Source: Minisyncoccota bacterium (GTDB lineage Bacteria > Patescibacteriota > Minisyncoccia > Phycocordibacterales > Phycocordibacteraceae). From it: a DNA stretch of 64,000 bases. The notes beneath the pieces are model-generated. The model worked only from the letters and a program-made list of their open reading frames with translations, searched no databases and was not told the DNA's origin. Location: assembly GCA_036399335.1 (NCBI GenBank), contig DASWNF010000014.1:209642-273641 (forward strand), in the 5' to 3' direction. Below are positions 1 through 64,000 of this stretch, piece by piece. The translations under genes and the position numbers were made by a program. The number at the start of each line of letters is the position of its first letter. Within the stretch, counting starts at the first letter, position 1.

Positions 1-192
1 CAGGTCGTGAACCGCATCACCCTCCCCGGCGCGCTCTTCCTCGGCTTCGTCGCCGTCATCCCGTTCATCATCCAGGGCATTACGGGAATCACCGCCGTCC
101 TCATCGGCGGTACGGCACTCCTCATTGCCGTCCAGGTGCTTATCGACCTCATCCGCAAGATTGAGGCGCAGATCTCACTCCGCGAATACTAA
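1..192 (+). CDS. secY: preprotein translocase SecY, C-terminal fragment (5' end outside window)
   Basis: ORF 7..192 translation ends ...GTALLIAVQVLIDLIRKIEAQISLREY, typical SecY C-terminus; followed by adk/map as in the conserved operon. Confidence 0.8.
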   Translation, partial: QVVNRITLPGALFLGFVAVIPFIIQGITGITAVLIGGTALLIAVQVLIDLIRKIEAQISLREY

Positions 193-213
193 GAAGCCTG
201 GTATTTCAAACAG

Positions 214-237
214 AAAACCGCCTATATGGGCGGTTTT
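214..237 (+). terminator. hairpin aaaaccgcc-tata-tgggcggtttt downstream of secY
   Basis: perfect 7-bp GC stem flanked by A/T runs, seen directly. Confidence 0.5.
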
Positions 238-264
238 CTGTTTTGGGGATGCTACTATTCCTGG

Positions 265-918
265 ATGAAGAAGTCCGAGATACTCGCAAAGACCGTTACA
301 TTCGTTCAAGACCGGCTCAAGGGCGAGGGTACCGGCCACGACTGGTGGCATATCGAGCGCGTGTTAAGTAATGCCCGGGCAATCATGCGTACGGAGAAGG
401 CAGACCGCTTTGTCGTCGACATGGCACTCCTCCTCCACGACGTGGGAGACCGGAAGGTCATCCATAAGCCCGAAGACGACTACACCATCGCCGAACGGTG
501 GCTCGGGAAGTGCGAAGTCCCGCATGACGTGGCCGGGCGGGTGATGTTCATCATCAGGAATATGTCGTTCAGCGCTTCGGCAGGGAAACGGCTTGAGGGC
601 GCACCGAAGGAATTCTACATCGTACAAGACGCGGACCGGCTTGATGCGCTCGGCGCCATCGGTATTGCCCGTGCATTCGCCTTCGGCGGGAGCCGTTCGC
701 GCCCGCTGTATGACCCGTCGAAAAAGAAGCAAACCTTCAAGACTTCCGAGGAGTACCGGAAGTTGAATAGTTCGACCATCCATCATTTCCACGAGAAAAT
801 CCTGCACCTACAGGACCTCATGAATACCAAGGCGGCAAAGCGAATCGCCGCCAAGCGGCATGCCTATACGGAAAAATACCTAGAACAGTTCCTAAAAGAG
901 TGGAAGGGGGAGCGGTAG
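265..918 (+). CDS. HD-domain phosphohydrolase
   Basis: HD motif context ...MALLLHDVGD... and DADRLDALGAIG typical of HD superfamily; start moved to ATG 265 after the terminator; TACTAT -10-like hexamer 6 nt upstream. Confidence 0.65.
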   Translation: MKKSEILAKTVTFVQDRLKGEGTGHDWWHIERVLSNARAIMRTEKADRFVVDMALLLHDVGDRKVIHKPEDDYTIAERWLGKCEVPHDVAGRVMFIIRNMSFSASAGKRLEGAPKEFYIVQDADRLDALGAIGIARAFAFGGSRSRPLYDPSKKKQTFKTSEEYRKLNSSTIHHFHEKILHLQDLMNTKAAKRIAAKRHAYTEKYLEQFLKEWKGER

Positions 919-919
919 G

Positions 920-1498
920 CTAGACCTTGTTAGCAATCCACTCCCGGTACTCCTTAATGACCATCCCGACGACCGTGTCGAGGTCATTGTGCTCGGTATC
1001 GATAACAAGGTCGTATTGGCTCAGGTCATTCACGTTGAGCTGGTAAAGGTCTTGGTAGCGTTTGGTCTCGCTCGCAATGCGCTCCAGGGTCGCGTTATAC
1101 ACGTCCTCAACGGATTCCGCGTGCTGGCTTGTGCGTCCTTTGGCTTGGATCTGCTTATAGATGCGTTCGGACGCGATGTGGGGATCAAGCGACAAGTACA
1201 CCTTGAAGGACGCCGGGATCCAGTGGAAGGCAGTCCGGGAGTCGATGACGAGGCGCTCGCTGTCGTTCATCTCGCGGAGGCGCTTGTCGACGGTGTAGTC
1301 GATTTCTTTCTCAAGTTCCGCAGCCTTATTTATCTCTTCGATGGAAAGGCCGCGCTCGGCCGCAACGGCCCGGAACAGGTCGCCTGAAGAGAAATGGGTG
1401 TAGCCCAGTTCGGTAGCGACACAGCGGGCCGTGCTCGATTTTCCGCTTCCGAGAAAGCCGGCGATGGTAATGATTCTCTTTTTGGGGTGCGGGTTCAT
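920..1498 (-). CDS. cmk: cytidylate kinase
   Basis: P-loop ITIAGFLGSGKSST at N-terminus, overall Cmk-like; start at MNPHPKKR. Confidence 0.7.
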   Translation of the reverse strand: MNPHPKKRIITIAGFLGSGKSSTARCVATELGYTHFSSGDLFRAVAAERGLSIEEINKAAELEKEIDYTVDKRLREMNDSERLVIDSRTAFHWIPASFKVYLSLDPHIASERIYKQIQAKGRTSQHAESVEDVYNATLERIASETKRYQDLYQLNVNDLSQYDLVIDTEHNDLDTVVGMVIKEYREWIANKV

Positions 1499-1557
1499 GC
1501 AAATCTTGCTACAGTATGGTCGAATCATAACTTCATTTGAAGAACACGCAATCATCC

Positions 1558-2136
1558 ATGGAACGCAAAAATATCGATACTGTGCTCATCATCGGCCGCC
1601 CGGGTTCGGGAAAGGGTACGCAGGCAAGGATACTCTCGGAGAAGTTCGGCTGGGCCCGTCTCTCGACCGGCGACCGCATCAAGCAGATCCGCGACGGCCA
1701 TGAGCCGTTCTCCCCGCGCGTGCGCGAGCTGTATGACAAGGGCAAGCTCCTTCCTGACTGGTTTGCCGATTACCTCCTTGAGAGCGCGCTCCTCGACCGC
1801 GAGTCGTACGTGGGCGTCGTCCTCGAGGGCTTTGGCCGTACGAAGGGCCAGGCCGAACACTTCTGCGAGATAGTGTCGTGGCTCGGACGGAACCTCGTCG
1901 TGCTTAATCTCGAAGTTTCGGATGACGAGGTCGTGCGGCGCATGGTTGCGCGCGCGGCACAGGAGGACCGCCCGGACTCTTCCGAGGAAACCTTGCGCAC
2001 ACGCCTTGCCCAGTATGCGGAGCTGACCGCACCCGCCCTCGAATTTTTCCGCGAGCAGGGGTACGTCGTCGATATCGACGGCGAAGTCCCCCCCGAAGAA
2101 GTCGCGGAAGCCATCTCCGGCGCACTCGCGAAATGA
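1558..2136 (+). CDS. adk: adenylate kinase
   Basis: LIIGRPGSGKGTQA P-loop, LSTGD, adenylate kinase architecture; sits between secY and map. Confidence 0.85.
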   Translation: MERKNIDTVLIIGRPGSGKGTQARILSEKFGWARLSTGDRIKQIRDGHEPFSPRVRELYDKGKLLPDWFADYLLESALLDRESYVGVVLEGFGRTKGQAEHFCEIVSWLGRNLVVLNLEVSDDEVVRRMVARAAQEDRPDSSEETLRTRLAQYAELTAPALEFFREQGYVVDIDGEVPPEEVAEAISGALAK

Positions 2137-2897
2137 TCGTCCGCACCGAGGAACAGAAGCGCGGGTTAATCGAGGCAGGGAAGCGCCTCGGCAACATCCT
2201 CGCGCTCCTTGAGGCCGATGTGCGCCCGGGGGTTACTACGAAGGAACTCGACCTTCGTGCCGAGTCACTTATCCGCGAAGGGGGCGATACGCCTGCCTTC
2301 AAGGGCTATATGCCGGAGGGTGCCCGGTACCCGTTTCCAGCGGCGCTCTGCATCTCGGTCAACGATGAGGTCGTCCATGGCATCCCGGGCGACCGGGCCC
2401 TCCGTGAGGGGGATCTCGTCACGCTCGACCTCGGCCTCATACATGATGGGTTCGTCGTCGATGCGGCCATTACCGTGCCCGTGGGGCAGGTGGACAAGGC
2501 TTCGTACGAGCTCATGGACGCGACCCGCGAGGCGCTCGAGCGCGCCATTGCCGCAGCGCGGCCCGGGCGACGTATCGGCGACATCTCATACGCGACCGGC
2601 AAGGCGTTCCAGGGAACCGGCTTCTCCGTCGTGAAGGTGCTCGGGGGGCACGGCGTGGGCGAGAGCGTCCACGAAGACCCCTGGATAGGGAACGACGGCC
2701 ACCCCGGGACGGGTCCCGAGATAGTGCCAGGGATGGTGCTCGCGCTTGAGCCCATCGCAAACGCCGGAAAGGCCTCGGTCGTGCTTGATAACGACGGGTA
2801 TACGTACCGGACCCGCGACGGCTCGCGAAGCGCGCATTTCGAGCACTCCATTTTGATAGAAGAGGCAGGGACTATCGTGCTTACGGCTCGTTCATAA
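2133..2897 (+). CDS. map: methionine aminopeptidase type I
   Basis: MetAP signature residues (DLVTLDLG, GHGVGESVHEDP, LALEP) and operon position after adk. Confidence 0.9.
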   Translation: MIVRTEEQKRGLIEAGKRLGNILALLEADVRPGVTTKELDLRAESLIREGGDTPAFKGYMPEGARYPFPAALCISVNDEVVHGIPGDRALREGDLVTLDLGLIHDGFVVDAAITVPVGQVDKASYELMDATREALERAIAAARPGRRIGDISYATGKAFQGTGFSVVKVLGGHGVGESVHEDPWIGNDGHPGTGPEIVPGMVLALEPIANAGKASVVLDNDGYTYRTRDGSRSAHFEHSILIEEAGTIVLTARS

Positions 2898-2981
2898 ACG
2901 CTTCAGCGTCCTACGTCCATACTGTTGAGGTTACCGCAACGGTAATTCGAATTACTGAATCACAACTTTACTGACACGCAT

Positions 2982-3215
2982 ATGGCTACAATCGTAAATA
3001 CCCCGGGCGGCTCGAATGATAACGGTTCCGGCTGGGCCGTTGCCGTCATCGTACTCCTCGTCGTCCTCGTCGGCGCCTTCCTCCTTTGGGGCGGCGTAGG
3101 CGGTGGTGGTGACAACAACATCGACGTGAACGTCCCTACTCCGGAGGTGAACATCCCAACTCCTGACGTAAGCGTTCCTACTCCGGCTCCAGGCGGCGCT
3201 GCAACTTCGCAGTAA
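2982..3215 (+). CDS. small membrane-anchored protein with Pro/Thr tandem repeats
   Basis: N-terminal TM helix, three ~24-nt tandem repeats encoding VNVPTPEV / NIPTPDVS / VPTPAPGG. Confidence 0.3.
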   Translation: MATIVNTPGGSNDNGSGWAVAVIVLLVVLVGAFLLWGGVGGGGDNNIDVNVPTPEVNIPTPDVSVPTPAPGGAATSQ

Positions 3216-3233
3216 GCCGATATCCGCAAGCAG

Positions 3234-3260
3234 AAAAAGGCCGCGTATGCGGCCTTTTTC
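3234..3260 (+). terminator. intrinsic terminator aaaaaggccgcgtatgcggcctttttc
   Basis: GC hairpin + T tract. Confidence 0.6.
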
Positions 3261-3349
3261 TCTGGCACTTCCTGCTTTGCCCCTTGGGGGACATTAACGT
3301 ATAGTAGGCGTATAGCAGCGCCCCGCGGCGATTTTTTACTTTAATCAGC

Positions 3350-3961
3350 ATGTCCAATCCGCACCCAAGCACCGAGCGCACGCTCGTTATCGTTAAGCCA
3401 GATGGCGTCCAGCGCGGCCTCATCGGCGAAGTCATTAAGCGGTATGAAAGCGTCGGGCTCAAGCTCGTCGGCATCAAGATAGGTGTCCCGACGGCCGAGA
3501 AGATCGAGGCGCATTATACGCTCGACCCTGAATGGCGCCGCATTACCGGCGAGAAGACCATCGAGAGCTACAAGTCCAAGGGCCTTACCCCGCCTTCGGA
3601 AGACCCGCTCGAGATTACGGCCGTTATCCTCGCGAACCTGAAGACGTACATGACCGCCGGTCCGGTTGTCTTCATGGTTTGGCAAGGCGCGCACGCCGTG
3701 AAGATCGTCCGCAAGCTTACCGGCGGCACCGAGCCGCTTACGTCGGATGTCGGTACTATCCGTGGCGATTATGTCCTCGATTCGTACCAGATGGCCGACC
3801 TCGACGGCCGCGCCGTACGGAACGTCATCCACGCTTCCGGTTCCGCAGAAGAAGCGGATAACGAGATCAAGCACTGGTTCATGCCGAGCGAAGTCGTCGA
3901 TTACCGCCTTATCCAGGAAAGCGTCCTCTACGACGCGAACATGGACGGCATCCTCGACTAA
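3350..3961 (+). CDS. ndk: nucleoside diphosphate kinase (extended form)
   Basis: ERTLVIVKPDGVQRGLIGEVIKRYE... NDK N-terminal signature, NVIHASGSAEEA (active-site His region). Confidence 0.85.
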   Translation: MSNPHPSTERTLVIVKPDGVQRGLIGEVIKRYESVGLKLVGIKIGVPTAEKIEAHYTLDPEWRRITGEKTIESYKSKGLTPPSEDPLEITAVILANLKTYMTAGPVVFMVWQGAHAVKIVRKLTGGTEPLTSDVGTIRGDYVLDSYQMADLDGRAVRNVIHASGSAEEADNEIKHWFMPSEVVDYRLIQESVLYDANMDGILD

Positions 3962-4145
3962 AGTACGGCTGCAGAGCTTGGCCAGAATCGGACTCGCGGT
4001 ATACTCTTTCCGGAGCCGCCGATTCGAAAGTCAACTTGCTCAATTCTAGGGAGTCTCATACGAGACGGCGCGAGCTTCGGCTCTACCGACGTCCTGCGGA
4101 CACCCACGTGGCACATAAAAGTTGCCACACGAAGGCGGCTCTAAC

Positions 4146-4175
4146 AAAAGGCCGGTCCGAAAGGACCGGCCTTTT
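4146..4175 (+). terminator. intrinsic terminator aaaaggccggtccgaaaggaccggccttttg
   Basis: perfect hairpin + T tract after ndk. Confidence 0.65.
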
Positions 4176-4196
4176 GCGCATGCTACTCTAGGCATT

Positions 4197-4550
4197 ATGA
4201 GACTTGCGTGGCTCTTCCTCGCCCTCGTGCTTGCGGCACTTCTCGCCGGCGTGCATACCTATGCGCTTACGAACTTCTGGTATTGGTATTTCCCTTGGCT
4301 CGACGTCCCCGTCCACTTCCTTGGCGGCGCCTTCATGGGAGCGGCCGTCGTCGGGGTGCTCGGGACGTATCGGCCCAAGATCTTCCTCCTCACCGTTGCC
4401 GCCGGCGCTATCGGATGGGAGCTTTTTGAGCTCGCCATCAATATCGGGCGGGAGTCGAATTTCATACTTGATACGTCGCTCGACCTGCTCATGGATGCGC
4501 TCGGCATAACGGCAACCTACTTGGCTGCCCGGCTTACCTTATGGCGCTAA
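4197..4550 (+). CDS. small integral membrane protein (VanZ-like?)
   Basis: 3-4 predicted TM helices; start at ATG 4197 (MRLAWLF) after terminator. Confidence 0.4.
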   Translation: MRLAWLFLALVLAALLAGVHTYALTNFWYWYFPWLDVPVHFLGGAFMGAAVVGVLGTYRPKIFLLTVAAGAIGWELFELAINIGRESNFILDTSLDLLMDALGITATYLAARLTLWR

Positions 4551-5938
4551 CCCTCACCTTCCACGGCGGTGCGGAGAGCGTCACCGGCTCGAACTTCCTC
4601 GTCGAAGGGAAGCACGGCAAGCTCCTCGTCGATTGTGGCGTCGAGCAGGGACGCGACTTCTGCGAAAGCTGCATGTATGACGCCTTCCCGTACGACGTCA
4701 CCTCGATAGACGCGCTTATCATCACCCACGCCCACCTCGACCACATCGGCCGCGCCCCGAAACTTATGCGCGAGGGCTTCAAGGGCCGCGTATATATGAC
4801 GGCGCCCACCCGCGACCTCATGACGCTCATCCTGCTCGATTCGGCGCACATCCTTGCCGGCGAAGCGCGCGCGCGCGGCCGCGACCCGCTGTATACCGAG
4901 CACGACGTCGAAGCCCTGCTCAACCACACCGAGGTCGTTGAGTACGGCGAGGAGTGGGAGGCGGCACCGGGTCTCTCCTGTATCCTCCGCCAAACCGGGC
5001 ACATCCTGGGGTCGGCGAGCGTGCGCATCAAGGACGAGGAAGGCACCTCGCTCGCGCTTACGGGCGACATCGGTAACGCGCCGTCGCCTTATCTTCCTGA
5101 CCCCGAGCCCGTTACCGACGCCGATGTCATGGTCATGGAAAGCGTGTACGGCGACCGCGTGAATTCCCAGGAAGGGCGCGTCGAGATGCTCCGCGATGAG
5201 CTCAATAAGGCGATAGCCCGGGGCGGCGCCGTGCTCATCCCGGCCTTTTCCATAGAGCGGTCGCAACTCATGCTGTATGAAATCTCGAACCTCATGGAAG
5301 CAGGGGAGATACCGAAAGTCCCCGTCTTCCTCGACTCGCCGCTTGCCATCAAGGTGACCGACGTATACGCCAAATGGGCCGACAAGTATTTTAAGCCCGA
5401 AGTCGACGACGAGCTGAAACGCGAGCACGATATCTTCCGTTTCCCCTTCCTTACCCAAACCCCGGCGCGCGAAGACTCCGAGGCCATCGGCGAGACGCCC
5501 AACCCGAAGATAATCCTCGCGGGTGCCGGCATGTCCCATGGGGGGCGCATCGCCCGCTGGGAAGAGCGCTACCTTCCGGATCCTGCGACGACGCTTATGA
5601 TTGTCGGCTACCAGGCCCCAGGAAGCCCGGGACGCCTTCTGGAGGACGGCGCCAGGTCCATGCGCATAAATGGCCGCGACATAGCCATACGCGCCAAAGT
5701 AGGCACCTTCAGGGGCTGGTCTGCGCACGCGGACCGCGAAGGGCTTCTTGCCTTTGCGGAGAAGTCCCTCCCGCGCACGAAAACCATTTTCTGCGCGCTC
5801 GGCGAACCGGCAAGCGCCCGGTTCCTCGCCCAGCGCATCCATGGCTTCCTCGGCATTAAGGCCATCGTGCCCACGGCAGGGGAGCGATGGGAAATTACGA
5901 AGGAGGGCGTACGGCGGGTCGGGAACGCCAAGCCATAA
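4541..5938 (+). CDS. MBL-fold metallo-hydrolase of the beta-CASP RNase family (RNase J / CPSF-like)
   Basis: HxHxDH motif (ITHAHLDHIG), beta-CASP and C-terminal RNA-specificity region; 465 aa. Confidence 0.75.
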   Translation: MALTLTFHGGAESVTGSNFLVEGKHGKLLVDCGVEQGRDFCESCMYDAFPYDVTSIDALIITHAHLDHIGRAPKLMREGFKGRVYMTAPTRDLMTLILLDSAHILAGEARARGRDPLYTEHDVEALLNHTEVVEYGEEWEAAPGLSCILRQTGHILGSASVRIKDEEGTSLALTGDIGNAPSPYLPDPEPVTDADVMVMESVYGDRVNSQEGRVEMLRDELNKAIARGGAVLIPAFSIERSQLMLYEISNLMEAGEIPKVPVFLDSPLAIKVTDVYAKWADKYFKPEVDDELKREHDIFRFPFLTQTPAREDSEAIGETPNPKIILAGAGMSHGGRIARWEERYLPDPATTLMIVGYQAPGSPGRLLEDGARSMRINGRDIAIRAKVGTFRGWSAHADREGLLAFAEKSLPRTKTIFCALGEPASARFLAQRIHGFLGIKAIVPTAGERWEITKEGVRRVGNAKP

Positions 5939-5943
5939 ATAAG

Positions 5944-5974
5944 AAAACCGCCTCTCGGATGAGAGGCGGTTTTC
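5944..5974. terminator. bidirectional terminator aaaaccgcctctcggatgagaggcggtttt
   Basis: hairpin with A tract on one side and T tract on the other, between convergent genes. Confidence 0.7.
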
Positions 5975-5986
5975 TTATTAGGCGTC

Positions 5987-6337
5987 TTAGCCTTGTACCT
6001 GCTTTGCGACGCGCGCGAAGGACTCGGGACGATGCTGTGCGAGCTCGGAGAGGACCTTGCGGTCAAGCGTGAAGCCCTTCGTCTTCATCTTGGCGATGAA
6101 GGTGCTGTATGAGGCGTAGCCGTTCTCGCGGATAGCGGCGTTCAGGCGTACGATCCACAGCTGGCGGAAGACCGTCTTCTTGTCGCGGCGGTGGTTGAAG
6201 GCGTTCTTGCCGGCGTGCACGAGCGACTCCTTTGCGAGGCGCTCCTTGGTACCGCGGCCATGGCGATAGCCCTTGGCGCGCTTCAATACGTTGCGGCGGC
6301 GCTTTGCTGAAATTACTCCTCCTTTTACTCGGGCCAT
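5987..6337 (-). CDS. rplT: 50S ribosomal protein L20
   Basis: MARVKGGVISAKRRRNVLKRAKGYRHGRG... canonical L20. Confidence 0.9.
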   Translation of the reverse strand: MARVKGGVISAKRRRNVLKRAKGYRHGRGTKERLAKESLVHAGKNAFNHRRDKKTVFRQLWIVRLNAAIRENGYASYSTFIAKMKTKGFTLDRKVLSELAQHRPESFARVAKQVQG

Positions 6338-6357
6338 AATCTAAAAGTTATTAACGC

Positions 6358-6549
6358 TTACTTGCTCGGGGTCGACAGGAAGCTGCGGCGGATATGGTTC
6401 GAAACCGTCAGGGTCTGGCCACGGCGCTTCACGCCCTTCGTACGGCCACCTTCCTTGGCATTGAAATGGTCCTGGCCCGGCTTGCGGGCGACAAGCTTAC
6501 CTTTCTTCGTGACGCGTATGCGCTTCGTGTATGACTTGTTGGTTTTCAT
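6358..6549 (-). CDS. rpmI: 50S ribosomal protein L35
   Basis: MKTNKSYTKRIRVTKKGKLVARKPGQDHFNAKE canonical L35; infC-rpmI-rplT order. Confidence 0.9.
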   Translation of the reverse strand: MKTNKSYTKRIRVTKKGKLVARKPGQDHFNAKEGGRTKGVKRRGQTLTVSNHIRRSFLSTPSK

Positions 6550-6552
6550 AAA

Positions 6553-7137
6553 TTAATCGGTGGTTTGCGGGGTAGCGTCTGCGTCTTTCGGAGCTTTCAG
6601 GGTGGCCTTAGGGTCGCGTTCGATGATGCCGGCGAAGCCTTTCGGCGCTCGCGTAACGGGCTCGGCGATGCGGTACGCGTACGGGATGAGAAGCAGGAAC
6701 TTCTCGAGGCGGCTCTTTAGGAACGCCTCTTCCATACCCTTATAGCGGCCTTTGAGGAAGAGCTCGGCGCGCACCCGGTGACCCTCGTCGAGCCATTCAG
6801 CCGCCTTCCGCGCTTTGAGCCGCATATCGTTCTCGCTCGTGCCGACCTTGATCTGGACTTCCTTGGTCTCGGAGACCTTGGCCTTGGCCCTGGCAGCGCT
6901 TTCCCGCTTCTTCAGCTCGTACTGAAACTTACCATAATCCATGACTTTCGCAACGGGAGGCTTGGCATTCGGCGATATTTCAATGAGGTCGAGGCTCGCT
7001 GCCTCGGCGGCCTTCATAGCCTCGGCAAAGGAAAGGACGCCGAGGTTCTCCCCCTCGGCGCCTATGACGCGCAGCTCAGGCGCGCGTATCTCACGGTTGA
7101 TGCGTATTTTCTCGGTGCTCACGTGCTTGTTTTTCAC
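6553..7137 (-). CDS. infC: translation initiation factor IF-3
   Basis: INREIRAPELRVIGAEGENLGVLSFAEAMKAAEAASLDLIEISPNAKPPVAKVMDYGKFQYE IF3 N and C domains; operon context. Confidence 0.85.
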   Translation of the reverse strand: MKNKHVSTEKIRINREIRAPELRVIGAEGENLGVLSFAEAMKAAEAASLDLIEISPNAKPPVAKVMDYGKFQYELKKRESAARAKAKVSETKEVQIKVGTSENDMRLKARKAAEWLDEGHRVRAELFLKGRYKGMEEAFLKSRLEKFLLLIPYAYRIAEPVTRAPKGFAGIIERDPKATLKAPKDADATPQTTD

Positions 7138-7236
7138 ATCATACCACGCAGGATGGCTAGAAACAAGACGGTTTTGGACCTCTACCCCCAGACATATTGA
7201 CGGAGCTCGGCCGCTGGTGCAGTACTATAGGCATAT

Positions 7237-7680
7237 ATGGATATTGACCTCCAGGAAGGATGGGGCCATCTCGAGAGGTGGATACGGACAGAGCGCCTCG
7301 GACGCCGCCGTTATGTTGAAGCAGTGGTGCTTACCTTGGTCGTCGGCTTCGCGACCATCCTCACGCCGTTCCTTTTCATCTTGCTCCTCCCCGACTTCAA
7401 CAGCGATTTCCTTATGGTGCCGGTCGCTTCGGTGGGCATCGCCGCAGCCATCATTATGCTCCTCGTCTACATTGCCGCCTCAATTGCCCGGCTTCGCGAT
7501 ATGGGCAGGTCGACGAACTGGTTCGTTGCCGGCCTCATTCCCTACCTGAACGTCATATTCTTCATGGTGCTCGCCCTTACGGAAGGGAAGCGCTCGAAGG
7601 AGCGGTCGGGACGTAAGCCCGCACGCGAGGCAAAAGAATCCGAACCGGTCCTAGCCGAGGCCGTACCCGAAGCGACCTAA
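7237..7680 (+). CDS. DUF805-like inner membrane protein
   Basis: RRRYVEA... RLRDMGRSTNWF...LIPYLN pattern resembles DUF805/YhaH family; 3 TM. Confidence 0.45.
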   Translation: MDIDLQEGWGHLERWIRTERLGRRRYVEAVVLTLVVGFATILTPFLFILLLPDFNSDFLMVPVASVGIAAAIIMLLVYIAASIARLRDMGRSTNWFVAGLIPYLNVIFFMVLALTEGKRSKERSGRKPAREAKESEPVLAEAVPEAT

Positions 7681-7682
7681 GT

Positions 7683-8648
7683 ATGGCCGGATTAGTCCAG
7701 GCAGTCATCTTCGTCGTCTCGCTCGCCGTCGTTTGGATCTTTGCCGGCATACTGGTTGAGGCCGTCAGCCGCATCTCCCGCCAGTACTGCCGGAACGGTT
7801 TCTTCACGGCCTTTTTCGTCCTTGGCTTCCTGACGTCGATAAGCGAGTTCTCCGTGGCGATTAACTCGAGCCTTGCCGGCGTACCTTCCGTCTCTGCCGG
7901 GAACTTGATCGGCGCGTCCTATGTCATCCTTTTCCTCATCGTGCCCTTGCTCGCCATTGCCGGCGGTGGGATAGCCCTCAACCAAGCGGTCTCGCCACGG
8001 AGTATCTTTATTACGATTGCGGCGACGGTACTTCCCGTGCTCCTTATCGTCGACGGCGACGTGACCCGGGGAGAGGGGTTGCTCGCGCTTCTTGCATACG
8101 CCGCCGTCGCCTTTACGCTGTACCGCCAGAAGCGCGAAATTGCCGCGTGCGACATTGAACGGGGGGACGGCCAGCGCCTCGCGCCGTTGTTTGCCGACCT
8201 GGGCAAGATCCTTGCCGGCGGCATAGCGATATTCACGGCCGCGCATTTCCTCGTCGAAGAAGCCGTGTACTTTGCCGGCATCCTTGGCGTGCCCGTATCG
8301 CTTGTCGGCCTGCTCTTACTGTCTATCGGCACGAACGTGCCCGAGCTAGTCATTGCTGCTCGGGCCGTAATGCGCGGGCGCACCGACATCGCCTTCGGGG
8401 ACTACCTCGGCTCGACTTCCATGAATACGTTCATCTTCGGCCTCCTCGCACTCTTCTCGGGCCGGTTCTACGTAGCGGCAGAGGAATTCGTCATGACGGC
8501 GGCGCTTTTCGTCGTAGGCGGCATCGTCCTCTTCCTTTTTGCTTACTCACGACGCTACATTTCTCGTACTGAGGGGGCGTTCCTCCTGCTGTTCTACATC
8601 ACCTTTGTCGTGCTCCAGGCGTATGCCGCCGCACGGATAGCTGGTTAG
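7683..8648 (+). CDS. Na+/Ca2+ exchanger (CaCA family) membrane protein
   Basis: two alpha-repeat regions incl. LSIGTNVPELVIA motif, ~10 TM. Confidence 0.7.
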   Translation: MAGLVQAVIFVVSLAVVWIFAGILVEAVSRISRQYCRNGFFTAFFVLGFLTSISEFSVAINSSLAGVPSVSAGNLIGASYVILFLIVPLLAIAGGGIALNQAVSPRSIFITIAATVLPVLLIVDGDVTRGEGLLALLAYAAVAFTLYRQKREIAACDIERGDGQRLAPLFADLGKILAGGIAIFTAAHFLVEEAVYFAGILGVPVSLVGLLLLSIGTNVPELVIAARAVMRGRTDIAFGDYLGSTSMNTFIFGLLALFSGRFYVAAEEFVMTAALFVVGGIVLFLFAYSRRYISRTEGAFLLLFYITFVVLQAYAAARIAG

Positions 8649-9214
8649 TGGCTTAATTCGTACCAGGAGTCGTAGAAAGTTTGGCGGACCTTCGCGAAGG
8701 GCGATGCGTCTACATAGTCGAGCACCCACTCCTGCCGCATTTCGCTCTCAGGAATATTGCAGGTTTCCGCTTGTGCAGCGTTTGAGGTGGTGGTAATCCT
8801 GGCGGACGCCGTTCGCGTGTCGGCTGTGAGGACTGCGTTCGTACACTTGCCGTCCTGGGTTGCCGTAATGGCCCCTTCGTCAGTCCAGTCGGTGACGACG
8901 TAGTAGCCAATTTCCTGGTAAAAGTAATCGCCTTGCCAAATGCTCACCTGCGTTAAGGCGCATTCTGACTTTTCCTTCCGACAATCGATGAGCACCCCCT
9001 GCGGTCCTTTTGCCTTAGCGGCTTCCGACAAACGCCATGCACCACGGAATTGGGTGGCGCCCGGTTGCGGCTGCACTTCGCTTTGTAGAAGCACTTGGTC
9101 CTCGGGACCGACTGTGCCGACGTCGTATACGGAAGGCGTAAGCGTGCGTACGGCAGTAGCGACGAAGAACAGGGCGACGACGGCTAGCGTCCAGCGGATA
9201 GTTGTTGAGGTCAT
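8645..9214 (-). CDS. hypothetical secreted/membrane-anchored protein
   Basis: N-terminal signal/anchor MTSTTIRWTLAVVALFFVATA, Cys-containing ectodomain. Confidence 0.45.
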   Translation of the reverse strand: MTSTTIRWTLAVVALFFVATAVRTLTPSVYDVGTVGPEDQVLLQSEVQPQPGATQFRGAWRLSEAAKAKGPQGVLIDCRKEKSECALTQVSIWQGDYFYQEIGYYVVTDWTDEGAITATQDGKCTNAVLTADTRTASARITTTSNAAQAETCNIPESEMRQEWVLDYVDASPFAKVRQTFYDSWYELSH

Positions 9215-9323
9215 GGGTAGGTATTAGGGTAACCTCTACAGTATGGCGCACTTAACCGGGAATTCACTGCTTCTTGTGCATAGTATTCCGCATGCAGGGC
9301 ATATCCTGCGCTCACACATTCGT

Positions 9324-9737
9324 ATGACCAAAACACTTGCAACCTTATTCGGTATCGTCTACCTCCTTATGGGTATCGCGGGCACCGTGAACACGCGGCT
9401 CGTAGGCACGGACGGGCTTTTCGCAGCCGATGCGGCGTATAGCATTGCCCTCATGGTCATTGGCGCCGTACTCCTCTTCGCTGCACTCTTCAAACAGGAC
9501 GCAGCGCGCAGCATCACGTTTAGTGTAGGCGCCCTCCTCGCGCTTGTTGCGCTCTCAAGCCTCCTCTTCACGCCCGGCCGTGGGGAAGTGCTCGGCATGT
9601 TCGTAAACAGCGTAGACCACGTGCTCAACCTCGCCATCGGCCTCACGATTGCTGGAACGGCGTACTTCGAGCGCTCGCGCGTCTCGAGTTCGCTCCGCGA
9701 TATGCGGTACCTCCGTCCCGTACGCCACGCGATGTAG
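9324..9737 (+). CDS. small membrane protein (DUF4383-like)
   Basis: 4 TM helices, start at MTKTLATLF. Confidence 0.45.
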   Translation: MTKTLATLFGIVYLLMGIAGTVNTRLVGTDGLFAADAAYSIALMVIGAVLLFAALFKQDAARSITFSVGALLALVALSSLLFTPGRGEVLGMFVNSVDHVLNLAIGLTIAGTAYFERSRVSSSLRDMRYLRPVRHAM

Positions 9738-9757
9738 CCAGAAGGAATTACCGAAGG

Positions 9758-9784
9758 AAAAAGCCGCCCTAGGGCGGCTTTTTC
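9758..9784 (+). terminator. intrinsic terminator aaaaagccgccctagggcggcttttt
   Basis: perfect hairpin + T tract. Confidence 0.7.
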
Positions 9785-9842
9785 CTTGTACGCACTGCCC
9801 GTCAGAGGAACGTGGATTATGTGAGGTAGACTATGCGAGTTT

Positions 9843-10457
9843 GTGTCTATGGAACCGAAACCCATCCTATTCGTAGATTTCGACGGCACCCTCTGTCAGG
9901 ATCGCTTCTGGCGTAGCTTGCCTGCGGACAAATACCAGAAGGTACAAGAAGTGCTCTTCGGCGACGATAGGGCATATCTCCAAGCGTGGATGAAGGGCGG
10001 ACATACGTCCGAAGAGGTAAACCAGATGCTCGCCGGACATCTCGGCATGCCCTTCGAGGAATTGTGGCGGCTTTTCGTGCACGATGCCGCAACCATGGAG
10101 GTTTCAACAGAGGCGCTAGAGATGATAAGGGGCCTGCGTAATGCGTACACCACTATCCTAATTACGGTGAACATGGACAGCCTGTCACGATTTACGGTCC
10201 CGGCGCTTAAGCTCGACGCCTATTTTAATGACATCAGTAATTCTTACTACGAAGGTAAGTTTAAAAACGATAACGGTGGGGAAGTCTTTAGGGACTACCT
10301 GAATAAATATGAAGCGCCTGTAGAGCGCAGCATCCTTATTGATGACTCATCGACTGCGTGCGAGACCTTCCGTACGCTAGGGGGTGTGGCCTACCAGGTC
10401 ACGCATGAAGAAGACGTCGTACGTCACTTAGGCAGGTCCGTACCACTGCCTGCGTAG
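9843..10457 (+). CDS. HAD-superfamily hydrolase
   Basis: motif I FVDFDGTL near N-terminus, LIDDS motif IV-like. Confidence 0.6.
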   Translation: MSMEPKPILFVDFDGTLCQDRFWRSLPADKYQKVQEVLFGDDRAYLQAWMKGGHTSEEVNQMLAGHLGMPFEELWRLFVHDAATMEVSTEALEMIRGLRNAYTTILITVNMDSLSRFTVPALKLDAYFNDISNSYYEGKFKNDNGGEVFRDYLNKYEAPVERSILIDDSSTACETFRTLGGVAYQVTHEEDVVRHLGRSVPLPA

Positions 10458-10460
10458 GCT

Positions 10461-10742
10461 TTAGCTCCCCGAGAAACCTGGGATATTGAAAATGCCGACA
10501 GCTAGGTCTGCCCAGATTACAAGTACGGCAAATATCGCGCCAAGGGCGAGGACGATTCGATGGCCCTTCTTAGGTACCCGGTTTGCAATGAACTCGTAGG
10601 CAAATCCGGCGCCGAGGAGTAGGGCGCCGATAACGACGAAGTCCCCCAGGCCCCAATTCACCTGGTCGGTAAACAGCATTGCTATCAAGGGGATGAGTAA
10701 TATGAGCGCTGTGCCGAGCAAGATACGGGTGCTGTTTTTCAT
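10461..10742 (-). CDS. small membrane protein
   Basis: two TM helices, 93 aa. Confidence 0.4.
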   Translation of the reverse strand: MKNSTRILLGTALILLIPLIAMLFTDQVNWGLGDFVVIGALLLGAGFAYEFIANRVPKKGHRIVLALGAIFAVLVIWADLAVGIFNIPGFSGS

Positions 10743-10837
10743 AATTGCTATAACACTAGGGCTTACGTAAAAGTTTCCTTGCGATAAGTATATATAAGAG
10801 TCAGTAAAAGAACGCTATTGAAATGTATAATTCAGGC

Positions 10838-11782
10838 ATGTCCGAAAAACGCCCCTCACTCTCCAAGATGCCTGGCCAGCGCTTCGACCCTGCAGCCAGG
10901 GAGCGGCGGAAAGAGCTTGAGGCCTTAGATCTTCCGGAAGACGAATTAGTGAAGGCGCTTATTCCCGAGAAGGTAGACCTGGAGGGAGAAGTGCGGACAG
11001 CCGAGTCTTATGCCGTTTCAAGTTTTGTCATCGAAAAGTTCTGGGACTACCTCCGGACAAGAATTACGTCGGAAGCATTAACTCTACCGGAGAACCCGAA
11101 AGGGAATACGGTAAGCCAGCGCTTTGCGTACGCCTTGAGTGATAGCCTGGACGTATATCGGGACCAATTCATCGATGACTTCCGCAACTCCCTTACCGGG
11201 AAGCAGGACGAAGAGATATCAAAGGCAGACGCCCTTACGTTCCGCTACTTCCAAATGAAGAAAGAAGAGCTGGGACACATAGGATTCCCGTCGATGAAGG
11301 ACCTCGTATCCCTTATCGGTCGGATGGGGGATGTCGTGCCGCAGGTCTATGAAAGAGATCTGGGCCGTGTGCCCACCGAGGAGGAGCTGGTCGCCTCGCT
11401 TGGGCACCCTTCGCTCAAGCGCCTGTTTATGGAAATGATGACAAATAGCCGGAGTGCCGTTCAGGTGACCCTAAACCGGCTGGAAGATGGATTCTCTAAT
11501 CTGGATGACTATACCGGTACCTTTAACCCAAAATACTTTGAGGTACGCGAGTCGAACGGGCAGCCGCACGTCGCGCTTCGCCCTGAAGTCGTGGAGTGGA
11601 TTCGCAGCATGTGGGTGAAGGGAGCTGAAGCATTAGCTGAAAGGGGAATGGCTTTCCCAAGGGCCCTCCAATGCCCGGTCCTCTTTACAGGGAAGTTTAT
11701 AGAAATGCACGACTGGGTTGTCGGAGAGTTTAAGAAATTCAACCAGTTAGAGAAAAGCGGAGGCTTGGGAGCAACAGAATAG
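10838..11782 (+). CDS. hypothetical protein (lower-GC segment)
   Basis: long ORF; TATAAT + 6 nt + ATG at 10838 (MSEKRP) suggests leaderless start; no recognisable motifs. Confidence 0.5.
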   Translation: MSEKRPSLSKMPGQRFDPAARERRKELEALDLPEDELVKALIPEKVDLEGEVRTAESYAVSSFVIEKFWDYLRTRITSEALTLPENPKGNTVSQRFAYALSDSLDVYRDQFIDDFRNSLTGKQDEEISKADALTFRYFQMKKEELGHIGFPSMKDLVSLIGRMGDVVPQVYERDLGRVPTEEELVASLGHPSLKRLFMEMMTNSRSAVQVTLNRLEDGFSNLDDYTGTFNPKYFEVRESNGQPHVALRPEVVEWIRSMWVKGAEALAERGMAFPRALQCPVLFTGKFIEMHDWVVGEFKKFNQLEKSGGLGATE

Positions 11783-11811
11783 AGGCCTTACGGCTTGCTA
11801 CACTACTTTTA

Positions 11812-12849
11812 ATGAAAGAGTCTCCGTCAATGCGGCACACTCTCTACCCAGAGGAGAGAGGGGAACCCATCGCACAAACCTTGAAGCAGCTGCGAGACCA
11901 TTCCTACAACCTGGATGCTCACGCCGCCCGTGAGGGCGAATCGGTAAAGACCGAGATATACGCGCTCACGGCCTATATCCTTGAGCAGGTCCACCCTGAG
12001 GCGGTAAGACATCTATATGAGCGAGAGGGTGAGGTAGCGGCCTATGACAACCTCCGGTTCCCTTACGCGGAGGGAGCCACGCTTTCGACGTCTAAAGAGT
12101 ATGCGGCCCTAAGCCCGAGCGAATTGTTCAGCAGGATCCCAAACATCGAGGACGCATACCCGAGGGCTTTTAATCAAGCGCTTAAGCGCTGGCTAGCGGA
12201 GGAAGAGACGGATGGCTATGCCACGCATGCCTGGAGGAGGCTCAGCGAGTTAACGGGACAAGTTCACCCCGGCTCATTCGAGGAAGTCTCAAGAGGCGCA
12301 GCGGAATTCGTTACCCGAGGAGTCCATACGGCTGGGAAGGTCAGCTGGAATATCATGCGCGCCATCCCGATTGCCTACGAAGCAAGATTTAGCCGGGTAA
12401 TTACGCCGGACGAGTTCAGGGATCTAGCTAAGGAAGCGGAGACGCTAGTCATCATGCTCGCCTCAATGCATATATCCAGTTTCTCTAATACGTATGACTT
12501 TATAAGAAGCCGCGCGTCGTCTATAAGCCGGCATCGGCAGTTGGAGTACCCTCTAGAATTATTCAAGCTAGAAGTTAAGGACGGGGAGCCCACTATTGCC
12601 TTTGACGAGTTGACCGTTGCGGCATATGAGGAGTACAGGCAAAAGAAACAGGTTAAGCACGTCCGCGAAAACGAATCTCGCCTAGGATGTCCGGCACGGG
12701 ACGCGCGAGTCCAAGGAGCTACCGGAAGCCCGGAAAGCGTTGTCGCCTCGGTGCACCGTGCGTACCTGGATCTCGCGGGCAAGTATCTGGTCCCGAACCT
12801 TAAGAAGTACACGGAAGGAGCTGCACTGCATGCTGCTCGGGACTGGTAG
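11812..12849 (+). CDS. hypothetical protein (lower-GC segment)
   Basis: 345-aa ORF directly downstream of previous; no recognisable motifs. Confidence 0.5.
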   Translation: MKESPSMRHTLYPEERGEPIAQTLKQLRDHSYNLDAHAAREGESVKTEIYALTAYILEQVHPEAVRHLYEREGEVAAYDNLRFPYAEGATLSTSKEYAALSPSELFSRIPNIEDAYPRAFNQALKRWLAEEETDGYATHAWRRLSELTGQVHPGSFEEVSRGAAEFVTRGVHTAGKVSWNIMRAIPIAYEARFSRVITPDEFRDLAKEAETLVIMLASMHISSFSNTYDFIRSRASSISRHRQLEYPLELFKLEVKDGEPTIAFDELTVAAYEEYRQKKQVKHVRENESRLGCPARDARVQGATGSPESVVASVHRAYLDLAGKYLVPNLKKYTEGAALHAARDW

Positions 12850-13089
12850 GAGAAGAAGACCGCTTACGCGGTTTCTTCTATTGATGGGAGGTCCGTGAGA
12901 GGAGGGACTCACATGGGAAGTTCCAGAGTTCTTTGGGTACAAGAAGCGGGGTATCGAAACACTGTCCGATAAGTTCATCTAAAATACATATAAACTTAAG
13001 TAACTTAATCAAGTTCTATCAGTATCTATGGTACTGCCCATGAACAGTTGCTCTGTAGAGAGCGCGTATCAATTTAAGCTCACTATTAC

Positions 13090-13869
13090 ATGAACATGAC
13101 TAAATCCAGTTTCAGCACCCTGGCCCTCCTCGGGTTCATTGCGGTTCCTGCACTCACCTTCGCAGCCACGTACGAATACGTAGACACGAGCGGCAATGTC
13201 CGCACCGTCGAGGCAGATAACTCGGCCCAGGCTCAGGCCCGTGCCACTAATATCGCTCCACGAAGCGGAGTATCGCTCCATGGCGGTGCGGGTGCTTCGG
13301 CATCGGCGCATGCCATGCACGGTGGAACCGACACGAAGGCCGCAAGCCTCCGTGTCCTCCTGAACGCCCTTAACCGCGAGCATGCAAACCTCGCGTCCGA
13401 GACGCTTCGCCACGTGCACGACAACGATCCGAGTACGGCTGCGGCAGCAGGCGCGCTCGACAAAAACTCGATTGCGCTCGCGCAGTCAGTCGGAAGCGTA
13501 TACGGGCCTGAGGCAGAGAAGCAGTTCCTTGAGATTTGGAGGAGCCACATCGGTTTCTTCGTCGAGTACTCGACCGCCGCTCGCGCAGGCGACGAGAGTG
13601 GCATGGCACGCGCCGAGGCCAACCTCGCCGGCTATGTGAACCGTATCTCGGACTTCCTTTCGGGTGCAAACCCGAACCTCCCGCGCGCAGCCGTACACCA
13701 GGTGGTATCGACGCACGTCGCGCTCCTTAAGAGCACGGTCGATGCGCACGCTGACGGTGACTTCACGGCGTCTCACAGCCATCAGCGCGCGACCGATGCG
13801 CAAATCGGTACGGAGGTTGCGGATACCCTCGCCGGCGCAATCGTAAAGCAGTTCCCCGCAAAGTTCTAA
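13090..13869 (+). CDS. secreted hypothetical protein
   Basis: signal peptide MNMTKSSFSTLALLGFIAVPALTFAAT, His/Ala-rich. Confidence 0.5.
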   Translation: MNMTKSSFSTLALLGFIAVPALTFAATYEYVDTSGNVRTVEADNSAQAQARATNIAPRSGVSLHGGAGASASAHAMHGGTDTKAASLRVLLNALNREHANLASETLRHVHDNDPSTAAAAGALDKNSIALAQSVGSVYGPEAEKQFLEIWRSHIGFFVEYSTAARAGDESGMARAEANLAGYVNRISDFLSGANPNLPRAAVHQVVSTHVALLKSTVDAHADGDFTASHSHQRATDAQIGTEVADTLAGAIVKQFPAKF

Positions 13870-13900
13870 GCACGTATTAGGTATAGATGTTGCACGGACA

Positions 13901-13926
13901 TTCAGGAAGACTTCGGTCTTCCTGAA
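13901..13926 (+). terminator. hairpin ttcaggaagac-ttcg-gtcttcctgaa
   Basis: 11-bp perfect stem after 13090 gene; no clean T tract. Confidence 0.35.
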
Positions 13927-13959
13927 TACCGGTGAGGCATCGCCGACTAACCACTTCAT

Positions 13960-14373
13960 ATGAAAAACTTATCTTGGACCAATTATTTCGCTCTCCTCAC
14001 CCTCCTCTCCTTTGCTGCGGCAGGCGTCGCCTATGCCGCACAGGCAGAGGGCACGAAGCAAGCTGCCGTACCGGAGACCATACACCAGGTCGCGCTTATC
14101 GACGGCGAAGCGTTCCCGAACGAGCTCATAATCCCAATCGGAGACCGGGTGCAGTTCAACAGCCAAGACGGGCTTACGCACGACATCTCGACCGGGAAGG
14201 GAAACGACTACGACCATGAGCACGAGCACGTAACTACCGGTGTCTCGTCCGGTCACTTCGGGCCGGACGAGGCGTACCTTGTGACCCTCCCTGGCGCTGG
14301 TACCTACTACTTCCATGACCACTACAACCCCGACGCGTTCATCACCGTACTCGTGTACGAACCGGAGGCCTAG
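13960..14373 (+). CDS. secreted cupredoxin-like domain protein
   Basis: signal peptide; GDRVQFNSQDG...YYFHDHYNPD resembles cupredoxin fold strands; paralogous to 34424..34942. Confidence 0.4.
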   Translation: MKNLSWTNYFALLTLLSFAAAGVAYAAQAEGTKQAAVPETIHQVALIDGEAFPNELIIPIGDRVQFNSQDGLTHDISTGKGNDYDHEHEHVTTGVSSGHFGPDEAYLVTLPGAGTYYFHDHYNPDAFITVLVYEPEA

Positions 14374-14423
14374 CGGTTTAGCGCGGAGCCCAGTACCATT
14401 AGCAGCATGCTAGGCCAATCGCC

Positions 14424-14888
14424 ATGACCATACTCAAAAAACTCGCTGCCGCATCGCGCAACCATACGACGTATGACATCGGGCTCCTTCAGGCAAAGGT
14501 GTACCGGCTACTCAAGCAGCAGACCAATGCTGCGCTCGCGCCCCTTAACATCGCCAGCGTGCACTGGGCGCTTCTCGGCCTCGCGTACAAGAGCACGAAG
14601 GGAGTGCGCCCGAGCGAGGCTGCGCGCGAGATGGGCGTCGAGGCGCCCTTCGTGACGACGCTCGCGCAAGACCTGGTGAAGCTCGGCTACCTCGACCTCG
14701 TACGCGACCCGGACGACAGCCGCGCAAAACTCCTTTGCCTTACGGATGCAGGGAAGGCATTCGTAAACGAGACCGAACCATTCCTCCGCGCGAAGATGAA
14801 GGACTCGCTCAAGGACATCGGCATCAACGACCTCGGCACCTACGTAATGGTGCTCGAGCAGATTGTCCGGAATAGCCAGGGCAAGTAG
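14424..14888 (+). CDS. MarR-family transcriptional regulator
   Basis: winged-HTH region SEAAREMGVEAPFVTTLAQDLVKLGYLDLVRDPDDSRAKLLCLTDAGK typical MarR. Confidence 0.7.
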   Translation: MTILKKLAAASRNHTTYDIGLLQAKVYRLLKQQTNAALAPLNIASVHWALLGLAYKSTKGVRPSEAAREMGVEAPFVTTLAQDLVKLGYLDLVRDPDDSRAKLLCLTDAGKAFVNETEPFLRAKMKDSLKDIGINDLGTYVMVLEQIVRNSQGK

Positions 14889-14964
14889 TGAAGTGCTCCG
14901 TTAATCGGAGGCTCACTCTACTTTCGCTATGCATGCGGTATACGCCCACGTCTAACCATCATCC

Positions 14965-15621
14965 ATGAACGCTCTCATTTTCAACTGCACACTGAAGAAG
15001 TCGCCGACGGTATCAAACACGCAAGCTCTCATAGATAAAGTCGTGCGCGAATTCGACTCGCTTGGCGTTTCCTCCGAAGTCGTACGCATCGCTGACTACC
15101 ATATCGCTCCCGGAACGAGCTCCGACGAAGGTAACGGCGACCAGTGGCCGCAGCTTTTACCCAAAGTCCGCGCCTGCGACATCTTCATAATTGCTACGCC
15201 CATTTGGGTCGGCTTCACCGGTTCACTCGCGCAACGCGTCATCGAGCGCCTCGATGACGTCTTCCACAATGAGGAACACCAGGACCCCAAGACGGGCCAG
15301 ACGTTCTTTTATGGAAAGGTGGGTGGCACGATCGTAACCGGGAACGAAGATGGCGCGCATGGAGTCGTGGCGCGTGTAAACTGGGCGCTGAACGAATTCG
15401 GTTGCACCATCCCTCCCTCAGCCAATACGTACTGGGTGGGGAAGGCAGGCCCGGGCCCTAGTTATCTTGATGACGATGGGACCAGCTATCTCTATACAAA
15501 TAAGACCCTACGGCACATGGCGCATAACCTTGCCTACATGGCCGGGGTCCTGAAGGCGCATCCAATATCTACGAATCTGAATGCGCTTACCGAGGAAGCG
15601 AAGAAGGAAAGTCGGGAGTAG
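14965..15621 (+). CDS. flavodoxin-like fold NAD(P)H-dependent FMN reductase family protein
   Basis: MNALIFNCTLKKSP...DIFIIATPIWVGFTGSLAQRVIERLD... flavodoxin-like/NADPH-FMN reductase pattern. Confidence 0.6.
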   Translation: MNALIFNCTLKKSPTVSNTQALIDKVVREFDSLGVSSEVVRIADYHIAPGTSSDEGNGDQWPQLLPKVRACDIFIIATPIWVGFTGSLAQRVIERLDDVFHNEEHQDPKTGQTFFYGKVGGTIVTGNEDGAHGVVARVNWALNEFGCTIPPSANTYWVGKAGPGPSYLDDDGTSYLYTNKTLRHMAHNLAYMAGVLKAHPISTNLNALTEEAKKESRE

Positions 15622-15876
15622 CAAAATAGAAAACCACCCGAAGGCGGTTCTCTAATGTCCATATGTCTCCATATAGTTCTATATCGGTGGACACCCTGTC
15701 GGAAATTTGGAACCAGCTCGAAAGCTATGTTTTGCGCTCGTACGAACTGATACGCAACGCAGGGATGCTAGCTATTCCCAAGGAAAGTGCGGCGTAAGGG
15801 GTCACATGTTGGTAATAGAACCTACTAATATATCTAACAAAAGCCCCAGACAGAGTCCGGGGCCAAGGTAGTTTGT

Positions 15877-15920
15877 TTCTGTTGCCAAGCGGTCTACCAT
15901 CCGCTCCGAATCTTATTCAA
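15877..15920. repeat. 44-nt direct repeat copy 1 (ttctgttgccaagcgg-loop-ccgctccgaaNcttattca)
   Basis: near-identical to 16217..16260 except central loop and 2 flanking nt; contains short GCGG/CCGC hairpin. Confidence 0.8.
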
Positions 15921-15933
15921 ACGGTCCTACCGC

Positions 15934-16086
15934 TTAGCGCTTGGGGCGCTGCGCGGGCGGACGGGGCTGGGAAACCCCGGCCGAACCGGTATTGGCTCCG
16001 GCCATGCTCTCACCTCCTTTCTGATCGATTGAGGGACGGGGATTGGAGACCCCCGCAGAACCAACATTCACTCCTGACACGTACAT
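15934..16086 (-). CDS. small Gly/Ser/Pro-rich peptide, internally tandem-duplicated (candidate precursor peptide)
   Basis: minus-strand ORF MYVSGVNVGSAGVSNPRPSIDQKGGESMAGANTGSAGVSQPRPPAQRPKR (50 aa; below the 60-aa ORF-track cutoff). Two Shine-Dalgarno GGAGGTG boxes: one spaced 8 nt before an in-frame GTG three codons into the ORF (ATG 16084 itself has only a 2-nt spacer), one 6 nt before the internal ATG at 16005. Halves align at nucleotide level with differences concentrated at 3rd codon positions of this frame. Confidence 0.5.
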   Translation of the reverse strand: MYVSGVNVGSAGVSNPRPSIDQKGGESMAGANTGSAGVSQPRPPAQRPKR

Positions 16087-16216
16087 CACCTCCTCTCTCG
16101 TCAGACGGTTAAAGAACTAATCTCGATGAGACCTCGACGAATCAAGGGCTCAATAGAGGGGAGAAGTGGTGCTTCTCCCAGTAGTTTTATTTCCACCTCC
16201 TTTCGGATTGGGAAAC

Positions 16217-16260
16217 TTCTGTTGCCAAGCGGGATTGCACCCGCTCCGAAGCTTATTCAG
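16217..16260. repeat. 44-nt direct repeat copy 2
   Basis: see copy 1; lies between rSAM stop (16277) and peptide ORF. Confidence 0.8.
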
Positions 16261-16276
16261 CTCCGCTCCTCCTCGG

Positions 16277-17437
16277 TTACCCGAGGAATCGCTGCACAGT
16301 AGCCAACTCAGCGCTGAATGACTCCTTTCCGATTGCTCTCCACCACTTCTCAGCGGTTTCTGCGAATACGGTTGGGACGTCCAGTTCCTCGGACACTCGC
16401 GCGATGCTGAAGTGGGAAAGGTCGTTGCCTTTCGCATCCGTACCCCGCTGGAGGTCTTCCAGCGAATGTTGGATGCAGAAGGGAACCCTCCACCAACCGT
16501 CAGCATCAACAACGAGCGTCTCGTTGACCTGCAGAGATTTCGGATAGAAGTACAGCGGGATGCCCACATCGAGTACGATGGCGTTATATTCGACCATCGC
16601 GTTCGACAGAGCCTTCCGTGCCGTCTCCTTACCGAGAATCTGTAGCAGGACAACGAAGTCTGCGAGGGAGTACGTCCGGAGAAATACCGGACGCTCCCAC
16701 GTGGACCCAAGAAGCTGTTCCAGCGCCTTCGTTAGCTCCCGCTCATCCGCGCGCATGTGCTCGAGTCCAGGCCTCAACGACATAGTCGTCAGATGCCATT
16801 CATCGACCAGGGGAGCGAGCATTTCGCCCGTCTCCCGCACATCGTCGCAGTTGAGCGAGCTGAGCGTATAAAGCGACGTCACCTTCCCGGTTGGGCTTAC
16901 AAGCCGCCGAGCGTTGGTGAGTCCCTTCATCGCCCACGCGTAAGCCTGCTGGCTCGCGCGCTGTGCATTGTGGGTGCGTTCCGTCCCGTCCACCGATACG
17001 TCGAGCGTATCGATTTCAAGGCCTTCCCGCTCACAGAGCGACAGCATCGCCGGGGTCACGTATTGGCCGTTGTTAATGACCGATACGCTGTATCCGGCGC
17101 GCTTGATCGCTGCGAGGACCGGCACCTGATGCGGGAGCAGTTGCCTGCCCTCATGCACCAGGTGACCAGATCCTGTGAGCTGCTCGAGCACGGAGATCAG
17201 AACCTCCGCGCTGAGCCGTTCGGAGTATCCTTTCGGACCCTCGAACGGGAAGATGCAGTGCTCGCACTGCACGGCGCAACCACCACGTACGATCCACGAG
17301 AGAAGGGGAGGGATCTCCGAACGCAGCTGCGCCCGGATATGGTCTCCGAGATCTTCGCTGTGGACGACGGCGTGGAGCCAGGAGTCGATCGCCGTCCCAT
17401 TGGACGCCGACTCACTCGGGGTGGGGTCTTGGGTCAT
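16277..17437 (-). CDS. radical SAM domain protein
   Basis: CxxxCxxC cluster GGCAVQCEHC near N-terminus (aa ~53-60); 386 aa; no clear SPASM Cys cluster seen. Confidence 0.55.
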   Translation of the reverse strand: MTQDPTPSESASNGTAIDSWLHAVVHSEDLGDHIRAQLRSEIPPLLSWIVRGGCAVQCEHCIFPFEGPKGYSERLSAEVLISVLEQLTGSGHLVHEGRQLLPHQVPVLAAIKRAGYSVSVINNGQYVTPAMLSLCEREGLEIDTLDVSVDGTERTHNAQRASQQAYAWAMKGLTNARRLVSPTGKVTSLYTLSSLNCDDVRETGEMLAPLVDEWHLTTMSLRPGLEHMRADERELTKALEQLLGSTWERPVFLRTYSLADFVVLLQILGKETARKALSNAMVEYNAIVLDVGIPLYFYPKSLQVNETLVVDADGWWRVPFCIQHSLEDLQRGTDAKGNDLSHFSIARVSEELDVPTVFAETAEKWWRAIGKESFSAELATVQRFLG

Positions 17438-17649
17438 GGCGCATCTCCTGCTTGGCGTGATTGCCAGTCAACGTTCAAAACTCTGGTGTGATTCTGCGTT
17501 GAATCCAGGCTATAGTCAAGACAACTGACTCAAAAATGCAGGCATAAATAGCGCAATATGTCCTGTATATAGAAGCTATTATAAATACTAGTTACGATTA
17601 GTCGTCAGAAATATTGACACTAAATCAAAAATAGAATACGCTTTAAAAT

Positions 17650-18384
17650 ATGAATATCTCAGAGGCGCTATCGATCCTGGGCCTAAATGAGAAGCAGACG
17701 GCTGTTTACTTGGCCCTCCTTCAGCTCGGAAAGGGCAGTGCTTACTCGATCGCAGATAAAAGTGGGCTGAAGCGCCCGACCACTTACGTCATTCTTGGCG
17801 AGCTGGTCGATAAGGGTCTTGTCGAACGCGTCCCTAGAGCGCGTAAGCAGCTGTACCGCGCTATCTCTCCAGAACAGGCCTTTGGCGTGGCAGAGGAGAG
17901 GCTTTCGTTAGCTAAAGAGAAGCTACCTGAACTGCTCGCTATGACTAAGGGAGCAGAAACAAAGGTGAGCGCCATTTACTTCGAAGGGCAGAAGGGGTTA
18001 AAGCAGCTCATGGAGTACAAGCGTGACGAAGACAAAGGGAAAGAAGTTCGGGCTTTTTACGCTACTGCCGCGGGCCTGCCCCAGGAACTTGAAGACTACT
18101 TCAGCGAATACAACGAGAAGCTAAGGAAGCGAGGTGTCACAATGCGAGCGATAGTCCCAGATCACCCCTCCCTCGAGCCACATCGTGCTCTCGACGAACA
18201 TTTGAAACGCGATGTTAAGAAGGTGCCATATGATCAGTACTCCTCTGAGATTGCTATCGATATATCGGACCGCGTCGTGCGCATTCAGGACTATAAAAAC
18301 CTCCAGGGTATTGCCATAGAGAATGCCGACGTAGCTAAGACCATGCGGGAGATATTCGAGATGTTGTGGAGTAGGGTAGATTGA
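17650..18384 (+). CDS. TrmB-family HTH transcriptional regulator
   Basis: N-terminal LGLNEKQTAVYLALLQLGKGSAYSIADKSGLKRPTTYVILGELVDKGLVERV matches TrmB HTH; 244 aa. Confidence 0.7.
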   Translation: MNISEALSILGLNEKQTAVYLALLQLGKGSAYSIADKSGLKRPTTYVILGELVDKGLVERVPRARKQLYRAISPEQAFGVAEERLSLAKEKLPELLAMTKGAETKVSAIYFEGQKGLKQLMEYKRDEDKGKEVRAFYATAAGLPQELEDYFSEYNEKLRKRGVTMRAIVPDHPSLEPHRALDEHLKRDVKKVPYDQYSSEIAIDISDRVVRIQDYKNLQGIAIENADVAKTMREIFEMLWSRVD

Positions 18385-18408
18385 GCGGCCTGAAGATGAA
18401 GTAAGATA

Positions 18409-19485
18409 ATGAAAGCAAACATGCCAAGAATCAAAAGACCAAACGAACTCCATGCAGTTGATTTCTTCTGCTCTGGCGGAGGTATGACCTGCGGCCTTCG
18501 ACAGGCGGGGATCGAGGTCATTGCTGGGATAGATAATGATCCCCAGTGTAAGGAAACATACGAGAAGAATAATCCAGGCACTCAGTTTATTCTCGCCGAT
18601 GTGTTCGATCTAAAAGAGAAAGAACTCTCCAAGCAGCTGAATCTGAAGCGCAATGACGATAATCTAATACTCATTGGATGCAGCCCCTGCCAATTCTGGT
18701 CCATAATTCAAACAAGCAAAAAGAAGGCCGAGAAATCAAAGAATCTCCTCGTTGAGTTCAAGAGATTCGTGGACTACCTGAACCCAGGTTACGTCCTTGT
18801 AGAGAACGTGCCAGGGATTCTAGCCAGGAAAGACGAAAGCGGACTTGCTGCCTTTATTGAGGACCTCGAACGTAAGGGATATAGCGTTCACTACGAAGTA
18901 GTGAACATGAGTGAACATGGGGTTCCCCAGATGCGAAAACGCTTCTCCCTTATCGCAAGCCGGTTACATAAGGAACCACTCAAGCTCTCAAAAGAAGCTT
19001 CTTACTTCCCGTTGGTAAAAGATGTGATTGGAAAGGAGAAGGGCTTCAAGTCCATTCCTGCTGGATATCATGACAAGACCGACACACAACATTCAACAGC
19101 GAATCTTACGCAGAAGAATCTCGAACGACTGGAGAAAACTAAAAAAAATGGAGGATCATGGCTAGATTGGGCAGAGGACCCTAAACTTAAGCGGAAGTCA
19201 TACAAGGGTAAGGAATTTAAAGATAACTACGGGCGCATGCGTTGGGACAAGCCTGCGCCGACAATTACTACTAAGTTCGCAAGCATCTCAAATGGACGTT
19301 TCGCTCACCCAGAAGAAAACCGAGGCATTTCGCTCCGGGAGGGAGCAACTCTTCAGACGTTCCCGGCCGATTATGTATTTCATACTGAGAGCTTTGGCGT
19401 TGCTGCGCGCATCATAGGTAACGCGGTACCCCCAGCGTTTGCAAAGAAATTGGGCAAGCGTATTGTGAACGCACACAAAACCTAG
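18409..19485 (+). CDS. DNA (cytosine-5)-methyltransferase
   Basis: motif I FCSGGGMTCG, motif IV GCSPCQFWS (PC), motif VI ENV, motif VIII QMRKRF, motif X GNAVPP all in canonical order. Confidence 0.9.
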   Translation: MKANMPRIKRPNELHAVDFFCSGGGMTCGLRQAGIEVIAGIDNDPQCKETYEKNNPGTQFILADVFDLKEKELSKQLNLKRNDDNLILIGCSPCQFWSIIQTSKKKAEKSKNLLVEFKRFVDYLNPGYVLVENVPGILARKDESGLAAFIEDLERKGYSVHYEVVNMSEHGVPQMRKRFSLIASRLHKEPLKLSKEASYFPLVKDVIGKEKGFKSIPAGYHDKTDTQHSTANLTQKNLERLEKTKKNGGSWLDWAEDPKLKRKSYKGKEFKDNYGRMRWDKPAPTITTKFASISNGRFAHPEENRGISLREGATLQTFPADYVFHTESFGVAARIIGNAVPPAFAKKLGKRIVNAHKT

Positions 19486-21138
19486 ATGGCAAATCAACCT
19501 CTTGAAATGACGTTCGACCCGGCCACCATCGATCATCTCGGTGTCCGGATGTATTCTACGTTGCCTCCTGTGTTGGCTGAGCTAATTGCAAACTCGTATG
19601 ACGCGGATGCCCATAAGGTCGAGATAGGCCTTTTTGATGGCGATGAGACCAAGACTATTGTTGTCCACGACAACGGTCATGGGATGTCATTCAGCGACAT
19701 CAATGAAAAATTCTTGCGGATTGGACGTAATCGCCGTGACGAAGAAGACCAGAGAGAGACGCCAGAAGGAAGGAAGGTAATTGGTAAAAAAGGTCTTGGC
19801 AAACTCTCCTTCTTCGGCATTGCTAACGAAATTGAAATCGCTACCAGGAAAGAAGGGAAAGAAAACGTCTTTATCATGCGATGGGATGATATCAGGGATG
19901 CAAAGGCCGTATACAGTCCAGAAACCGTATTAGTAGATCGCGAATGCGACCCCGAGAGCAAGGGAACAACTATAACCCTAAGAGGGTTGAGAAGAAGTAC
20001 AGATTTTGACCCCCAGGCACTTGCAATATCACTATCGAAAATCTTCATCGTAGACGATGATTTTGAGATTCAAATAAGTCACAATGGCGAGACACCAGTT
20101 GAGGTGGAGAATGATAAAAAATACGACGACCTCGATAAAGAAGTTGAGTGGGACGTGCCAGATGAAGTAACCTTCGAATCTGACTACGAGAAAGCTGCAG
20201 AAATTAATGGCCACCTTATCGCTGCAGGGAAGCCGATTTCGCCCCGGACTAACATGCGGGGCGTGACGTTATTCTCCCGGAAGAAGTTGGTAAATCTTCC
20301 AGAATATTTCTCGGAAAGCACTTCGAGTCACTTCTTCTCGTATCTCACCGGTTGGCTTGAGGTCGATTTTATCGACGAGCTGGATGAAGATGTTATCTCG
20401 ACAGACCGACAGTCGCTAAACTGGGGCCATCCAGAAATGGAGAAACTAAGAGATCATTTGAGGAAGATGATGAACTGGCTCGAACAGGATTGGCGTCGCA
20501 AAAGGGAGGCCGTTAGAAAGAAGAAGATAGAGGAGCAGACGGGAATCAATACGGAAGACTGGTTCAGCAAGCTCCCTGAGGGAGTCCGCGCAAGCGCAGA
20601 GGCTGTGGTTAAGGCGATCGTGAAAGATTCTGAGCTTCCAGAAGAAGTAAGCACACGCGCCGTTAGAGACTTTCATTCTCTTGTTCCTGAATATCCCAGA
20701 TATCACTGGCGTCAGCTTCATCCAGAAATCCAAGATGCTTCCCGTGAGTACTACGAGCAAGGCGACTACTACCACGCGTTCATTGAAGCGGCTAAACGAT
20801 ACGTGAATGCTGTTCGATCCAAGGCAGTCCGAACAACACGTGACGAGCGCGCACTCATGCAAGAAGTATTTCCTGCTGCAAATCCGATGCTTTCTGTAAC
20901 AGAAGGGTATACCAAACCAGACGGAACAGACTTCACCGCAGATACTCTGACAAACATCCGTATAGCTCACCAGATGTTTTCCGAAGCAGTCATTTGCGGA
21001 GGGAGGCATCCTATATCTCACGAAGAGATTGCAGACCTGAGAGACTCCAGACTCTTTACTGAGGACGACTGTCTCGATGTACTAAGCCTCCTGTCGCACC
21101 TATTCTGGAGACTCGAGCATTCCACAAAATTGAGATAA
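19486..21138 (+). CDS. GHKL/MORC-type ATPase (HATPase_c_3-like) fused to C-terminal Ymh/TIGR02391-like putative HEPN domain
   Basis: Bergerat N-box ELIANSYDADA, G1 box VHDNGHGM, G2 GKKGLGKLS; C-terminal LHPEI...YYHAFIEAAKRYVNAVRSKA...GGRHPISHE with Rx4H HEPN-like motif; start codon overlaps MTase stop. Confidence 0.65.
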   Translation: MANQPLEMTFDPATIDHLGVRMYSTLPPVLAELIANSYDADAHKVEIGLFDGDETKTIVVHDNGHGMSFSDINEKFLRIGRNRRDEEDQRETPEGRKVIGKKGLGKLSFFGIANEIEIATRKEGKENVFIMRWDDIRDAKAVYSPETVLVDRECDPESKGTTITLRGLRRSTDFDPQALAISLSKIFIVDDDFEIQISHNGETPVEVENDKKYDDLDKEVEWDVPDEVTFESDYEKAAEINGHLIAAGKPISPRTNMRGVTLFSRKKLVNLPEYFSESTSSHFFSYLTGWLEVDFIDELDEDVISTDRQSLNWGHPEMEKLRDHLRKMMNWLEQDWRRKREAVRKKKIEEQTGINTEDWFSKLPEGVRASAEAVVKAIVKDSELPEEVSTRAVRDFHSLVPEYPRYHWRQLHPEIQDASREYYEQGDYYHAFIEAAKRYVNAVRSKAVRTTRDERALMQEVFPAANPMLSVTEGYTKPDGTDFTADTLTNIRIAHQMFSEAVICGGRHPISHEEIADLRDSRLFTEDDCLDVLSLLSHLFWRLEHSTKLR

Positions 21139-21363
21139 AATCATCAAGGTCGCGATGCGACTAAAACGCCTAAACCAAGGAGCGATCCGAGGCATGGCCA
21201 AATAAAAACCTACGCGAGCAGAAGCGGCCTCATAGGCTGGCTCTACTCGCGTAGGTCGGTGTCCCGAAAGGGCCTGGGTGATGTCCGAAAGGGTGTCATC
21301 GCCAGTTCTGTGGGGCCGCTTCTGTATCCAGACGGCCTCCTTACCAAAACCTACGCGAACCAT

Positions 21364-22014
21364 ATGAATCAGCCACATCGAGGGTTTACCGCCCTCACAA
21401 TCGCCATACTCCTCGGAATTCTGGTATTGCTGGGAGGAGTGGCAGCCACGATCGCGCTTAAGGCAGAAAAAACCGCCGTTGTGCCACTTACTGAGGCAAC
21501 CAGCACCGTTGCCGCACAAATCGCCCCTGAAGAGAACGTTGAGGCTCGTGTGGGCATCTTTCAAGCACCTGAAGTGACATCGCCAGCCGTAATTACACCG
21601 GCAGCGCCAGGAGTAGATCTAAAAGCAAGCTGTGTGACACAGGAAGCTCGCCTTTATCAGAAGCTTTTGTCCGAACTGCCCAAGCCCTCAGTAGCCACAC
21701 TCGATCGGCAGCGCAGCGCGCTTCTAAAGGCTCTGTATCCAGACTCAATGCCAGCAACAACGGAAGCAGAGCGCGCATCGCTCACGAGCGAACAGAGGCA
21801 AGCAGTAGCGTCGAAAGATTCAGATGCGATCACGACTGAGATCGATGAAGTGGCATACAGTCGGGAGAAGCTGGAACAGCAGGTCAATAACATCGACCGC
21901 CTATTTGACCCCTACAGCACACGCCTTAGGTGCGGTCAGGTGACCACAGAGGAACAGATTGCTCACGAACTGAAGCGCCTGGCCGACGAGATAGAAAGGC
22001 TGAATAAGTTTTAG
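21364..22014 (+). CDS. hypothetical membrane-anchored protein
   Basis: single TM (LTIAILLGILVLLGGVAATIAL) then Ala/Thr/Pro-rich and coiled-coil C-terminus. Confidence 0.45.
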   Translation: MNQPHRGFTALTIAILLGILVLLGGVAATIALKAEKTAVVPLTEATSTVAAQIAPEENVEARVGIFQAPEVTSPAVITPAAPGVDLKASCVTQEARLYQKLLSELPKPSVATLDRQRSALLKALYPDSMPATTEAERASLTSEQRQAVASKDSDAITTEIDEVAYSREKLEQQVNNIDRLFDPYSTRLRCGQVTTEEQIAHELKRLADEIERLNKF

Positions 22015-22535
22015 TCTGCGTGCACAAAAGTCGGAGGATCCTAGAAAGTCCGACAGGGGAAAACTATTTTTGCGAACCTAGTAAATAGGCCATGAAAAGC
22101 ACACTTTAGAATAGTTTTCCCCCTTAAATCGGGTTTTCTGGAAAAGGAGTTTTGTGCACCTTTGCGCCCTGTCTGTAGCCTCGATATAATGGTCGAGGAA
22201 ACAACAAAATAATCGAAAGTAATCGATATCTGAAAGCTGATTGGTCCGTAAGGACTGACGCCGATCTGCGTAAAGTAACCCCAAGCCCGTTCGTCTTAGT
22301 TTCTGGGGGGCCGCTTCTACAGCAAGGGTTCTCCAGCTTACCCACTTGCTGGTATCGATTAGTCGTACTGCGCCTTTGGCAGTAAGGCTGAGTGTGAAGC
22401 CTCAGGATTGATCGCGACTGCATATGCAGCCGTGCTTAATCCCGAGGCTTTTCGCGTTTCTGTCAGCCGGTATTTGCCCCTCTTCTGTTGGGTATGGTCA
22501 ACCGGCTGACCTTATCCAACAGAAGGAGGACAAAC

Positions 22536-22721
22536 ATGTTAACGGTTGAAGAATGTAAGAGGCTTATAGGAGCACCAAGCATGCCTGACGGCGAAGTTAA
22601 GCGAATCAGAGAGCTGTTGTACGCCTTTGTGGAAAGAACGCTGGACTATGTAGATGAAACCGGCATGTTTGTCTCTGAAAAGCCGGTATGTCAAACAAAC
22701 ACAATGAACACAGTAAAGTAA
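22536..22721 (+). CDS. small protein upstream of and overlapping recombinase (possible accessory/RDF-like, speculative)
   Basis: strong SD gaaggagg 7 nt before ATG 22536; 61 aa; overlaps recombinase start by 34 nt. Confidence 0.35.
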   Translation: MLTVEECKRLIGAPSMPDGEVKRIRELLYAFVERTLDYVDETGMFVSEKPVCQTNTMNTVK

Positions 22722-24340
22722 TAGCCTTAATCTATTGCAGGGTCTCATCTGAGCGCCAAGCAAAGGAAGGGCACGGACTAGATAGCCAGGAACACAGATG
22801 CCGGGCGTATGCTGATACGAAGGATTATCACGTTGAGGAAGTATTCAGAGACAGCGCAAGCGGAGGAGGGGACTTTATGAACCGTCCCGCAATGCAAGAA
22901 ATGCTGCATTACATCGATAAGCATCCGCACAAAAACTACACGGTTATCTTCGACGATCTGAAGAGGTTTGCTCGAGACACTGTGTTTCACCTCAAGCTGC
23001 GTGCTGCGCTACAGATGCGCAACGTGAAGCCGGAATGTCTAAACTACGTGTTCGACGATTCCCCGGAGGGAACCTTCGTAGAAACGATATTCGCGGCACA
23101 AGGTCAACTAGAGCGTGAACAAAATAGGCGACAGGTAATTCAAAAGCAGAAGGCGCGACTTGAGCAGGGTTACTGGCCTTTCTATCCGCCGCCAGGTTAC
23201 CAGCAAGTCAGAGAGGTTGCTCATGGAAAAGTCCTAAGGATTATTGAACCTGAGGCGAGTCTCATTCGAGAAGCGTTTGAGGGATTTGCATCTGATCGGT
23301 TCATGACTCAAGCTGATGTGGCTCGTTTTCTACAAGACTCTAATTACAACAAGGGTCGCCCAGTGTACGTAGAAGGCGTAAGACGACTCCTTAGAAGGGT
23401 AGTGTATGCCGGATACGTAGAGCGAGAGGAGTGGGAGGTCTCCAGGCGACCAGGTCAGCATAAGGGACTAGTCAGTATTGAAGTATTCCAGAAGGTGCAG
23501 GAGAAACTCGACGGTAAATGTAAAGTTCGATCGCGACTAAGCGACCGAATGGACTTCGCGTTACGAGGCCTGTTGCTCTGTGATTACTGCAACAAAACTC
23601 TCACAGGCAGCTGGAGTAGAGGTAGGAACAAAATGTATCGTTACTACCGCTGCAAGACGTCAACGTGTGTTCGCTTCAATAAGAGTGTTAATGGCGACTT
23701 CGTTGATAGAGAATTCAAGACCCTATTACGGTCAGCCGTACCACGTATTGAGTTGCTTGAGCTGGCAAAAAGAGTACTGATAGACCTCTGGGGCAAAAGA
23801 GTGAAGCTGTTGGATCAACGCAGAATAGAAGTAGAAAGGAAAATTGAGGAGTCGTCTCGACAGGTCGATCTTCTGACAACACGAATCACGAGAACAATGG
23901 ACGAGTCGCTTATATACGTCTATGAGCGTCAAATATTGAAGGCTAGAGACGATAGCATCGCCCTACAAGGGCAACTTAAAACGATTGGTCTGTCAGCGGC
24001 TCATATTGAAACCGCCCTCGAGGTGGTTACAAGTTATCTAAAAGATCCAGTAAGTACATGGGAAAATGGAGACTTAAAAGCAAAAAGACTAGTCTTCGGA
24101 CTAGTCTTTGCTGATAAGTTGGTCTTCCACCATAAAGATGGGTTTGAAACCGCACAAAAGCCGCTTATTACGGGGCTATTTGAGCAAATCTCTACCAAAG
24201 AATCACAGGATGTGGAGGTGGGGAGAGTTGAACTCCCGTCCAGCCTGGCTTTGAGAGCGATTCTACGACGCGTAGTCGGCATTGAAGATTCGGCAGGGGC
24301 ATCGGAATGCCGACGAAAACGTCCTTGCCTAGGTCCTTAA
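22688..24340 (+). CDS. large serine recombinase (phage-integrase type)
   Basis: N-terminal resolvase catalytic domain ALIYCRVSSERQ (catalytic Ser), recombinase domain, zinc-ribbon CDYC...YYRC, coiled coil; C-terminal ~128 nt overlap tmRNA 3' end on opposite strand. Confidence 0.85.
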   Translation: MSNKHNEHSKVIALIYCRVSSERQAKEGHGLDSQEHRCRAYADTKDYHVEEVFRDSASGGGDFMNRPAMQEMLHYIDKHPHKNYTVIFDDLKRFARDTVFHLKLRAALQMRNVKPECLNYVFDDSPEGTFVETIFAAQGQLEREQNRRQVIQKQKARLEQGYWPFYPPPGYQQVREVAHGKVLRIIEPEASLIREAFEGFASDRFMTQADVARFLQDSNYNKGRPVYVEGVRRLLRRVVYAGYVEREEWEVSRRPGQHKGLVSIEVFQKVQEKLDGKCKVRSRLSDRMDFALRGLLLCDYCNKTLTGSWSRGRNKMYRYYRCKTSTCVRFNKSVNGDFVDREFKTLLRSAVPRIELLELAKRVLIDLWGKRVKLLDQRRIEVERKIEESSRQVDLLTTRITRTMDESLIYVYERQILKARDDSIALQGQLKTIGLSAAHIETALEVVTSYLKDPVSTWENGDLKAKRLVFGLVFADKLVFHHKDGFETAQKPLITGLFEQISTKESQDVEVGRVELPSSLALRAILRRVVGIEDSAGASECRRKRPCLGP

Positions 24341-24639
24341 TTTAAGCGCGCTGCCCGGACATGCAGGCGCCGATCCCGTAGGAGATTCCGCCCTGACCTT
24401 CCGCTACGGGAACCGGGAAGGGGAGGACGTCGCTAAGCGAAGCGAGCTAAAAGCTCAAGCTTACGCGCTCGCGAACGCAAAGTTGAAACTGTTCTTCGAG
24501 AAATACGGAGAAACAGTGTTCTTTGCGCTTGCAACAGTGTTGTTTGCAAGTATTTGTAGTTGCGGGATTTAGATGGACAGCAACCTTCCATCGCGTCGCA
24601 CGTATCTCAAAGTACAGACCGTCAAAGCCGGTCACCCCC
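24213..24639 (-). ncRNA. ssrA: tmRNA (ssrA)
   Basis: 5' GGGGGUGACCGGCUUUGACGG (cf. E. coli GGGGCUGAUUCUGGAUUCGACGG); 3' GGACGGGAGUUCAACUCUCCC-CACCUCC-A (cf. E. coli GGACGCGGGUUCAACUCCCGC-CAGCUCC-ACCA); 7-bp acceptor with G3:U70; internal tag ORF GCA AAC AAC ... GCG UAA = ANNTVASAKNTVSPYFSKNSFNFAFASA; adjacent to smpB. Confidence 0.8.
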
Positions 24640-24677
24640 GGGCTCGATTAGTAACAGGAGCACTAATCGAGCCCGGG
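24637..24677. other. 16-bp perfect inverted repeat (cccgggctcgattagt / actaatcgagcccggg) between smpB stop and tmRNA 5' end
   Basis: seen directly; stem 3' arm overlaps first 3 nt of tmRNA. Confidence 0.8.
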
Positions 24678-24693
24678 ACCGATCGACCTGCTA

Positions 24694-25140
24694 TCAGGTA
24701 CGACGTTTCATTGCGCGATCCATGTCTCGTTTCGCGTCCTTAAGCTTCAAGTCTTCCCGTTTGTCGGACTTGTTCTTACCGCTCACGATGGCCACGCGCA
24801 CCTTCACATATCTCCCACTATTATACACTTCAAGTGGCACTACTGTCAATCCTTTGCGCTCTTCCGCTTCGGCTAAATCCGCTATCTCGGTCTTGTTTAA
24901 AAGGAGGCGGCGGTTCCGTTCCGGGTTATACCCGGCAGGAGTATTCCCTTGCTGGTACGGGGGAATGGACATGCCAATGAGAAAGGCCTCGCCCCCGCGT
25001 ACGACGACGCGCGAACCGTCCAGTTTCCCTTGTTTTGCGCGCACGGCCTTTACTTCGGCCCCGGATAGCTCGATGCCCGCCTGGAGCGTCGAAAGTACGG
25101 AGTAGCGGAGGCGCGCTTTCTTGTGTTCGATGAGCGTCAT
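24694..25140 (-). CDS. smpB: SsrA-binding protein SmpB
   Basis: GIELSGAEVKAV...GKLDGSRVVVRGGEAFLIGMSIPPY...RNRRLLLNK canonical SmpB. Confidence 0.9.
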   Translation of the reverse strand: MTLIEHKKARLRYSVLSTLQAGIELSGAEVKAVRAKQGKLDGSRVVVRGGEAFLIGMSIPPYQQGNTPAGYNPERNRRLLLNKTEIADLAEAEERKGLTVVPLEVYNSGRYVKVRVAIVSGKNKSDKREDLKLKDAKRDMDRAMKRRT

Positions 25141-25191
25141 GTCTTCGTCAGATTTTCAGGAAGCTACCATATATTGTATAGTCTAGAAACT

Positions 25192-27153
<1,962 letters not shown>

Positions 27154-27170
27154 CTATAGAAGAACGTAAT

Positions 27171-27202
27171 AGAAAAGAGGCCGCAGCGTGAGCTGCGGCC
27201 TC
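27171..27202. terminator. hairpin gaggccgcagc-gtga-gctgcggcctc with A tract on plus side (T tract for minus-strand gene)
   Basis: perfect 11-bp stem between convergent ftsH and 27206..27790. Confidence 0.55.
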
Positions 27203-27205
27203 CAA

Positions 27206-27790
27206 CTATTCGCCCTGTCCCTTCGGCTGCTTCCACGCGCGGTACGCGAGATAGATGCCGGTAAGTTCGGTCACGGCTTCGATGCCAACCATGAGCATGA
27301 TGCCGGTCCTGGTGCTGACGTACCCATAGCGCAAGGCAAAAGATGAGCCGTACAAAGCCAGAAGCAGGAAGCTCGACCAGGCCCGGAGGTTTTCGGATGC
27401 GTTCGGGTCAACCTGCACCCGCAACTCCCAGGCGAGCACATAAGTAACGATGTCCACCACGCGCGCGACCCGGGGATGGCTTGCGGCGAACCGCGTCCAC
27501 GCGATGCCCGCCATGCGTATCGTCCACCAGAGTACGCCGAAGGCGGCGTAGAGGGTCGGGGCGACGAACAATCCCCGCCACTGCCCGTATCCCAGGGCTT
27601 GCCACGTGGTTGCGCCGAAGACATAGATGACCGCGAAAAGCGCCATGTTCCGGAAGAGTCCTTTGCCCTTCCCGACTTCGTAATAAGGCCATAAGACGGC
27701 CCATCTCCAGCCGAATAATCCTTCGGACATGAACCGTCTCCTTGTGCGTTGATCCGACTGAACCATACCCACTTTCCACTCGGTCTGCAA
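27206..27790 (-). CDS. hypothetical integral membrane protein
   Basis: 5-6 TM helices, Trp/Tyr-rich. Confidence 0.45.
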   Translation of the reverse strand: MQTEWKVGMVQSDQRTRRRFMSEGLFGWRWAVLWPYYEVGKGKGLFRNMALFAVIYVFGATTWQALGYGQWRGLFVAPTLYAAFGVLWWTIRMAGIAWTRFAASHPRVARVVDIVTYVLAWELRVQVDPNASENLRAWSSFLLLALYGSSFALRYGYVSTRTGIMLMVGIEAVTELTGIYLAYRAWKQPKGQGE

Positions 27791-27836
27791 GGATGATTGG
27801 TGCCTACTCTTTTTGTTTGTATAGTGGATTAACCAA

Positions 27837-27912
27837 CCACCCTTAGCTCAGTTGGTTAGAGCTCCGAGCTTATACCTCGGCGGTCCTTGGTTCGAGTCCA
27901 AGAGGGTGGACC
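27837..27912 (+). tRNA. tRNA-Ile (anticodon UAU)
   Basis: cloverleaf folded by hand: acceptor CCACCCU/AGGGUGG, D-arm GCUC-AGUUGGUUA-GAGC, anticodon stem CCGAG/CUCGG with loop CUUAUAC (U33, UAU, A37), T-arm CUUGG-UUCGAGU-CCAAG. Confidence 0.7.
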
Positions 27913-27989
27913 TGTATGAGGTGCGGGGCTTAAGTCGCAGGTGAGGGATATTGCCATAAGAAAAACCGGCCGCACGGGTGTGCGACCGG

Positions 27990-28508
27990 TCAATGCGTTG
28001 CCCTCTTTGGGCGAGCGGGGGTTTCGAGGATCCGCTCGATAATCGGCGCGGGAAGAGCGGGAATTTGCTGGGCCAATTCATGCGCCTTGCGGTGCATCGC
28101 CCGGACCATGTCCTGCTTACGCGGACCCATGTCGTGGACGATGGAATTCTTGTCGGCCGCGCAGAAGGTTGCGATGTCGGCAATATGGGCGGGCGAGTAG
28201 AAGGGCTTGATAACGCCGTTCCAGTACTCGGCAACCAGGTAGGTAAGCCAGGTGAATTTCGCGCCCACGAACTTCCGGCTGCGCGGGTCCTTCAGCAGCA
28301 CGACAGCACATGACGGTGATATGTAGTGCAGACAAGTGTCGATGAGGCCGGCGTCCCGCATGAAGCACTTCCCGACCACGAGCGCGTCTTCCTTATCCGA
28401 ATACGCAACCCCGTAGGCCGCGAGCTCGCGCCGAAGCAAAACCAAATCTTCGTCCCTGAGGATTCTAGTCACAATGCCCTCCGTAGCAGTCTGGGAGTAC
28501 GCTACCAC
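27990..28508 (-). CDS. hypothetical protein
   Basis: 172-aa ORF, no recognisable motifs. Confidence 0.4.
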   Translation of the reverse strand: MVAYSQTATEGIVTRILRDEDLVLLRRELAAYGVAYSDKEDALVVGKCFMRDAGLIDTCLHYISPSCAVVLLKDPRSRKFVGAKFTWLTYLVAEYWNGVIKPFYSPAHIADIATFCAADKNSIVHDMGPRKQDMVRAMHRKAHELAQQIPALPAPIIERILETPARPKRATH

Positions 28509-28519
28509 TTCCGCCCGAC

Positions 28520-30694
28520 TTATTCCATGTAGAGCTTCCGTGTCTTCTCCTCGACGATCTTCCTGAGTGCGGGAAGGGAAGTCAGGTCGGGGTCAGCCTC
28601 GACCAGTTTCGAAGCCTCGGTGCGCGCGGCTTCGACGAGCTTCAAGTTCTTAATCGCTTCCATGGCGATGTCGGAGACGCCCCACTGCCGGGAGCCGGCG
28701 AGTTCCCCGGCGCCGCGGAGCGCGAGGTCGTATTCGGCGAGCTCGAAGCCGTCCTTGGCGGTCGTAAGGGCCTTCAGGCGGTCCTTGGTCGCAGGCCCGT
28801 ATGACTCGGGAAGGACGAAGCAGTATGCCTGGTGGTTACTCCGGATTACGCGGCCGCGGAGCTGGTGGAGCTGCGCGAGGCCGAAGCGCTCGGCACCTTC
28901 GATTAATATGACGGTGGCATTCGGTACGTTCACGCCGACTTCGACGACTGAGGTCGCGACGAGGATGTCGGTCGTACCGTCCTCAAAGGCCTTCATGGAC
29001 TTCTCCTTTTCCGCAGGCGTCATCTTGCTGTGGAGGATGCCGATAGAGCTCTCGGGGAAGACCTCGCGCTTCAGACGCTCGGCCTCGGCCTTCACGGACT
29101 TTGCCTGTACGGCGAGCTCCTTCGTCGGGTCGGGTTCGTCGATGCGCGGACAAATGACGTATGCCTGGCGGCCTTCGGCGAGTTCCTTGCGGACGCGGTC
29201 GTATGCCTCCGTACGCTTCTCGGGGCCGACGACTTCGGTGAGGATAGGTTTGCGCCCTTTAGGCATTTCGTCGAGGAGCGAGAGGTCGAGGTCGCCGTAT
29301 ATGGTGAGCGCGAGCGTGCGGGGGATGGGAGTCGCCGTCATGGAAAGGAGGTGCGGCGAGATGTCATGCTTCTTCGTGAGCTTCTGGCGGTGGGCTTTCC
29401 CGAAGCGGTGCTGCTCATCGATGATGGCGTAGGCGAGGTTCTGGAACTCGAGCGATTTATATACGAGGGCATGCGTGCCGATGACGATGGGGATCTCGCC
29501 GTTCGCGACCCACTTCGCGAATTGCGCGCGCGATACCTTCGCCGACTCCTCGTACGGCACCTTGGACGGGAACTTCCGGCATTCGCTCCCGGTGATGAGG
29601 CCTATGGGAATAGGGTGGTCGCGGAAGTACGAGACGAAGGTGGAGAAGTGCTGCTTCGCAAGGATCTCCGTAGGGCACATGTAGGCGACCTGGAGGCTGC
29701 CCGCCTTTCTCCCGGGCGGCTTACTCGTCGCTACGAGGTAGCTCGTCGCTGCGGCCACTGCCGTCTTACCGCTGCCGACGTCACCTTCGAGCAAGCGCCG
29801 CATCGGGTGCATCCGCTCGAAGTCCTCGACGATGCTCTCTATGGAACGCTCCTGGGCTCCCGTCGGGGGGAAGGGGAAGGAGGCGATGAAATCCGTAAGC
29901 GCCTTACGGTCCACCTCAACGGGAAGCGCCTTCTCGCGGACGGCATGAAGCCGCTCGCGCTGCATGGCGAGCTGGATGCCGAAGATTTCCTCGAAGGCGA
30001 ACCGCTTCTTCGCGACCTCGGCGTCCTCATTCTTCTTGGGTGCATGGAGGAAGACAAGGGCTGTCGAAAGCGCCGGGAGCTTATAGCGCGCGAGTATTTC
30101 GGGCGGTACAGGGTCTTCGATGGTTTCGTGCACGCGCGCCTCGAAGATGCGCTTCATCGCGTGGAGGAACCAAAGGGATGATACGCCGCGGCTCTCCGGG
30201 TATATGGCAAAGAGGGCGTCTTCCACCAGCGGCGCGCCGCTCTCAGTCTTCGTGAAGAGGGAGTCATGCACGTCTTCGGGAGAAACGGGCGAGCGGTCGA
30301 TGTCGGGGTTCGCGAGGTATATCTTCGCGCCCGTACCGGCAATACGCCCTGATGCCTTTACGACCTGCCCGTCGGCAAGCGTCTTCGCGATGTACGGCTG
30401 GTTGAACCACATGAGCTTAATGCGCCCCGAAGCATCTTCGAGCCACGCTTCGGCAAGTGGCCGGCGGCTCTTCCACGCCTTCCTCGTGTCGGGCTTCCGG
30501 ATGGTGCCGTAGAGGGTGACGTCGGCGCCGGCGGCGACGTTTGCGACGGTCCCGGTCGGGCCGGCCGCTTCGTAGCGGGCAGGGAAGTGGTAGAGGAGGT
30601 CACGGACGGTCTCAATACCGAGACGCTTCAGCGCCGTCTTCTGGTCGGGCTTGAGGCGGGTGAAGTGCTGCGTTACGAGGTCGTCGGCGTGCAT
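28520..30694 (-). CDS. recG: ATP-dependent DNA helicase RecG
   Basis: wedge/OB N-terminus, helicase motifs GDVGSGKT (I), DEQHRFG (II), SMTATPIPRT (III), QLRGRVIRS (VI); 724 aa. Confidence 0.85.
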   Translation of the reverse strand: MHADDLVTQHFTRLKPDQKTALKRLGIETVRDLLYHFPARYEAAGPTGTVANVAAGADVTLYGTIRKPDTRKAWKSRRPLAEAWLEDASGRIKLMWFNQPYIAKTLADGQVVKASGRIAGTGAKIYLANPDIDRSPVSPEDVHDSLFTKTESGAPLVEDALFAIYPESRGVSSLWFLHAMKRIFEARVHETIEDPVPPEILARYKLPALSTALVFLHAPKKNEDAEVAKKRFAFEEIFGIQLAMQRERLHAVREKALPVEVDRKALTDFIASFPFPPTGAQERSIESIVEDFERMHPMRRLLEGDVGSGKTAVAAATSYLVATSKPPGRKAGSLQVAYMCPTEILAKQHFSTFVSYFRDHPIPIGLITGSECRKFPSKVPYEESAKVSRAQFAKWVANGEIPIVIGTHALVYKSLEFQNLAYAIIDEQHRFGKAHRQKLTKKHDISPHLLSMTATPIPRTLALTIYGDLDLSLLDEMPKGRKPILTEVVGPEKRTEAYDRVRKELAEGRQAYVICPRIDEPDPTKELAVQAKSVKAEAERLKREVFPESSIGILHSKMTPAEKEKSMKAFEDGTTDILVATSVVEVGVNVPNATVILIEGAERFGLAQLHQLRGRVIRSNHQAYCFVLPESYGPATKDRLKALTTAKDGFELAEYDLALRGAGELAGSRQWGVSDIAMEAIKNLKLVEAARTEASKLVEADPDLTSLPALRKIVEEKTRKLYME

Positions 30695-30818
30695 AGTCTC
30701 AGTATACGCGCCCGCATGGATGCGTCATCGGGCATTCATGTCGTATATGCGTCACTAAGGAGCATTAGGGCAAACGCTGAGCTTGTGGGGCTGCGCGTGC
30801 TCGGTATACTAAGTTTAT

Positions 30819-32189
30819 ATGCTACGTACTTTCACTTCTTTTCTTTCCCTCGTGCTTATCTTTACGTTTACCGTAAGCCCAGCGATGGCTGCCACTAAAG
30901 ACGGTTTCTCAAAAGGCGCCTCAGTGAACCAGCTGCAAGATAAATACGAGGACGGTAAAATCCGCATCCTCATAGCCGCAGGGCATGAGCCTGGCTACGG
31001 TGGCGCCGTATACCAGGGCGTCTATGAGCGCGAGATTGTCACCGACATCGCCGACGAGCTCGAGGGCCTGCTTGAAGCCAACCCAAACTACGAGGTCATC
31101 GTTACGCGCGACGACAGCGCTTGGAACAAGAGCCTCGATAAGTACTTCGATAAGAATGAAAAGAAAATAGCGAAATTCGTAAGTACCCAGAAGAAAAAGA
31201 TGGAGAAGCTCCTCAAGAAGGGAACAGTGAAGGATGCGGCTGAGGGGCACGGTGTCGCTGCGCCGACCGACGTGGCGCTTCGCCTCTACGGCATTAACAA
31301 ATGGGCAAACGAAAATAAGATCGACCTCGTCGTAAATCTCCACATCAACGACGCTCCCGACCACGGACCGGACCAGCCATCGCAGCACCATGGCTACGCT
31401 ATCTACGTCCCGGATTCCATATTCGGCAACAGCAAGACGGCAAAGGCGCTCGGTAACGACATCGCTGACCGCCTCGACGCGCTTTCCGACGTCTCGACCA
31501 ATACCCAGGAACGAGCCGGGGTCGTGCCGCATCGCGAATTCATCGCCATCGGCGCGTACGGTACGCTGAACGTACCGAGCGTACTCATCGAGTACGGATA
31601 CATCACGGAGCCGCGCTTCACCCTCGTAGAGCACCGCGAGCAGGTGACCGAAGATACTGCCTACCAGACGTACCTCGCCATCCAGGACTTCTTCGGCGAT
31701 CCGGTTGAGAACCCGCGCAAGGTAAAGAAGCTCCCGACGACCTGGCCCGAGCCCGAGCCGCTTCCGGTAGCGACGACGACGCCCGTTTTTGCAACGACCA
31801 CGACAACTACGACGGTAGTGGTGACCCCTCCGGCACCGGTGGTGGTGGCCACGCCTGCGCCCGTAGTCATCCCGCCAACACCCGCTCCTGCTCCTGCGGC
31901 AGTCGTTACGGCGAATGCGTGCGCAGCCTTCACGACCAAGCTCTCGCTCATGGCCGATACGGATGCGCCGAGCGACGACGTGAAGCGTCTCCAGCAGATC
32001 CTCGCGAAGGATAAGACGATTTATCCTGAGGGCCTCGCAACGGGCTTCTTCGGCCCTGCCACCGAGCGCGCCGTTAAAGCCTTCCAGAAGAAGCAGGGAA
32101 TCGTGACCGAAGGTACGCCCGAGACGACCGGATACGGTGCCGTGGGCCCGAAGACTGCCAAGGCGCTCCTCGCTATTTGCACTCCGTAA
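30819..32189 (+). CDS. N-acetylmuramoyl-L-alanine amidase (Amidase_3) with Thr/Pro linker and C-terminal peptidoglycan-binding domain
   Basis: signal peptide; AGHEPGYGGAV and NLHINDAP amidase_3 motifs; TTTPVFATTTTTTTVVVTPPAPVVVATPAPVVIPPTPAPAPAA linker; PG_binding_1-like LQQILAKDKTIYPEGLATGFFGPATERAVKAFQKKQGI. Confidence 0.75.
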   Translation: MLRTFTSFLSLVLIFTFTVSPAMAATKDGFSKGASVNQLQDKYEDGKIRILIAAGHEPGYGGAVYQGVYEREIVTDIADELEGLLEANPNYEVIVTRDDSAWNKSLDKYFDKNEKKIAKFVSTQKKKMEKLLKKGTVKDAAEGHGVAAPTDVALRLYGINKWANENKIDLVVNLHINDAPDHGPDQPSQHHGYAIYVPDSIFGNSKTAKALGNDIADRLDALSDVSTNTQERAGVVPHREFIAIGAYGTLNVPSVLIEYGYITEPRFTLVEHREQVTEDTAYQTYLAIQDFFGDPVENPRKVKKLPTTWPEPEPLPVATTTPVFATTTTTTTVVVTPPAPVVVATPAPVVIPPTPAPAPAAVVTANACAAFTTKLSLMADTDAPSDDVKRLQQILAKDKTIYPEGLATGFFGPATERAVKAFQKKQGIVTEGTPETTGYGAVGPKTAKALLAICTP

Positions 32190-32204
32190 ATAACCTCTCT
32201 TAAT

Positions 32205-32236
32205 AAAGACCCCCTTCTGCAAGAAGGGGGTCTTTA
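32205..32236 (+). terminator. intrinsic terminator aaagacccccttctgcaagaagggggtcttta
   Basis: perfect hairpin + T-rich tail. Confidence 0.65.
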
Positions 32237-32281
32237 TTCTAGGTACTTGCAATTATTTAGAAGCTATGGTATAGTAGACTC

Positions 32282-32713
32282 ATGAAATACATAAGCCAAT
32301 TTATGCACCTATCACCTCGTTTTTTCGCCGTCTTTGCCCTCATGCTCGCCTCCGCCTTGCCAGTAGCCGTAGACGCAGCAGCAAAGCGCTCGATTCCTGT
32401 TAATGTACAGGCCCAACAGCAACTACAGCTTGATGCGGCACCCCGCCTCCTTCCTGCTACCGTTACTTCCGGCATGTACACGACGGGAAGGCCCACCATT
32501 ACGGGTACGGCACCAGGCCATGCGGCCGTCGGGTTCTCGATTAGCAACGGGGATAAGTACTACGGAAGCGGCACTTTCCCGGTCGTAAACGGAAGATGGT
32601 CGCACACCCTTACCGAGGCCATCCCTGACGGCCGCTATACCGTACACCTATACGGCACAAACAACATTGAAATTGCACGCGGTACCCTCATCATTAACGC
32701 AAGGGCACAGTAA
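32282..32713 (+). CDS. secreted hypothetical protein (Ig-like?)
   Basis: signal peptide FFAVFALMLASALPVAVDAAA. Confidence 0.45.
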   Translation: MKYISQFMHLSPRFFAVFALMLASALPVAVDAAAKRSIPVNVQAQQQLQLDAAPRLLPATVTSGMYTTGRPTITGTAPGHAAVGFSISNGDKYYGSGTFPVVNGRWSHTLTEAIPDGRYTVHLYGTNNIEIARGTLIINARAQ

Positions 32714-32730
32714 CCGGCGTAGCGTTACGA

Positions 32731-32774
32731 AAAAGAACGAAGGCTGTCCACACGGACAGCCTTCGTTCTTTTTC
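32731..32774 (+). terminator. intrinsic terminator aaaaagaacgaaggctgtccacacggacagccttcgttctttttc
   Basis: long perfect hairpin with A/T tracts. Confidence 0.7.
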
Positions 32775-32790
32775 GTATACTGAGCCTCCC

Positions 32791-33927
32791 ATGACCCCCC
32801 AAGAAAAGAAAATCCTCGCAGCCTTCAAGGCTAGCGGTGCGCGCATAGAGACCGCCTCGCGCGTGAAGCTGGCGTCGAAGGAAGACCTTTCCCTCTACTA
32901 CACGCCGGGAGTCGGCGTCGCCTCGCGCCACCTAGCCGAAAAGCCCGAAGACGCGCGCAAGATGTCCGTGAAGCGCAACTCGGTGGCCATCGTCTCGGAT
33001 GGTTCGGCCGTGCTCGGCCTCGGCAACATCGGCCCGTACGGCGCACTCCCTGTGATGGAAGGGAAGGCGCTTATCTTTAAGGAGTTTGCCGGCATCGACG
33101 CGTGGCCAATCGTACTTTCCACCCAGGATCCCGAAGAAATAGTTCGTACGGTCGTCGCTATCGCTCCCGGCTTCGGCGGCATTAACCTCGAAGACATCAA
33201 GGCCCCTGAATGTTTCTATGTCGAAGAGCGTCTCCACGAGCTCCTCGATATCCCCGTCATGCATGACGACCAGCACGGCACGGCCATAGTCGCGCTCGCC
33301 GGTCTCGTAAACGCAGCCAAGATCGTGAAGAAGGACCTGAAGAAGCTGCGCGTCGTCATTTCGGGAGCGGGCGCCGCAGGAACGGCCGTTGCGTACCTCT
33401 TCGTTGCCGCAGGCATTACGGATATTGTCGTGCTCGACCGCGCCGGTGCCCTATACGCAGGAAGGAAGGGTCTCGAAGGCCCAAAGAAGATGCTCGCACG
33501 CCGTACCAACCCCCGAAAGGTGAAGGGCGGGCTCACGGATGTGCTCCCGGGTGCGGACGTATTCATCGGGCTCTCAGGCCCTGGCCTCATGACGGCAGAG
33601 CATGTGCGCACAATGGCAAAGGATGCCATTGTCTTCGCGCTCTCGAACCCAACCCCTGAAATCATGCCTGAGGAAGCGAAAAAGGGAGGCGCTAAGGTGG
33701 TTGCCACCGGGCGCTCCGACTTCCCGAACCAAATCAATAATGCTCTGGTATTCCCGGGCATCTTCCGCGGTGCCCTCGATAAGGGCGTTACGAAGATCAC
33801 GGAAGACACGAAGCTGCGTGCAGCTCGCGCGCTCGCTGCGCTCGTAAAGAAGCCAACCGCCAACCGCATCATTCCTGGTGTCTTTGATGCCGGCGTCGTG
33901 CCGGCCGTCGCCAGGGCCGTGCGGTAG
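32791..33927 (+). CDS. NAD(P)-dependent malic enzyme (short form)
   Basis: YTPGVG, malic-enzyme N-domain and NAD-binding GAGAAGTA Rossmann motif. Confidence 0.8.
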   Translation: MTPQEKKILAAFKASGARIETASRVKLASKEDLSLYYTPGVGVASRHLAEKPEDARKMSVKRNSVAIVSDGSAVLGLGNIGPYGALPVMEGKALIFKEFAGIDAWPIVLSTQDPEEIVRTVVAIAPGFGGINLEDIKAPECFYVEERLHELLDIPVMHDDQHGTAIVALAGLVNAAKIVKKDLKKLRVVISGAGAAGTAVAYLFVAAGITDIVVLDRAGALYAGRKGLEGPKKMLARRTNPRKVKGGLTDVLPGADVFIGLSGPGLMTAEHVRTMAKDAIVFALSNPTPEIMPEEAKKGGAKVVATGRSDFPNQINNALVFPGIFRGALDKGVTKITEDTKLRAARALAALVKKPTANRIIPGVFDAGVVPAVARAVR

Positions 33928-33938
33928 GGAAGACGACT

Positions 33939-33969
33939 AAAAAGCCCCGGGCAATCCCGGGGCTTTTTC
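33939..33969. terminator. bidirectional terminator aaaaagccccgggcaatcccggggcttttt
   Basis: perfect hairpin with A and T tracts between convergent genes. Confidence 0.7.
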
Positions 33970-34424
33970 TAATCGCGTTGGATGGCTTCACGGATGCGCT
34001 CGAAGACGCTGGCGAACCAGGCGCGGTCGCGTACGCTCCCACATTCTTCGGCCACGCGTGCGAGCGGTACCCACTTAGCCTCAGCAATCTCGTGCGACGG
34101 AGCGAGTACGGCTCCTCGCGCAGCGGCATAGAGGTACATGTGGATCTCTTTTATCTCAGAGCGCTCGTTATCGCCTGCAGGCGTCATGTGGTATCGCTCG
34201 TAGGTGCCGAGGTCGCCGAGATATTCGAGCTCGGTGAGCCCGGTTTCCTCCGCGATTTCCCGGCGCGCGGTCTCTTCCTCGTCTTCACCCTCCTCGACGT
34301 GACCCTTTGGGAAGAACCAAGTACGGGTGCCGTGCACATGACGCACCATGGCTATCTGCGCCCGGTCGCCGAGCACGATGCCCCCGGCGGCGCGTACGCG
34401 CTCGACGTGTACAGGATCCGGCAT
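33969..34424 (-). CDS. NUDIX hydrolase
   Basis: Nudix box GHVEEGEDEEETARREIAEETG. Confidence 0.8.
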   Translation of the reverse strand: MPDPVHVERVRAAGGIVLGDRAQIAMVRHVHGTRTWFFPKGHVEEGEDEEETARREIAEETGLTELEYLGDLGTYERYHMTPAGDNERSEIKEIHMYLYAAARGAVLAPSHEIAEAKWVPLARVAEECGSVRDRAWFASVFERIREAIQRD

Positions 34425-34942
34425 TACCGGGTTACGGTCACAGTGCCGCCGTGGCTCGAGTTCGCGTGGTTGTGGTAATCGAAGGCACCGGCCTTAGTGA
34501 ACGTGAAGCTGTACCGGGCGCCTGCCGAGCACTGGTCAAAGACGCTCGCGCTTGTCGCTGTACCGTTTGCACAATGTTCAGCAGTCGACGTACCGTCATA
34601 GTTCGTATGGGTAGGGTGTTCGTCCACGCCCACCCACATGCGGCCTGAGGTGGAGTTGACCCAGGTCACCGTCGTGCCGGTCGGCACGGTGATGTTTGCC
34701 GGGGAGAAGCCGTTCGGGCCGTAGGTGACGGTCATGCCTGCAGCAGCTGGGGCAGGGGCCGTAGCCGCTGCGGACGGAGCTGGGGCGGGCATGTTCCCGA
34801 CTGCTTGCGAGTTCGTCGCGTTCGTCGTAGTTGCCGGCTGGTTCTTCTCGGTCTCACTTGTGCCGCCTGAAAAGGCCAACAGGCCGACCAAGAGAAGGAC
34901 GAGTATCGCCGCGATGATAATGAGGATGGTTCGTGTATTCAT
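34424..34942 (-). CDS. secreted cupredoxin-like domain protein
   Basis: N-terminal TM/signal; TVPTGTTVTWVNSTSGRMWVGVDEHPTH...FDYHNHANSSHGGTVTVT cupredoxin-like strands; paralog of 13960..14373. Confidence 0.45.
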   Translation of the reverse strand: MNTRTILIIIAAILVLLLVGLLAFSGGTSETEKNQPATTTNATNSQAVGNMPAPAPSAAATAPAPAAAGMTVTYGPNGFSPANITVPTGTTVTWVNSTSGRMWVGVDEHPTHTNYDGTSTAEHCANGTATSASVFDQCSAGARYSFTFTKAGAFDYHNHANSSHGGTVTVTR

Positions 34943-35156
34943 AAGGCTAGGTTATGTCGGTAATGTTGTTCCAGTGTAGCGCTTTAAGGAAGATACGGTA
35001 CCTGGGGATGGGTGAACGGGGAGTTAAATCTTTTTTCTTCGCCTGAATACAGGGGGAGGTGTTAGATACCAGAAACAAAAAAGCCACCTTCTCCTTGCTT
35101 CCGGTATGCGAGTCGCTACAAAACCAGACCTCCAGTCTGCTGATAGTAAATACTGT

Positions 35157-35246
35157 TGGCGGAGACGGCGGGATTCGAACCCGCGAGGGGTTTTACCCCC
35201 TACCTCGTTAGCAGTGAGGCGCTTTCGGCCACTCAGCCACGTCTCC
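35157..35246 (-). tRNA. tRNA-Ser (anticodon GCU)
   Basis: reverse complement GGAGACGUGGCUGAGUGGCCGAAAGCGCCUCACUGCUAACGAGG...long variable arm...GGGUUCGAAUCCCGCCGUCUCCGCCA; anticodon loop CUGCUAA; CCA encoded. Confidence 0.8.
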
Positions 35247-35294
35247 GGATGTCGCTATCCTACTGTATTCGAAGCCCGTTTCCAAATTTCCAAA

Positions 35295-35918
35295 TTAATG
35301 TGCAAGCGCAAGGGGAATTATGCGCCCGCCCGCATTTCGGAGCACCCGGACTGCCTCACATAGGGTTGCGCCTGTCGTTACGACGTCGTCAATGAGGAAG
35401 TAGGTAACCTCAGGATCGGGAACGTTCCTAGGCGCGAAGGCGCCTCGTACGTTTCGTACCCGTTCCGCCTTACCCTCAAGCGAAGTCTGCGGAAGCGTAT
35501 CCCGTGCGCGCTGAAGGAGCGAGGTCACGACCGGTATGCGAAGTTGCCTTGCTGCACGCAGAGCAACCTCCTCTACCTGGTTGTACCCGCGCTCTTTTTT
35601 GCGGACGCCCGAAAGGGGGAGGGGGACAAGTGCAAAAGCCCGTTTCTCATAGAGGTATTGTTCAGCGCACTCTTCTTCAAGGTAGCGGGCGAGCACGTCA
35701 CCAAGAATATGCTGGGCACGGGTATTACCGTGGAATTTCGCCTCGAGTATCGACGCGCGCACTACCGGGTCTTCGTAATGAAGCAGTGCGGTCACTTCAA
35801 GCTCTCTGAGGAGCAGCGTGCGGGGAACGAGCTGCGGCGCGAGGCCGGAGATTCCAAGCTCGCGTACGGATACCTCGGTATCGCGCGGCGGGAAGATGAA
35901 ATCAAGCACATGGAGCAT
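35295..35918 (-). CDS. comFC: ComF-family protein (phosphoribosyltransferase domain)
   Basis: C-terminal PRTase motif TYFLIDDVVTTGATL; size and position next to type IV pilus cluster. Confidence 0.6.
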   Translation of the reverse strand: MLHVLDFIFPPRDTEVSVRELGISGLAPQLVPRTLLLRELEVTALLHYEDPVVRASILEAKFHGNTRAQHILGDVLARYLEEECAEQYLYEKRAFALVPLPLSGVRKKERGYNQVEEVALRAARQLRIPVVTSLLQRARDTLPQTSLEGKAERVRNVRGAFAPRNVPDPEVTYFLIDDVVTTGATLCEAVRVLRNAGGRIIPLALAH

Positions 35919-36029
35919 GCCTTATTTTAGTCAGTGTCCGCAAGGGAAGCTCATGTGGAGGGGGTGCGGAAGAGCGTATCGGCTGCAGGAAAACCTTACC
36001 GTCAAAGTCCAAGATGGTACAATTCGCGC

Positions 36030-37118
36030 ATGGGTTTTTTCTCTGACTTCCTCGGCACAAAGAAGAAGAGCCAAAGCGTTATTGGCGTTGATGTCGGGTC
36101 GTCGTCCTTGAAGGTCGTGCAGCTCCGGCGGGACAGCGAGACTGCCGTCCTTGAGACCTATGGCGAGCTTGCGCTTGGTCCCTACGCAGGCGGCGATGTT
36201 GGCCAGGCGACCAACCTTCCTGCGGACAAGATTGCAGAGACGCTCCGCGACCTCTTGCGCGAGTCGAGCGTGACGACGAACGAAGCCGGGATTTCCATAC
36301 CGTTCTCGCGGTCGCTCCTTACGCTCATCACGCTCCCGAAGCGCGACGACCCGGAAGAGCAGCGGACGATAGTCGAGCTCGAGGCGCGCAAATACATTCC
36401 CGTGCCGGTGTCCGAAGTGCAGCTCGACTGGTTCGTCATTCCCGAGCCCCTCGAAGAAGGCGCGCAGCCATCCGACAAGATGAAGGTCCTCGTCGTTGCC
36501 GTGCACAACGACGAGCTTAAGCTCCTCGAAGGCATCGTTACTGGGGCGAACCTCGCCGCAAGCTTTTATGAGATAGAGATATTCAGCACGATACGTTCCG
36601 TAGTCGAGGAGCCGATAAAGCCCGTCCTCGTCCTCGATATCGGCGCATCGGCAACCAAGGTCTACGTCGTCGAGCACGGCGTCGTCGCCTTTTCGCATAA
36701 CATTCCCCGCGGTGGGCAGGATGTCACCCGGAACCTCGCCACTGCGCACGGCATGGCCGTGGGGCAGGCCGAGAACGCAAAGAAGCAGTACGGCTTCACG
36801 GCGACCGGGCAGCCCTATGACGTGCGGACCCTTGAGAACGTCTTCTCGCGCATTTTCGAAGAAGCGAAGCGCGTCATGATGCAGTACGAGACGACGAACC
36901 AGAAGGCCATTGCTGCGCTCGTACTTACGGGCGGCGGAGGGGTCACCAAGGGCCTCGAGGGCTATGCGAAGTCGTTCTTCTCCGTGCCGGTCACGATTGC
37001 CGACCCTTTCAAAAAGACCGAAGCGCCGGCATTCATGCGCCCCGTACTTGCTGAAATAGGACCGGAATTCGCCGTTGCCGTCGGCCTCGCCTTGAGGAAA
37101 CTCGAAGAACTTTCATAA
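36030..37118 (+). CDS. pilM: type IV pilus assembly ATPase-like protein PilM
   Basis: actin-like fold, N-terminal VIGVDVGSSSLKVVQL, C-terminal ...AVAVGLALR; start at ATG 36030. Confidence 0.7.
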   Translation: MGFFSDFLGTKKKSQSVIGVDVGSSSLKVVQLRRDSETAVLETYGELALGPYAGGDVGQATNLPADKIAETLRDLLRESSVTTNEAGISIPFSRSLLTLITLPKRDDPEEQRTIVELEARKYIPVPVSEVQLDWFVIPEPLEEGAQPSDKMKVLVVAVHNDELKLLEGIVTGANLAASFYEIEIFSTIRSVVEEPIKPVLVLDIGASATKVYVVEHGVVAFSHNIPRGGQDVTRNLATAHGMAVGQAENAKKQYGFTATGQPYDVRTLENVFSRIFEEAKRVMMQYETTNQKAIAALVLTGGGGVTKGLEGYAKSFFSVPVTIADPFKKTEAPAFMRPVLAEIGPEFAVAVGLALRKLEELS

Positions 37119-37160
37119 CGCTCCAGAAGCGCGACAATCACGAGGAATTCATGCAAGCCG

Positions 37161-38090
37161 ATGCATGATGCGCGGATACTAGTAAGCGGCAGAATCCGTA
37201 TGTACAAGGGTAAAGACATGATAGGAAAGCCGGTTGTTAACGTCGCGACCGGTGAAATGATAGATAAGGTGCGGGACGTATTCTTCGACGCCGCAGAACG
37301 GCGGGTCCTCGGTTTTTTGGTGGACGAAGGCGGACTTCTCGCTTCGGCGCGCGTCCTCCCGTTCGCTTCCGCGGACGTCATCGGGCCCGACGGGATATTG
37401 GTCTCCACTGACGCGGCTATCGTGCGCGCGAGCGAGGCTCCGCACGGCACGAACATCCTGAACGAGAATAACGTCGTCGTCGGTACGAAGATCATGACTG
37501 AAGACGGCAAGGACCTCGGTACGATTAACGATTTCTTCTTCGAAGAAACGACCGGGGCAATTGAAGGTTACGAGGTAACCGGCGGCTTGTTTGCCGATGC
37601 CGTATCCGGGAAGTCGTATCTCCCGAGCCCGTTGTCCTTCCGCATCGGCCGCGACGTCGCCTTCGTGCCTGCTGAGACCGAGACGCTCATTGAGCAACAG
37701 ACGGGAGGCCTTGCGGCCATGATGGCGCGCACCCAGGACACCATGCAGAGCACGCGCCGCGACCTTGAGTCCCGGACGCCTGACCTCACGGACGCCGTAA
37801 AGCGCGCGTGGGAGCGGGCGAAGCAAGTGACGGCGGAGGTGACGGGACGTACTGAGGAGAAGATTGAGGAAAAGCGCGTCGAAGCAGCGCTCGGCCGCCC
37901 CGTCACGCGCGTCATCCTCGACCGTGACGACACGCCGATCCTCAATACGGGGGACATCATTACTAACGAAGCGGTGGCTAAGGCTCGCGAACGCGGCGTG
38001 CTGAACATGCTTCTCTCGTCCGTCTATACCGCCGGTCCCGAATTCAGCTCCGACGAGCTTAAGACGAAGCCCGGGGAGCAGGGCATCTAA
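37161..38090 (+). CDS. PRC-barrel domain protein (tandem PRC domains)
   Basis: repeated KGKDMIGKPVVNVATGEMIDKVRDVFFD / VVGTKIMTEDGKDLGTINDFFFEE / PILNTGDIITNEAV PRC-like segments; true start uncertain (37161-37221). Confidence 0.45.
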   Translation: MHDARILVSGRIRMYKGKDMIGKPVVNVATGEMIDKVRDVFFDAAERRVLGFLVDEGGLLASARVLPFASADVIGPDGILVSTDAAIVRASEAPHGTNILNENNVVVGTKIMTEDGKDLGTINDFFFEETTGAIEGYEVTGGLFADAVSGKSYLPSPLSFRIGRDVAFVPAETETLIEQQTGGLAAMMARTQDTMQSTRRDLESRTPDLTDAVKRAWERAKQVTAEVTGRTEEKIEEKRVEAALGRPVTRVILDRDDTPILNTGDIITNEAVAKARERGVLNMLLSSVYTAGPEFSSDELKTKPGEQGI

Positions 38091-38099
38091 TTAAGACTT

Positions 38100-38618
38100 A
38101 TGGAAACAACAAATGACGTGCGCCTAGTCGGCAAGCCATCAAAGCTGCCGCTCATTATCCTCGGGCTTCTTGTCCTTGCGCTCCTCGGGTACCTTCTCTG
38201 GCACTCCGGAAAGGCGCAAGAGGGTGCGGAACAAGGCCAGCAGCAGATGCAGCAGCAAGTCGGGGCCGACGTACGCGACATCGCGGGCGTGTACGGGGTA
38301 ACGAATACTGCCGACCTTCACAACCGCAACCTTGCCCTGGAAGACGTGACGGTAAGTCGGGTCATCAGCGACCGGCTCTTTTACGTCCATCAAGGGAACG
38401 AGGCGCAGCCGCTTCTCGTCTACCTTGCCGATCGCCTCGACGAAGGGGAGAACGAAGGCGGAGTGCGCATCCAGGTCGGACAGAAGCTGAGCGTTTCAGG
38501 CGAGCTTAAGGACGTATCCCAGGCCGGCATCGACGAGGGCGACGATTATGCCGCCGACGAAGTGGGTATTATCCGCGGCGAGCGCGTCTATCTCGAGGCA
38601 AAGCGCACCAATTCGTAA
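38100..38618 (+). CDS. hypothetical membrane-anchored protein
   Basis: single N-terminal TM, Gln-rich linker. Confidence 0.4.
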   Translation: METTNDVRLVGKPSKLPLIILGLLVLALLGYLLWHSGKAQEGAEQGQQQMQQQVGADVRDIAGVYGVTNTADLHNRNLALEDVTVSRVISDRLFYVHQGNEAQPLLVYLADRLDEGENEGGVRIQVGQKLSVSGELKDVSQAGIDEGDDYAADEVGIIRGERVYLEAKRTNS

Positions 38619-38657
38619 ACATCCTACGCGCGGGCAGCCAGCGCAAGGAGAAACCGC

Positions 38658-38685
38658 AAAGGCCCGGCAGTACTGCCGGGCCTTT
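38658..38685 (+). terminator. hairpin aaaggcccggcagtactgccgggccttt
   Basis: perfect 10-bp stem + T tract. Confidence 0.55.
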
Positions 38686-38765
38686 CGCATATGGCACACC
38701 GCCCGTACCTATATATGTGCATAACAGGCCTACATTGACCGACGGCGTAGCGTATACTGTATTTC

Positions 38766-39482
38766 GTGGCCATTTCTCCAGGCATTCCGACCTCGTTCGT
38801 GCCGCGACAGCCGTCGCAGGATACGAAACGCTCCCGCGCAACCGGGCACAACCTCTTCCTCGTGGTCGCCCTCTTCGTTGCCGGCCTCGCCGTCATCGCT
38901 GCCGTAGGTACCTATGCGTATGACAAGTACCTCACTCACGTCCTTGAATCGAAGGCCGAGGCACTCGCACTCGCGCAGCGGGAAGTGAACGTCGAACAGG
39001 TCGAAGGCTTTGTCCGCCTGCGCGATCGCCTCGTCGTTGGCCAGGATCTTCTCGAAAACCATATGGCGCTTTCCCAGGTATTCGACGTACTTGAGTCCCG
39101 CACGCTCGGGACGGTACGTTTCTCCACGCTTGAGCTCGTCGTCGCAGACGACCACACGGCGCGCATCGACATAGACGGTACGGCGCGCAACTTCAACGCA
39201 CTCGCAGCCCAAAGCAATGCCTTTGCCGCAGAGAAGGGTATCCGCCGCGCTATCTTCTCAAATATTGTCGTAAACAAGGACAATACGGTCCGCTTCCGGC
39301 TGACCGCCGACCTTGATCCGCGCCTCCTCGTACTTACGGGCACCGACTTGCCGGCAGGCGGCACGCTCATGGTACCGGCCGTGGCCCCTGCGCCCTCAAC
39401 CGGTACTGCCGCACCGGCAGCTACGACGACGGCGACGGGAACTCCGGCCCTGCAGCCCGCCACACCCCAAACTTCGCTATGA
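38766..39482 (+). CDS. pilN: PilN-like pilus assembly protein
   Basis: N-terminal TM then coiled coil, position between pilM and pilO. Confidence 0.5.
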   Translation: MAISPGIPTSFVPRQPSQDTKRSRATGHNLFLVVALFVAGLAVIAAVGTYAYDKYLTHVLESKAEALALAQREVNVEQVEGFVRLRDRLVVGQDLLENHMALSQVFDVLESRTLGTVRFSTLELVVADDHTARIDIDGTARNFNALAAQSNAFAAEKGIRRAIFSNIVVNKDNTVRFRLTADLDPRLLVLTGTDLPAGGTLMVPAVAPAPSTGTAAPAATTTATGTPALQPATPQTSL

Positions 39483-40033
39483 TTTCCCGACTTTTCCCCG
39501 CAGTTTCTCTCATAATCGCCATCGGCCTCTTCTTCGGGTACATCAACCCGACGCGTACCGGCTCCATCGCGGAGACCCAAGCCCAGATAGATAGCTATGA
39601 CAGCGCGCTTCTCGCCGCAGAGCGCTTCAAGGAGAAGGAAGGGGAGCTTATCGTCGAGCGCGCGAACATCCCCTCGGACGGGCTCGCGCGCCTCGAGGCG
39701 TTCTTGCCGGACGGCGTCGATAACGTGCAGATCATCCTCGATCTGAATACCCTTGCCGCGCGCTCGGGCATGAAGCTTTCGGACTTCGATACGGCTACGC
39801 CGAGTGACGCCGTCACGACCGGAGACCCGGCCTTCTCGCTTGAGAGCGCTGGCCCCGTCGAGTCGCTCGACATCACCGTATCGGCTACGGGTACGTATGA
39901 GTCCTTCCGCACCTTCCTCGACGGCATTGAGCGGAGCCTCCGCATCCTCGATGTCGTCAGTGTCGAGGTCACGGATTCGGCGACCGGCGTGTACACCTAC
40001 ACGATGACCGTGCGCCTTTACTGGCTCCGCTAA
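39479..40033 (+). CDS. pilO: PilO-like pilus assembly protein
   Basis: N-terminal TM, coiled coil, C-terminal beta domain; overlaps pilN stop. Confidence 0.5.
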   Translation: MISRLFPAVSLIIAIGLFFGYINPTRTGSIAETQAQIDSYDSALLAAERFKEKEGELIVERANIPSDGLARLEAFLPDGVDNVQIILDLNTLAARSGMKLSDFDTATPSDAVTTGDPAFSLESAGPVESLDITVSATGTYESFRTFLDGIERSLRILDVVSVEVTDSATGVYTYTMTVRLYWLR

Positions 40034-40335
40034 TGCTTATGCACTTTTCACGCAAGAACATCCTCACGTTCCTCGCCGCGGCAATCGTGCTCGCGGGAGG
40101 TTTCTATTACTTCTTCTTCATCGCCGCACCAAGCGAAGATACGGTGCTTTCGGACGGCGCACCAGCGAGCGAAGCCGAAGTGTCCTTCATCGCGCTCGTC
40201 GGCAAGCTCGACCCGATTGAATTCGACACGCGCATCCTTTCCGACCCGCGCTTCATGACGCTCGTCGACATCCGCACTGAAGTCGTCGCCGAGCCGGTCG
40301 GCCGTACGGATCCGTTCGGTCCTCTCGGACGGTAG
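40033..40335 (+). CDS. small membrane-anchored protein (PilP-like?)
   Basis: TM then short periplasmic segment; stop/start overlap with pilO. Confidence 0.35.
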   Translation: MLMHFSRKNILTFLAAAIVLAGGFYYFFFIAAPSEDTVLSDGAPASEAEVSFIALVGKLDPIEFDTRILSDPRFMTLVDIRTEVVAEPVGRTDPFGPLGR

Positions 40336-40352
40336 CACTCCGGCTTTTCCCC

Positions 40353-40394
40353 CACACGACAAAGGCGCTCCTAGAGGAGCGCCTTTGTCGTGTG
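40353..40394. other. 19-bp perfect inverted repeat cacacgacaaaggcgctcc-taga-ggagcgcctttgtcgtgtg
   Basis: seen directly between small gene and pilB. Confidence 0.8.
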
Positions 40395-40453
40395 CGATAA
40401 TAAGATGAGTTATGGCAGGGATTTACCCATTACGGCGCGACGCACGATAGCGC

Positions 40454-42190
40454 ATGAACATACTCGGACTCCTTACGGAATCGGGCGCGCTCACGGCTGA
40501 CGAGGCGAAAGCCATCGCGACGGAAGCGCGTTCAACGAATGCGCCGGTTGAGACGCTGCTCGAGAAGCGCGGCATTAATGTCGTGGACACCTTGAAGCGT
40601 GCGAGCGAACGGTACGGCATCCCCGTACGCACGCTCGCCGAAGGGAAGGTAGGGAAGGAGGCCCTAGAATACATTCCCGAGGAGTCCGCCCGCCACTACG
40701 GCTTCGTGCCGATCGGCGTTGAAGACGGCGCACTCGCCGTCGGCGTTACGGATCCGGACAACATCGAGGCGCTCGATGCGCTCCAGTTCATCTCAAGCCG
40801 CGTCGGCCTCCCGTATAAGGTCTTCCTCATCAGTTCCTTGGACTTCGCGAAAGTACTTGAAGAATACGGCAGCCTGACCGAGAAAGTGAGTGAGGCCCTT
40901 TCCGAGCTTGAGCCCGTACGTGAAGCGGATACGCGCTCACGGAAGGATGAGGCCATTGATACGGTCATCAAGGAGGACGCACCGGTTACGAAGATCGTCT
41001 CGACGATACTCCGGTACGCGGTTGAAGGCGGGGCGTCCGACGTCCATGTTGAGCCGTCTCCTGAGAAGACCCACGTGCGCTTCCGTATGGATGGCGAACT
41101 CCATACCTCGCTTGAGCTTCCGGGCAAGGTGCATCCGGCCGTCGTCGCGCGCATCAAGATCCTCTCCCAGATGCGCCTCGATGAGAAACGTAAGCCGCAG
41201 GACGGCCGCTTCTCGGCTACGGTAGAAAAGCGCCGCATCGACTTCCGCGTGTCCACGTTCCCGACCCAGTTCGGCGAGAAGGTCGTCATGCGTATCCTCG
41301 ACCGCTCAAAGTCGCTTGCGACTATCGAAACCCTCGGCTTCTCCAAGCGCGATGCCGCAACCATCCGTGAAATCATCGACCGGCCGTACGGCATCGTACT
41401 TATCTCGGGGCCGACCGGATCGGGTAAGTCGACGACCCTCTTCGCCATGCTTTCGGCGCTCGACCGCGAGGCGTATAACGTCGTGTCCGTGGAGGATCCG
41501 GTCGAGTACGAGGTCCCTGGCGTGTCGCAGTCGCAGGTGCACCCGGAAATCGGCTACACCTTCGCGGCGGGCCTCCGTTCCATCCTGCGCCAGGACCCGG
41601 ACATCATCATGGTGGGTGAGATCCGCGATAAGGAGACCGCGCAGCTCGCCATCCAGGCCGCGCTAACGGGTCACCTCGTCTTCTCGACCATCCACACCAA
41701 TACGGCTGCAGGCGTCATCCCACGCCTCGTCGATATGGGCGTCGACCCGTACCTCATTGCGCCGACGCTCATCGCGGCCATCGGCCAGCGGCTCGTCCGC
41801 CGCCTCTGCCCGGGAGCAGGCAAGGAAATGCCCGTGTCCGACAGCATCAAGATCATGCTCGACAAGGAATTTAGCGACCTGCCCCAGGAAGCACGCGACA
41901 CCCTTCCCGAGTTCAAGTCGTTCTATGAAGCTGCGCCGACCCCTGAGTGCCCGAACGGCACGCGCGGGCGTATGGCCGTTTTTGAGATATTGAAGATGGA
42001 TAAGGACCTCGAAAAGGTGATCCTAAAGGATGCCATTGAGGAGCATGTCTATGATGCCGCTCGTGCAAAAGGCATGATGACGATGCGCGAGGATGCTATC
42101 ATTAAGGCACTGGCTGGGGAGATCCCGTTCTCGGAAGTGAGCACCCTCGGCGGGGCGCTCCTCACCGAAGACGAGACTCCGGCCGCATAA
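40454..42190 (+). CDS. pilB: type IV pilus assembly ATPase PilB/GspE
   Basis: N-terminal GSPII_E_N-like domain, Walker A GPTGSGKSTT, Asp box, His box, tetracysteine-like C region. Confidence 0.85.
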   Translation: MNILGLLTESGALTADEAKAIATEARSTNAPVETLLEKRGINVVDTLKRASERYGIPVRTLAEGKVGKEALEYIPEESARHYGFVPIGVEDGALAVGVTDPDNIEALDALQFISSRVGLPYKVFLISSLDFAKVLEEYGSLTEKVSEALSELEPVREADTRSRKDEAIDTVIKEDAPVTKIVSTILRYAVEGGASDVHVEPSPEKTHVRFRMDGELHTSLELPGKVHPAVVARIKILSQMRLDEKRKPQDGRFSATVEKRRIDFRVSTFPTQFGEKVVMRILDRSKSLATIETLGFSKRDAATIREIIDRPYGIVLISGPTGSGKSTTLFAMLSALDREAYNVVSVEDPVEYEVPGVSQSQVHPEIGYTFAAGLRSILRQDPDIIMVGEIRDKETAQLAIQAALTGHLVFSTIHTNTAAGVIPRLVDMGVDPYLIAPTLIAAIGQRLVRRLCPGAGKEMPVSDSIKIMLDKEFSDLPQEARDTLPEFKSFYEAAPTPECPNGTRGRMAVFEILKMDKDLEKVILKDAIEEHVYDAARAKGMMTMREDAIIKALAGEIPFSEVSTLGGALLTEDETPAA

Positions 42191-42199
42191 CCATCCCCT

Positions 42200-42580
42200 A
42201 TGCCCGCACCCTATCGCATCTACCTCGTCGACGACGACCGGTTCCTCCTCGACATGTATGCCGTGAAGTTCCGGAACGCCGGCCATGACGTTACCGCCTT
42301 CCAGGGAGGGGAACTCGCGCTTGAGGCCCTTCGCACGGATCCGAAGCCGAACGCCCTCCTCCTCGACATCGTCATGCCCGGCATCGACGGCTTCGAAGTG
42401 CTCGAGACGATAAAGAAAGAGAACCTGGCCGAGGGCGTGAAAATCGTCGTCCTTTCTAACCAGGGCGCCGAAGCCGACCTTGAGCGCGCAACGGCGCTCG
42501 GCGCGGCAGGCTATATCATCAAGGCTTCGGCCATCCCGTCCGAGGTGTACGCGGAGACGATAAAGATAATCGAGCAATAG
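42200..42580 (+). CDS. CheY-like response regulator receiver protein
   Basis: YLVDDD...LLDIVMPGIDGFEVL...IKAS receiver-domain residues. Confidence 0.75.
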   Translation: MPAPYRIYLVDDDRFLLDMYAVKFRNAGHDVTAFQGGELALEALRTDPKPNALLLDIVMPGIDGFEVLETIKKENLAEGVKIVVLSNQGAEADLERATALGAAGYIIKASAIPSEVYAETIKIIEQ

Positions 42581-42581
42581 C

Positions 42582-43649
42582 ATGGCGTCCGACCCCAAGG
42601 CACTCATCAGCACCCTCCTCGATACCGTCGTATCCGAAGGCGGTTCCGACCTCCATCTTTCCGTAGGCCATAACCCGATCATCCGCGTCGCAAGCTCCCT
42701 CGTGCCGCTTCTCCAGCACCCCTTGCTTGAGCCGTCCGATACCGAAGCCATCCTCAAGCATCTTCTTCCCGCAGACCGCTGGGCGACTTTCGAGCGCGAC
42801 CAGTCGGTCGACTTTTCATTCGCGCATACGGCGCAGGCGCGCTTCCGCATTAACGGTTACGTCGTCCAGGGCGGGGTAACGCTCGCGACGCGCCTCATCC
42901 CGCATGAGACGCGTACGTTCGCCTCCCTTAACTTGCCGCCTATCCTCGAGGTGTTTACCCAGCGGCAGCAGGGATTCTTCCTCGTCGTAGGGCCGGTGGG
43001 GCAGGGGAAGTCGACGACGCTTGCCGCGCTCATCGACCGCATCAACGAGACGCGCGCCGAGCACATCGTCACGATTGAGGATCCGGTCGAGTACCTCTTC
43101 GACCCCAAAAAGTCCCTCATCCACCAGCGCGAGGTGCACATCGACGCGCCATCCTTTGCCGCCGCGCTTACGGCTGCATTCCGTGAAGACGTAAACGTCA
43201 TCATGGTGGGAGAGATGCGCGACCAGGAGACCATCTCTTCGGCCGTCACGGCCGCCGAGACGGGCCACCTCGTCCTTTCGACCCTACATACCAACAATGC
43301 CGCGCAGACGATCGACCGCATCATCGACATGTTCCCGTCGAGCCAGCAGGCGCAGGTGCGCGTGCAGCTTGCGGGTTCGCTCGCCGGCATCTTCTCCCAG
43401 CGTCTCGTACCCCGCATCTCGGGCGGGCTCATCCCGGCCTACGAATTGCTTATCAATAACAGCGCGGTCTCGAACCTCATCCGCGAAGGCCGTACGCACG
43501 AGATAACGACCGTCATCCAGACTTCGTCCCAAGAGGGCATGATCGACATGGACCGTTCGCTTGCCGAGCTCGTGCGCCGCGGCGAGGTGACGATCGAACA
43601 CGCGTATTCGCGCGCGCTCGACCCGAAGACCTTCGAGCGCTACCTCTAA
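42582..43649 (+). CDS. pilT: twitching motility ATPase PilT
   Basis: Walker A GPVGQGKSTT, GEMRD, PilT-type C-terminus. Confidence 0.85.
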   Translation: MASDPKALISTLLDTVVSEGGSDLHLSVGHNPIIRVASSLVPLLQHPLLEPSDTEAILKHLLPADRWATFERDQSVDFSFAHTAQARFRINGYVVQGGVTLATRLIPHETRTFASLNLPPILEVFTQRQQGFFLVVGPVGQGKSTTLAALIDRINETRAEHIVTIEDPVEYLFDPKKSLIHQREVHIDAPSFAAALTAAFREDVNVIMVGEMRDQETISSAVTAAETGHLVLSTLHTNNAAQTIDRIIDMFPSSQQAQVRVQLAGSLAGIFSQRLVPRISGGLIPAYELLINNSAVSNLIREGRTHEITTVIQTSSQEGMIDMDRSLAELVRRGEVTIEHAYSRALDPKTFERYL

Positions 43650-43652
43650 CGT

Positions 43653-44861
43653 ATGCTTTTCAATTACCGCGCACTCGACAGGGACGGCCATGAACGCACC
43701 GGTACCGTCGAGGCCCTGAACCTTGATGTCGCCGTATCGACGCTCCAGCGTCGCAGCCTCATCGTCTCGTCGATTGACCCGGCGGCAGAGAAGTCGCTCC
43801 TCCAGAAGGACATTGCGCTCTTCAAGCGCGTGAGCAACCGCGATGTCGTCATCCTCTCGCGCCAGATTGCCACGCTGTTCGAGGCGCAGGTATCGGCGCT
43901 CCGCATCTTCCGCCTCCTCGCAGCTGAAGTTGAGAACAAGTACCTCTCCGAAATCCTCACCCAGCTCGCCGACGACCTGCAGGGAGGAAGCCCGATCTCA
44001 AAGGCCATGGCGCGGCACCCGAAGGTATTCTCGAACTTTTACGTAAACATGGTCCATGCGGGCGAAGAGTCAGGAAAGCTCTCCGAGACCTTCGGGTACC
44101 TTGCCGACTACCTCGACCGCACGTACGAGGTGCAGAGCAAGGCGCAGAACGCACTCATCTACCCGGCGTTCGTCATCGGCGTCTTCGTCATCGTCATGGC
44201 ACTCATGCTGACGATGGTCATCCCGCGCATCAGTACGATCCTGATCGAGTCAGGGCAGGAGATACCGCTCTACACGAAGATCGTCATCGGGATCTCGAAC
44301 TTCCTCGTCAACTACGGCTTCTTCATCCTTATCGCCATGGTCGTGGCCGCGGTCTTCGGGTATCGCGCGCTTGAGACGCCGGCGGGTAAGCTCTTCTTCG
44401 ATAGCTTCAAGCTCGATATCCCGTACCTCGGGGACCTCTACCAGAAGCTCTATCTCTCGCGCATTGCCGATAACTTCTCGACCATGCTCGTCTCGGGCGT
44501 GCCGGTCGTCGAAGCCGTGGAAATTACGGCGTCGGTCGTGGGAAGCGCGACGTACGAGCGCGTGCTCCGGGAGACGGGAGAAGCCGTGAAAGGCGGTTCT
44601 AATATCGCAGACGCCCTCGGCCAGCATCCTGAAATCCCGGGCATCATGACGGCCATGGTGCGCGTGGGGGAGGAGACGGGCGAGCTCGGCAACATCCTCA
44701 CGACACTTGCGAAGTTCTATCGCCGCGAAGTGACGACGGCCGTCGACACGCTTGTCGACCTCATCGAACCGCTCATGATCGTGCTCCTCGGCCTCGGCGT
44801 CGGTACACTCCTCGCTTCCGTGCTCATCCCGATTTACAACCTAGCCGGCAGCATTTCGTAG
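43653..44861 (+). CDS. pilC: type IV pilus platform protein PilC/GspF
   Basis: two GspF repeats, 3 TM, 402 aa. Confidence 0.8.
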   Translation: MLFNYRALDRDGHERTGTVEALNLDVAVSTLQRRSLIVSSIDPAAEKSLLQKDIALFKRVSNRDVVILSRQIATLFEAQVSALRIFRLLAAEVENKYLSEILTQLADDLQGGSPISKAMARHPKVFSNFYVNMVHAGEESGKLSETFGYLADYLDRTYEVQSKAQNALIYPAFVIGVFVIVMALMLTMVIPRISTILIESGQEIPLYTKIVIGISNFLVNYGFFILIAMVVAAVFGYRALETPAGKLFFDSFKLDIPYLGDLYQKLYLSRIADNFSTMLVSGVPVVEAVEITASVVGSATYERVLRETGEAVKGGSNIADALGQHPEIPGIMTAMVRVGEETGELGNILTTLAKFYRREVTTAVDTLVDLIEPLMIVLLGLGVGTLLASVLIPIYNLAGSIS

Positions 44862-44963
44862 GATCCGTAAAGGGGCTATCCACACCGTGCACCAATCTAC
44901 GGCCGCGCTCGCGTACAATATAGGGAGCGGAGATTAATCACCCGCATCGACATTCTTAATTCT

Positions 44964-45416
44964 ATGAAATTTGCATCATCATCGGTCCGACGCGGCTTTA
45001 CGCTCATTGAGCTCCTCGTCGTGATCGCTATCATCGGTATCCTCTCGTCGGTCGTGCTCGCCTCCCTCAACACCGCACGTAACAAGGGTGCAGATGCGGC
45101 CATCAAGTCGAACCTCGCCAATGCCCGCCCAGAAGCTGAGATCTTCTACGATACGGGAAGCACCTACACGGGCGTTTGCGGGACGGCTGCCAACGCCATC
45201 GGCGACAACGTCGATGCGGCTGGCCTCGCCGGCGGCAGCGCCACGGGCGATATCTGTAACGTCGCTTCTGACGGTTCGGCATGGGCTGCAGCAGCGCCGC
45301 TCAAGGTGCAGAACCAGTTCGGCACTTCATCAGCAGGTGACTACTACTGTGTCGACTCAAAGGGCACGGCAAAAGTCATTGACGCTACCCTCGCCTCCGC
45401 AACGGCCTGCCCATAG
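44964..45416 (+). CDS. type IV pilin (prepilin)
   Basis: class III signal RRGFTLIELLVVIAIIGIL, C-terminal Cys pair. Confidence 0.8.
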   Translation: MKFASSSVRRGFTLIELLVVIAIIGILSSVVLASLNTARNKGADAAIKSNLANARPEAEIFYDTGSTYTGVCGTAANAIGDNVDAAGLAGGSATGDICNVASDGSAWAAAAPLKVQNQFGTSSAGDYYCVDSKGTAKVIDATLASATACP

Positions 45417-45434
45417 GGTACGCCGTTCGAAACG

Positions 45435-45470
45435 AAAACACGCAGGCCGCTCGGCCTGCGTGTTTTCGTT
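45435..45470 (+). terminator. intrinsic terminator aaaacacgcaggccgctcggcctgcgtgttttcgtttt
   Basis: perfect hairpin + T tract after major pilin gene. Confidence 0.7.
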
Positions 45471-45518
45471 TTCCCCGCGCTGCCAGCCCGCATGCCTGCG
45501 GTCACGTATACTGGAACC

Positions 45519-46073
45519 ATGTCAGCATCTATTCCCCGTGTCCGTGTGCATCGCGCCTTTACGCTCATGGAGCTCCTCGTCGTCATTGCCATCATCGGCG
45601 TGCTTTCGGCGATTGTACTCGCCGCGCTGAACGAATCGCGCAGTAAGGGCCGGGACGCGGCGGTGAAGCAGGCGATGTCCGGCACCCTTGCCCAAGCGGA
45701 AGTATTTTTCCAGCAGAACGGCAACCGGTACGTCGTGAGCCCGACCACGGCAAATACGGATGTTTGCCGGAAGACTGCAGACGGCTCAACGACGAGCGGG
45801 GCACCCGGCGTCTATTACCAAATCAAGAGCGCTGCGGACGCTGTCGGTGCTGCGGCCCCTATCGACTCGAGCACCGTACGCACCCAGGTAGGGAGCCCGA
45901 CGCAGGCCGTATGCCACTCTTGCCCGAATGCGACCGGCTGGGGCTGCAGCCCGGTAAATACCTGGGCCGCTGCCGTGCCGCTCAAGTCGGGCGGGTATTA
46001 CTGCGTCGACAGTAACGGCTACAACGGGTATGTGACGACCCCGCTTGCGTCAGGACAGATGCAATGCACGTAA
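45519..46073 (+). CDS. second type IV pilin
   Basis: RAFTLMELLVVIAIIGVL prepilin N-terminus, C-terminal Cys pairs. Confidence 0.75.
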   Translation: MSASIPRVRVHRAFTLMELLVVIAIIGVLSAIVLAALNESRSKGRDAAVKQAMSGTLAQAEVFFQQNGNRYVVSPTTANTDVCRKTADGSTTSGAPGVYYQIKSAADAVGAAAPIDSSTVRTQVGSPTQAVCHSCPNATGWGCSPVNTWAAAVPLKSGGYYCVDSNGYNGYVTTPLASGQMQCT

Positions 46074-46825
46074 CCGTCATTGTCCTCTTCGCCGTACTCG
46101 GCGCCATGGTCGCGAGTTTCCTCGGCGTCATCAGTGAGCGCGCATATACCGGCCAATCATGGAGCCGCGGCCGCTCGAAGTGCAACTCGTGCCGGGAGAC
46201 CCTAAGCGCTCCTGACCTCATCCCGGTTATATCATGGCTTACGACCCGGGGCACCTGCCGCTACTGTGGTTCGCGCCTCCCGTACGCGTATGTCATTACT
46301 GAAGCGCTCTTCGGCGGATTGTTCGTGGTTGCGTATGCAATGCTCGGCCCAGGCTTCCCGCTCGTTGCCTTTCTCGCGGCGCTATCTGCTCTCGGTTTCA
46401 TCGTCCTTTACGACCTCCGCCATACCCTCGTACCGCCCGTCGCATCATTCATCTTCTTTGCAGCATCCCTGGTCTTCGCCCTATCGCTCCGCCCCGACCA
46501 GTCGTCGCTCGGGCTCACGCTCATGCTCGCCGGGGGGCTGGGCATGGTACTCCTCCTCATCCATGTCTTCTCCTGCGGCCGGGCGATGGGACTCGGTGAT
46601 GCGCCCATTACGTTCTCGCTCGCCCTCCTCGTGGGGCATGCAACCGCCTTTACCGGTTTCCTGTTTTCGTTTTGGATCGGCGCGTTGTTCGGTATCGGCG
46701 TGTTGTTGGCCCGTCGGGGAGGGCCTACAATGGGTATAGAGGTGCCGTTCGTGCCTTTTTTGGCAGCCGGCTTTCTCCTCGCTTATTTCGTACCATGGAA
46801 TCCCTTCCCATTCTTCGGCCTATAG
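46064..46825 (+). CDS. pilD: prepilin peptidase (A24 family) PilD
   Basis: N-terminal Cys-rich Zn-binding CNSC...CRYC, multiple TM, A24 peptidase layout. Confidence 0.75.
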   Translation: MHVTVIVLFAVLGAMVASFLGVISERAYTGQSWSRGRSKCNSCRETLSAPDLIPVISWLTTRGTCRYCGSRLPYAYVITEALFGGLFVVAYAMLGPGFPLVAFLAALSALGFIVLYDLRHTLVPPVASFIFFAASLVFALSLRPDQSSLGLTLMLAGGLGMVLLLIHVFSCGRAMGLGDAPITFSLALLVGHATAFTGFLFSFWIGALFGIGVLLARRGGPTMGIEVPFVPFLAAGFLLAYFVPWNPFPFFGL

Positions 46826-47475
46826 CCCCTAAGCGTACTGCGCTTGCGCGCGGCTTTACCCTGGTCGAGATGGTGGTCGTGCTTGCCATCATCATCGTCA
46901 TTACGGGCGTGGTCATTAACGGGCAGTCCACGTATAACGAATCGCTCATCCTTACGGATACGGCGTATACGGTAGCCTTCTCGGTGCGGCAGGCGCAGTC
47001 GCTCGGTCTCGCAAGCCGCGCGACAAACGTCGGTTCGACGATCGTGTCGAACGCAGGGTATGGGGTGCGCTTTGCGGGCGCGACGGGGTACACCGTCTTT
47101 GCCGATACCGGAGGCCCCACGAGCCTCGGTACTTCCGTGTGCCCGACGGGTGCGGGAGGTACGCCTGAAGAGTCCAAGCCTGGCAACTGCAAGTACGATC
47201 CGGGGACTGACCGCATCGTCTCGACGAATACGTTCAGCCGCCAGTTCACCATCGGCACCCTCTGCGGCAAGGTGAGCGGGGGCGCAACATGTACGCCCGT
47301 TACCTCCATAGATGCCGTCTTCATGCGCCCCGAGACCCGAGCGATACTTACGGGTCCCGCTGGCCAGGTATACTCCTGCATCGAAGTGCACGTGAAAGCG
47401 CCGACGGGGAATGCGACGCGCGTCGTCCGCGTCTCCCAGCTCGGCGAGATATCGGTCGGACAAAGCTGCCCATGA
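46795..47475 (+). CDS. pseudopilin/minor pilin
   Basis: ARGFTLVEMVVVLAIIIVITGVV prepilin-type N-terminus. Confidence 0.65.
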   Translation: MESLPILRPIAPKRTALARGFTLVEMVVVLAIIIVITGVVINGQSTYNESLILTDTAYTVAFSVRQAQSLGLASRATNVGSTIVSNAGYGVRFAGATGYTVFADTGGPTSLGTSVCPTGAGGTPEESKPGNCKYDPGTDRIVSTNTFSRQFTIGTLCGKVSGGATCTPVTSIDAVFMRPETRAILTGPAGQVYSCIEVHVKAPTGNATRVVRVSQLGEISVGQSCP

Positions 47476-48038
47476 TAAAGGACACGACACCGCGCGGGTA
47501 TACCCTCATCGAGCTCATTGTCTCGGTTGCCATCTTCTCCATCGTCATGCTTGTTGCCGGTGCGGCTTTCCTCGCGCTCATCAACCTCGATAGGCAGGCG
47601 CGCGCGACGAACGACGTCGTCACGAACCTTTCGTATGTCGTTGACTCGATGGCGCGTTCGATACGCACGGGCACGGCGTACCGTTGTTCGGGCACGGGGG
47701 ATTGCTGGTCGTCCACCTCTGCGGGGACACAGCTCACCTTTACGGACGCATCCGGGCGTTCGGTGACGTACCGGAGGATAGTTGCCGGCGCGAAGGGTTC
47801 CGTCCAGGAATGCATTACGGGCACGGACGGTACGACTTGCATGGCGCTTACCGACCCGCGCATTAACGTAGAGCGCCTTGATTTTTACGTTCGCGGTACG
47901 GCAACGAAGCGTGCCGGCGACGCGACCCAGCCGACGGTAGTCTTCACCTTGCGCGGAAGCGTGGCGCCGGACGCACGCAGCGCCCCCGTCACCTTTGTTA
48001 TCGAGAGCGGTGCGACCCAACGCCTCATTGACCTATGA
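47472..48038 (+). CDS. pseudopilin/minor pilin
   Basis: RGYTLIELIVSVAIFSIVM; ATGA overlap with upstream stop. Confidence 0.65.
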   Translation: MIKDTTPRGYTLIELIVSVAIFSIVMLVAGAAFLALINLDRQARATNDVVTNLSYVVDSMARSIRTGTAYRCSGTGDCWSSTSAGTQLTFTDASGRSVTYRRIVAGAKGSVQECITGTDGTTCMALTDPRINVERLDFYVRGTATKRAGDATQPTVVFTLRGSVAPDARSAPVTFVIESGATQRLIDL

Positions 48039-48567
48039 TCCATCCGACTAACCACCGCGGCTTTACCCTCGTCGAGACCCTCGTCGCCATTACCATACTT
48101 GTCATGGCTGTCGTCGGGCCCCTCTATGCCGTGCACCGTTCCGTCATCGCCTCATATACGGCGCGTGACGCACTCATCGCGACGGCGCTCGCGCAGGAAG
48201 GTGTTGAGTACATCCGGAGCGTACGCGACACGAACTACCTCTCGGAGCAGGATTGGCTTACGAACTTGTCCCCCTGCGTGGTTAACGGGAGCGAAGGCCC
48301 GTCTGATTACGGCTGCGCCGTCGACCCGAACCCGACCACTCCCGTCATCCAGGCGTGCGCGAGCCAGGGTGGGGGAGGGTGCGCGAAACTCAAACTCGAT
48401 GGGGCTTCGCGGTACCGTATCGGTGCCGGTACCGATACCAGCTTCTCGCGGAAGGTGACCATCACGCCGGTCGGCTCAGGCGGTACTGAAGTGGAGCTTA
48501 CGGTCACGGTCTCGTGGTCGACGCTCCGCATCCCGTACACGGTTACCGTGCGCGAGCACCTCTATAA

Positions 48568-48577
<10 letters not shown>
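48035..48577 (+). CDS. pseudopilin/minor pilin
   Basis: RGFTLVETLVAITILVMAV. Confidence 0.65.
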
Positions 48578-51131
<2,554 letters not shown>

Positions 51132-51156
51132 CGGCCCCTTGTGCTAGCATGACCGC

Positions 51157-51450
51157 ATGGCATCAGTAGAAGACGTAAAGAAGCTTGCCGCGCTCGCGCG
51201 CCTTTCCATACCCGAAGAGACGCTTACGGCGCGTGCGGCAGAATTCGACCGCGTCGTCGCGTACATCGCCCAGCTCGATGAGCTCCATATCAAGTCGGAC
51301 GGCGTGCCGGTAGCGCCCGCGCACCGTAATGTCTTCCGGAAGGACGGCGAACCAACGCCGCCCGGCACGTGGACGGAAAAGCTCGTCGGCATGTTCCCGA
51401 AGCGCGATGGCGACCACCTTTCCGTAAAGAAAATCCTCTCCCAGGACTAA
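51157..51450 (+). CDS. gatC: Asp/Glu-tRNA amidotransferase subunit C
   Basis: VKKLAALARLSIPEETL... GatC N-terminus, 97 aa, immediately upstream of gatA. Confidence 0.8.
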   Translation: MASVEDVKKLAALARLSIPEETLTARAAEFDRVVAYIAQLDELHIKSDGVPVAPAHRNVFRKDGEPTPPGTWTEKLVGMFPKRDGDHLSVKKILSQD

Positions 51451-51451
51451 T

Positions 51452-52885
51452 ATGGCCAAACCTTTGAACGAACTCACCATTACCGAAGCGGCACAGGGCC
51501 TGCGTAGCAAGGCGTATTCCGTACGCGAACTGTGGGATACGTGCGCGGCTGCCGCCGTCGCGCGTAACGGGGAACTCAATGCCTACCTCGAACTTTTTGC
51601 CGCTGACGAAGACGCTATTGCAAAGGCGCAGGCGCGCATAGACGGGGGAGGGGACGGTGCGCCGCTGCTTTGCGGCATACCGCTCGCCATTAAGGACAAC
51701 CTCCTTATCGAGGGCCACATCGCGAGCGCCGCGTCCAAGATGCTGGGGAATTATGTCGCGCCGTACGATGCGACCGTTATCCGTAAACTGAAGGAAGCCG
51801 GCGCACTCTTCCTTGGGCGCACAAACATGGACGAGTTTGCCATGGGCAGCTCGACGGAGAATTCCGCATACGGACCGTCGAAGAACCCGTACGACGTACG
51901 CCGCGTCCCGGGCGGTTCCTCGGGCGGCTCCTCTTCCGCAGTCGCCGCGCACCTCGCGCTTGGCGCGCTCGGGACCGATACCGGCGGGTCTATCCGGCAG
52001 CCTGCAGCCCACTGCGGCCTGGTCGGCCTCAAGCCTACCTATGGTGCGGTCTCGAGGTACGGCGCTATCGCGCTTGGCTCCTCGCTTGACCAGATCGGCC
52101 CCCTTACGAAGTCCGTAGCGGACGCGAAGGCGCTCCACGAGGTCCTGTCGGGCCCTGATCCGCTCGACGCCACTACGCTGCCTGCCGGCACCTATCCGAG
52201 CGAGACTCTCCCTGCAAAGCTCCGTATCGGCGTGCCATACCACCTCCTTGAAGAAGGTTTGGACGCAGATGTCCGCGCGGCTTTTGATGCCACGCTTTCA
52301 AAGCTCGTGGCTGCCGGGCATACGCTTATTGATGTTGCGCTCCCGACGAGCCCATACGGCCTCCCTTCGTATTACGTCGTCATGCCGGCCGAAGCGTCGA
52401 CGAACCTCGCGCGCTACGACGGCATACGCTATGGCCATGCCGCACGGGGCACGACCTTGCTCGACGACTATGTGCAGTCGCGTAGCGAAGGCTTCGGCGA
52501 GGAGACGCAGCGCCGCATCCTTCTCGGAACCTTCGTACTTTCAAGCGGGTATATCGATGCGTACTACCGCAAGGCCGAGGCTGCGCGCGACGCACTCCGA
52601 GCCGAGTACGATGCGGCCTTTGCAGGCGTTGACGTCATCGCCTTCCCGACGACCCCGTCACCTGCGTTTAAGTTCGGAGAAAAGAGTGACCCTGTTTCCA
52701 TGTACCTCGAAGACATCTTTACCGTGACCGCAAACCTTACCGGCATGCCTGCGCTTTCCGTACCTATGGGCAGTGTTACGCGCGACGAGGTGTCGCTTCC
52801 TGTCGGTATCCATTTCACCGCGCCGCATGGCCGCGAAGACCTTCTGTTTACTATCGGCGCAGAAGTAACCGGCGAGACGCTATAA
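51452..52885 (+). CDS. gatA: Asp/Glu-tRNA amidotransferase subunit A
   Basis: amidase signature GGSSGGSSSAVAA, catalytic Ser-cisSer-Lys triad context. Confidence 0.9.
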   Translation: MAKPLNELTITEAAQGLRSKAYSVRELWDTCAAAAVARNGELNAYLELFAADEDAIAKAQARIDGGGDGAPLLCGIPLAIKDNLLIEGHIASAASKMLGNYVAPYDATVIRKLKEAGALFLGRTNMDEFAMGSSTENSAYGPSKNPYDVRRVPGGSSGGSSSAVAAHLALGALGTDTGGSIRQPAAHCGLVGLKPTYGAVSRYGAIALGSSLDQIGPLTKSVADAKALHEVLSGPDPLDATTLPAGTYPSETLPAKLRIGVPYHLLEEGLDADVRAAFDATLSKLVAAGHTLIDVALPTSPYGLPSYYVVMPAEASTNLARYDGIRYGHAARGTTLLDDYVQSRSEGFGEETQRRILLGTFVLSSGYIDAYYRKAEAARDALRAEYDAAFAGVDVIAFPTTPSPAFKFGEKSDPVSMYLEDIFTVTANLTGMPALSVPMGSVTRDEVSLPVGIHFTAPHGREDLLFTIGAEVTGETL

Positions 52886-52892
52886 TCAGGGG

Positions 52893-53486
52893 ATGGAAAC
52901 GACCGATTCGGGCATACACTTCCTGAACCTCTCCTATTTCTTCCGTGCCATCTACGAGTTCATTTTCGGTGCGGGTGATGTAAGCTCAAGCTTTTCCGGA
53001 TTCCTCGCCTTCCTCGGCCAGCTCTGGATTGTCCTTACCATTCTCGCCGTACTCATCTCGCTCGCGGCCATCTGGGTCATGGTGTACTCGACGATGCGTA
53101 TCTTCCAGGTGCGGCAGGAAGAGGCACCGCTTTATGCAACCATCTCCCAGTACGATGAGCATGAGCGCCTTGAGACCTCGCGCTGGACGTACATCAAAGA
53201 GCTCATCCAAGGGACGAACGAGGCGAGTTGGCGCCAGGCCATCATCGAAGCCGACATCATTCTTGATGAGATGCTGACCCGGCTTGGCTACGTCGGCACG
53301 TCGGTAGGGGAGAAACTGCGGCAGGCAAACCCTACCCACTTCCAGACCTTGAATAACGCCTGGGAGGCGCACCGGGTGCGTAACCAAATCGCCCATGAAG
53401 GCTCCGCGTTTGAGCTGACCGACCGCCTCGCTTACCGAACCATCGCAAACTACGAGGCTGTGTTCCGCGAGCACGAGGAGCTTTAG
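52893..53486 (+). CDS. hypothetical membrane protein
   Basis: 2 TM; TATAAT + 6 nt + ATG. Confidence 0.45.
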   Translation: METTDSGIHFLNLSYFFRAIYEFIFGAGDVSSSFSGFLAFLGQLWIVLTILAVLISLAAIWVMVYSTMRIFQVRQEEAPLYATISQYDEHERLETSRWTYIKELIQGTNEASWRQAIIEADIILDEMLTRLGYVGTSVGEKLRQANPTHFQTLNNAWEAHRVRNQIAHEGSAFELTDRLAYRTIANYEAVFREHEEL

Positions 53487-53589
53487 GGGTACCTAGCAAC
53501 CTTTCTCCGACCCCAAAACACATACGGGTGACTTGCATTCCGCATGAATCGGCGTATTATATGGTTAACGGGCAATTAAGGGCGTATAT

Positions 53590-53662
53590 AGCGGGGTAGA
53601 GGAGAGGTACCTCGGGAGGCTCATAACCTCCAGACGCCGGTTCGATTCCGGCCCCCGCAACA
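53590..53662 (+). tRNA. tRNA with CAU anticodon (Met / initiator / Ile2 unresolved)
   Basis: hand fold: acceptor AGCGGGG/CCCCGCA with 1:72 A-A mismatch, D GAGG-AGAGGUA-CCUC, anticodon GGAGG-CUCAUAA-CCUCC, T GCCGG-UUCGAUU-CCGGC. Confidence 0.55.
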
Positions 53663-53757
53663 AGGTAGTGCGGCCTGCACCAAAGACCGATACGGATGAA
53701 ATGCACAGAAGCCGCTTACTAGCGCCTTCTGTGCCATGTAAAAGCTATACTAGGCGC

Positions 53758-54096
53758 ATGACGTTGGATTCATTCTTTGCGACATATGACTCACTCACTT
53801 CTATAAATATCATGGAAGAGATAGGGGTTCGCCAGTCAATACAGAACATTGCCTTCCATGTAATTTTTCTTGTCTTGTGGTCAGGGATAGCGCTGCTGCT
53901 TGTTGACGCTTACAGGACCGGAAAGGTCAAAAGAATGCGACATGTATATCAGGGTCACTCGAAAGAGTATTGGGCGAACCCTTACTGGGATAAAAAGCAG
54001 AATCCGGTTTCGTTCGGGGTTTCGGTCGCGGGGTACATTGTTATTCTTATCCTCTTTACGCTTATTATCTTCCTTCCCCTACTTCAAGCGCTATAG
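53758..54096 (+). CDS. small membrane protein
   Basis: 2 TM; lower GC; start uncertain. Confidence 0.35.
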   Translation: MTLDSFFATYDSLTSINIMEEIGVRQSIQNIAFHVIFLVLWSGIALLLVDAYRTGKVKRMRHVYQGHSKEYWANPYWDKKQNPVSFGVSVAGYIVILILFTLIIFLPLLQAL

Positions 54097-54236
54097 GGTT
54101 CAAGACCGACACGAGCAACACGATTCGGAGACATACCAGCAGGTGTAAACATGGTTCCGTTCCGCCAAGGGTTACAAGTACAACAGGCGCTGAAGGCGTC
54201 TTTTGTGCTGGTCAGGTCAAGCTATACTGTAGTTGA

Positions 54237-54953
54237 ATGACCAGAAACAAAATCCTCTTTGCCATCGCACTCGTAGTCATTGGTACGCTTGTATACTTTT
54301 TTGCAGGAAGTCACGATTCTTCTCCGGCTCCTTCCCCGAACCATTTGAGCATTACTACTACTGCAGGAAACTACGGATTGTTTATAGACAACGATGATAA
54401 TGTCTATTTCTCCACCCAAGATGCAAACGTACGGAACATCATAAAAACTTATCTTACAGAGCAGAAAAACTACCCCTATGAAATAACTGATGCCGAAAAC
54501 TACGGGCGCTCGCTCGTGTTCTATTACACCAAGGATGTATTCATCTGGGCGTCGAGGAGCGACTGGGCCGACAGGAACAGCCTAACGTCATTCAGTATGC
54601 GCGACATGAAGACCGGGGAAGATATCGGCGATTGTGGAATATACAAGGAAGCTGGTTTATACAAAGATGAAAACCTATTGCTTTCCGCGACGATTATAGA
54701 TACTGGTTACGATATAAAGCAGGGCGTATGTCTTTATGAAAGGGGAGCACCCAATTTCACGTATGTTGATCTTACTCCAGAATTGGTTTCCTCAGAAACA
54801 CTCTTTAACGATCCAGAGGGTCGGAATCTTCGAGCGAACATCAAAGACGTCAATGTAGATAAAAGAACTCTCGTTGTAGATGTGTACGATGAGGAGAAGA
54901 AAGACGCAGAAGGCAACCACCCCTACAAACGCAGTATTGAAGTTTCCTATTAA
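54237..54953 (+). CDS. hypothetical secreted/lipoprotein-like protein (low GC)
   Basis: signal anchor; ~43% GC. Confidence 0.5.
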   Translation: MTRNKILFAIALVVIGTLVYFFAGSHDSSPAPSPNHLSITTTAGNYGLFIDNDDNVYFSTQDANVRNIIKTYLTEQKNYPYEITDAENYGRSLVFYYTKDVFIWASRSDWADRNSLTSFSMRDMKTGEDIGDCGIYKEAGLYKDENLLLSATIIDTGYDIKQGVCLYERGAPNFTYVDLTPELVSSETLFNDPEGRNLRANIKDVNVDKRTLVVDVYDEEKKDAEGNHPYKRSIEVSY

Positions 54954-55098
54954 GAACCAGTGCCTTTCCGCCTGGCCTATTCCCCTCACAAAAATCGCGA
55001 AAGTGGCTTAGATCTACTCAAAGCCCGAGGGAATAAGAAAGCGCTCCCAAAGAACCCTTAGAACCTCTCGATTCCCGGGTACAAGCTATACTTTCTCT

Positions 55099-56268
55099 GT
55101 GACTACAATTGTTTCCACCGCCCAGATGAAGCGTTACTACCTCTACAACTTCCTCGTGAGTTCAGCGAGCATCACCGGCGGACACTTCACCATGGTGTAT
55201 TTCTACCTCCATGGATTCTCCATTACAGCCATTATCACTGCAGTCCTTACCTACGGTTTGACGTGCCTCGCAATCCTAAAGCCGGTCGGTATATTAATAG
55301 AACGCCTTGGCCCGCAGACAACATTCAGGCTCCATGCCGTGGCAGAGGTAGCAAAATATTTAGCGCTCATTTCAATCTTCCTATTTCCTCTGTGGGACTA
55401 TCAGTTCTTTCTGCTAATCCAGTTCTTCAATGCCTTCAGGGTAATGATGAGCCGTATTCCGCTCACCGCCTACTTCTCCGCGTACGGAGATAACCTCCAT
55501 CGGGGTTCGCAGATCGGCCTCACGAATAACGTCCAGGTTGCGGCTACGGTTATCGTACCCGCTCTTGCGGGAGCTCTCATTGAGGATACCGGCCTCGTCC
55601 TCATCTCGACCATCAGCCTTGTGGTGAATCTTATTGCCATATCGGTGCTTAAGTTCGACGGTAGCGTGAGAGTACGGAACCCTGTGCGCTTTAAGAGACT
55701 TATGCAAGCAGTACCCCGACCCTTCACTCGGGCATTCTTCGTGGGCCACTTCCCGTACCCGTTTGTTGCCGATCTTGTATCGATCTATATAGCTGTTGTC
55801 TTCGGTTCCTTCACGGTACTCGGCCTCTTCATCGCGCTCCGTACCGCTGTGTCCGTGCTCCTTAACTATGTCGTGGGGCGCATGACGGACGCGCACCGCG
55901 CACGCAGGTTCTTCTTCTGGGGAGCGCTTGTAAGTTCGACCTTCTGGATGTTCTTGCCATTCATACAAGATGCATGGGCAATCGTCCTACTCCAATTCAC
56001 CCTTGGTCTCGCTGGCCTCGTTACCTCGATTCCTTTCGAGGGGGCGTATCACAACGCCGCAAAGGAAGCTGACAAGCCACTCGAGTTTGCTGTTTGGAGA
56101 GAGGTAGCGCTTCAGTCCGGCATGGTCCTCGGCTGCATTCTGTTCATATTCCTTCTCGAATCTGGGTTGGTTGCGGACTGGCGAATGCTCCTGCCGCTTG
56201 GCGCGATTTCGGCGTTCGCCATGCTATTTGCATTGCCCTATATAAGGCACGTCGATACGGTTAAGTGA
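55099..56268 (+). CDS. MFS-type transporter
   Basis: ~12 TM, MFS-like. Confidence 0.5.
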   Translation: MTTIVSTAQMKRYYLYNFLVSSASITGGHFTMVYFYLHGFSITAIITAVLTYGLTCLAILKPVGILIERLGPQTTFRLHAVAEVAKYLALISIFLFPLWDYQFFLLIQFFNAFRVMMSRIPLTAYFSAYGDNLHRGSQIGLTNNVQVAATVIVPALAGALIEDTGLVLISTISLVVNLIAISVLKFDGSVRVRNPVRFKRLMQAVPRPFTRAFFVGHFPYPFVADLVSIYIAVVFGSFTVLGLFIALRTAVSVLLNYVVGRMTDAHRARRFFFWGALVSSTFWMFLPFIQDAWAIVLLQFTLGLAGLVTSIPFEGAYHNAAKEADKPLEFAVWREVALQSGMVLGCILFIFLLESGLVADWRMLLPLGAISAFAMLFALPYIRHVDTVK

Positions 56269-56414
56269 CGAGTGGGTGATTAGCTCAAACAAAATATCTC
56301 AGACGCGTACCTCGCCTCAAAGAGGCTCTCTAGTTTTGTTCCTGAATCCCTCGTCACATGGTGCAAAAAGACGCTAAGACGCTTTTGCGGTTCGGCCCAA
56401 GTTATACTTTAGCC

Positions 56415-56900
56415 ATGAATGGAAGTGCAGCCGAGAAACTCCTCAACCCGAATTTGTATCAGGTTTTTCTCATGGCCAACCCGTCGCGGCTTTTGGTTTT
56501 CACACACCCATGGTTCGTGGTGAACCGTAAGGGGGTTGTGTCTCGGTGGGCTATCGGCCGCGCTGCTGTCAACGGAAATCCTCGCTTCGGCTGGGTCAAT
56601 AAAGACGCGCTTCCACCATTCTCCGGCGTTCCGCTGCTCTTGTTCCTCGGGCTGCGCAAGCCCGCATGGAAAGGAAGGCTTCTCGGCTACACGGAAGGAG
56701 GCGAAGGTTCTCTCGCCGCGCAAATGGCTGACTGCATTGAGAACTCGAAGGACACGTACCCGTACCGCGATAGGTATGTGCCTTCGGGACCAAACTGCAA
56801 CACCTACATCCAGTGGGTTCTTGCCCAATTTCCAGATGCAGGATTAAAACTGCCGTGGAATGCGGTGGGGAAAGGGTATAAGGCACAATCTTCATTATGA
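56415..56900 (+). CDS. hypothetical protein
   Basis: start moved to ATG 56415 directly after CAAGTTATACT motif. Confidence 0.4.
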   Translation: MNGSAAEKLLNPNLYQVFLMANPSRLLVFTHPWFVVNRKGVVSRWAIGRAAVNGNPRFGWVNKDALPPFSGVPLLLFLGLRKPAWKGRLLGYTEGGEGSLAAQMADCIENSKDTYPYRDRYVPSGPNCNTYIQWVLAQFPDAGLKLPWNAVGKGYKAQSSL

Positions 56901-57074
56901 AAACCTTCACTAATGAACTTGGAAATAAGATCATCATTGAGACAGTCGAGAAGGTCATCAATGGCATAGACGGCATCTTAATCTGCATAGAGGGACCTGC
57001 GTCCAAGACTGAGATCCATGTTACGCGGATGGAAGCAAAAGTCCTTCTAGATCAACTGAACTCGGTCCTAATCT
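56898..57074 (+). CDS. small hypothetical protein (58 aa, below ORF-track cutoff)
   Basis: MKTFTNELGNKIIIETVEKVINGIDGILICIEGPASKTEIHVTRMEAKVLLDQLNSVLI; ATGA overlap with upstream stop. Confidence 0.35.
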
Positions 57075-57143
57075 AATTGATGGCTAGGTCCTGCCGTATA
57101 CGACCAGCTAAGGAGCGGCGGCAGGCCAAGTTATACTTCGAAC

Positions 57144-57617
57144 ATGCTTACTGAGCTGCAGAAAGAAGTACTTATATACCTAATCCGCTCCCTAGAGGAG
57201 AGCGGCGTTGAATTCCAGGTGAGTGGAGGGCTTGCGGCGATGGCGTATGGGGCACGGCGACCGCTCTATGACATCGACCTGGAAATTTATAAGAAGGACG
57301 TCGAAAAAGTACGGAACCTCTTTAAGGACTACATTACCGAAGACTGGAACCATTTGGCCGAGGGTCCGGAAGACCAGTTCGACCTCTGGATGATGACACT
57401 TAGCGTGCGCGGAGTGCCGGTCGACATAAATCAGGTAGAAGGAAGCCGCGTCAGGCCCGTCGGAGGAGCATGGGTGCCGCAGCCGGAAACAATGCACCCC
57501 CAGCTTTTGGAATTTGAAGGCATAAAACTTCCTGTCCAAGACAAGGACGAGCTCATTGGGTACAAGCGTATCTTGGCCAGGGACACTGACCTAGAAGACG
57601 TAGACCAAATAACATAG
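57144..57617 (+). CDS. nucleotidyltransferase-fold protein (antibiotic-NTase-like?)
   Basis: hG[GS]x9-13DhD motif VSGGLAAMAYGARRPLYDIDLEI. Confidence 0.45.
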   Translation: MLTELQKEVLIYLIRSLEESGVEFQVSGGLAAMAYGARRPLYDIDLEIYKKDVEKVRNLFKDYITEDWNHLAEGPEDQFDLWMMTLSVRGVPVDINQVEGSRVRPVGGAWVPQPETMHPQLLEFEGIKLPVQDKDELIGYKRILARDTDLEDVDQIT

Positions 57618-57619
57618 GT

Positions 57620-59365
57620 ATGACCCCGCCACTGCCTAAGACACCATTGCGCTTCTTTCTAGCCATCAACCGGAAAGATTTTCCGTTGATGACCCTGAAC
57701 CTCATCCTCTACGGGATGGGCGGGGCGTCACTCGTCGTTTTCTCGTACCTGCTCGGGGAGGTGATCGATGGCCTCACCAGCGGGGTTACGGCGTCCTTGC
57801 CCACACTCCTATGGCTCATGTTCGGGACCATCATCTGGTATACGTTGAGCTACCGTCTCGGGCACGTGTGCGAGGTCATCGTACGTTCCCGGCTCCGGAG
57901 CCGTACGAAGAAAACATTATTTAGGCACACTAACTCGCTCTCCTTCGGCTATTTTGCTGAACGGTTCGCGGGAGAGATAGCGCATAAGGTGGCCATATGT
58001 GCGGATGCCTTCGAGCGGATGTTCTTGGTCATAAGCAACAATATACTTGAGGACACCGTACTCCTTTTGCTTTCTGCAGCGGTACTAGGCAGCATCAACC
58101 CTTGGTATGGTGTCTTCTTGCTCGTATGGGCGGCCGTAGTCGTGGGCGGAGTGACGTTCTTTGCCCGACGGATGGATGCGCGCGCCGGGCACTATGCCTC
58201 GTCTGAGACGCGTACTTCCGGCGCGCTCGTAGACGTATATGCGAACATCGGCGCCGTAAAGGTGTATGGAAAGTCCGAGAACGAGGGAGTCTACAAGCAG
58301 ATTGAGGCGGAGGCAGAGGCGCTTAGATCCCTCGGGAAATGGGAAGTGCTTATGTATGCCTTTGCTGACTTCGCACTCATCACGATGGTCGCGGGGCTCA
58401 TGGTCATAAGCGTGCTGCTTTATAGCAGCGCACTGGTGACGATAGGTGCCCTTGTTACCGTCACCGGTGTGGGTTTCCGTTTATACGGCTCAATATGGGA
58501 TATCGGCCCGCGCCTGAGCGAACTGATCCGCTATCGCGGTGAAGCGCGCCAGAACCTGAGCGACTTGATGGTGGCCCCGTCCGTAGTGGACGGGGAGCAC
58601 GCGCCCCATGCGACACACGAGAAGGTCGAGGTGGAGTATCGGGATGTCCGGTTCGCGTACGCGCCCGGCCGGACGATACTCGACGGGCTGTCCCTCACCG
58701 TGCATCCCGGCGAGAAGCTCGGTATCGTCGGCCTTTCGGGTGCGGGTAAGACGACCTTCGCTAATTTGTTGCTACGCTTCTTTGACGTACAGGAAGGCGG
58801 AATTTATGTTAACGGACAAGACATTCGGGAATGTACGCAGGAATTCCATCGGTCCCACATCTCGTACGTTTCGCAGGACACGTCTTTGTTCCACGCGTCT
58901 ATTGCTGAGAACATCGCCTACGGCGCGACGGCAGTCTCAAGGGAAGACATCGAGCGCGCCGCCACGCTCGCCTATGCCACTGAGTTCATCGAAGCGCTGC
59001 CACAGAAGTACGAAAGCATTGTGGGCGAAAGGGGAGTCAAACTTTCGGGCGGCCAGCGCCAGCGCATTACCATAGCCAGGGCATTGCTCGCCGACCGGCC
59101 CCTCTTCCTGCTCGACGAGGCTACGAGCGCACTCGACAGCGACAGCGAACAGAAGATACAGAAAGGGCTCGCGCTGCTTATGGAGAACAAGACGGTCATT
59201 GCCATCGCTCACCGCCTCTCGACCCTCGCACATATGGACCGGATTATTTTCATGGAAGCCGGCAAGATTATCGAAAGCGGTTCTCATGAAGAACTGTTGG
59301 CACAAAATGGCGCGTATGCGCAGCTCTGGCATATGCAGGCGGGCGGCTTCCTGCCGTCGCACTAG
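57620..59365 (+). CDS. ABC transporter, fused permease/ATP-binding exporter (MsbA-like)
   Basis: 6 TM + Walker A GLSGAGKTT, signature LSGGQRQR, Walker B LLDEATSALD. Confidence 0.85.
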   Translation: MTPPLPKTPLRFFLAINRKDFPLMTLNLILYGMGGASLVVFSYLLGEVIDGLTSGVTASLPTLLWLMFGTIIWYTLSYRLGHVCEVIVRSRLRSRTKKTLFRHTNSLSFGYFAERFAGEIAHKVAICADAFERMFLVISNNILEDTVLLLLSAAVLGSINPWYGVFLLVWAAVVVGGVTFFARRMDARAGHYASSETRTSGALVDVYANIGAVKVYGKSENEGVYKQIEAEAEALRSLGKWEVLMYAFADFALITMVAGLMVISVLLYSSALVTIGALVTVTGVGFRLYGSIWDIGPRLSELIRYRGEARQNLSDLMVAPSVVDGEHAPHATHEKVEVEYRDVRFAYAPGRTILDGLSLTVHPGEKLGIVGLSGAGKTTFANLLLRFFDVQEGGIYVNGQDIRECTQEFHRSHISYVSQDTSLFHASIAENIAYGATAVSREDIERAATLAYATEFIEALPQKYESIVGERGVKLSGGQRQRITIARALLADRPLFLLDEATSALDSDSEQKIQKGLALLMENKTVIAIAHRLSTLAHMDRIIFMEAGKIIESGSHEELLAQNGAYAQLWHMQAGGFLPSH

Positions 59366-59422
59366 GCTCCTGGCCGGACTGACCCCCCTGGGACTTTCCG
59401 ATACTGATGTTAGGATTGAGGC

Positions 59423-59815
59423 ATGAAATCAGTCACCATCTGTTCGAGCAATAAGTTCGCGAAGGAGGCGCTTGAATTCGCTGCCGAACTCGAGAAGCTC
59501 GGTGTCACCGTATTCGTCCCTGAATTTTATACGTACCATCATGGTCCCCTTGAGGACATTAGTGACCATAACCGGGAATACCTGGCCATGGGCCTTACAT
59601 ACGCGCATTTCCAGAAGATCCGCAAAGCTGACGCAATCCTCCTTTACAACGTCGACGGGTACATCGGCACGAGCGTAACGCTTGAACTCGGGTTTGCCGT
59701 CGGGCTGGGGAAGCGGGTGTATGCCATCTCGGACAAGGAGGAAGACGTATGCCGGGGCATTCTCGTGGACGGCATTACGGCCACCCCTGCGGAACTCGCG
59801 CGCGCCCTCGCCTAG
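59423..59815 (+). CDS. nucleoside 2-deoxyribosyltransferase-like protein
   Basis: TICSSNKF...ADAILLYNVDGYIGTSVTLELGFAVGLGKRVYAI pattern. Confidence 0.45.
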   Translation: MKSVTICSSNKFAKEALEFAAELEKLGVTVFVPEFYTYHHGPLEDISDHNREYLAMGLTYAHFQKIRKADAILLYNVDGYIGTSVTLELGFAVGLGKRVYAISDKEEDVCRGILVDGITATPAELARALA

Positions 59816-59816
59816 C

Positions 59817-60287
59817 ATGCAGTCCTGCGACAATACGAGCGCAGGCGTACTCGTCTTTCGCGAAGGGAAGCTGCTTCTTATTGATCGCGCAAAGCCTCCG
59901 TATGGGTACGCGGCACCCGCAGGGCATGTGGACGACCACGGCACGCCGGGAGACCTAGAGGAGGAGCGCTATAGGGATGCGGCGCACGACGAGCTTCGTG
60001 AGGAAACGGGACTTAGCGCGTCATCGCTTACGCTTCTCGGGGAAGGGCGCAAAGAGCTCGCGTGCAGACGCGGCGGCACCTGGCACTACTGGCGCGTCTA
60101 TGTGGCTGAGGCTTCGGGGGAGGTCGTACTTAATCCGGACGAGGCCGTACGGCATATCTGGTGCGACAAGGCGCAGCTGGAGGCGCTGCTTCGGGGAGGT
60201 GCTATCGAGACCGAACACGGGAGCGTAACGCTCGAGCCCGTATGGATCGACTGGCTCGGGGAACTCGACATCGTCTCGCAGTTCTAG
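59817..60287 (+). CDS. NUDIX hydrolase
   Basis: Nudix box GHVDDHGTPGDLEEERYRDAAHDELREETG; start at ATG 59817. Confidence 0.7.
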   Translation: MQSCDNTSAGVLVFREGKLLLIDRAKPPYGYAAPAGHVDDHGTPGDLEEERYRDAAHDELREETGLSASSLTLLGEGRKELACRRGGTWHYWRVYVAEASGEVVLNPDEAVRHIWCDKAQLEALLRGGAIETEHGSVTLEPVWIDWLGELDIVSQF

Positions 60288-60351
60288 CCCTGCAAGGCAA
60301 CTTTATATATATCTTAGTAATATTTCATATCTAAGGACGTATACTGGCACT

Positions 60352-61086
60352 ATGACCACTTACACCCTTTCGGACACGAACCTCGTGCTCGGGAACCCGC
60401 TCCGGCAATACGTGCTTCGCGTGCGCGACCTCCCGGAAGAAGACCGCCCGCGCGAGCGCCTCTTGAAGCACGGGCCGGCAGCGCTTTCCATACAGGAGCT
60501 CCTTGCCGTCGTACTTATGACCGGCACGAAGAGCGAAGAAGTGCTCGCCATGGCGCGTCGCATCATGACCGAATACGGTGAGCGCAACATCCTGACGGCA
60601 ACCGATGCCGCCGCACTTGCCGAAGGCCTCGGCATCCCGGAAGGGAAGGCGCTCCAGATTGTCGCCTGTGGGGAGCTCGGAAGGCGTTTCTTTAAGGGAA
60701 GCCGGGACGGTGCGCCCGTCATCCGCACCGCACGCGACGTCTTCGAGCACGTGACCGACATGCGCAAGCTCCAGAAGGAACACCTCCGCGGGCTTTACTT
60801 GAACGGCCACTACCAGCTCATCCACGACGAGACGATATCCATCGGCACGGTCGACTCGAACATCATCCATCCGCGCGAAGTATTCCGCCCTGCCATTGCG
60901 TACGGCGCCGCAGGCGTCGTGCTCGTCCATAACCACCCGTCAGGCCAAACGAAGCCGAGCGGCGCGGACAGGACCGTGACGGAGCAGGTTGCCGAAGCGG
61001 GACGGCTCCTCGGCATCGACCTCGTGGACCACGTTATCGTTACCGAGGATTCGTTTGCGAGTGTACTGGCGCCAGAGGAAAGGTAA
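60352..61086 (+). CDS. radC: RadC-like JAB-domain protein
   Basis: HhH N-terminus; JAMM motif HNHPSG... Confidence 0.8.
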   Translation: MTTYTLSDTNLVLGNPLRQYVLRVRDLPEEDRPRERLLKHGPAALSIQELLAVVLMTGTKSEEVLAMARRIMTEYGERNILTATDAAALAEGLGIPEGKALQIVACGELGRRFFKGSRDGAPVIRTARDVFEHVTDMRKLQKEHLRGLYLNGHYQLIHDETISIGTVDSNIIHPREVFRPAIAYGAAGVVLVHNHPSGQTKPSGADRTVTEQVAEAGRLLGIDLVDHVIVTEDSFASVLAPEER

Positions 61087-62473
61087 GTGAGAAGGTCGTG
61101 CCCGCGCCGGCCTCGCTCTCTGCGGTAATGGTGCCGCCGTGGTCTACGACAATGCTCTTCACTATAGAGAGTCCGAGACCCGTGCCCGAGGTCCCATACT
61201 TCGTCGAACCCCGGTAGAACCGCTCAAAGATGTGCGACAGGTCTTCAGCGGCGATGCCTATGCCGGTATCGGTGATGGTTACGTGCGCCGTGTGGTCTTC
61301 GACGCGCAGGCGAAACCCTATCTCCTTTACGCCGTCTTCGCGCATATACTTCACCGCATTGCTCGCCAGGTTCATAAGCGCCTCGCGTAGGCGTTTTTCG
61401 TTGCCGACTACCATGACGCCCGGCGTAATGTCGCCCTCAACCTTGATATCGGCCGAATCGGCAATGACGCTCACTTCTTCGGCGAGTTCCTCAAGGAGTG
61501 CGGAGAGGGAGACGCGTGCGCGCCCTTCTTTTTTCAGTGATTGTTCAAGTGTCGCGAGTTCCATGAGGTCGTATATGAATGTCGACAGCGAATCGACGGA
61601 CTGTTCGAGGGCGGCAAGCTCGGTATCGTGCGCTACCGTCCGTCGCAGGCGGTCAATCTTGCTTTTCAAGATGGCGAGCGGCGTCTGGAGGTTATGTGAA
61701 AGGTCGACGATCATGCGCCGTTGCTCCTCCTGGAGCGCCCGAATCTCACGCGTGCGCTCGTCGACCTTTGCCTCGAGCATCTTCACTACCAGGCGCAGAT
61801 TAATAAGCTTATGCCGCAATATCGAGTACCCGCAGCCGACGATAAAGGCGACGGACGCCATGGGACCGACTGAGTAAAAGCGAAGCTCTCCCATGAGCGG
61901 CAGGACGACGTCAAACACGATTTCGCCAAGAAGCATGATGAGCAGCCCGACAAGGCTATAGAGGAGCTGCATCTTGCGCTCAAGCGAGTCGGTATACCGA
62001 TAGGCGCGGAAAAGACGCACGGCCCCATAGGCGAAGCCGGCGAAGAGGAGAAAGAAGGAAACACTGTAGATCGGTCCCGGTACGATTTGTGCCGGCGCTC
62101 CCTCGGGGAACGACATCCCCGATATCGCAAGCGACGAGAAGGCGAACAAGGATACGGCGATATTCGGCAGCGCGTAGAGGGTAATGCGGCGCCACGATGG
62201 GGGCTCGCCGTCGATGAGTACGTCCACCAGGTACAGGAAATAGAAGAGCGTTGCGGCACCGCCCATGAAGGCGATGCCGCTCGTAAGCCGAAGCGCCGTC
62301 TCCGTGTAAGAAATATCAGCGAGCACGTTACCGCCAATCCACACGCCTGCGGCAAGCATGTAATACCCAAGCGCCGCATGGAGTGCGGTATAGCGGTGGC
62401 GGAGTAAAAGAACAGCCGCCCCCACGACGAATAGTGTCGATAGGAAGGCGGCTGAAGAGGTGACGGTGAACAT
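61040..62473 (-). CDS. sensor histidine kinase
   Basis: 6 N-terminal TM, HisKA LSHNLQTPLA, HATPase N/G boxes (GTGLGLSIV). Confidence 0.8.
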   Translation of the reverse strand: MFTVTSSAAFLSTLFVVGAAVLLLRHRYTALHAALGYYMLAAGVWIGGNVLADISYTETALRLTSGIAFMGGAATLFYFLYLVDVLIDGEPPSWRRITLYALPNIAVSLFAFSSLAISGMSFPEGAPAQIVPGPIYSVSFFLLFAGFAYGAVRLFRAYRYTDSLERKMQLLYSLVGLLIMLLGEIVFDVVLPLMGELRFYSVGPMASVAFIVGCGYSILRHKLINLRLVVKMLEAKVDERTREIRALQEEQRRMIVDLSHNLQTPLAILKSKIDRLRRTVAHDTELAALEQSVDSLSTFIYDLMELATLEQSLKKEGRARVSLSALLEELAEEVSVIADSADIKVEGDITPGVMVVGNEKRLREALMNLASNAVKYMREDGVKEIGFRLRVEDHTAHVTITDTGIGIAAEDLSHIFERFYRGSTKYGTSGTGLGLSIVKSIVVDHGGTITAESEAGAGTTFSLTFPLAPVHSQTNPR

Positions 62474-62474
62474 G

Positions 62475-63182
62475 TTATCGGTGCGGGTATTCGGAGACGA
62501 TGAAGGCGCCGTAGTTCCGGCTTGCCGGGTCGGTCATATAGTCGCGGACGATCGCGAAGAGGCCGAGCCGCGTATCCCGTACATGAAATGCTAGCACGGG
62601 ATCCGGGCGCCTGAGCGCCGGAAGCCCGAGCGCGGGATGTTCTGGAGCTTGCGGCCATACGCGCATCCCGAGAAGCCGGGCGCTCTCGCAGGCATACCAG
62701 AGCGCAAGGTCGTCTTCGCGCTCGTTCGCCTCGTTCGGAAGCCGCCTAAGGAAGCTTCCGAACGAAGACAATCGGGTATACCCGAGGAAGTATTTCATGC
62801 GCATTTCCTCGAGAAGCTCGTGCACGGCCCGGTTAAGGGCGATGCCTGCGCCCGGCACCGTTGCGGTGACGTTGATGCCGTAGACCGAATCGCCAAAGAG
62901 GTCATGCGCGTGCACAGAGAACCCCTTGTCGGTAAGCTTCCCGCGGTCGAGGAAGTCAGCCGCCTCGTCCGGACTGAAGTGCACTTGCCGGCCAAAGTAG
63001 TATCCGCAGATAGCAGCTCCCTGCTCGGCGACCAGGAAGAAGGGCGAGCCTTCCGCATACCAGTGCGCAAGGTCGGTCTTCGAGAGCACGGGGGTGCCGC
63101 GCCTGGTCCAGGACTTTTGTTCGAGCAAGGCGAGGGCATCGAGGTCATCCCTACGCGCCCGCCGGATCGTGAACGGTTCCAT
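62475..63182 (-). CDS. GNAT-family acetyltransferase-like protein
   Basis: IRRARRDDLDALALLE...; start at MEPFTIRR. Confidence 0.4.
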   Translation of the reverse strand: MEPFTIRRARRDDLDALALLEQKSWTRRGTPVLSKTDLAHWYAEGSPFFLVAEQGAAICGYYFGRQVHFSPDEAADFLDRGKLTDKGFSVHAHDLFGDSVYGINVTATVPGAGIALNRAVHELLEEMRMKYFLGYTRLSSFGSFLRRLPNEANEREDDLALWYACESARLLGMRVWPQAPEHPALGLPALRRPDPVLAFHVRDTRLGLFAIVRDYMTDPASRNYGAFIVSEYPHR

Positions 63183-63219
63183 GTTGCGTTCCTTCTGTTC
63201 GCACGGTTGAAAGATCAAA

Positions 63220-63636
63220 TCAGCGCCGCAATTGCGGCTCGGGTGTAGGTAGGGGGAGGTTGTGGAAGCCGCGTCCGCGGGTGATGACCTGTGTCTCGAC
63301 GTTAGTCAGGCCGAAAGCTTGAGTGATGTATTCAGCTGCCGTCTGTGTATCGAAAAGCTTGCACGAATAGATGTCGGCGGTAACGAAGCCGCGCTCTTCA
63401 TACGTGTGGATGCTGATGTGCGATTCCATGATGAAGGTAAAGCCGGAAAGTCCACGGATGCCTTCTTCGTCGACGTACACCGTATGGGGTTCGCCGAGCG
63501 GCCGCATACCTATTGAGGGCGGCAGCGTTTGAAGCAGATTGCGCAGCTTGGCGCCGTCCGCGCAATCGCGCACATCCGCGCCGTACCCGTCGAGGGCAAG
63601 CAAAAGGCCATAGGCCGCTGAGTCGGGCGTGCTCAT
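63220..63636 (-). CDS. speH: S-adenosylmethionine decarboxylase proenzyme (SpeH/small SpeD type)
   Basis: processing-site motif FIMESHISIHTYEE; 138 aa from MSTPD. Confidence 0.7.
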   Translation of the reverse strand: MSTPDSAAYGLLLALDGYGADVRDCADGAKLRNLLQTLPPSIGMRPLGEPHTVYVDEEGIRGLSGFTFIMESHISIHTYEERGFVTADIYSCKLFDTQTAAEYITQAFGLTNVETQVITRGRGFHNLPLPTPEPQLRR

Positions 63637-64000
63637 TTTTGTATGACCGGGGCAAGAAGGGTACGGCTCGTCCAATACGCACATCCTTCAGGGGGCACGA
63701 CTTCGCAAAGACTTTTCCCGATACGCGTAAAGCCCGCTGACGTGAGCGCTTCCAGGTGCTCCGTCGAGTAGTCATCAATCTCGTCCGAATAGTAAGTGAG
63801 CGTGCCATCCGGCGTGAGGAGGCGGTGCGCTTCCTTAAAGAAGGGGAAGTGATTCCGGTGTATGTCAGCTTCCGTGAGCGGATACGTATCAAAGAGTATG
63901 CCGTTGATACTTCCGGACGGGAGGGTGCTCGCAGCTTCTTCCCAAAAGCCGAAAAGGGGCGTGACGCTCGGGTGCTCGGCCGCAAATGCCTCGAGCTTCC
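63633..64000 (-). CDS. spermidine-synthase-like aminopropyltransferase, C-terminal part (5' end outside window)
   Basis: ...GILFDTYP...FFKEAHRLLTPDGTLTYY MTase-fold C-terminus; stop overlaps speH start (ATGA). Confidence 0.45.
   Translation of the reverse strand, partial: KLEAFAAEHPSVTPLFGFWEEAASTLPSGSINGILFDTYPLTEADIHRNHFPFFKEAHRLLTPDGTLTYYSDEIDDYSTEHLEALTSAGFTRIGKSLCEVVPPEGCAYWTSRTLLAPVIQK

Follow-up and report, generated by a model that had tools for sequence, protein, structure and literature searches.

The locus downstream of tRNA-Met(CAT)

The window, that is the whole stretch of 64,000 nucleotides analysed here, belongs to a MAG of an uncultured member of Parcubacteria/Paceibacterota (candidate phyla radiation; JGI 3300034138). 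It contains a tRNA-Met(CAT), whose A1:A72 mismatch suggests initiator identity, and this gene forms a border where conserved synteny ends and a variable stretch of low GC begins, the latter setting in 81 nt past the tRNA. The gene order ligA-gatC-gatA-g52893-tRNA is shared with the related genomes L001, L002 and L005, where the promoters of g52893 and gatC are also retained, while no homologues of the five box genes described below were found in the flanks of these three. The earlier note had described four of the box genes as low in GC, and the figures bear this out, with GC at 0.485-0.53 in the region 54-58 kb against ~0.60 elsewhere, and GC3 at 0.48-0.62 against 0.70-0.80. The features of the locus are collected in Table 1.

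Table 1. Features of the tRNA-proximal locus, in coordinates of the window
Feature	Position	Strand	Remarks
tRNA-Met(CAT)	53590..53661	+	ARAGORN, Rfam
Strong hairpin between tRNA and box 1	53703..53734	+	inverted repeat I4, 14-nt arms, 93% complementary
Box 1, AAGCTATACT	53742-53751	+	6 nt before ATG 53758; -10 is TATACT 53746-53751
Gene 1, predicted membrane protein, 112 aa	53758..54096	+	box-implied, putatively leaderless start
Terminator-like hairpin and T-rich tract (TTTGTGCTGG)	54185..54201	+	between gene 1 and box 2
Box 2, AAGCTATACT	54219-54228	+	8 nt before ATG 54237
Gene 2, 238 aa, hydrophobic N-terminus	54237..54953	+	GC3 0.48
Box 3, AAGCTATACT	55083-55092	+	6 nt before GTG 55099
Gene 3, MFS transporter, 389 aa	55099..56268	+	Pfam MFS_1; start GTG 55099
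Box 4, AAGTTATACT	56399-56408	+	6 nt before ATG 56415
Gene 4, DUF3750 protein, 161 aa	56415..56900	+	Pfam PF12570
59-aa ORF	56897..57076	+	ATG overlaps gene 4 stop (ATGA); no box, no SD
Box 5, AAGTTATACT	57128-57137	+	6 nt before ATG 57144
Gene 5, 157 aa	57144..57617	+	nucleotidyltransferase-like PF09970, weak, below threshold
ABC exporter, 581 aa	57620..59365	+	start 2 nt past gene 5 stop (coupled)

We considered whether the low-GC stretch is a tRNA-associated genomic island. Adjacency to a tRNA, odd composition and absence in relatives were all found, but there was no integrase or recombinase among the called genes of the stretch and no att-type direct repeat of the tRNA 3' end (53640-53661) was found downstream, hence we regard it as a variable region and not as a proven island. 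Its last unit continues by coupling into an ABC gene whose composition is native (GC3 0.70, genome-typical; ENA and Logan both call the 581-aa form), which is probably transcribed from box 5. The locus is 100% identical in three assemblies from different samples and thus holds no strain variation for footprinting.

Searches with Pfam, NCBIfam and PADLOC identified only the MFS and DUF3750 proteins and the sub-threshold nucleotidyltransferase, and no defence system; gene 1 gave no family match above threshold and gene 2 none. For genes 1, 3 and 4 JGI calls other starts (53812, 55126 and 56358) than those that the boxes imply. For gene 3, homologues retain the N-terminal extension and have Ile, Val or Leu aligned to Met 55126 in 11 of 14 cases, which rules out the JGI start and favours GTG 55099. 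The homologues of gene 4 are mostly 144-168 aa long and an identical protein has 161 aa in the NCBI annotation, so that 56358 is ruled out in favour of 56415. The box-implied starts of these two genes are thus supported by the agreement of homologue N-termini, while for gene 1, where JGI prefers ATG 53812, the putative start at 53758 is taken from the box alone. The ATG of gene 2 is the first codon past an in-frame stop, and the start of gene 5 is agreed by the JGI, ENA and Logan gene calls. The 59-aa ORF is, judging from the overlapping stop and start, translationally coupled to gene 4.

The hairpin between the tRNA and box 1 has a fold z of -3.0 and is likely a terminator or processing stem. 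Clear hairpins precede boxes 1 and 2 and a weaker stem precedes box 5; nothing significant was found before boxes 3 and 4, hence the idea of a terminator before every box was rejected.

The sequence AAGYTATACT occurs in five exact copies in the window, where 0.08 are expected and none of 100 shuffles reaches five. All copies lie on the + strand within at most 3.4 kb, and each ends 6 nt (in one case 8 nt) 5' of an in-frame start of a long ORF. Allowing one mismatch gave no further site in the window, and CAAGYTATACT with up to two mismatches gave 13 matches, the five boxes included, against 14.5 by chance; the boxes are therefore a discrete family of five copies and do not grade into a looser consensus. 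No copy was found in the other 70 kb examined of the same genome. The four sites reported by the earlier note are all real and lack an SD-like core before the start, and the box at 53742 adds a fifth of the same kind. Two sub-pairs share longer identity: the 13-mer CCAAGTTATACTT is common to boxes 4 and 5 (repeat family D3), and GTA[A/C]AAGCTATACT is found twice among the boxes. At box 2 an overlapping TACTGT lies 6 nt from ATG 54237.

A scan of 52800-58000 found no -35 element (TTGACA-like, 16-18 nt 5' of the -10) at the five boxes, which rules out a canonical sigma-70 -35/-10 promoter. All five have G at -14 but A at -15, so they do not match the canonical extended -10 (TGn) with its T at -15 either; even so, the boxes would seem to work like an extended -10. 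The CAAG prefix is restricted to the box locus and is missing from the promoters of orthologues.

Gene starts and Shine-Dalgarno use across the window

As an independent test set we used the gene starts called by JGI, which were chosen without regard to the box. Of 50 operon-first genes in the window, 19 were preceded by TAnnnT at a distance of 5-9 nt, against a background of 3.4%; of 31 internal genes this was so for 5, and four of these five matches begin with the stop codon of the upstream gene (TAA or TAG). A motif that is present at first genes and rare at internal ones fits a promoter and not a ribosome-binding motif. The earlier note had proposed that -10 boxes are placed for leaderless transcripts genome-wide, to be checked by counting -10-to-start distances and Shine-Dalgarno (SD) usage, and both counts as run on the window agree with this view. 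ORFs of 60 codons or more were opened by TANNNT-N6-ATG 19 times and by the N7 form 12 times, with about 5 at other spacings, while control hexamers gave a flat spacing profile without the peak at 6-7 nt. SD 4-mer cores precede 6 of the 50 first genes and 2 of the 31 internal genes, which is no enrichment over the background of 13.8%. As to the individual -10-proximal starts listed in the earlier note (265, 10838, 25192, 30819, 32282, 32791 and 52893), the hexamer lies at 6-9 nt in every case, but the one at 265 is TACTAT and thus none of the three hexamers named.

Among the -10-like hexamers that precede gene starts in the window TATACT is the most frequent, and 11 of its 18 occurrences have a long-ORF start 5-9 nt on. 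The other TATACT promoters carry CG or GG at -14/-13, and G at -14 or -13 is enriched among the other promoters of the window in general; G at -14 was seen in 13 of 25 further promoters of the leaderless type here and in 19 of 31 in relatives. The promoters of the relatives further show T at -15 and -17 and are mostly TRTGn. Of 25 other sites, 19 combine a pyrimidine at -1 with R at +1, which lends indirect support to transcript 5' ends at the first base of the start codon; four of the five boxes have a pyrimidine at -1. The orthologues of other Parcubacteria retain a -10 box at a distance of 6-7 nt upstream of the same N-terminus but have no CAAG prefix (TGC-TATGCT-6-ATG in L084, TGG-TATGCT-6-ATG in L086 and TACAGT-7-ATG in L092). 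In the related Parcubacterium L002, CAAGCTATACT precedes two ATGs, at 6 and 8 nt, past the orthologous tRNA, and it is present in L005 as well.

SD sequences are also lacking in the 17 genes of the upstream ribosomal-protein cluster (16 r-protein genes and secY). Internal genes start between 10 nt before and 13 nt past the previous stop without SD, and those for ribosomal proteins have a weak T-rich/cgtATG context. In a Clostridium control the same kind of scan gave 34-58% SD; it should be noted that AT content and spurious ORFs confound the -10 part of this crude all-ORF scan across loci, hence the scan serves as a positive control for SD only.

The GGAGG boxes quoted by the earlier note exist: AGGAGG is found at 22524-22529, 6 nt before ATG 22536, and the minus strand has three copies of AGGAGGTG in the interval 16011-16201. 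Two further genes are SD-led, namely the rSAM gene (start 17437) and the serine recombinase (start 22877), with coordinates that agree in two gene listings, and SD is enriched nowhere outside these two accessory clusters. The same note took the SD-led genes to be foreign. Their clustering in an accessory stretch by the tmRNA, together with a serine recombinase, speaks for this, but strong SDs at a few accessory genes mean that SD-dependent initiation may still work in the host. There is no rRNA gene in the window or in an extra 10 kb; the lack of SD at gene starts would place the host in the anti-SD-less subgroup of Parcubacteria.

Interpretation of the boxes

We consider it highly probable that the CAAG(C/T)TATACT boxes are -10 elements of the housekeeping type which drive leaderless mRNAs, and that this is the normal mode of the genome. 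They would be read by a housekeeping-type RNA polymerase holoenzyme, with G-14 occupying the G position of extended -10 and mycobacterial minimal promoters, a role that we infer, as we do the transcription start site and leaderless translation. As the hexamer ends 6 nt (once 8) from the start codon, transcription is expected to start on the A or G of the ATG or GTG or 1-2 nt before it. For box 2, at 8 nt, this predicts a leader of 1-2 nt, and a short leader is conceivable for the other box transcripts too. The resulting mRNAs would have no 5' leader and no SD site, and the ribosome would load straight onto the 5'-terminal start codon. The five boxes would give five short units, namely three single genes, gene 4 with the 59-aa ORF, and gene 5 with the ABC exporter, and in the two units of two genes stop-start coupling would account for translation of the second gene. 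Extended to the whole genome, operon-first genes would be leaderless and internal genes coupled, with SD left unused.

The conservation of CAAG is sharp and lacks one-mismatch variants, of which a plain -10 element gives no account. The prefix is most likely shared either because a promoter module was copied locally or because a strong promoter variant was selected, and we do not think that a dedicated sigma factor is needed.

That copying was the cause, with a short terminator-promoter cassette locally duplicated or gene-converted past the tRNA-Met and the functional core alone retained, is a possibility that we put forward tentatively. In L002 a 60-nt cassette (terminator hairpin, GTTTTGAGAATC and AAGCTATACT) is present twice with 100% identity, before two unrelated genes in the syntenic place past the tRNA, which suggests a ready-made leaderless promoter module. 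The longer identities within the two box sub-pairs, the hairpins 5' of boxes 1, 2 and 5 and the confinement of all copies to 3.4 kb point the same way, but the five upstream regions are unrelated past 13-14 nt, and neither a mobile-element gene nor an att repeat was found in the locus. As this proposal concerns the origin of the boxes, it is compatible with their function as -10 elements for leaderless mRNAs. Whether both parts hold jointly, i.e. a lineage without SD-guided initiation and a locally copied terminator-CAAGYTATACT module, seems to us rather doubtful. If so, all operon-first genes, those with GTG included, would be read from a 5'-terminal start codon, each internal gene would be translated by reinitiation past the upstream stop, and a terminator-plus-CAAGYTATACT module copied locally downstream of an initiator-like tRNA-Met would arm newly acquired genes.

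We find it improbable that the boxes form a distinct promoter class, in which CAAG (-17 to -14) is read by an alternative sigma, a sigma-70 paralogue with altered region 3, an activator or a repressor, and the five units make up one regulon, much as the earlier note suggested co-regulation by one sigma or promoter class for its four genes. A 10-11-mer that is identical in five promoters with no intermediates could be seen in this way, all the more as the other TATACT promoters of the window and the TRTGn promoters of relatives have other prefixes, as CAAGCTATACT recurs in L002 and L005, and as the box, on direct reading of the sequence, shows a partial dyad symmetry of the type AGTATACT. In hexamer and spacing the boxes are nevertheless no different from the general promoters, and G-14 belongs to the consensus of the latter too. 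Further, orthologues of two of the genes have ordinary prefixes, no sigma factor or regulator gene was found in the locus, and the gene functions (MFS, DUF3750, nucleotidyltransferase-like and two unknowns) are unrelated.

Leadered mRNAs, with the box transcribed as a non-SD ribosome-binding motif as in group B of GeneMarkS-2 or with the ATGs that JGI calls further downstream or upstream for three genes as true starts, are very improbable: another signal is imaginable where SD is lacking, and the T-rich/cgtATG context of internal ribosomal-protein genes could be cited, but the preference of the motif for first over internal genes, where its few matches mostly begin at the upstream stop, its identity with the universal -10, TAnnnT extended by TGn or G-14, the homologues that refute 56358 and 55126, and a 6-7 nt spacing peak equal to the predicted -10 to +1 distance (PMC6028130) all speak against them.

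Comparison with known systems

Taking the boxes as -10 elements of leaderless mRNAs has consequences for annotation. A gene caller built on the expectation of an RBS will put starts in the wrong place in such genomes. Three of the JGI calls above differ from the box-implied starts, and in both genes where homologues were consulted these backed the start implied by the box; the -10-to-start distance as a criterion would thus improve the annotation of CPR genomes. SD-led genes would in turn become a usable marker for DNA from outside the lineage. The promoter is very compact (~11 bp plus 6 nt) and is a candidate for engineering and expression work in CPR bacteria, which are now becoming cultivable.

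The '-16 region' of Gram-positive bacteria is TRTGn. Mycobacterial minimal promoters, in work by Zhu et al. (2017, J Bacteriol), reportedly carry G at -14 or -13. The boxes resemble extended -10 and mycobacterial minimal promoters in that they have no -35 and carry G-14 next to the -10, and the relatives have T-17, T-15 and G-14; unlike TGn or TRTG, the five boxes are fixed for C-A-A at -17 to -15. The internal genes resemble known cases of termination-reinitiation coupling in the position of their starts relative to the previous stop (ATGA, TAAnnATG) and in the lack of SD, which is a likeness in gene arrangement.

Group C of GeneMarkS-2 is defined by a Pribnow box whose distance from the start is 6-8 nt, and comprises Actinobacteria such as Mycobacterium tuberculosis, and Deinococcus-Thermus (PMC6028130). 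The present starts are alike in having a Pribnow-type box 6-8 nt before operon-first genes, no SD and a putative 5'-terminal ATG or GTG. They differ from M. tuberculosis, in which ~60% of operons are predicted with RBS sites (PMC6028130), in that SD is here unenriched outside the two accessory clusters, and from the known group C hosts in belonging to a Parcubacteria/CPR genome with TATACT as the commonest -10-like hexamer.

No paper that links 'leaderless' with Parcubacteria was found in the literature searched, and leaderless gene starts, known elsewhere, are apparently undescribed for this group. Tsurumaki et al. (2022, RNA; PMC9297842), who do not mention leaderless mRNAs, detected the anti-SD motif in no more than 48% of Parcubacteria. 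The genome studied here is like the anti-SD-less Parcubacteria in that it belongs to the same group and, as predicted, has no SD at ribosomal-protein and other genes. Leaderless first genes and coupled internal genes would offer an answer to how initiation proceeds in such Parcubacteria, and would fit their reduced ribosomes.

Position of -10 hexamers and Shine-Dalgarno usage

For ATG codons opening ORFs of at least 60 codons, the spacing from TANNNT hexamers to the start codon showed a sharp peak in the window, with 19 cases at 6 nt and 12 at 7 nt against about 5 at other distances, while the profile was flat for four control hexamers of like composition. TATACT was the most frequent -10-like hexamer ahead of gene starts, and 11 of its 18 occurrences in the window have an ATG or GTG (ORF of at least 50 codons) 5-9 nt downstream. 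The TATACT at 4000-4005, prefixed by GG, is followed by no start codon 5-9 nt downstream; it may promote a small RNA or a transcript with a leader ahead of the gene at 4197, whose own box is TGC-TACTCT.

To keep the comparison of operon-first and internal genes non-circular we used JGI gene starts, called on a 314,175-bp contig of metagenome 3300034138 in which the window is bases 2679-66678, reversed. With these starts TAnnnT was found at 5-9 nt in 19 of 50 operon-first genes against 3.4% at random positions, and in 5 of 31 internal genes; in four of these five the match starts with the TAA or TAG stop of the upstream gene. As the hexamer is largely restricted to first genes, we regard it as a promoter and not as a transcribed ribosome-binding motif. 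A pyrimidine stands at -1 before the start-codon purine at four of the five boxes described below and at 19 of 25 other sites, which would fit transcription starting on the codon's first nucleotide.

Four-base Shine-Dalgarno (SD) cores precede 6/50 first genes and 2/31 internal genes compared with a background of 13.8%, hence there is no enrichment in the window. The same kind of scan gave 34-58% SD in Clostridium loci, and is thus able to detect SDs where they are present. No SD was found before any of the 16 ribosomal protein genes or secY in the 17-gene S19-to-SecY cluster, which lies within the 10 kb directly upstream of the window (L082:1705-9928, same contig), where most internal genes begin 1-13 nt past the previous stop or overlap it, in contexts such as TAAgtATG and TAAtcttATG. 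T at -1 is common in this cluster, several genes have the context cgtATG, and gaps of more than 100 nt precede three genes. Of 74 window genes in our classification, a -10 box stands at 5-9 nt in about 38 and stop-start coupling is seen in about 22, with an overlap of 5, and SD matches at plausible starts are few. Both the distance count and the SD count, which the earlier note had suggested for the whole genome, agree within the window with its proposal of leaderless starts, a reading that appears well supported by these statistics and the comparative data.

AGGAGG is over-represented in the window, with 59 copies where 31.5 are expected, and genes do not avoid it internally, consistent with an absence of selection against internal SD-like sequence. 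Boxes resembling -10 elements end 7-11 nt before tRNA 5' ends at 27837 and 35246 (minus strand) in the window, at L002:13384 in a related locus, and at L004:12081 and 12218, which implies very short (0-5 nt) 5' leaders on the tRNA precursors of these genomes.

The five boxes and their stretch

The earlier note described four CAAGYTATACT boxes 6-8 nt before consecutive start codons; all are present, and a fifth, box 1, had been overlooked. AAGYTATACT occurs in five exact copies in 64 kb against 0.08 expected, a number reached by no shuffle, and all copies lie on the + strand inside 3.4 kb. Each is followed by an in-frame start codon opening a long ORF, and none of the five is accompanied by a -35 hexamer. 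Allowing one mismatch gave zero extra sites in the window, and a search for the 11-mer that tolerated two mismatches gave 13 matches including the five boxes, not above the 14.5 expected by chance, so the boxes form a discrete family.

Features of the box stretch and of the SD-led accessory stretch (window positions)
Feature	Position	Strand	Context
Box 1	53742	+	6 nt to ATG 53758, gene 1 (predicted membrane protein)
Box 2	54219	+	8 nt to ATG 54237, gene 2 (238-aa protein)
Box 3	55083	+	6 nt to GTG 55099, gene 3 (MFS transporter)
Box 4	56399	+	6 nt to ATG 56415, gene 4 (DUF3750)
Box 5	57128	+	6 nt to ATG 57144, gene 5 (weakly nucleotidyltransferase-like)
AGGAGG	6 nt before ATG 22536		SD-led small ORF
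AGGAGG	7 nt before 22877		serine recombinase start; ENA gene call has the same start
AGGAG	before 17437		radical-SAM gene; start agrees with second gene call
Three AGGAGGTG	within 200 nt		small repeated peptide ORF
Rfam LOOT RNA match	21167-21300		51 bits; within 17647-24639
Large serine recombinase	22877-24340		overlaps 3' end of tmRNA gene
tmRNA gene	24210-24639	-	

At three of the five genes the JGI start (53812, 55126 or 56358) is not the one that the box implies. For gene 4 most homologues have 144-168 aa, and NCBI annotates the identical protein at 161 aa, corresponding to the ATG after box 4. Homologues of gene 3 retain a 6-9-residue extension ahead of the conserved KRYYLYNF; in 11 of 14 of them Ile, Val or Leu stands where gene 3 has the alternative Met (55126), and the GTG after box 3 is the sole upstream start candidate. 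The start of gene 1 is placed by the box alone.

The box stretch has a GC content of 0.485-0.53 against about 0.60 elsewhere in the window, and opens 81 nt past a tRNA-Met(CAT) (53590-53661). This tRNA has an A1:A72 mismatch atop the acceptor stem, an initiator-like feature; its position after gatA-g52893 is kept in the related loci L001 and L005, while L002 has an additional gene between. Genes 1-5 have no homologue in the flanks of these three loci, though ligA-gatC-gatA-g52893-tRNA is syntenic, so the stretch is strain-variable. It holds no integrase and no att repeat, and gene 5 is coupled, at 2 nt, to an ABC exporter gene whose composition is native.

Conservation in relatives and possible origin of the boxes

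By GatA, LigA and GatC the window belongs to Patescibacteria/Parcubacteria (Paceibacterota), with L001 (77%), L005 (71%) and L002 (70%) closest by GatA identity; an ENA and a Logan assembly, both from other samples, carry the locus at 100% identity. On other Parcubacteria contigs the DUF3750 orthologues read TGC-TATGCT-6 nt-ATG (L084) and TGG-TATGCT-6 nt-ATG (L086), a paralogue AAGT-TAGAAT-6 nt-ATG, and one orthologue is stop-start coupled. In the nearest MFS orthologue TACAGT stands 7 nt ahead of the ATG, further genes of the orthologue contigs show TGC-TATACT-6-ATG and TGTGG-TATACT-6-GTG, and g52893 (the conserved neighbour that starts at 52893 in the window) retains a -10 box 5-7 nt before ATG in L001, L002 and L005. 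Across these sequences it is the placement of the -10 box at a set distance from the start codon that is conserved, and not the CAAG prefix.

Upstream of the -10 the relatives have T-17, T-15 and G-14, resembling TRTGn, the '-16 region' of Gram-positives. G is enriched at -14 (13/25) and -13 (11/25) in the window's other sites, and the five boxes share G-14 but have C-A-A at -17 to -15. A minimal promoter of a -10 element with G at -14 or -13 is reportedly a mycobacterial type.

In L002 two 60-nt cassettes, 100% identical, lie just downstream of the orthologous tRNA-Met, each combining a terminator hairpin with GTTTTGAGAATC and AAGCTATACT and leading, 6 or 8 nt on, to the ATG of an unrelated gene (437 and 318 aa). 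Together with the two sub-pairs among the window boxes (13-14 nt identity each), the hairpins upstream of boxes 1, 2 and 5, and the 3.4-kb clustering with no box in the remaining 70 kb or so of the same genome that was scanned, this suggests that a terminator-promoter module was copied locally, or that one strong variant was selected for. To account for such identity no dedicated sigma factor is required, and co-regulation of the five genes by a special factor, as the earlier note suggested, seems unsupported, having nothing behind it but that identity.

The L002 tRNA-Met(CAT) (L002:13384-13675) was overlooked by ARAGORN because a group I intron (about 220 nt; Rfam RF00028, 58.6 bits) interrupts its anticodon loop, the exon halves being 100% and 95% matches to the window tRNA; 7 nt separate a TATACT box from the 5' end of this tRNA. 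At L005:2052-2320, AAGCTATACT and 6 nt precede an ATT opening a Phd/YefM-like antitoxin ORF (ISARDAKNRFGELLDSAQRAPVRITKNG...), with no ATG, GTG or TTG between the in-frame stop and the ATT. The ATT may be a non-canonical codon used for a leaderless start, or the gene may have decayed.

The SD-led accessory stretch and known systems

The SD-led genes cluster in an accessory stretch at 15.9-24.3 kb abutting the tmRNA gene. Of the earlier note's claim that they are foreign, the contrast stands as an observation, the SDs tabulated above being canonical and lying in this stretch; their origin does not follow from it, as the SDs fit import from an SD-using donor but may just as well mean that they are still read by the host ribosome. 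The region 15873-16273, downstream of the radical-SAM gene 16277-17437 (both minus strand), has a small ORF in which the peptide units SGVNVGSAGVSNPRPS and AGANTGSAGVSQPRPP stand in tandem, with a perfect AAGGAGGTGA box before each. The region also has another box of this kind and a 45-nt repeat (TGAATAAGMTTCGGAGCGGRTG..CCGCTTGGCAACAGAA) at 16220-16262 and 15873-15920. The arrangement resembles a RiPP-type precursor locus with canonical SDs in an otherwise SD-free genome. The low-GC stretch 17647-24639, with a TrmB-family regulator, a DNA methylase and an HATPase_c_3/Ymh protein, is probably an integrative element at ssrA.

Leaderless gene starts are a known kind of mechanism. Group C of GeneMarkS-2, frequent in Actinobacteria and Deinococcus-Thermus, is defined by a Pribnow box that lies 6-8 nt ahead of the start and only in first genes (PMC6028130), and many first genes of the window likewise have a -10 box at a similar distance. 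Our literature search found no paper pairing 'leaderless' with 'Parcubacteria', and those pairing it with 'Patescibacteria' were off-topic. Leaderless starts as the dominant mode in a Parcubacterium appear undescribed so far. Tsurumaki et al. detected an anti-SD motif in just 48% of Parcubacteria and proposed that SD helices are not formed there, and leaderless mRNAs were not discussed (PMC9297842). Leaderless dominance in a Parcubacterium would complement this reported anti-SD loss.
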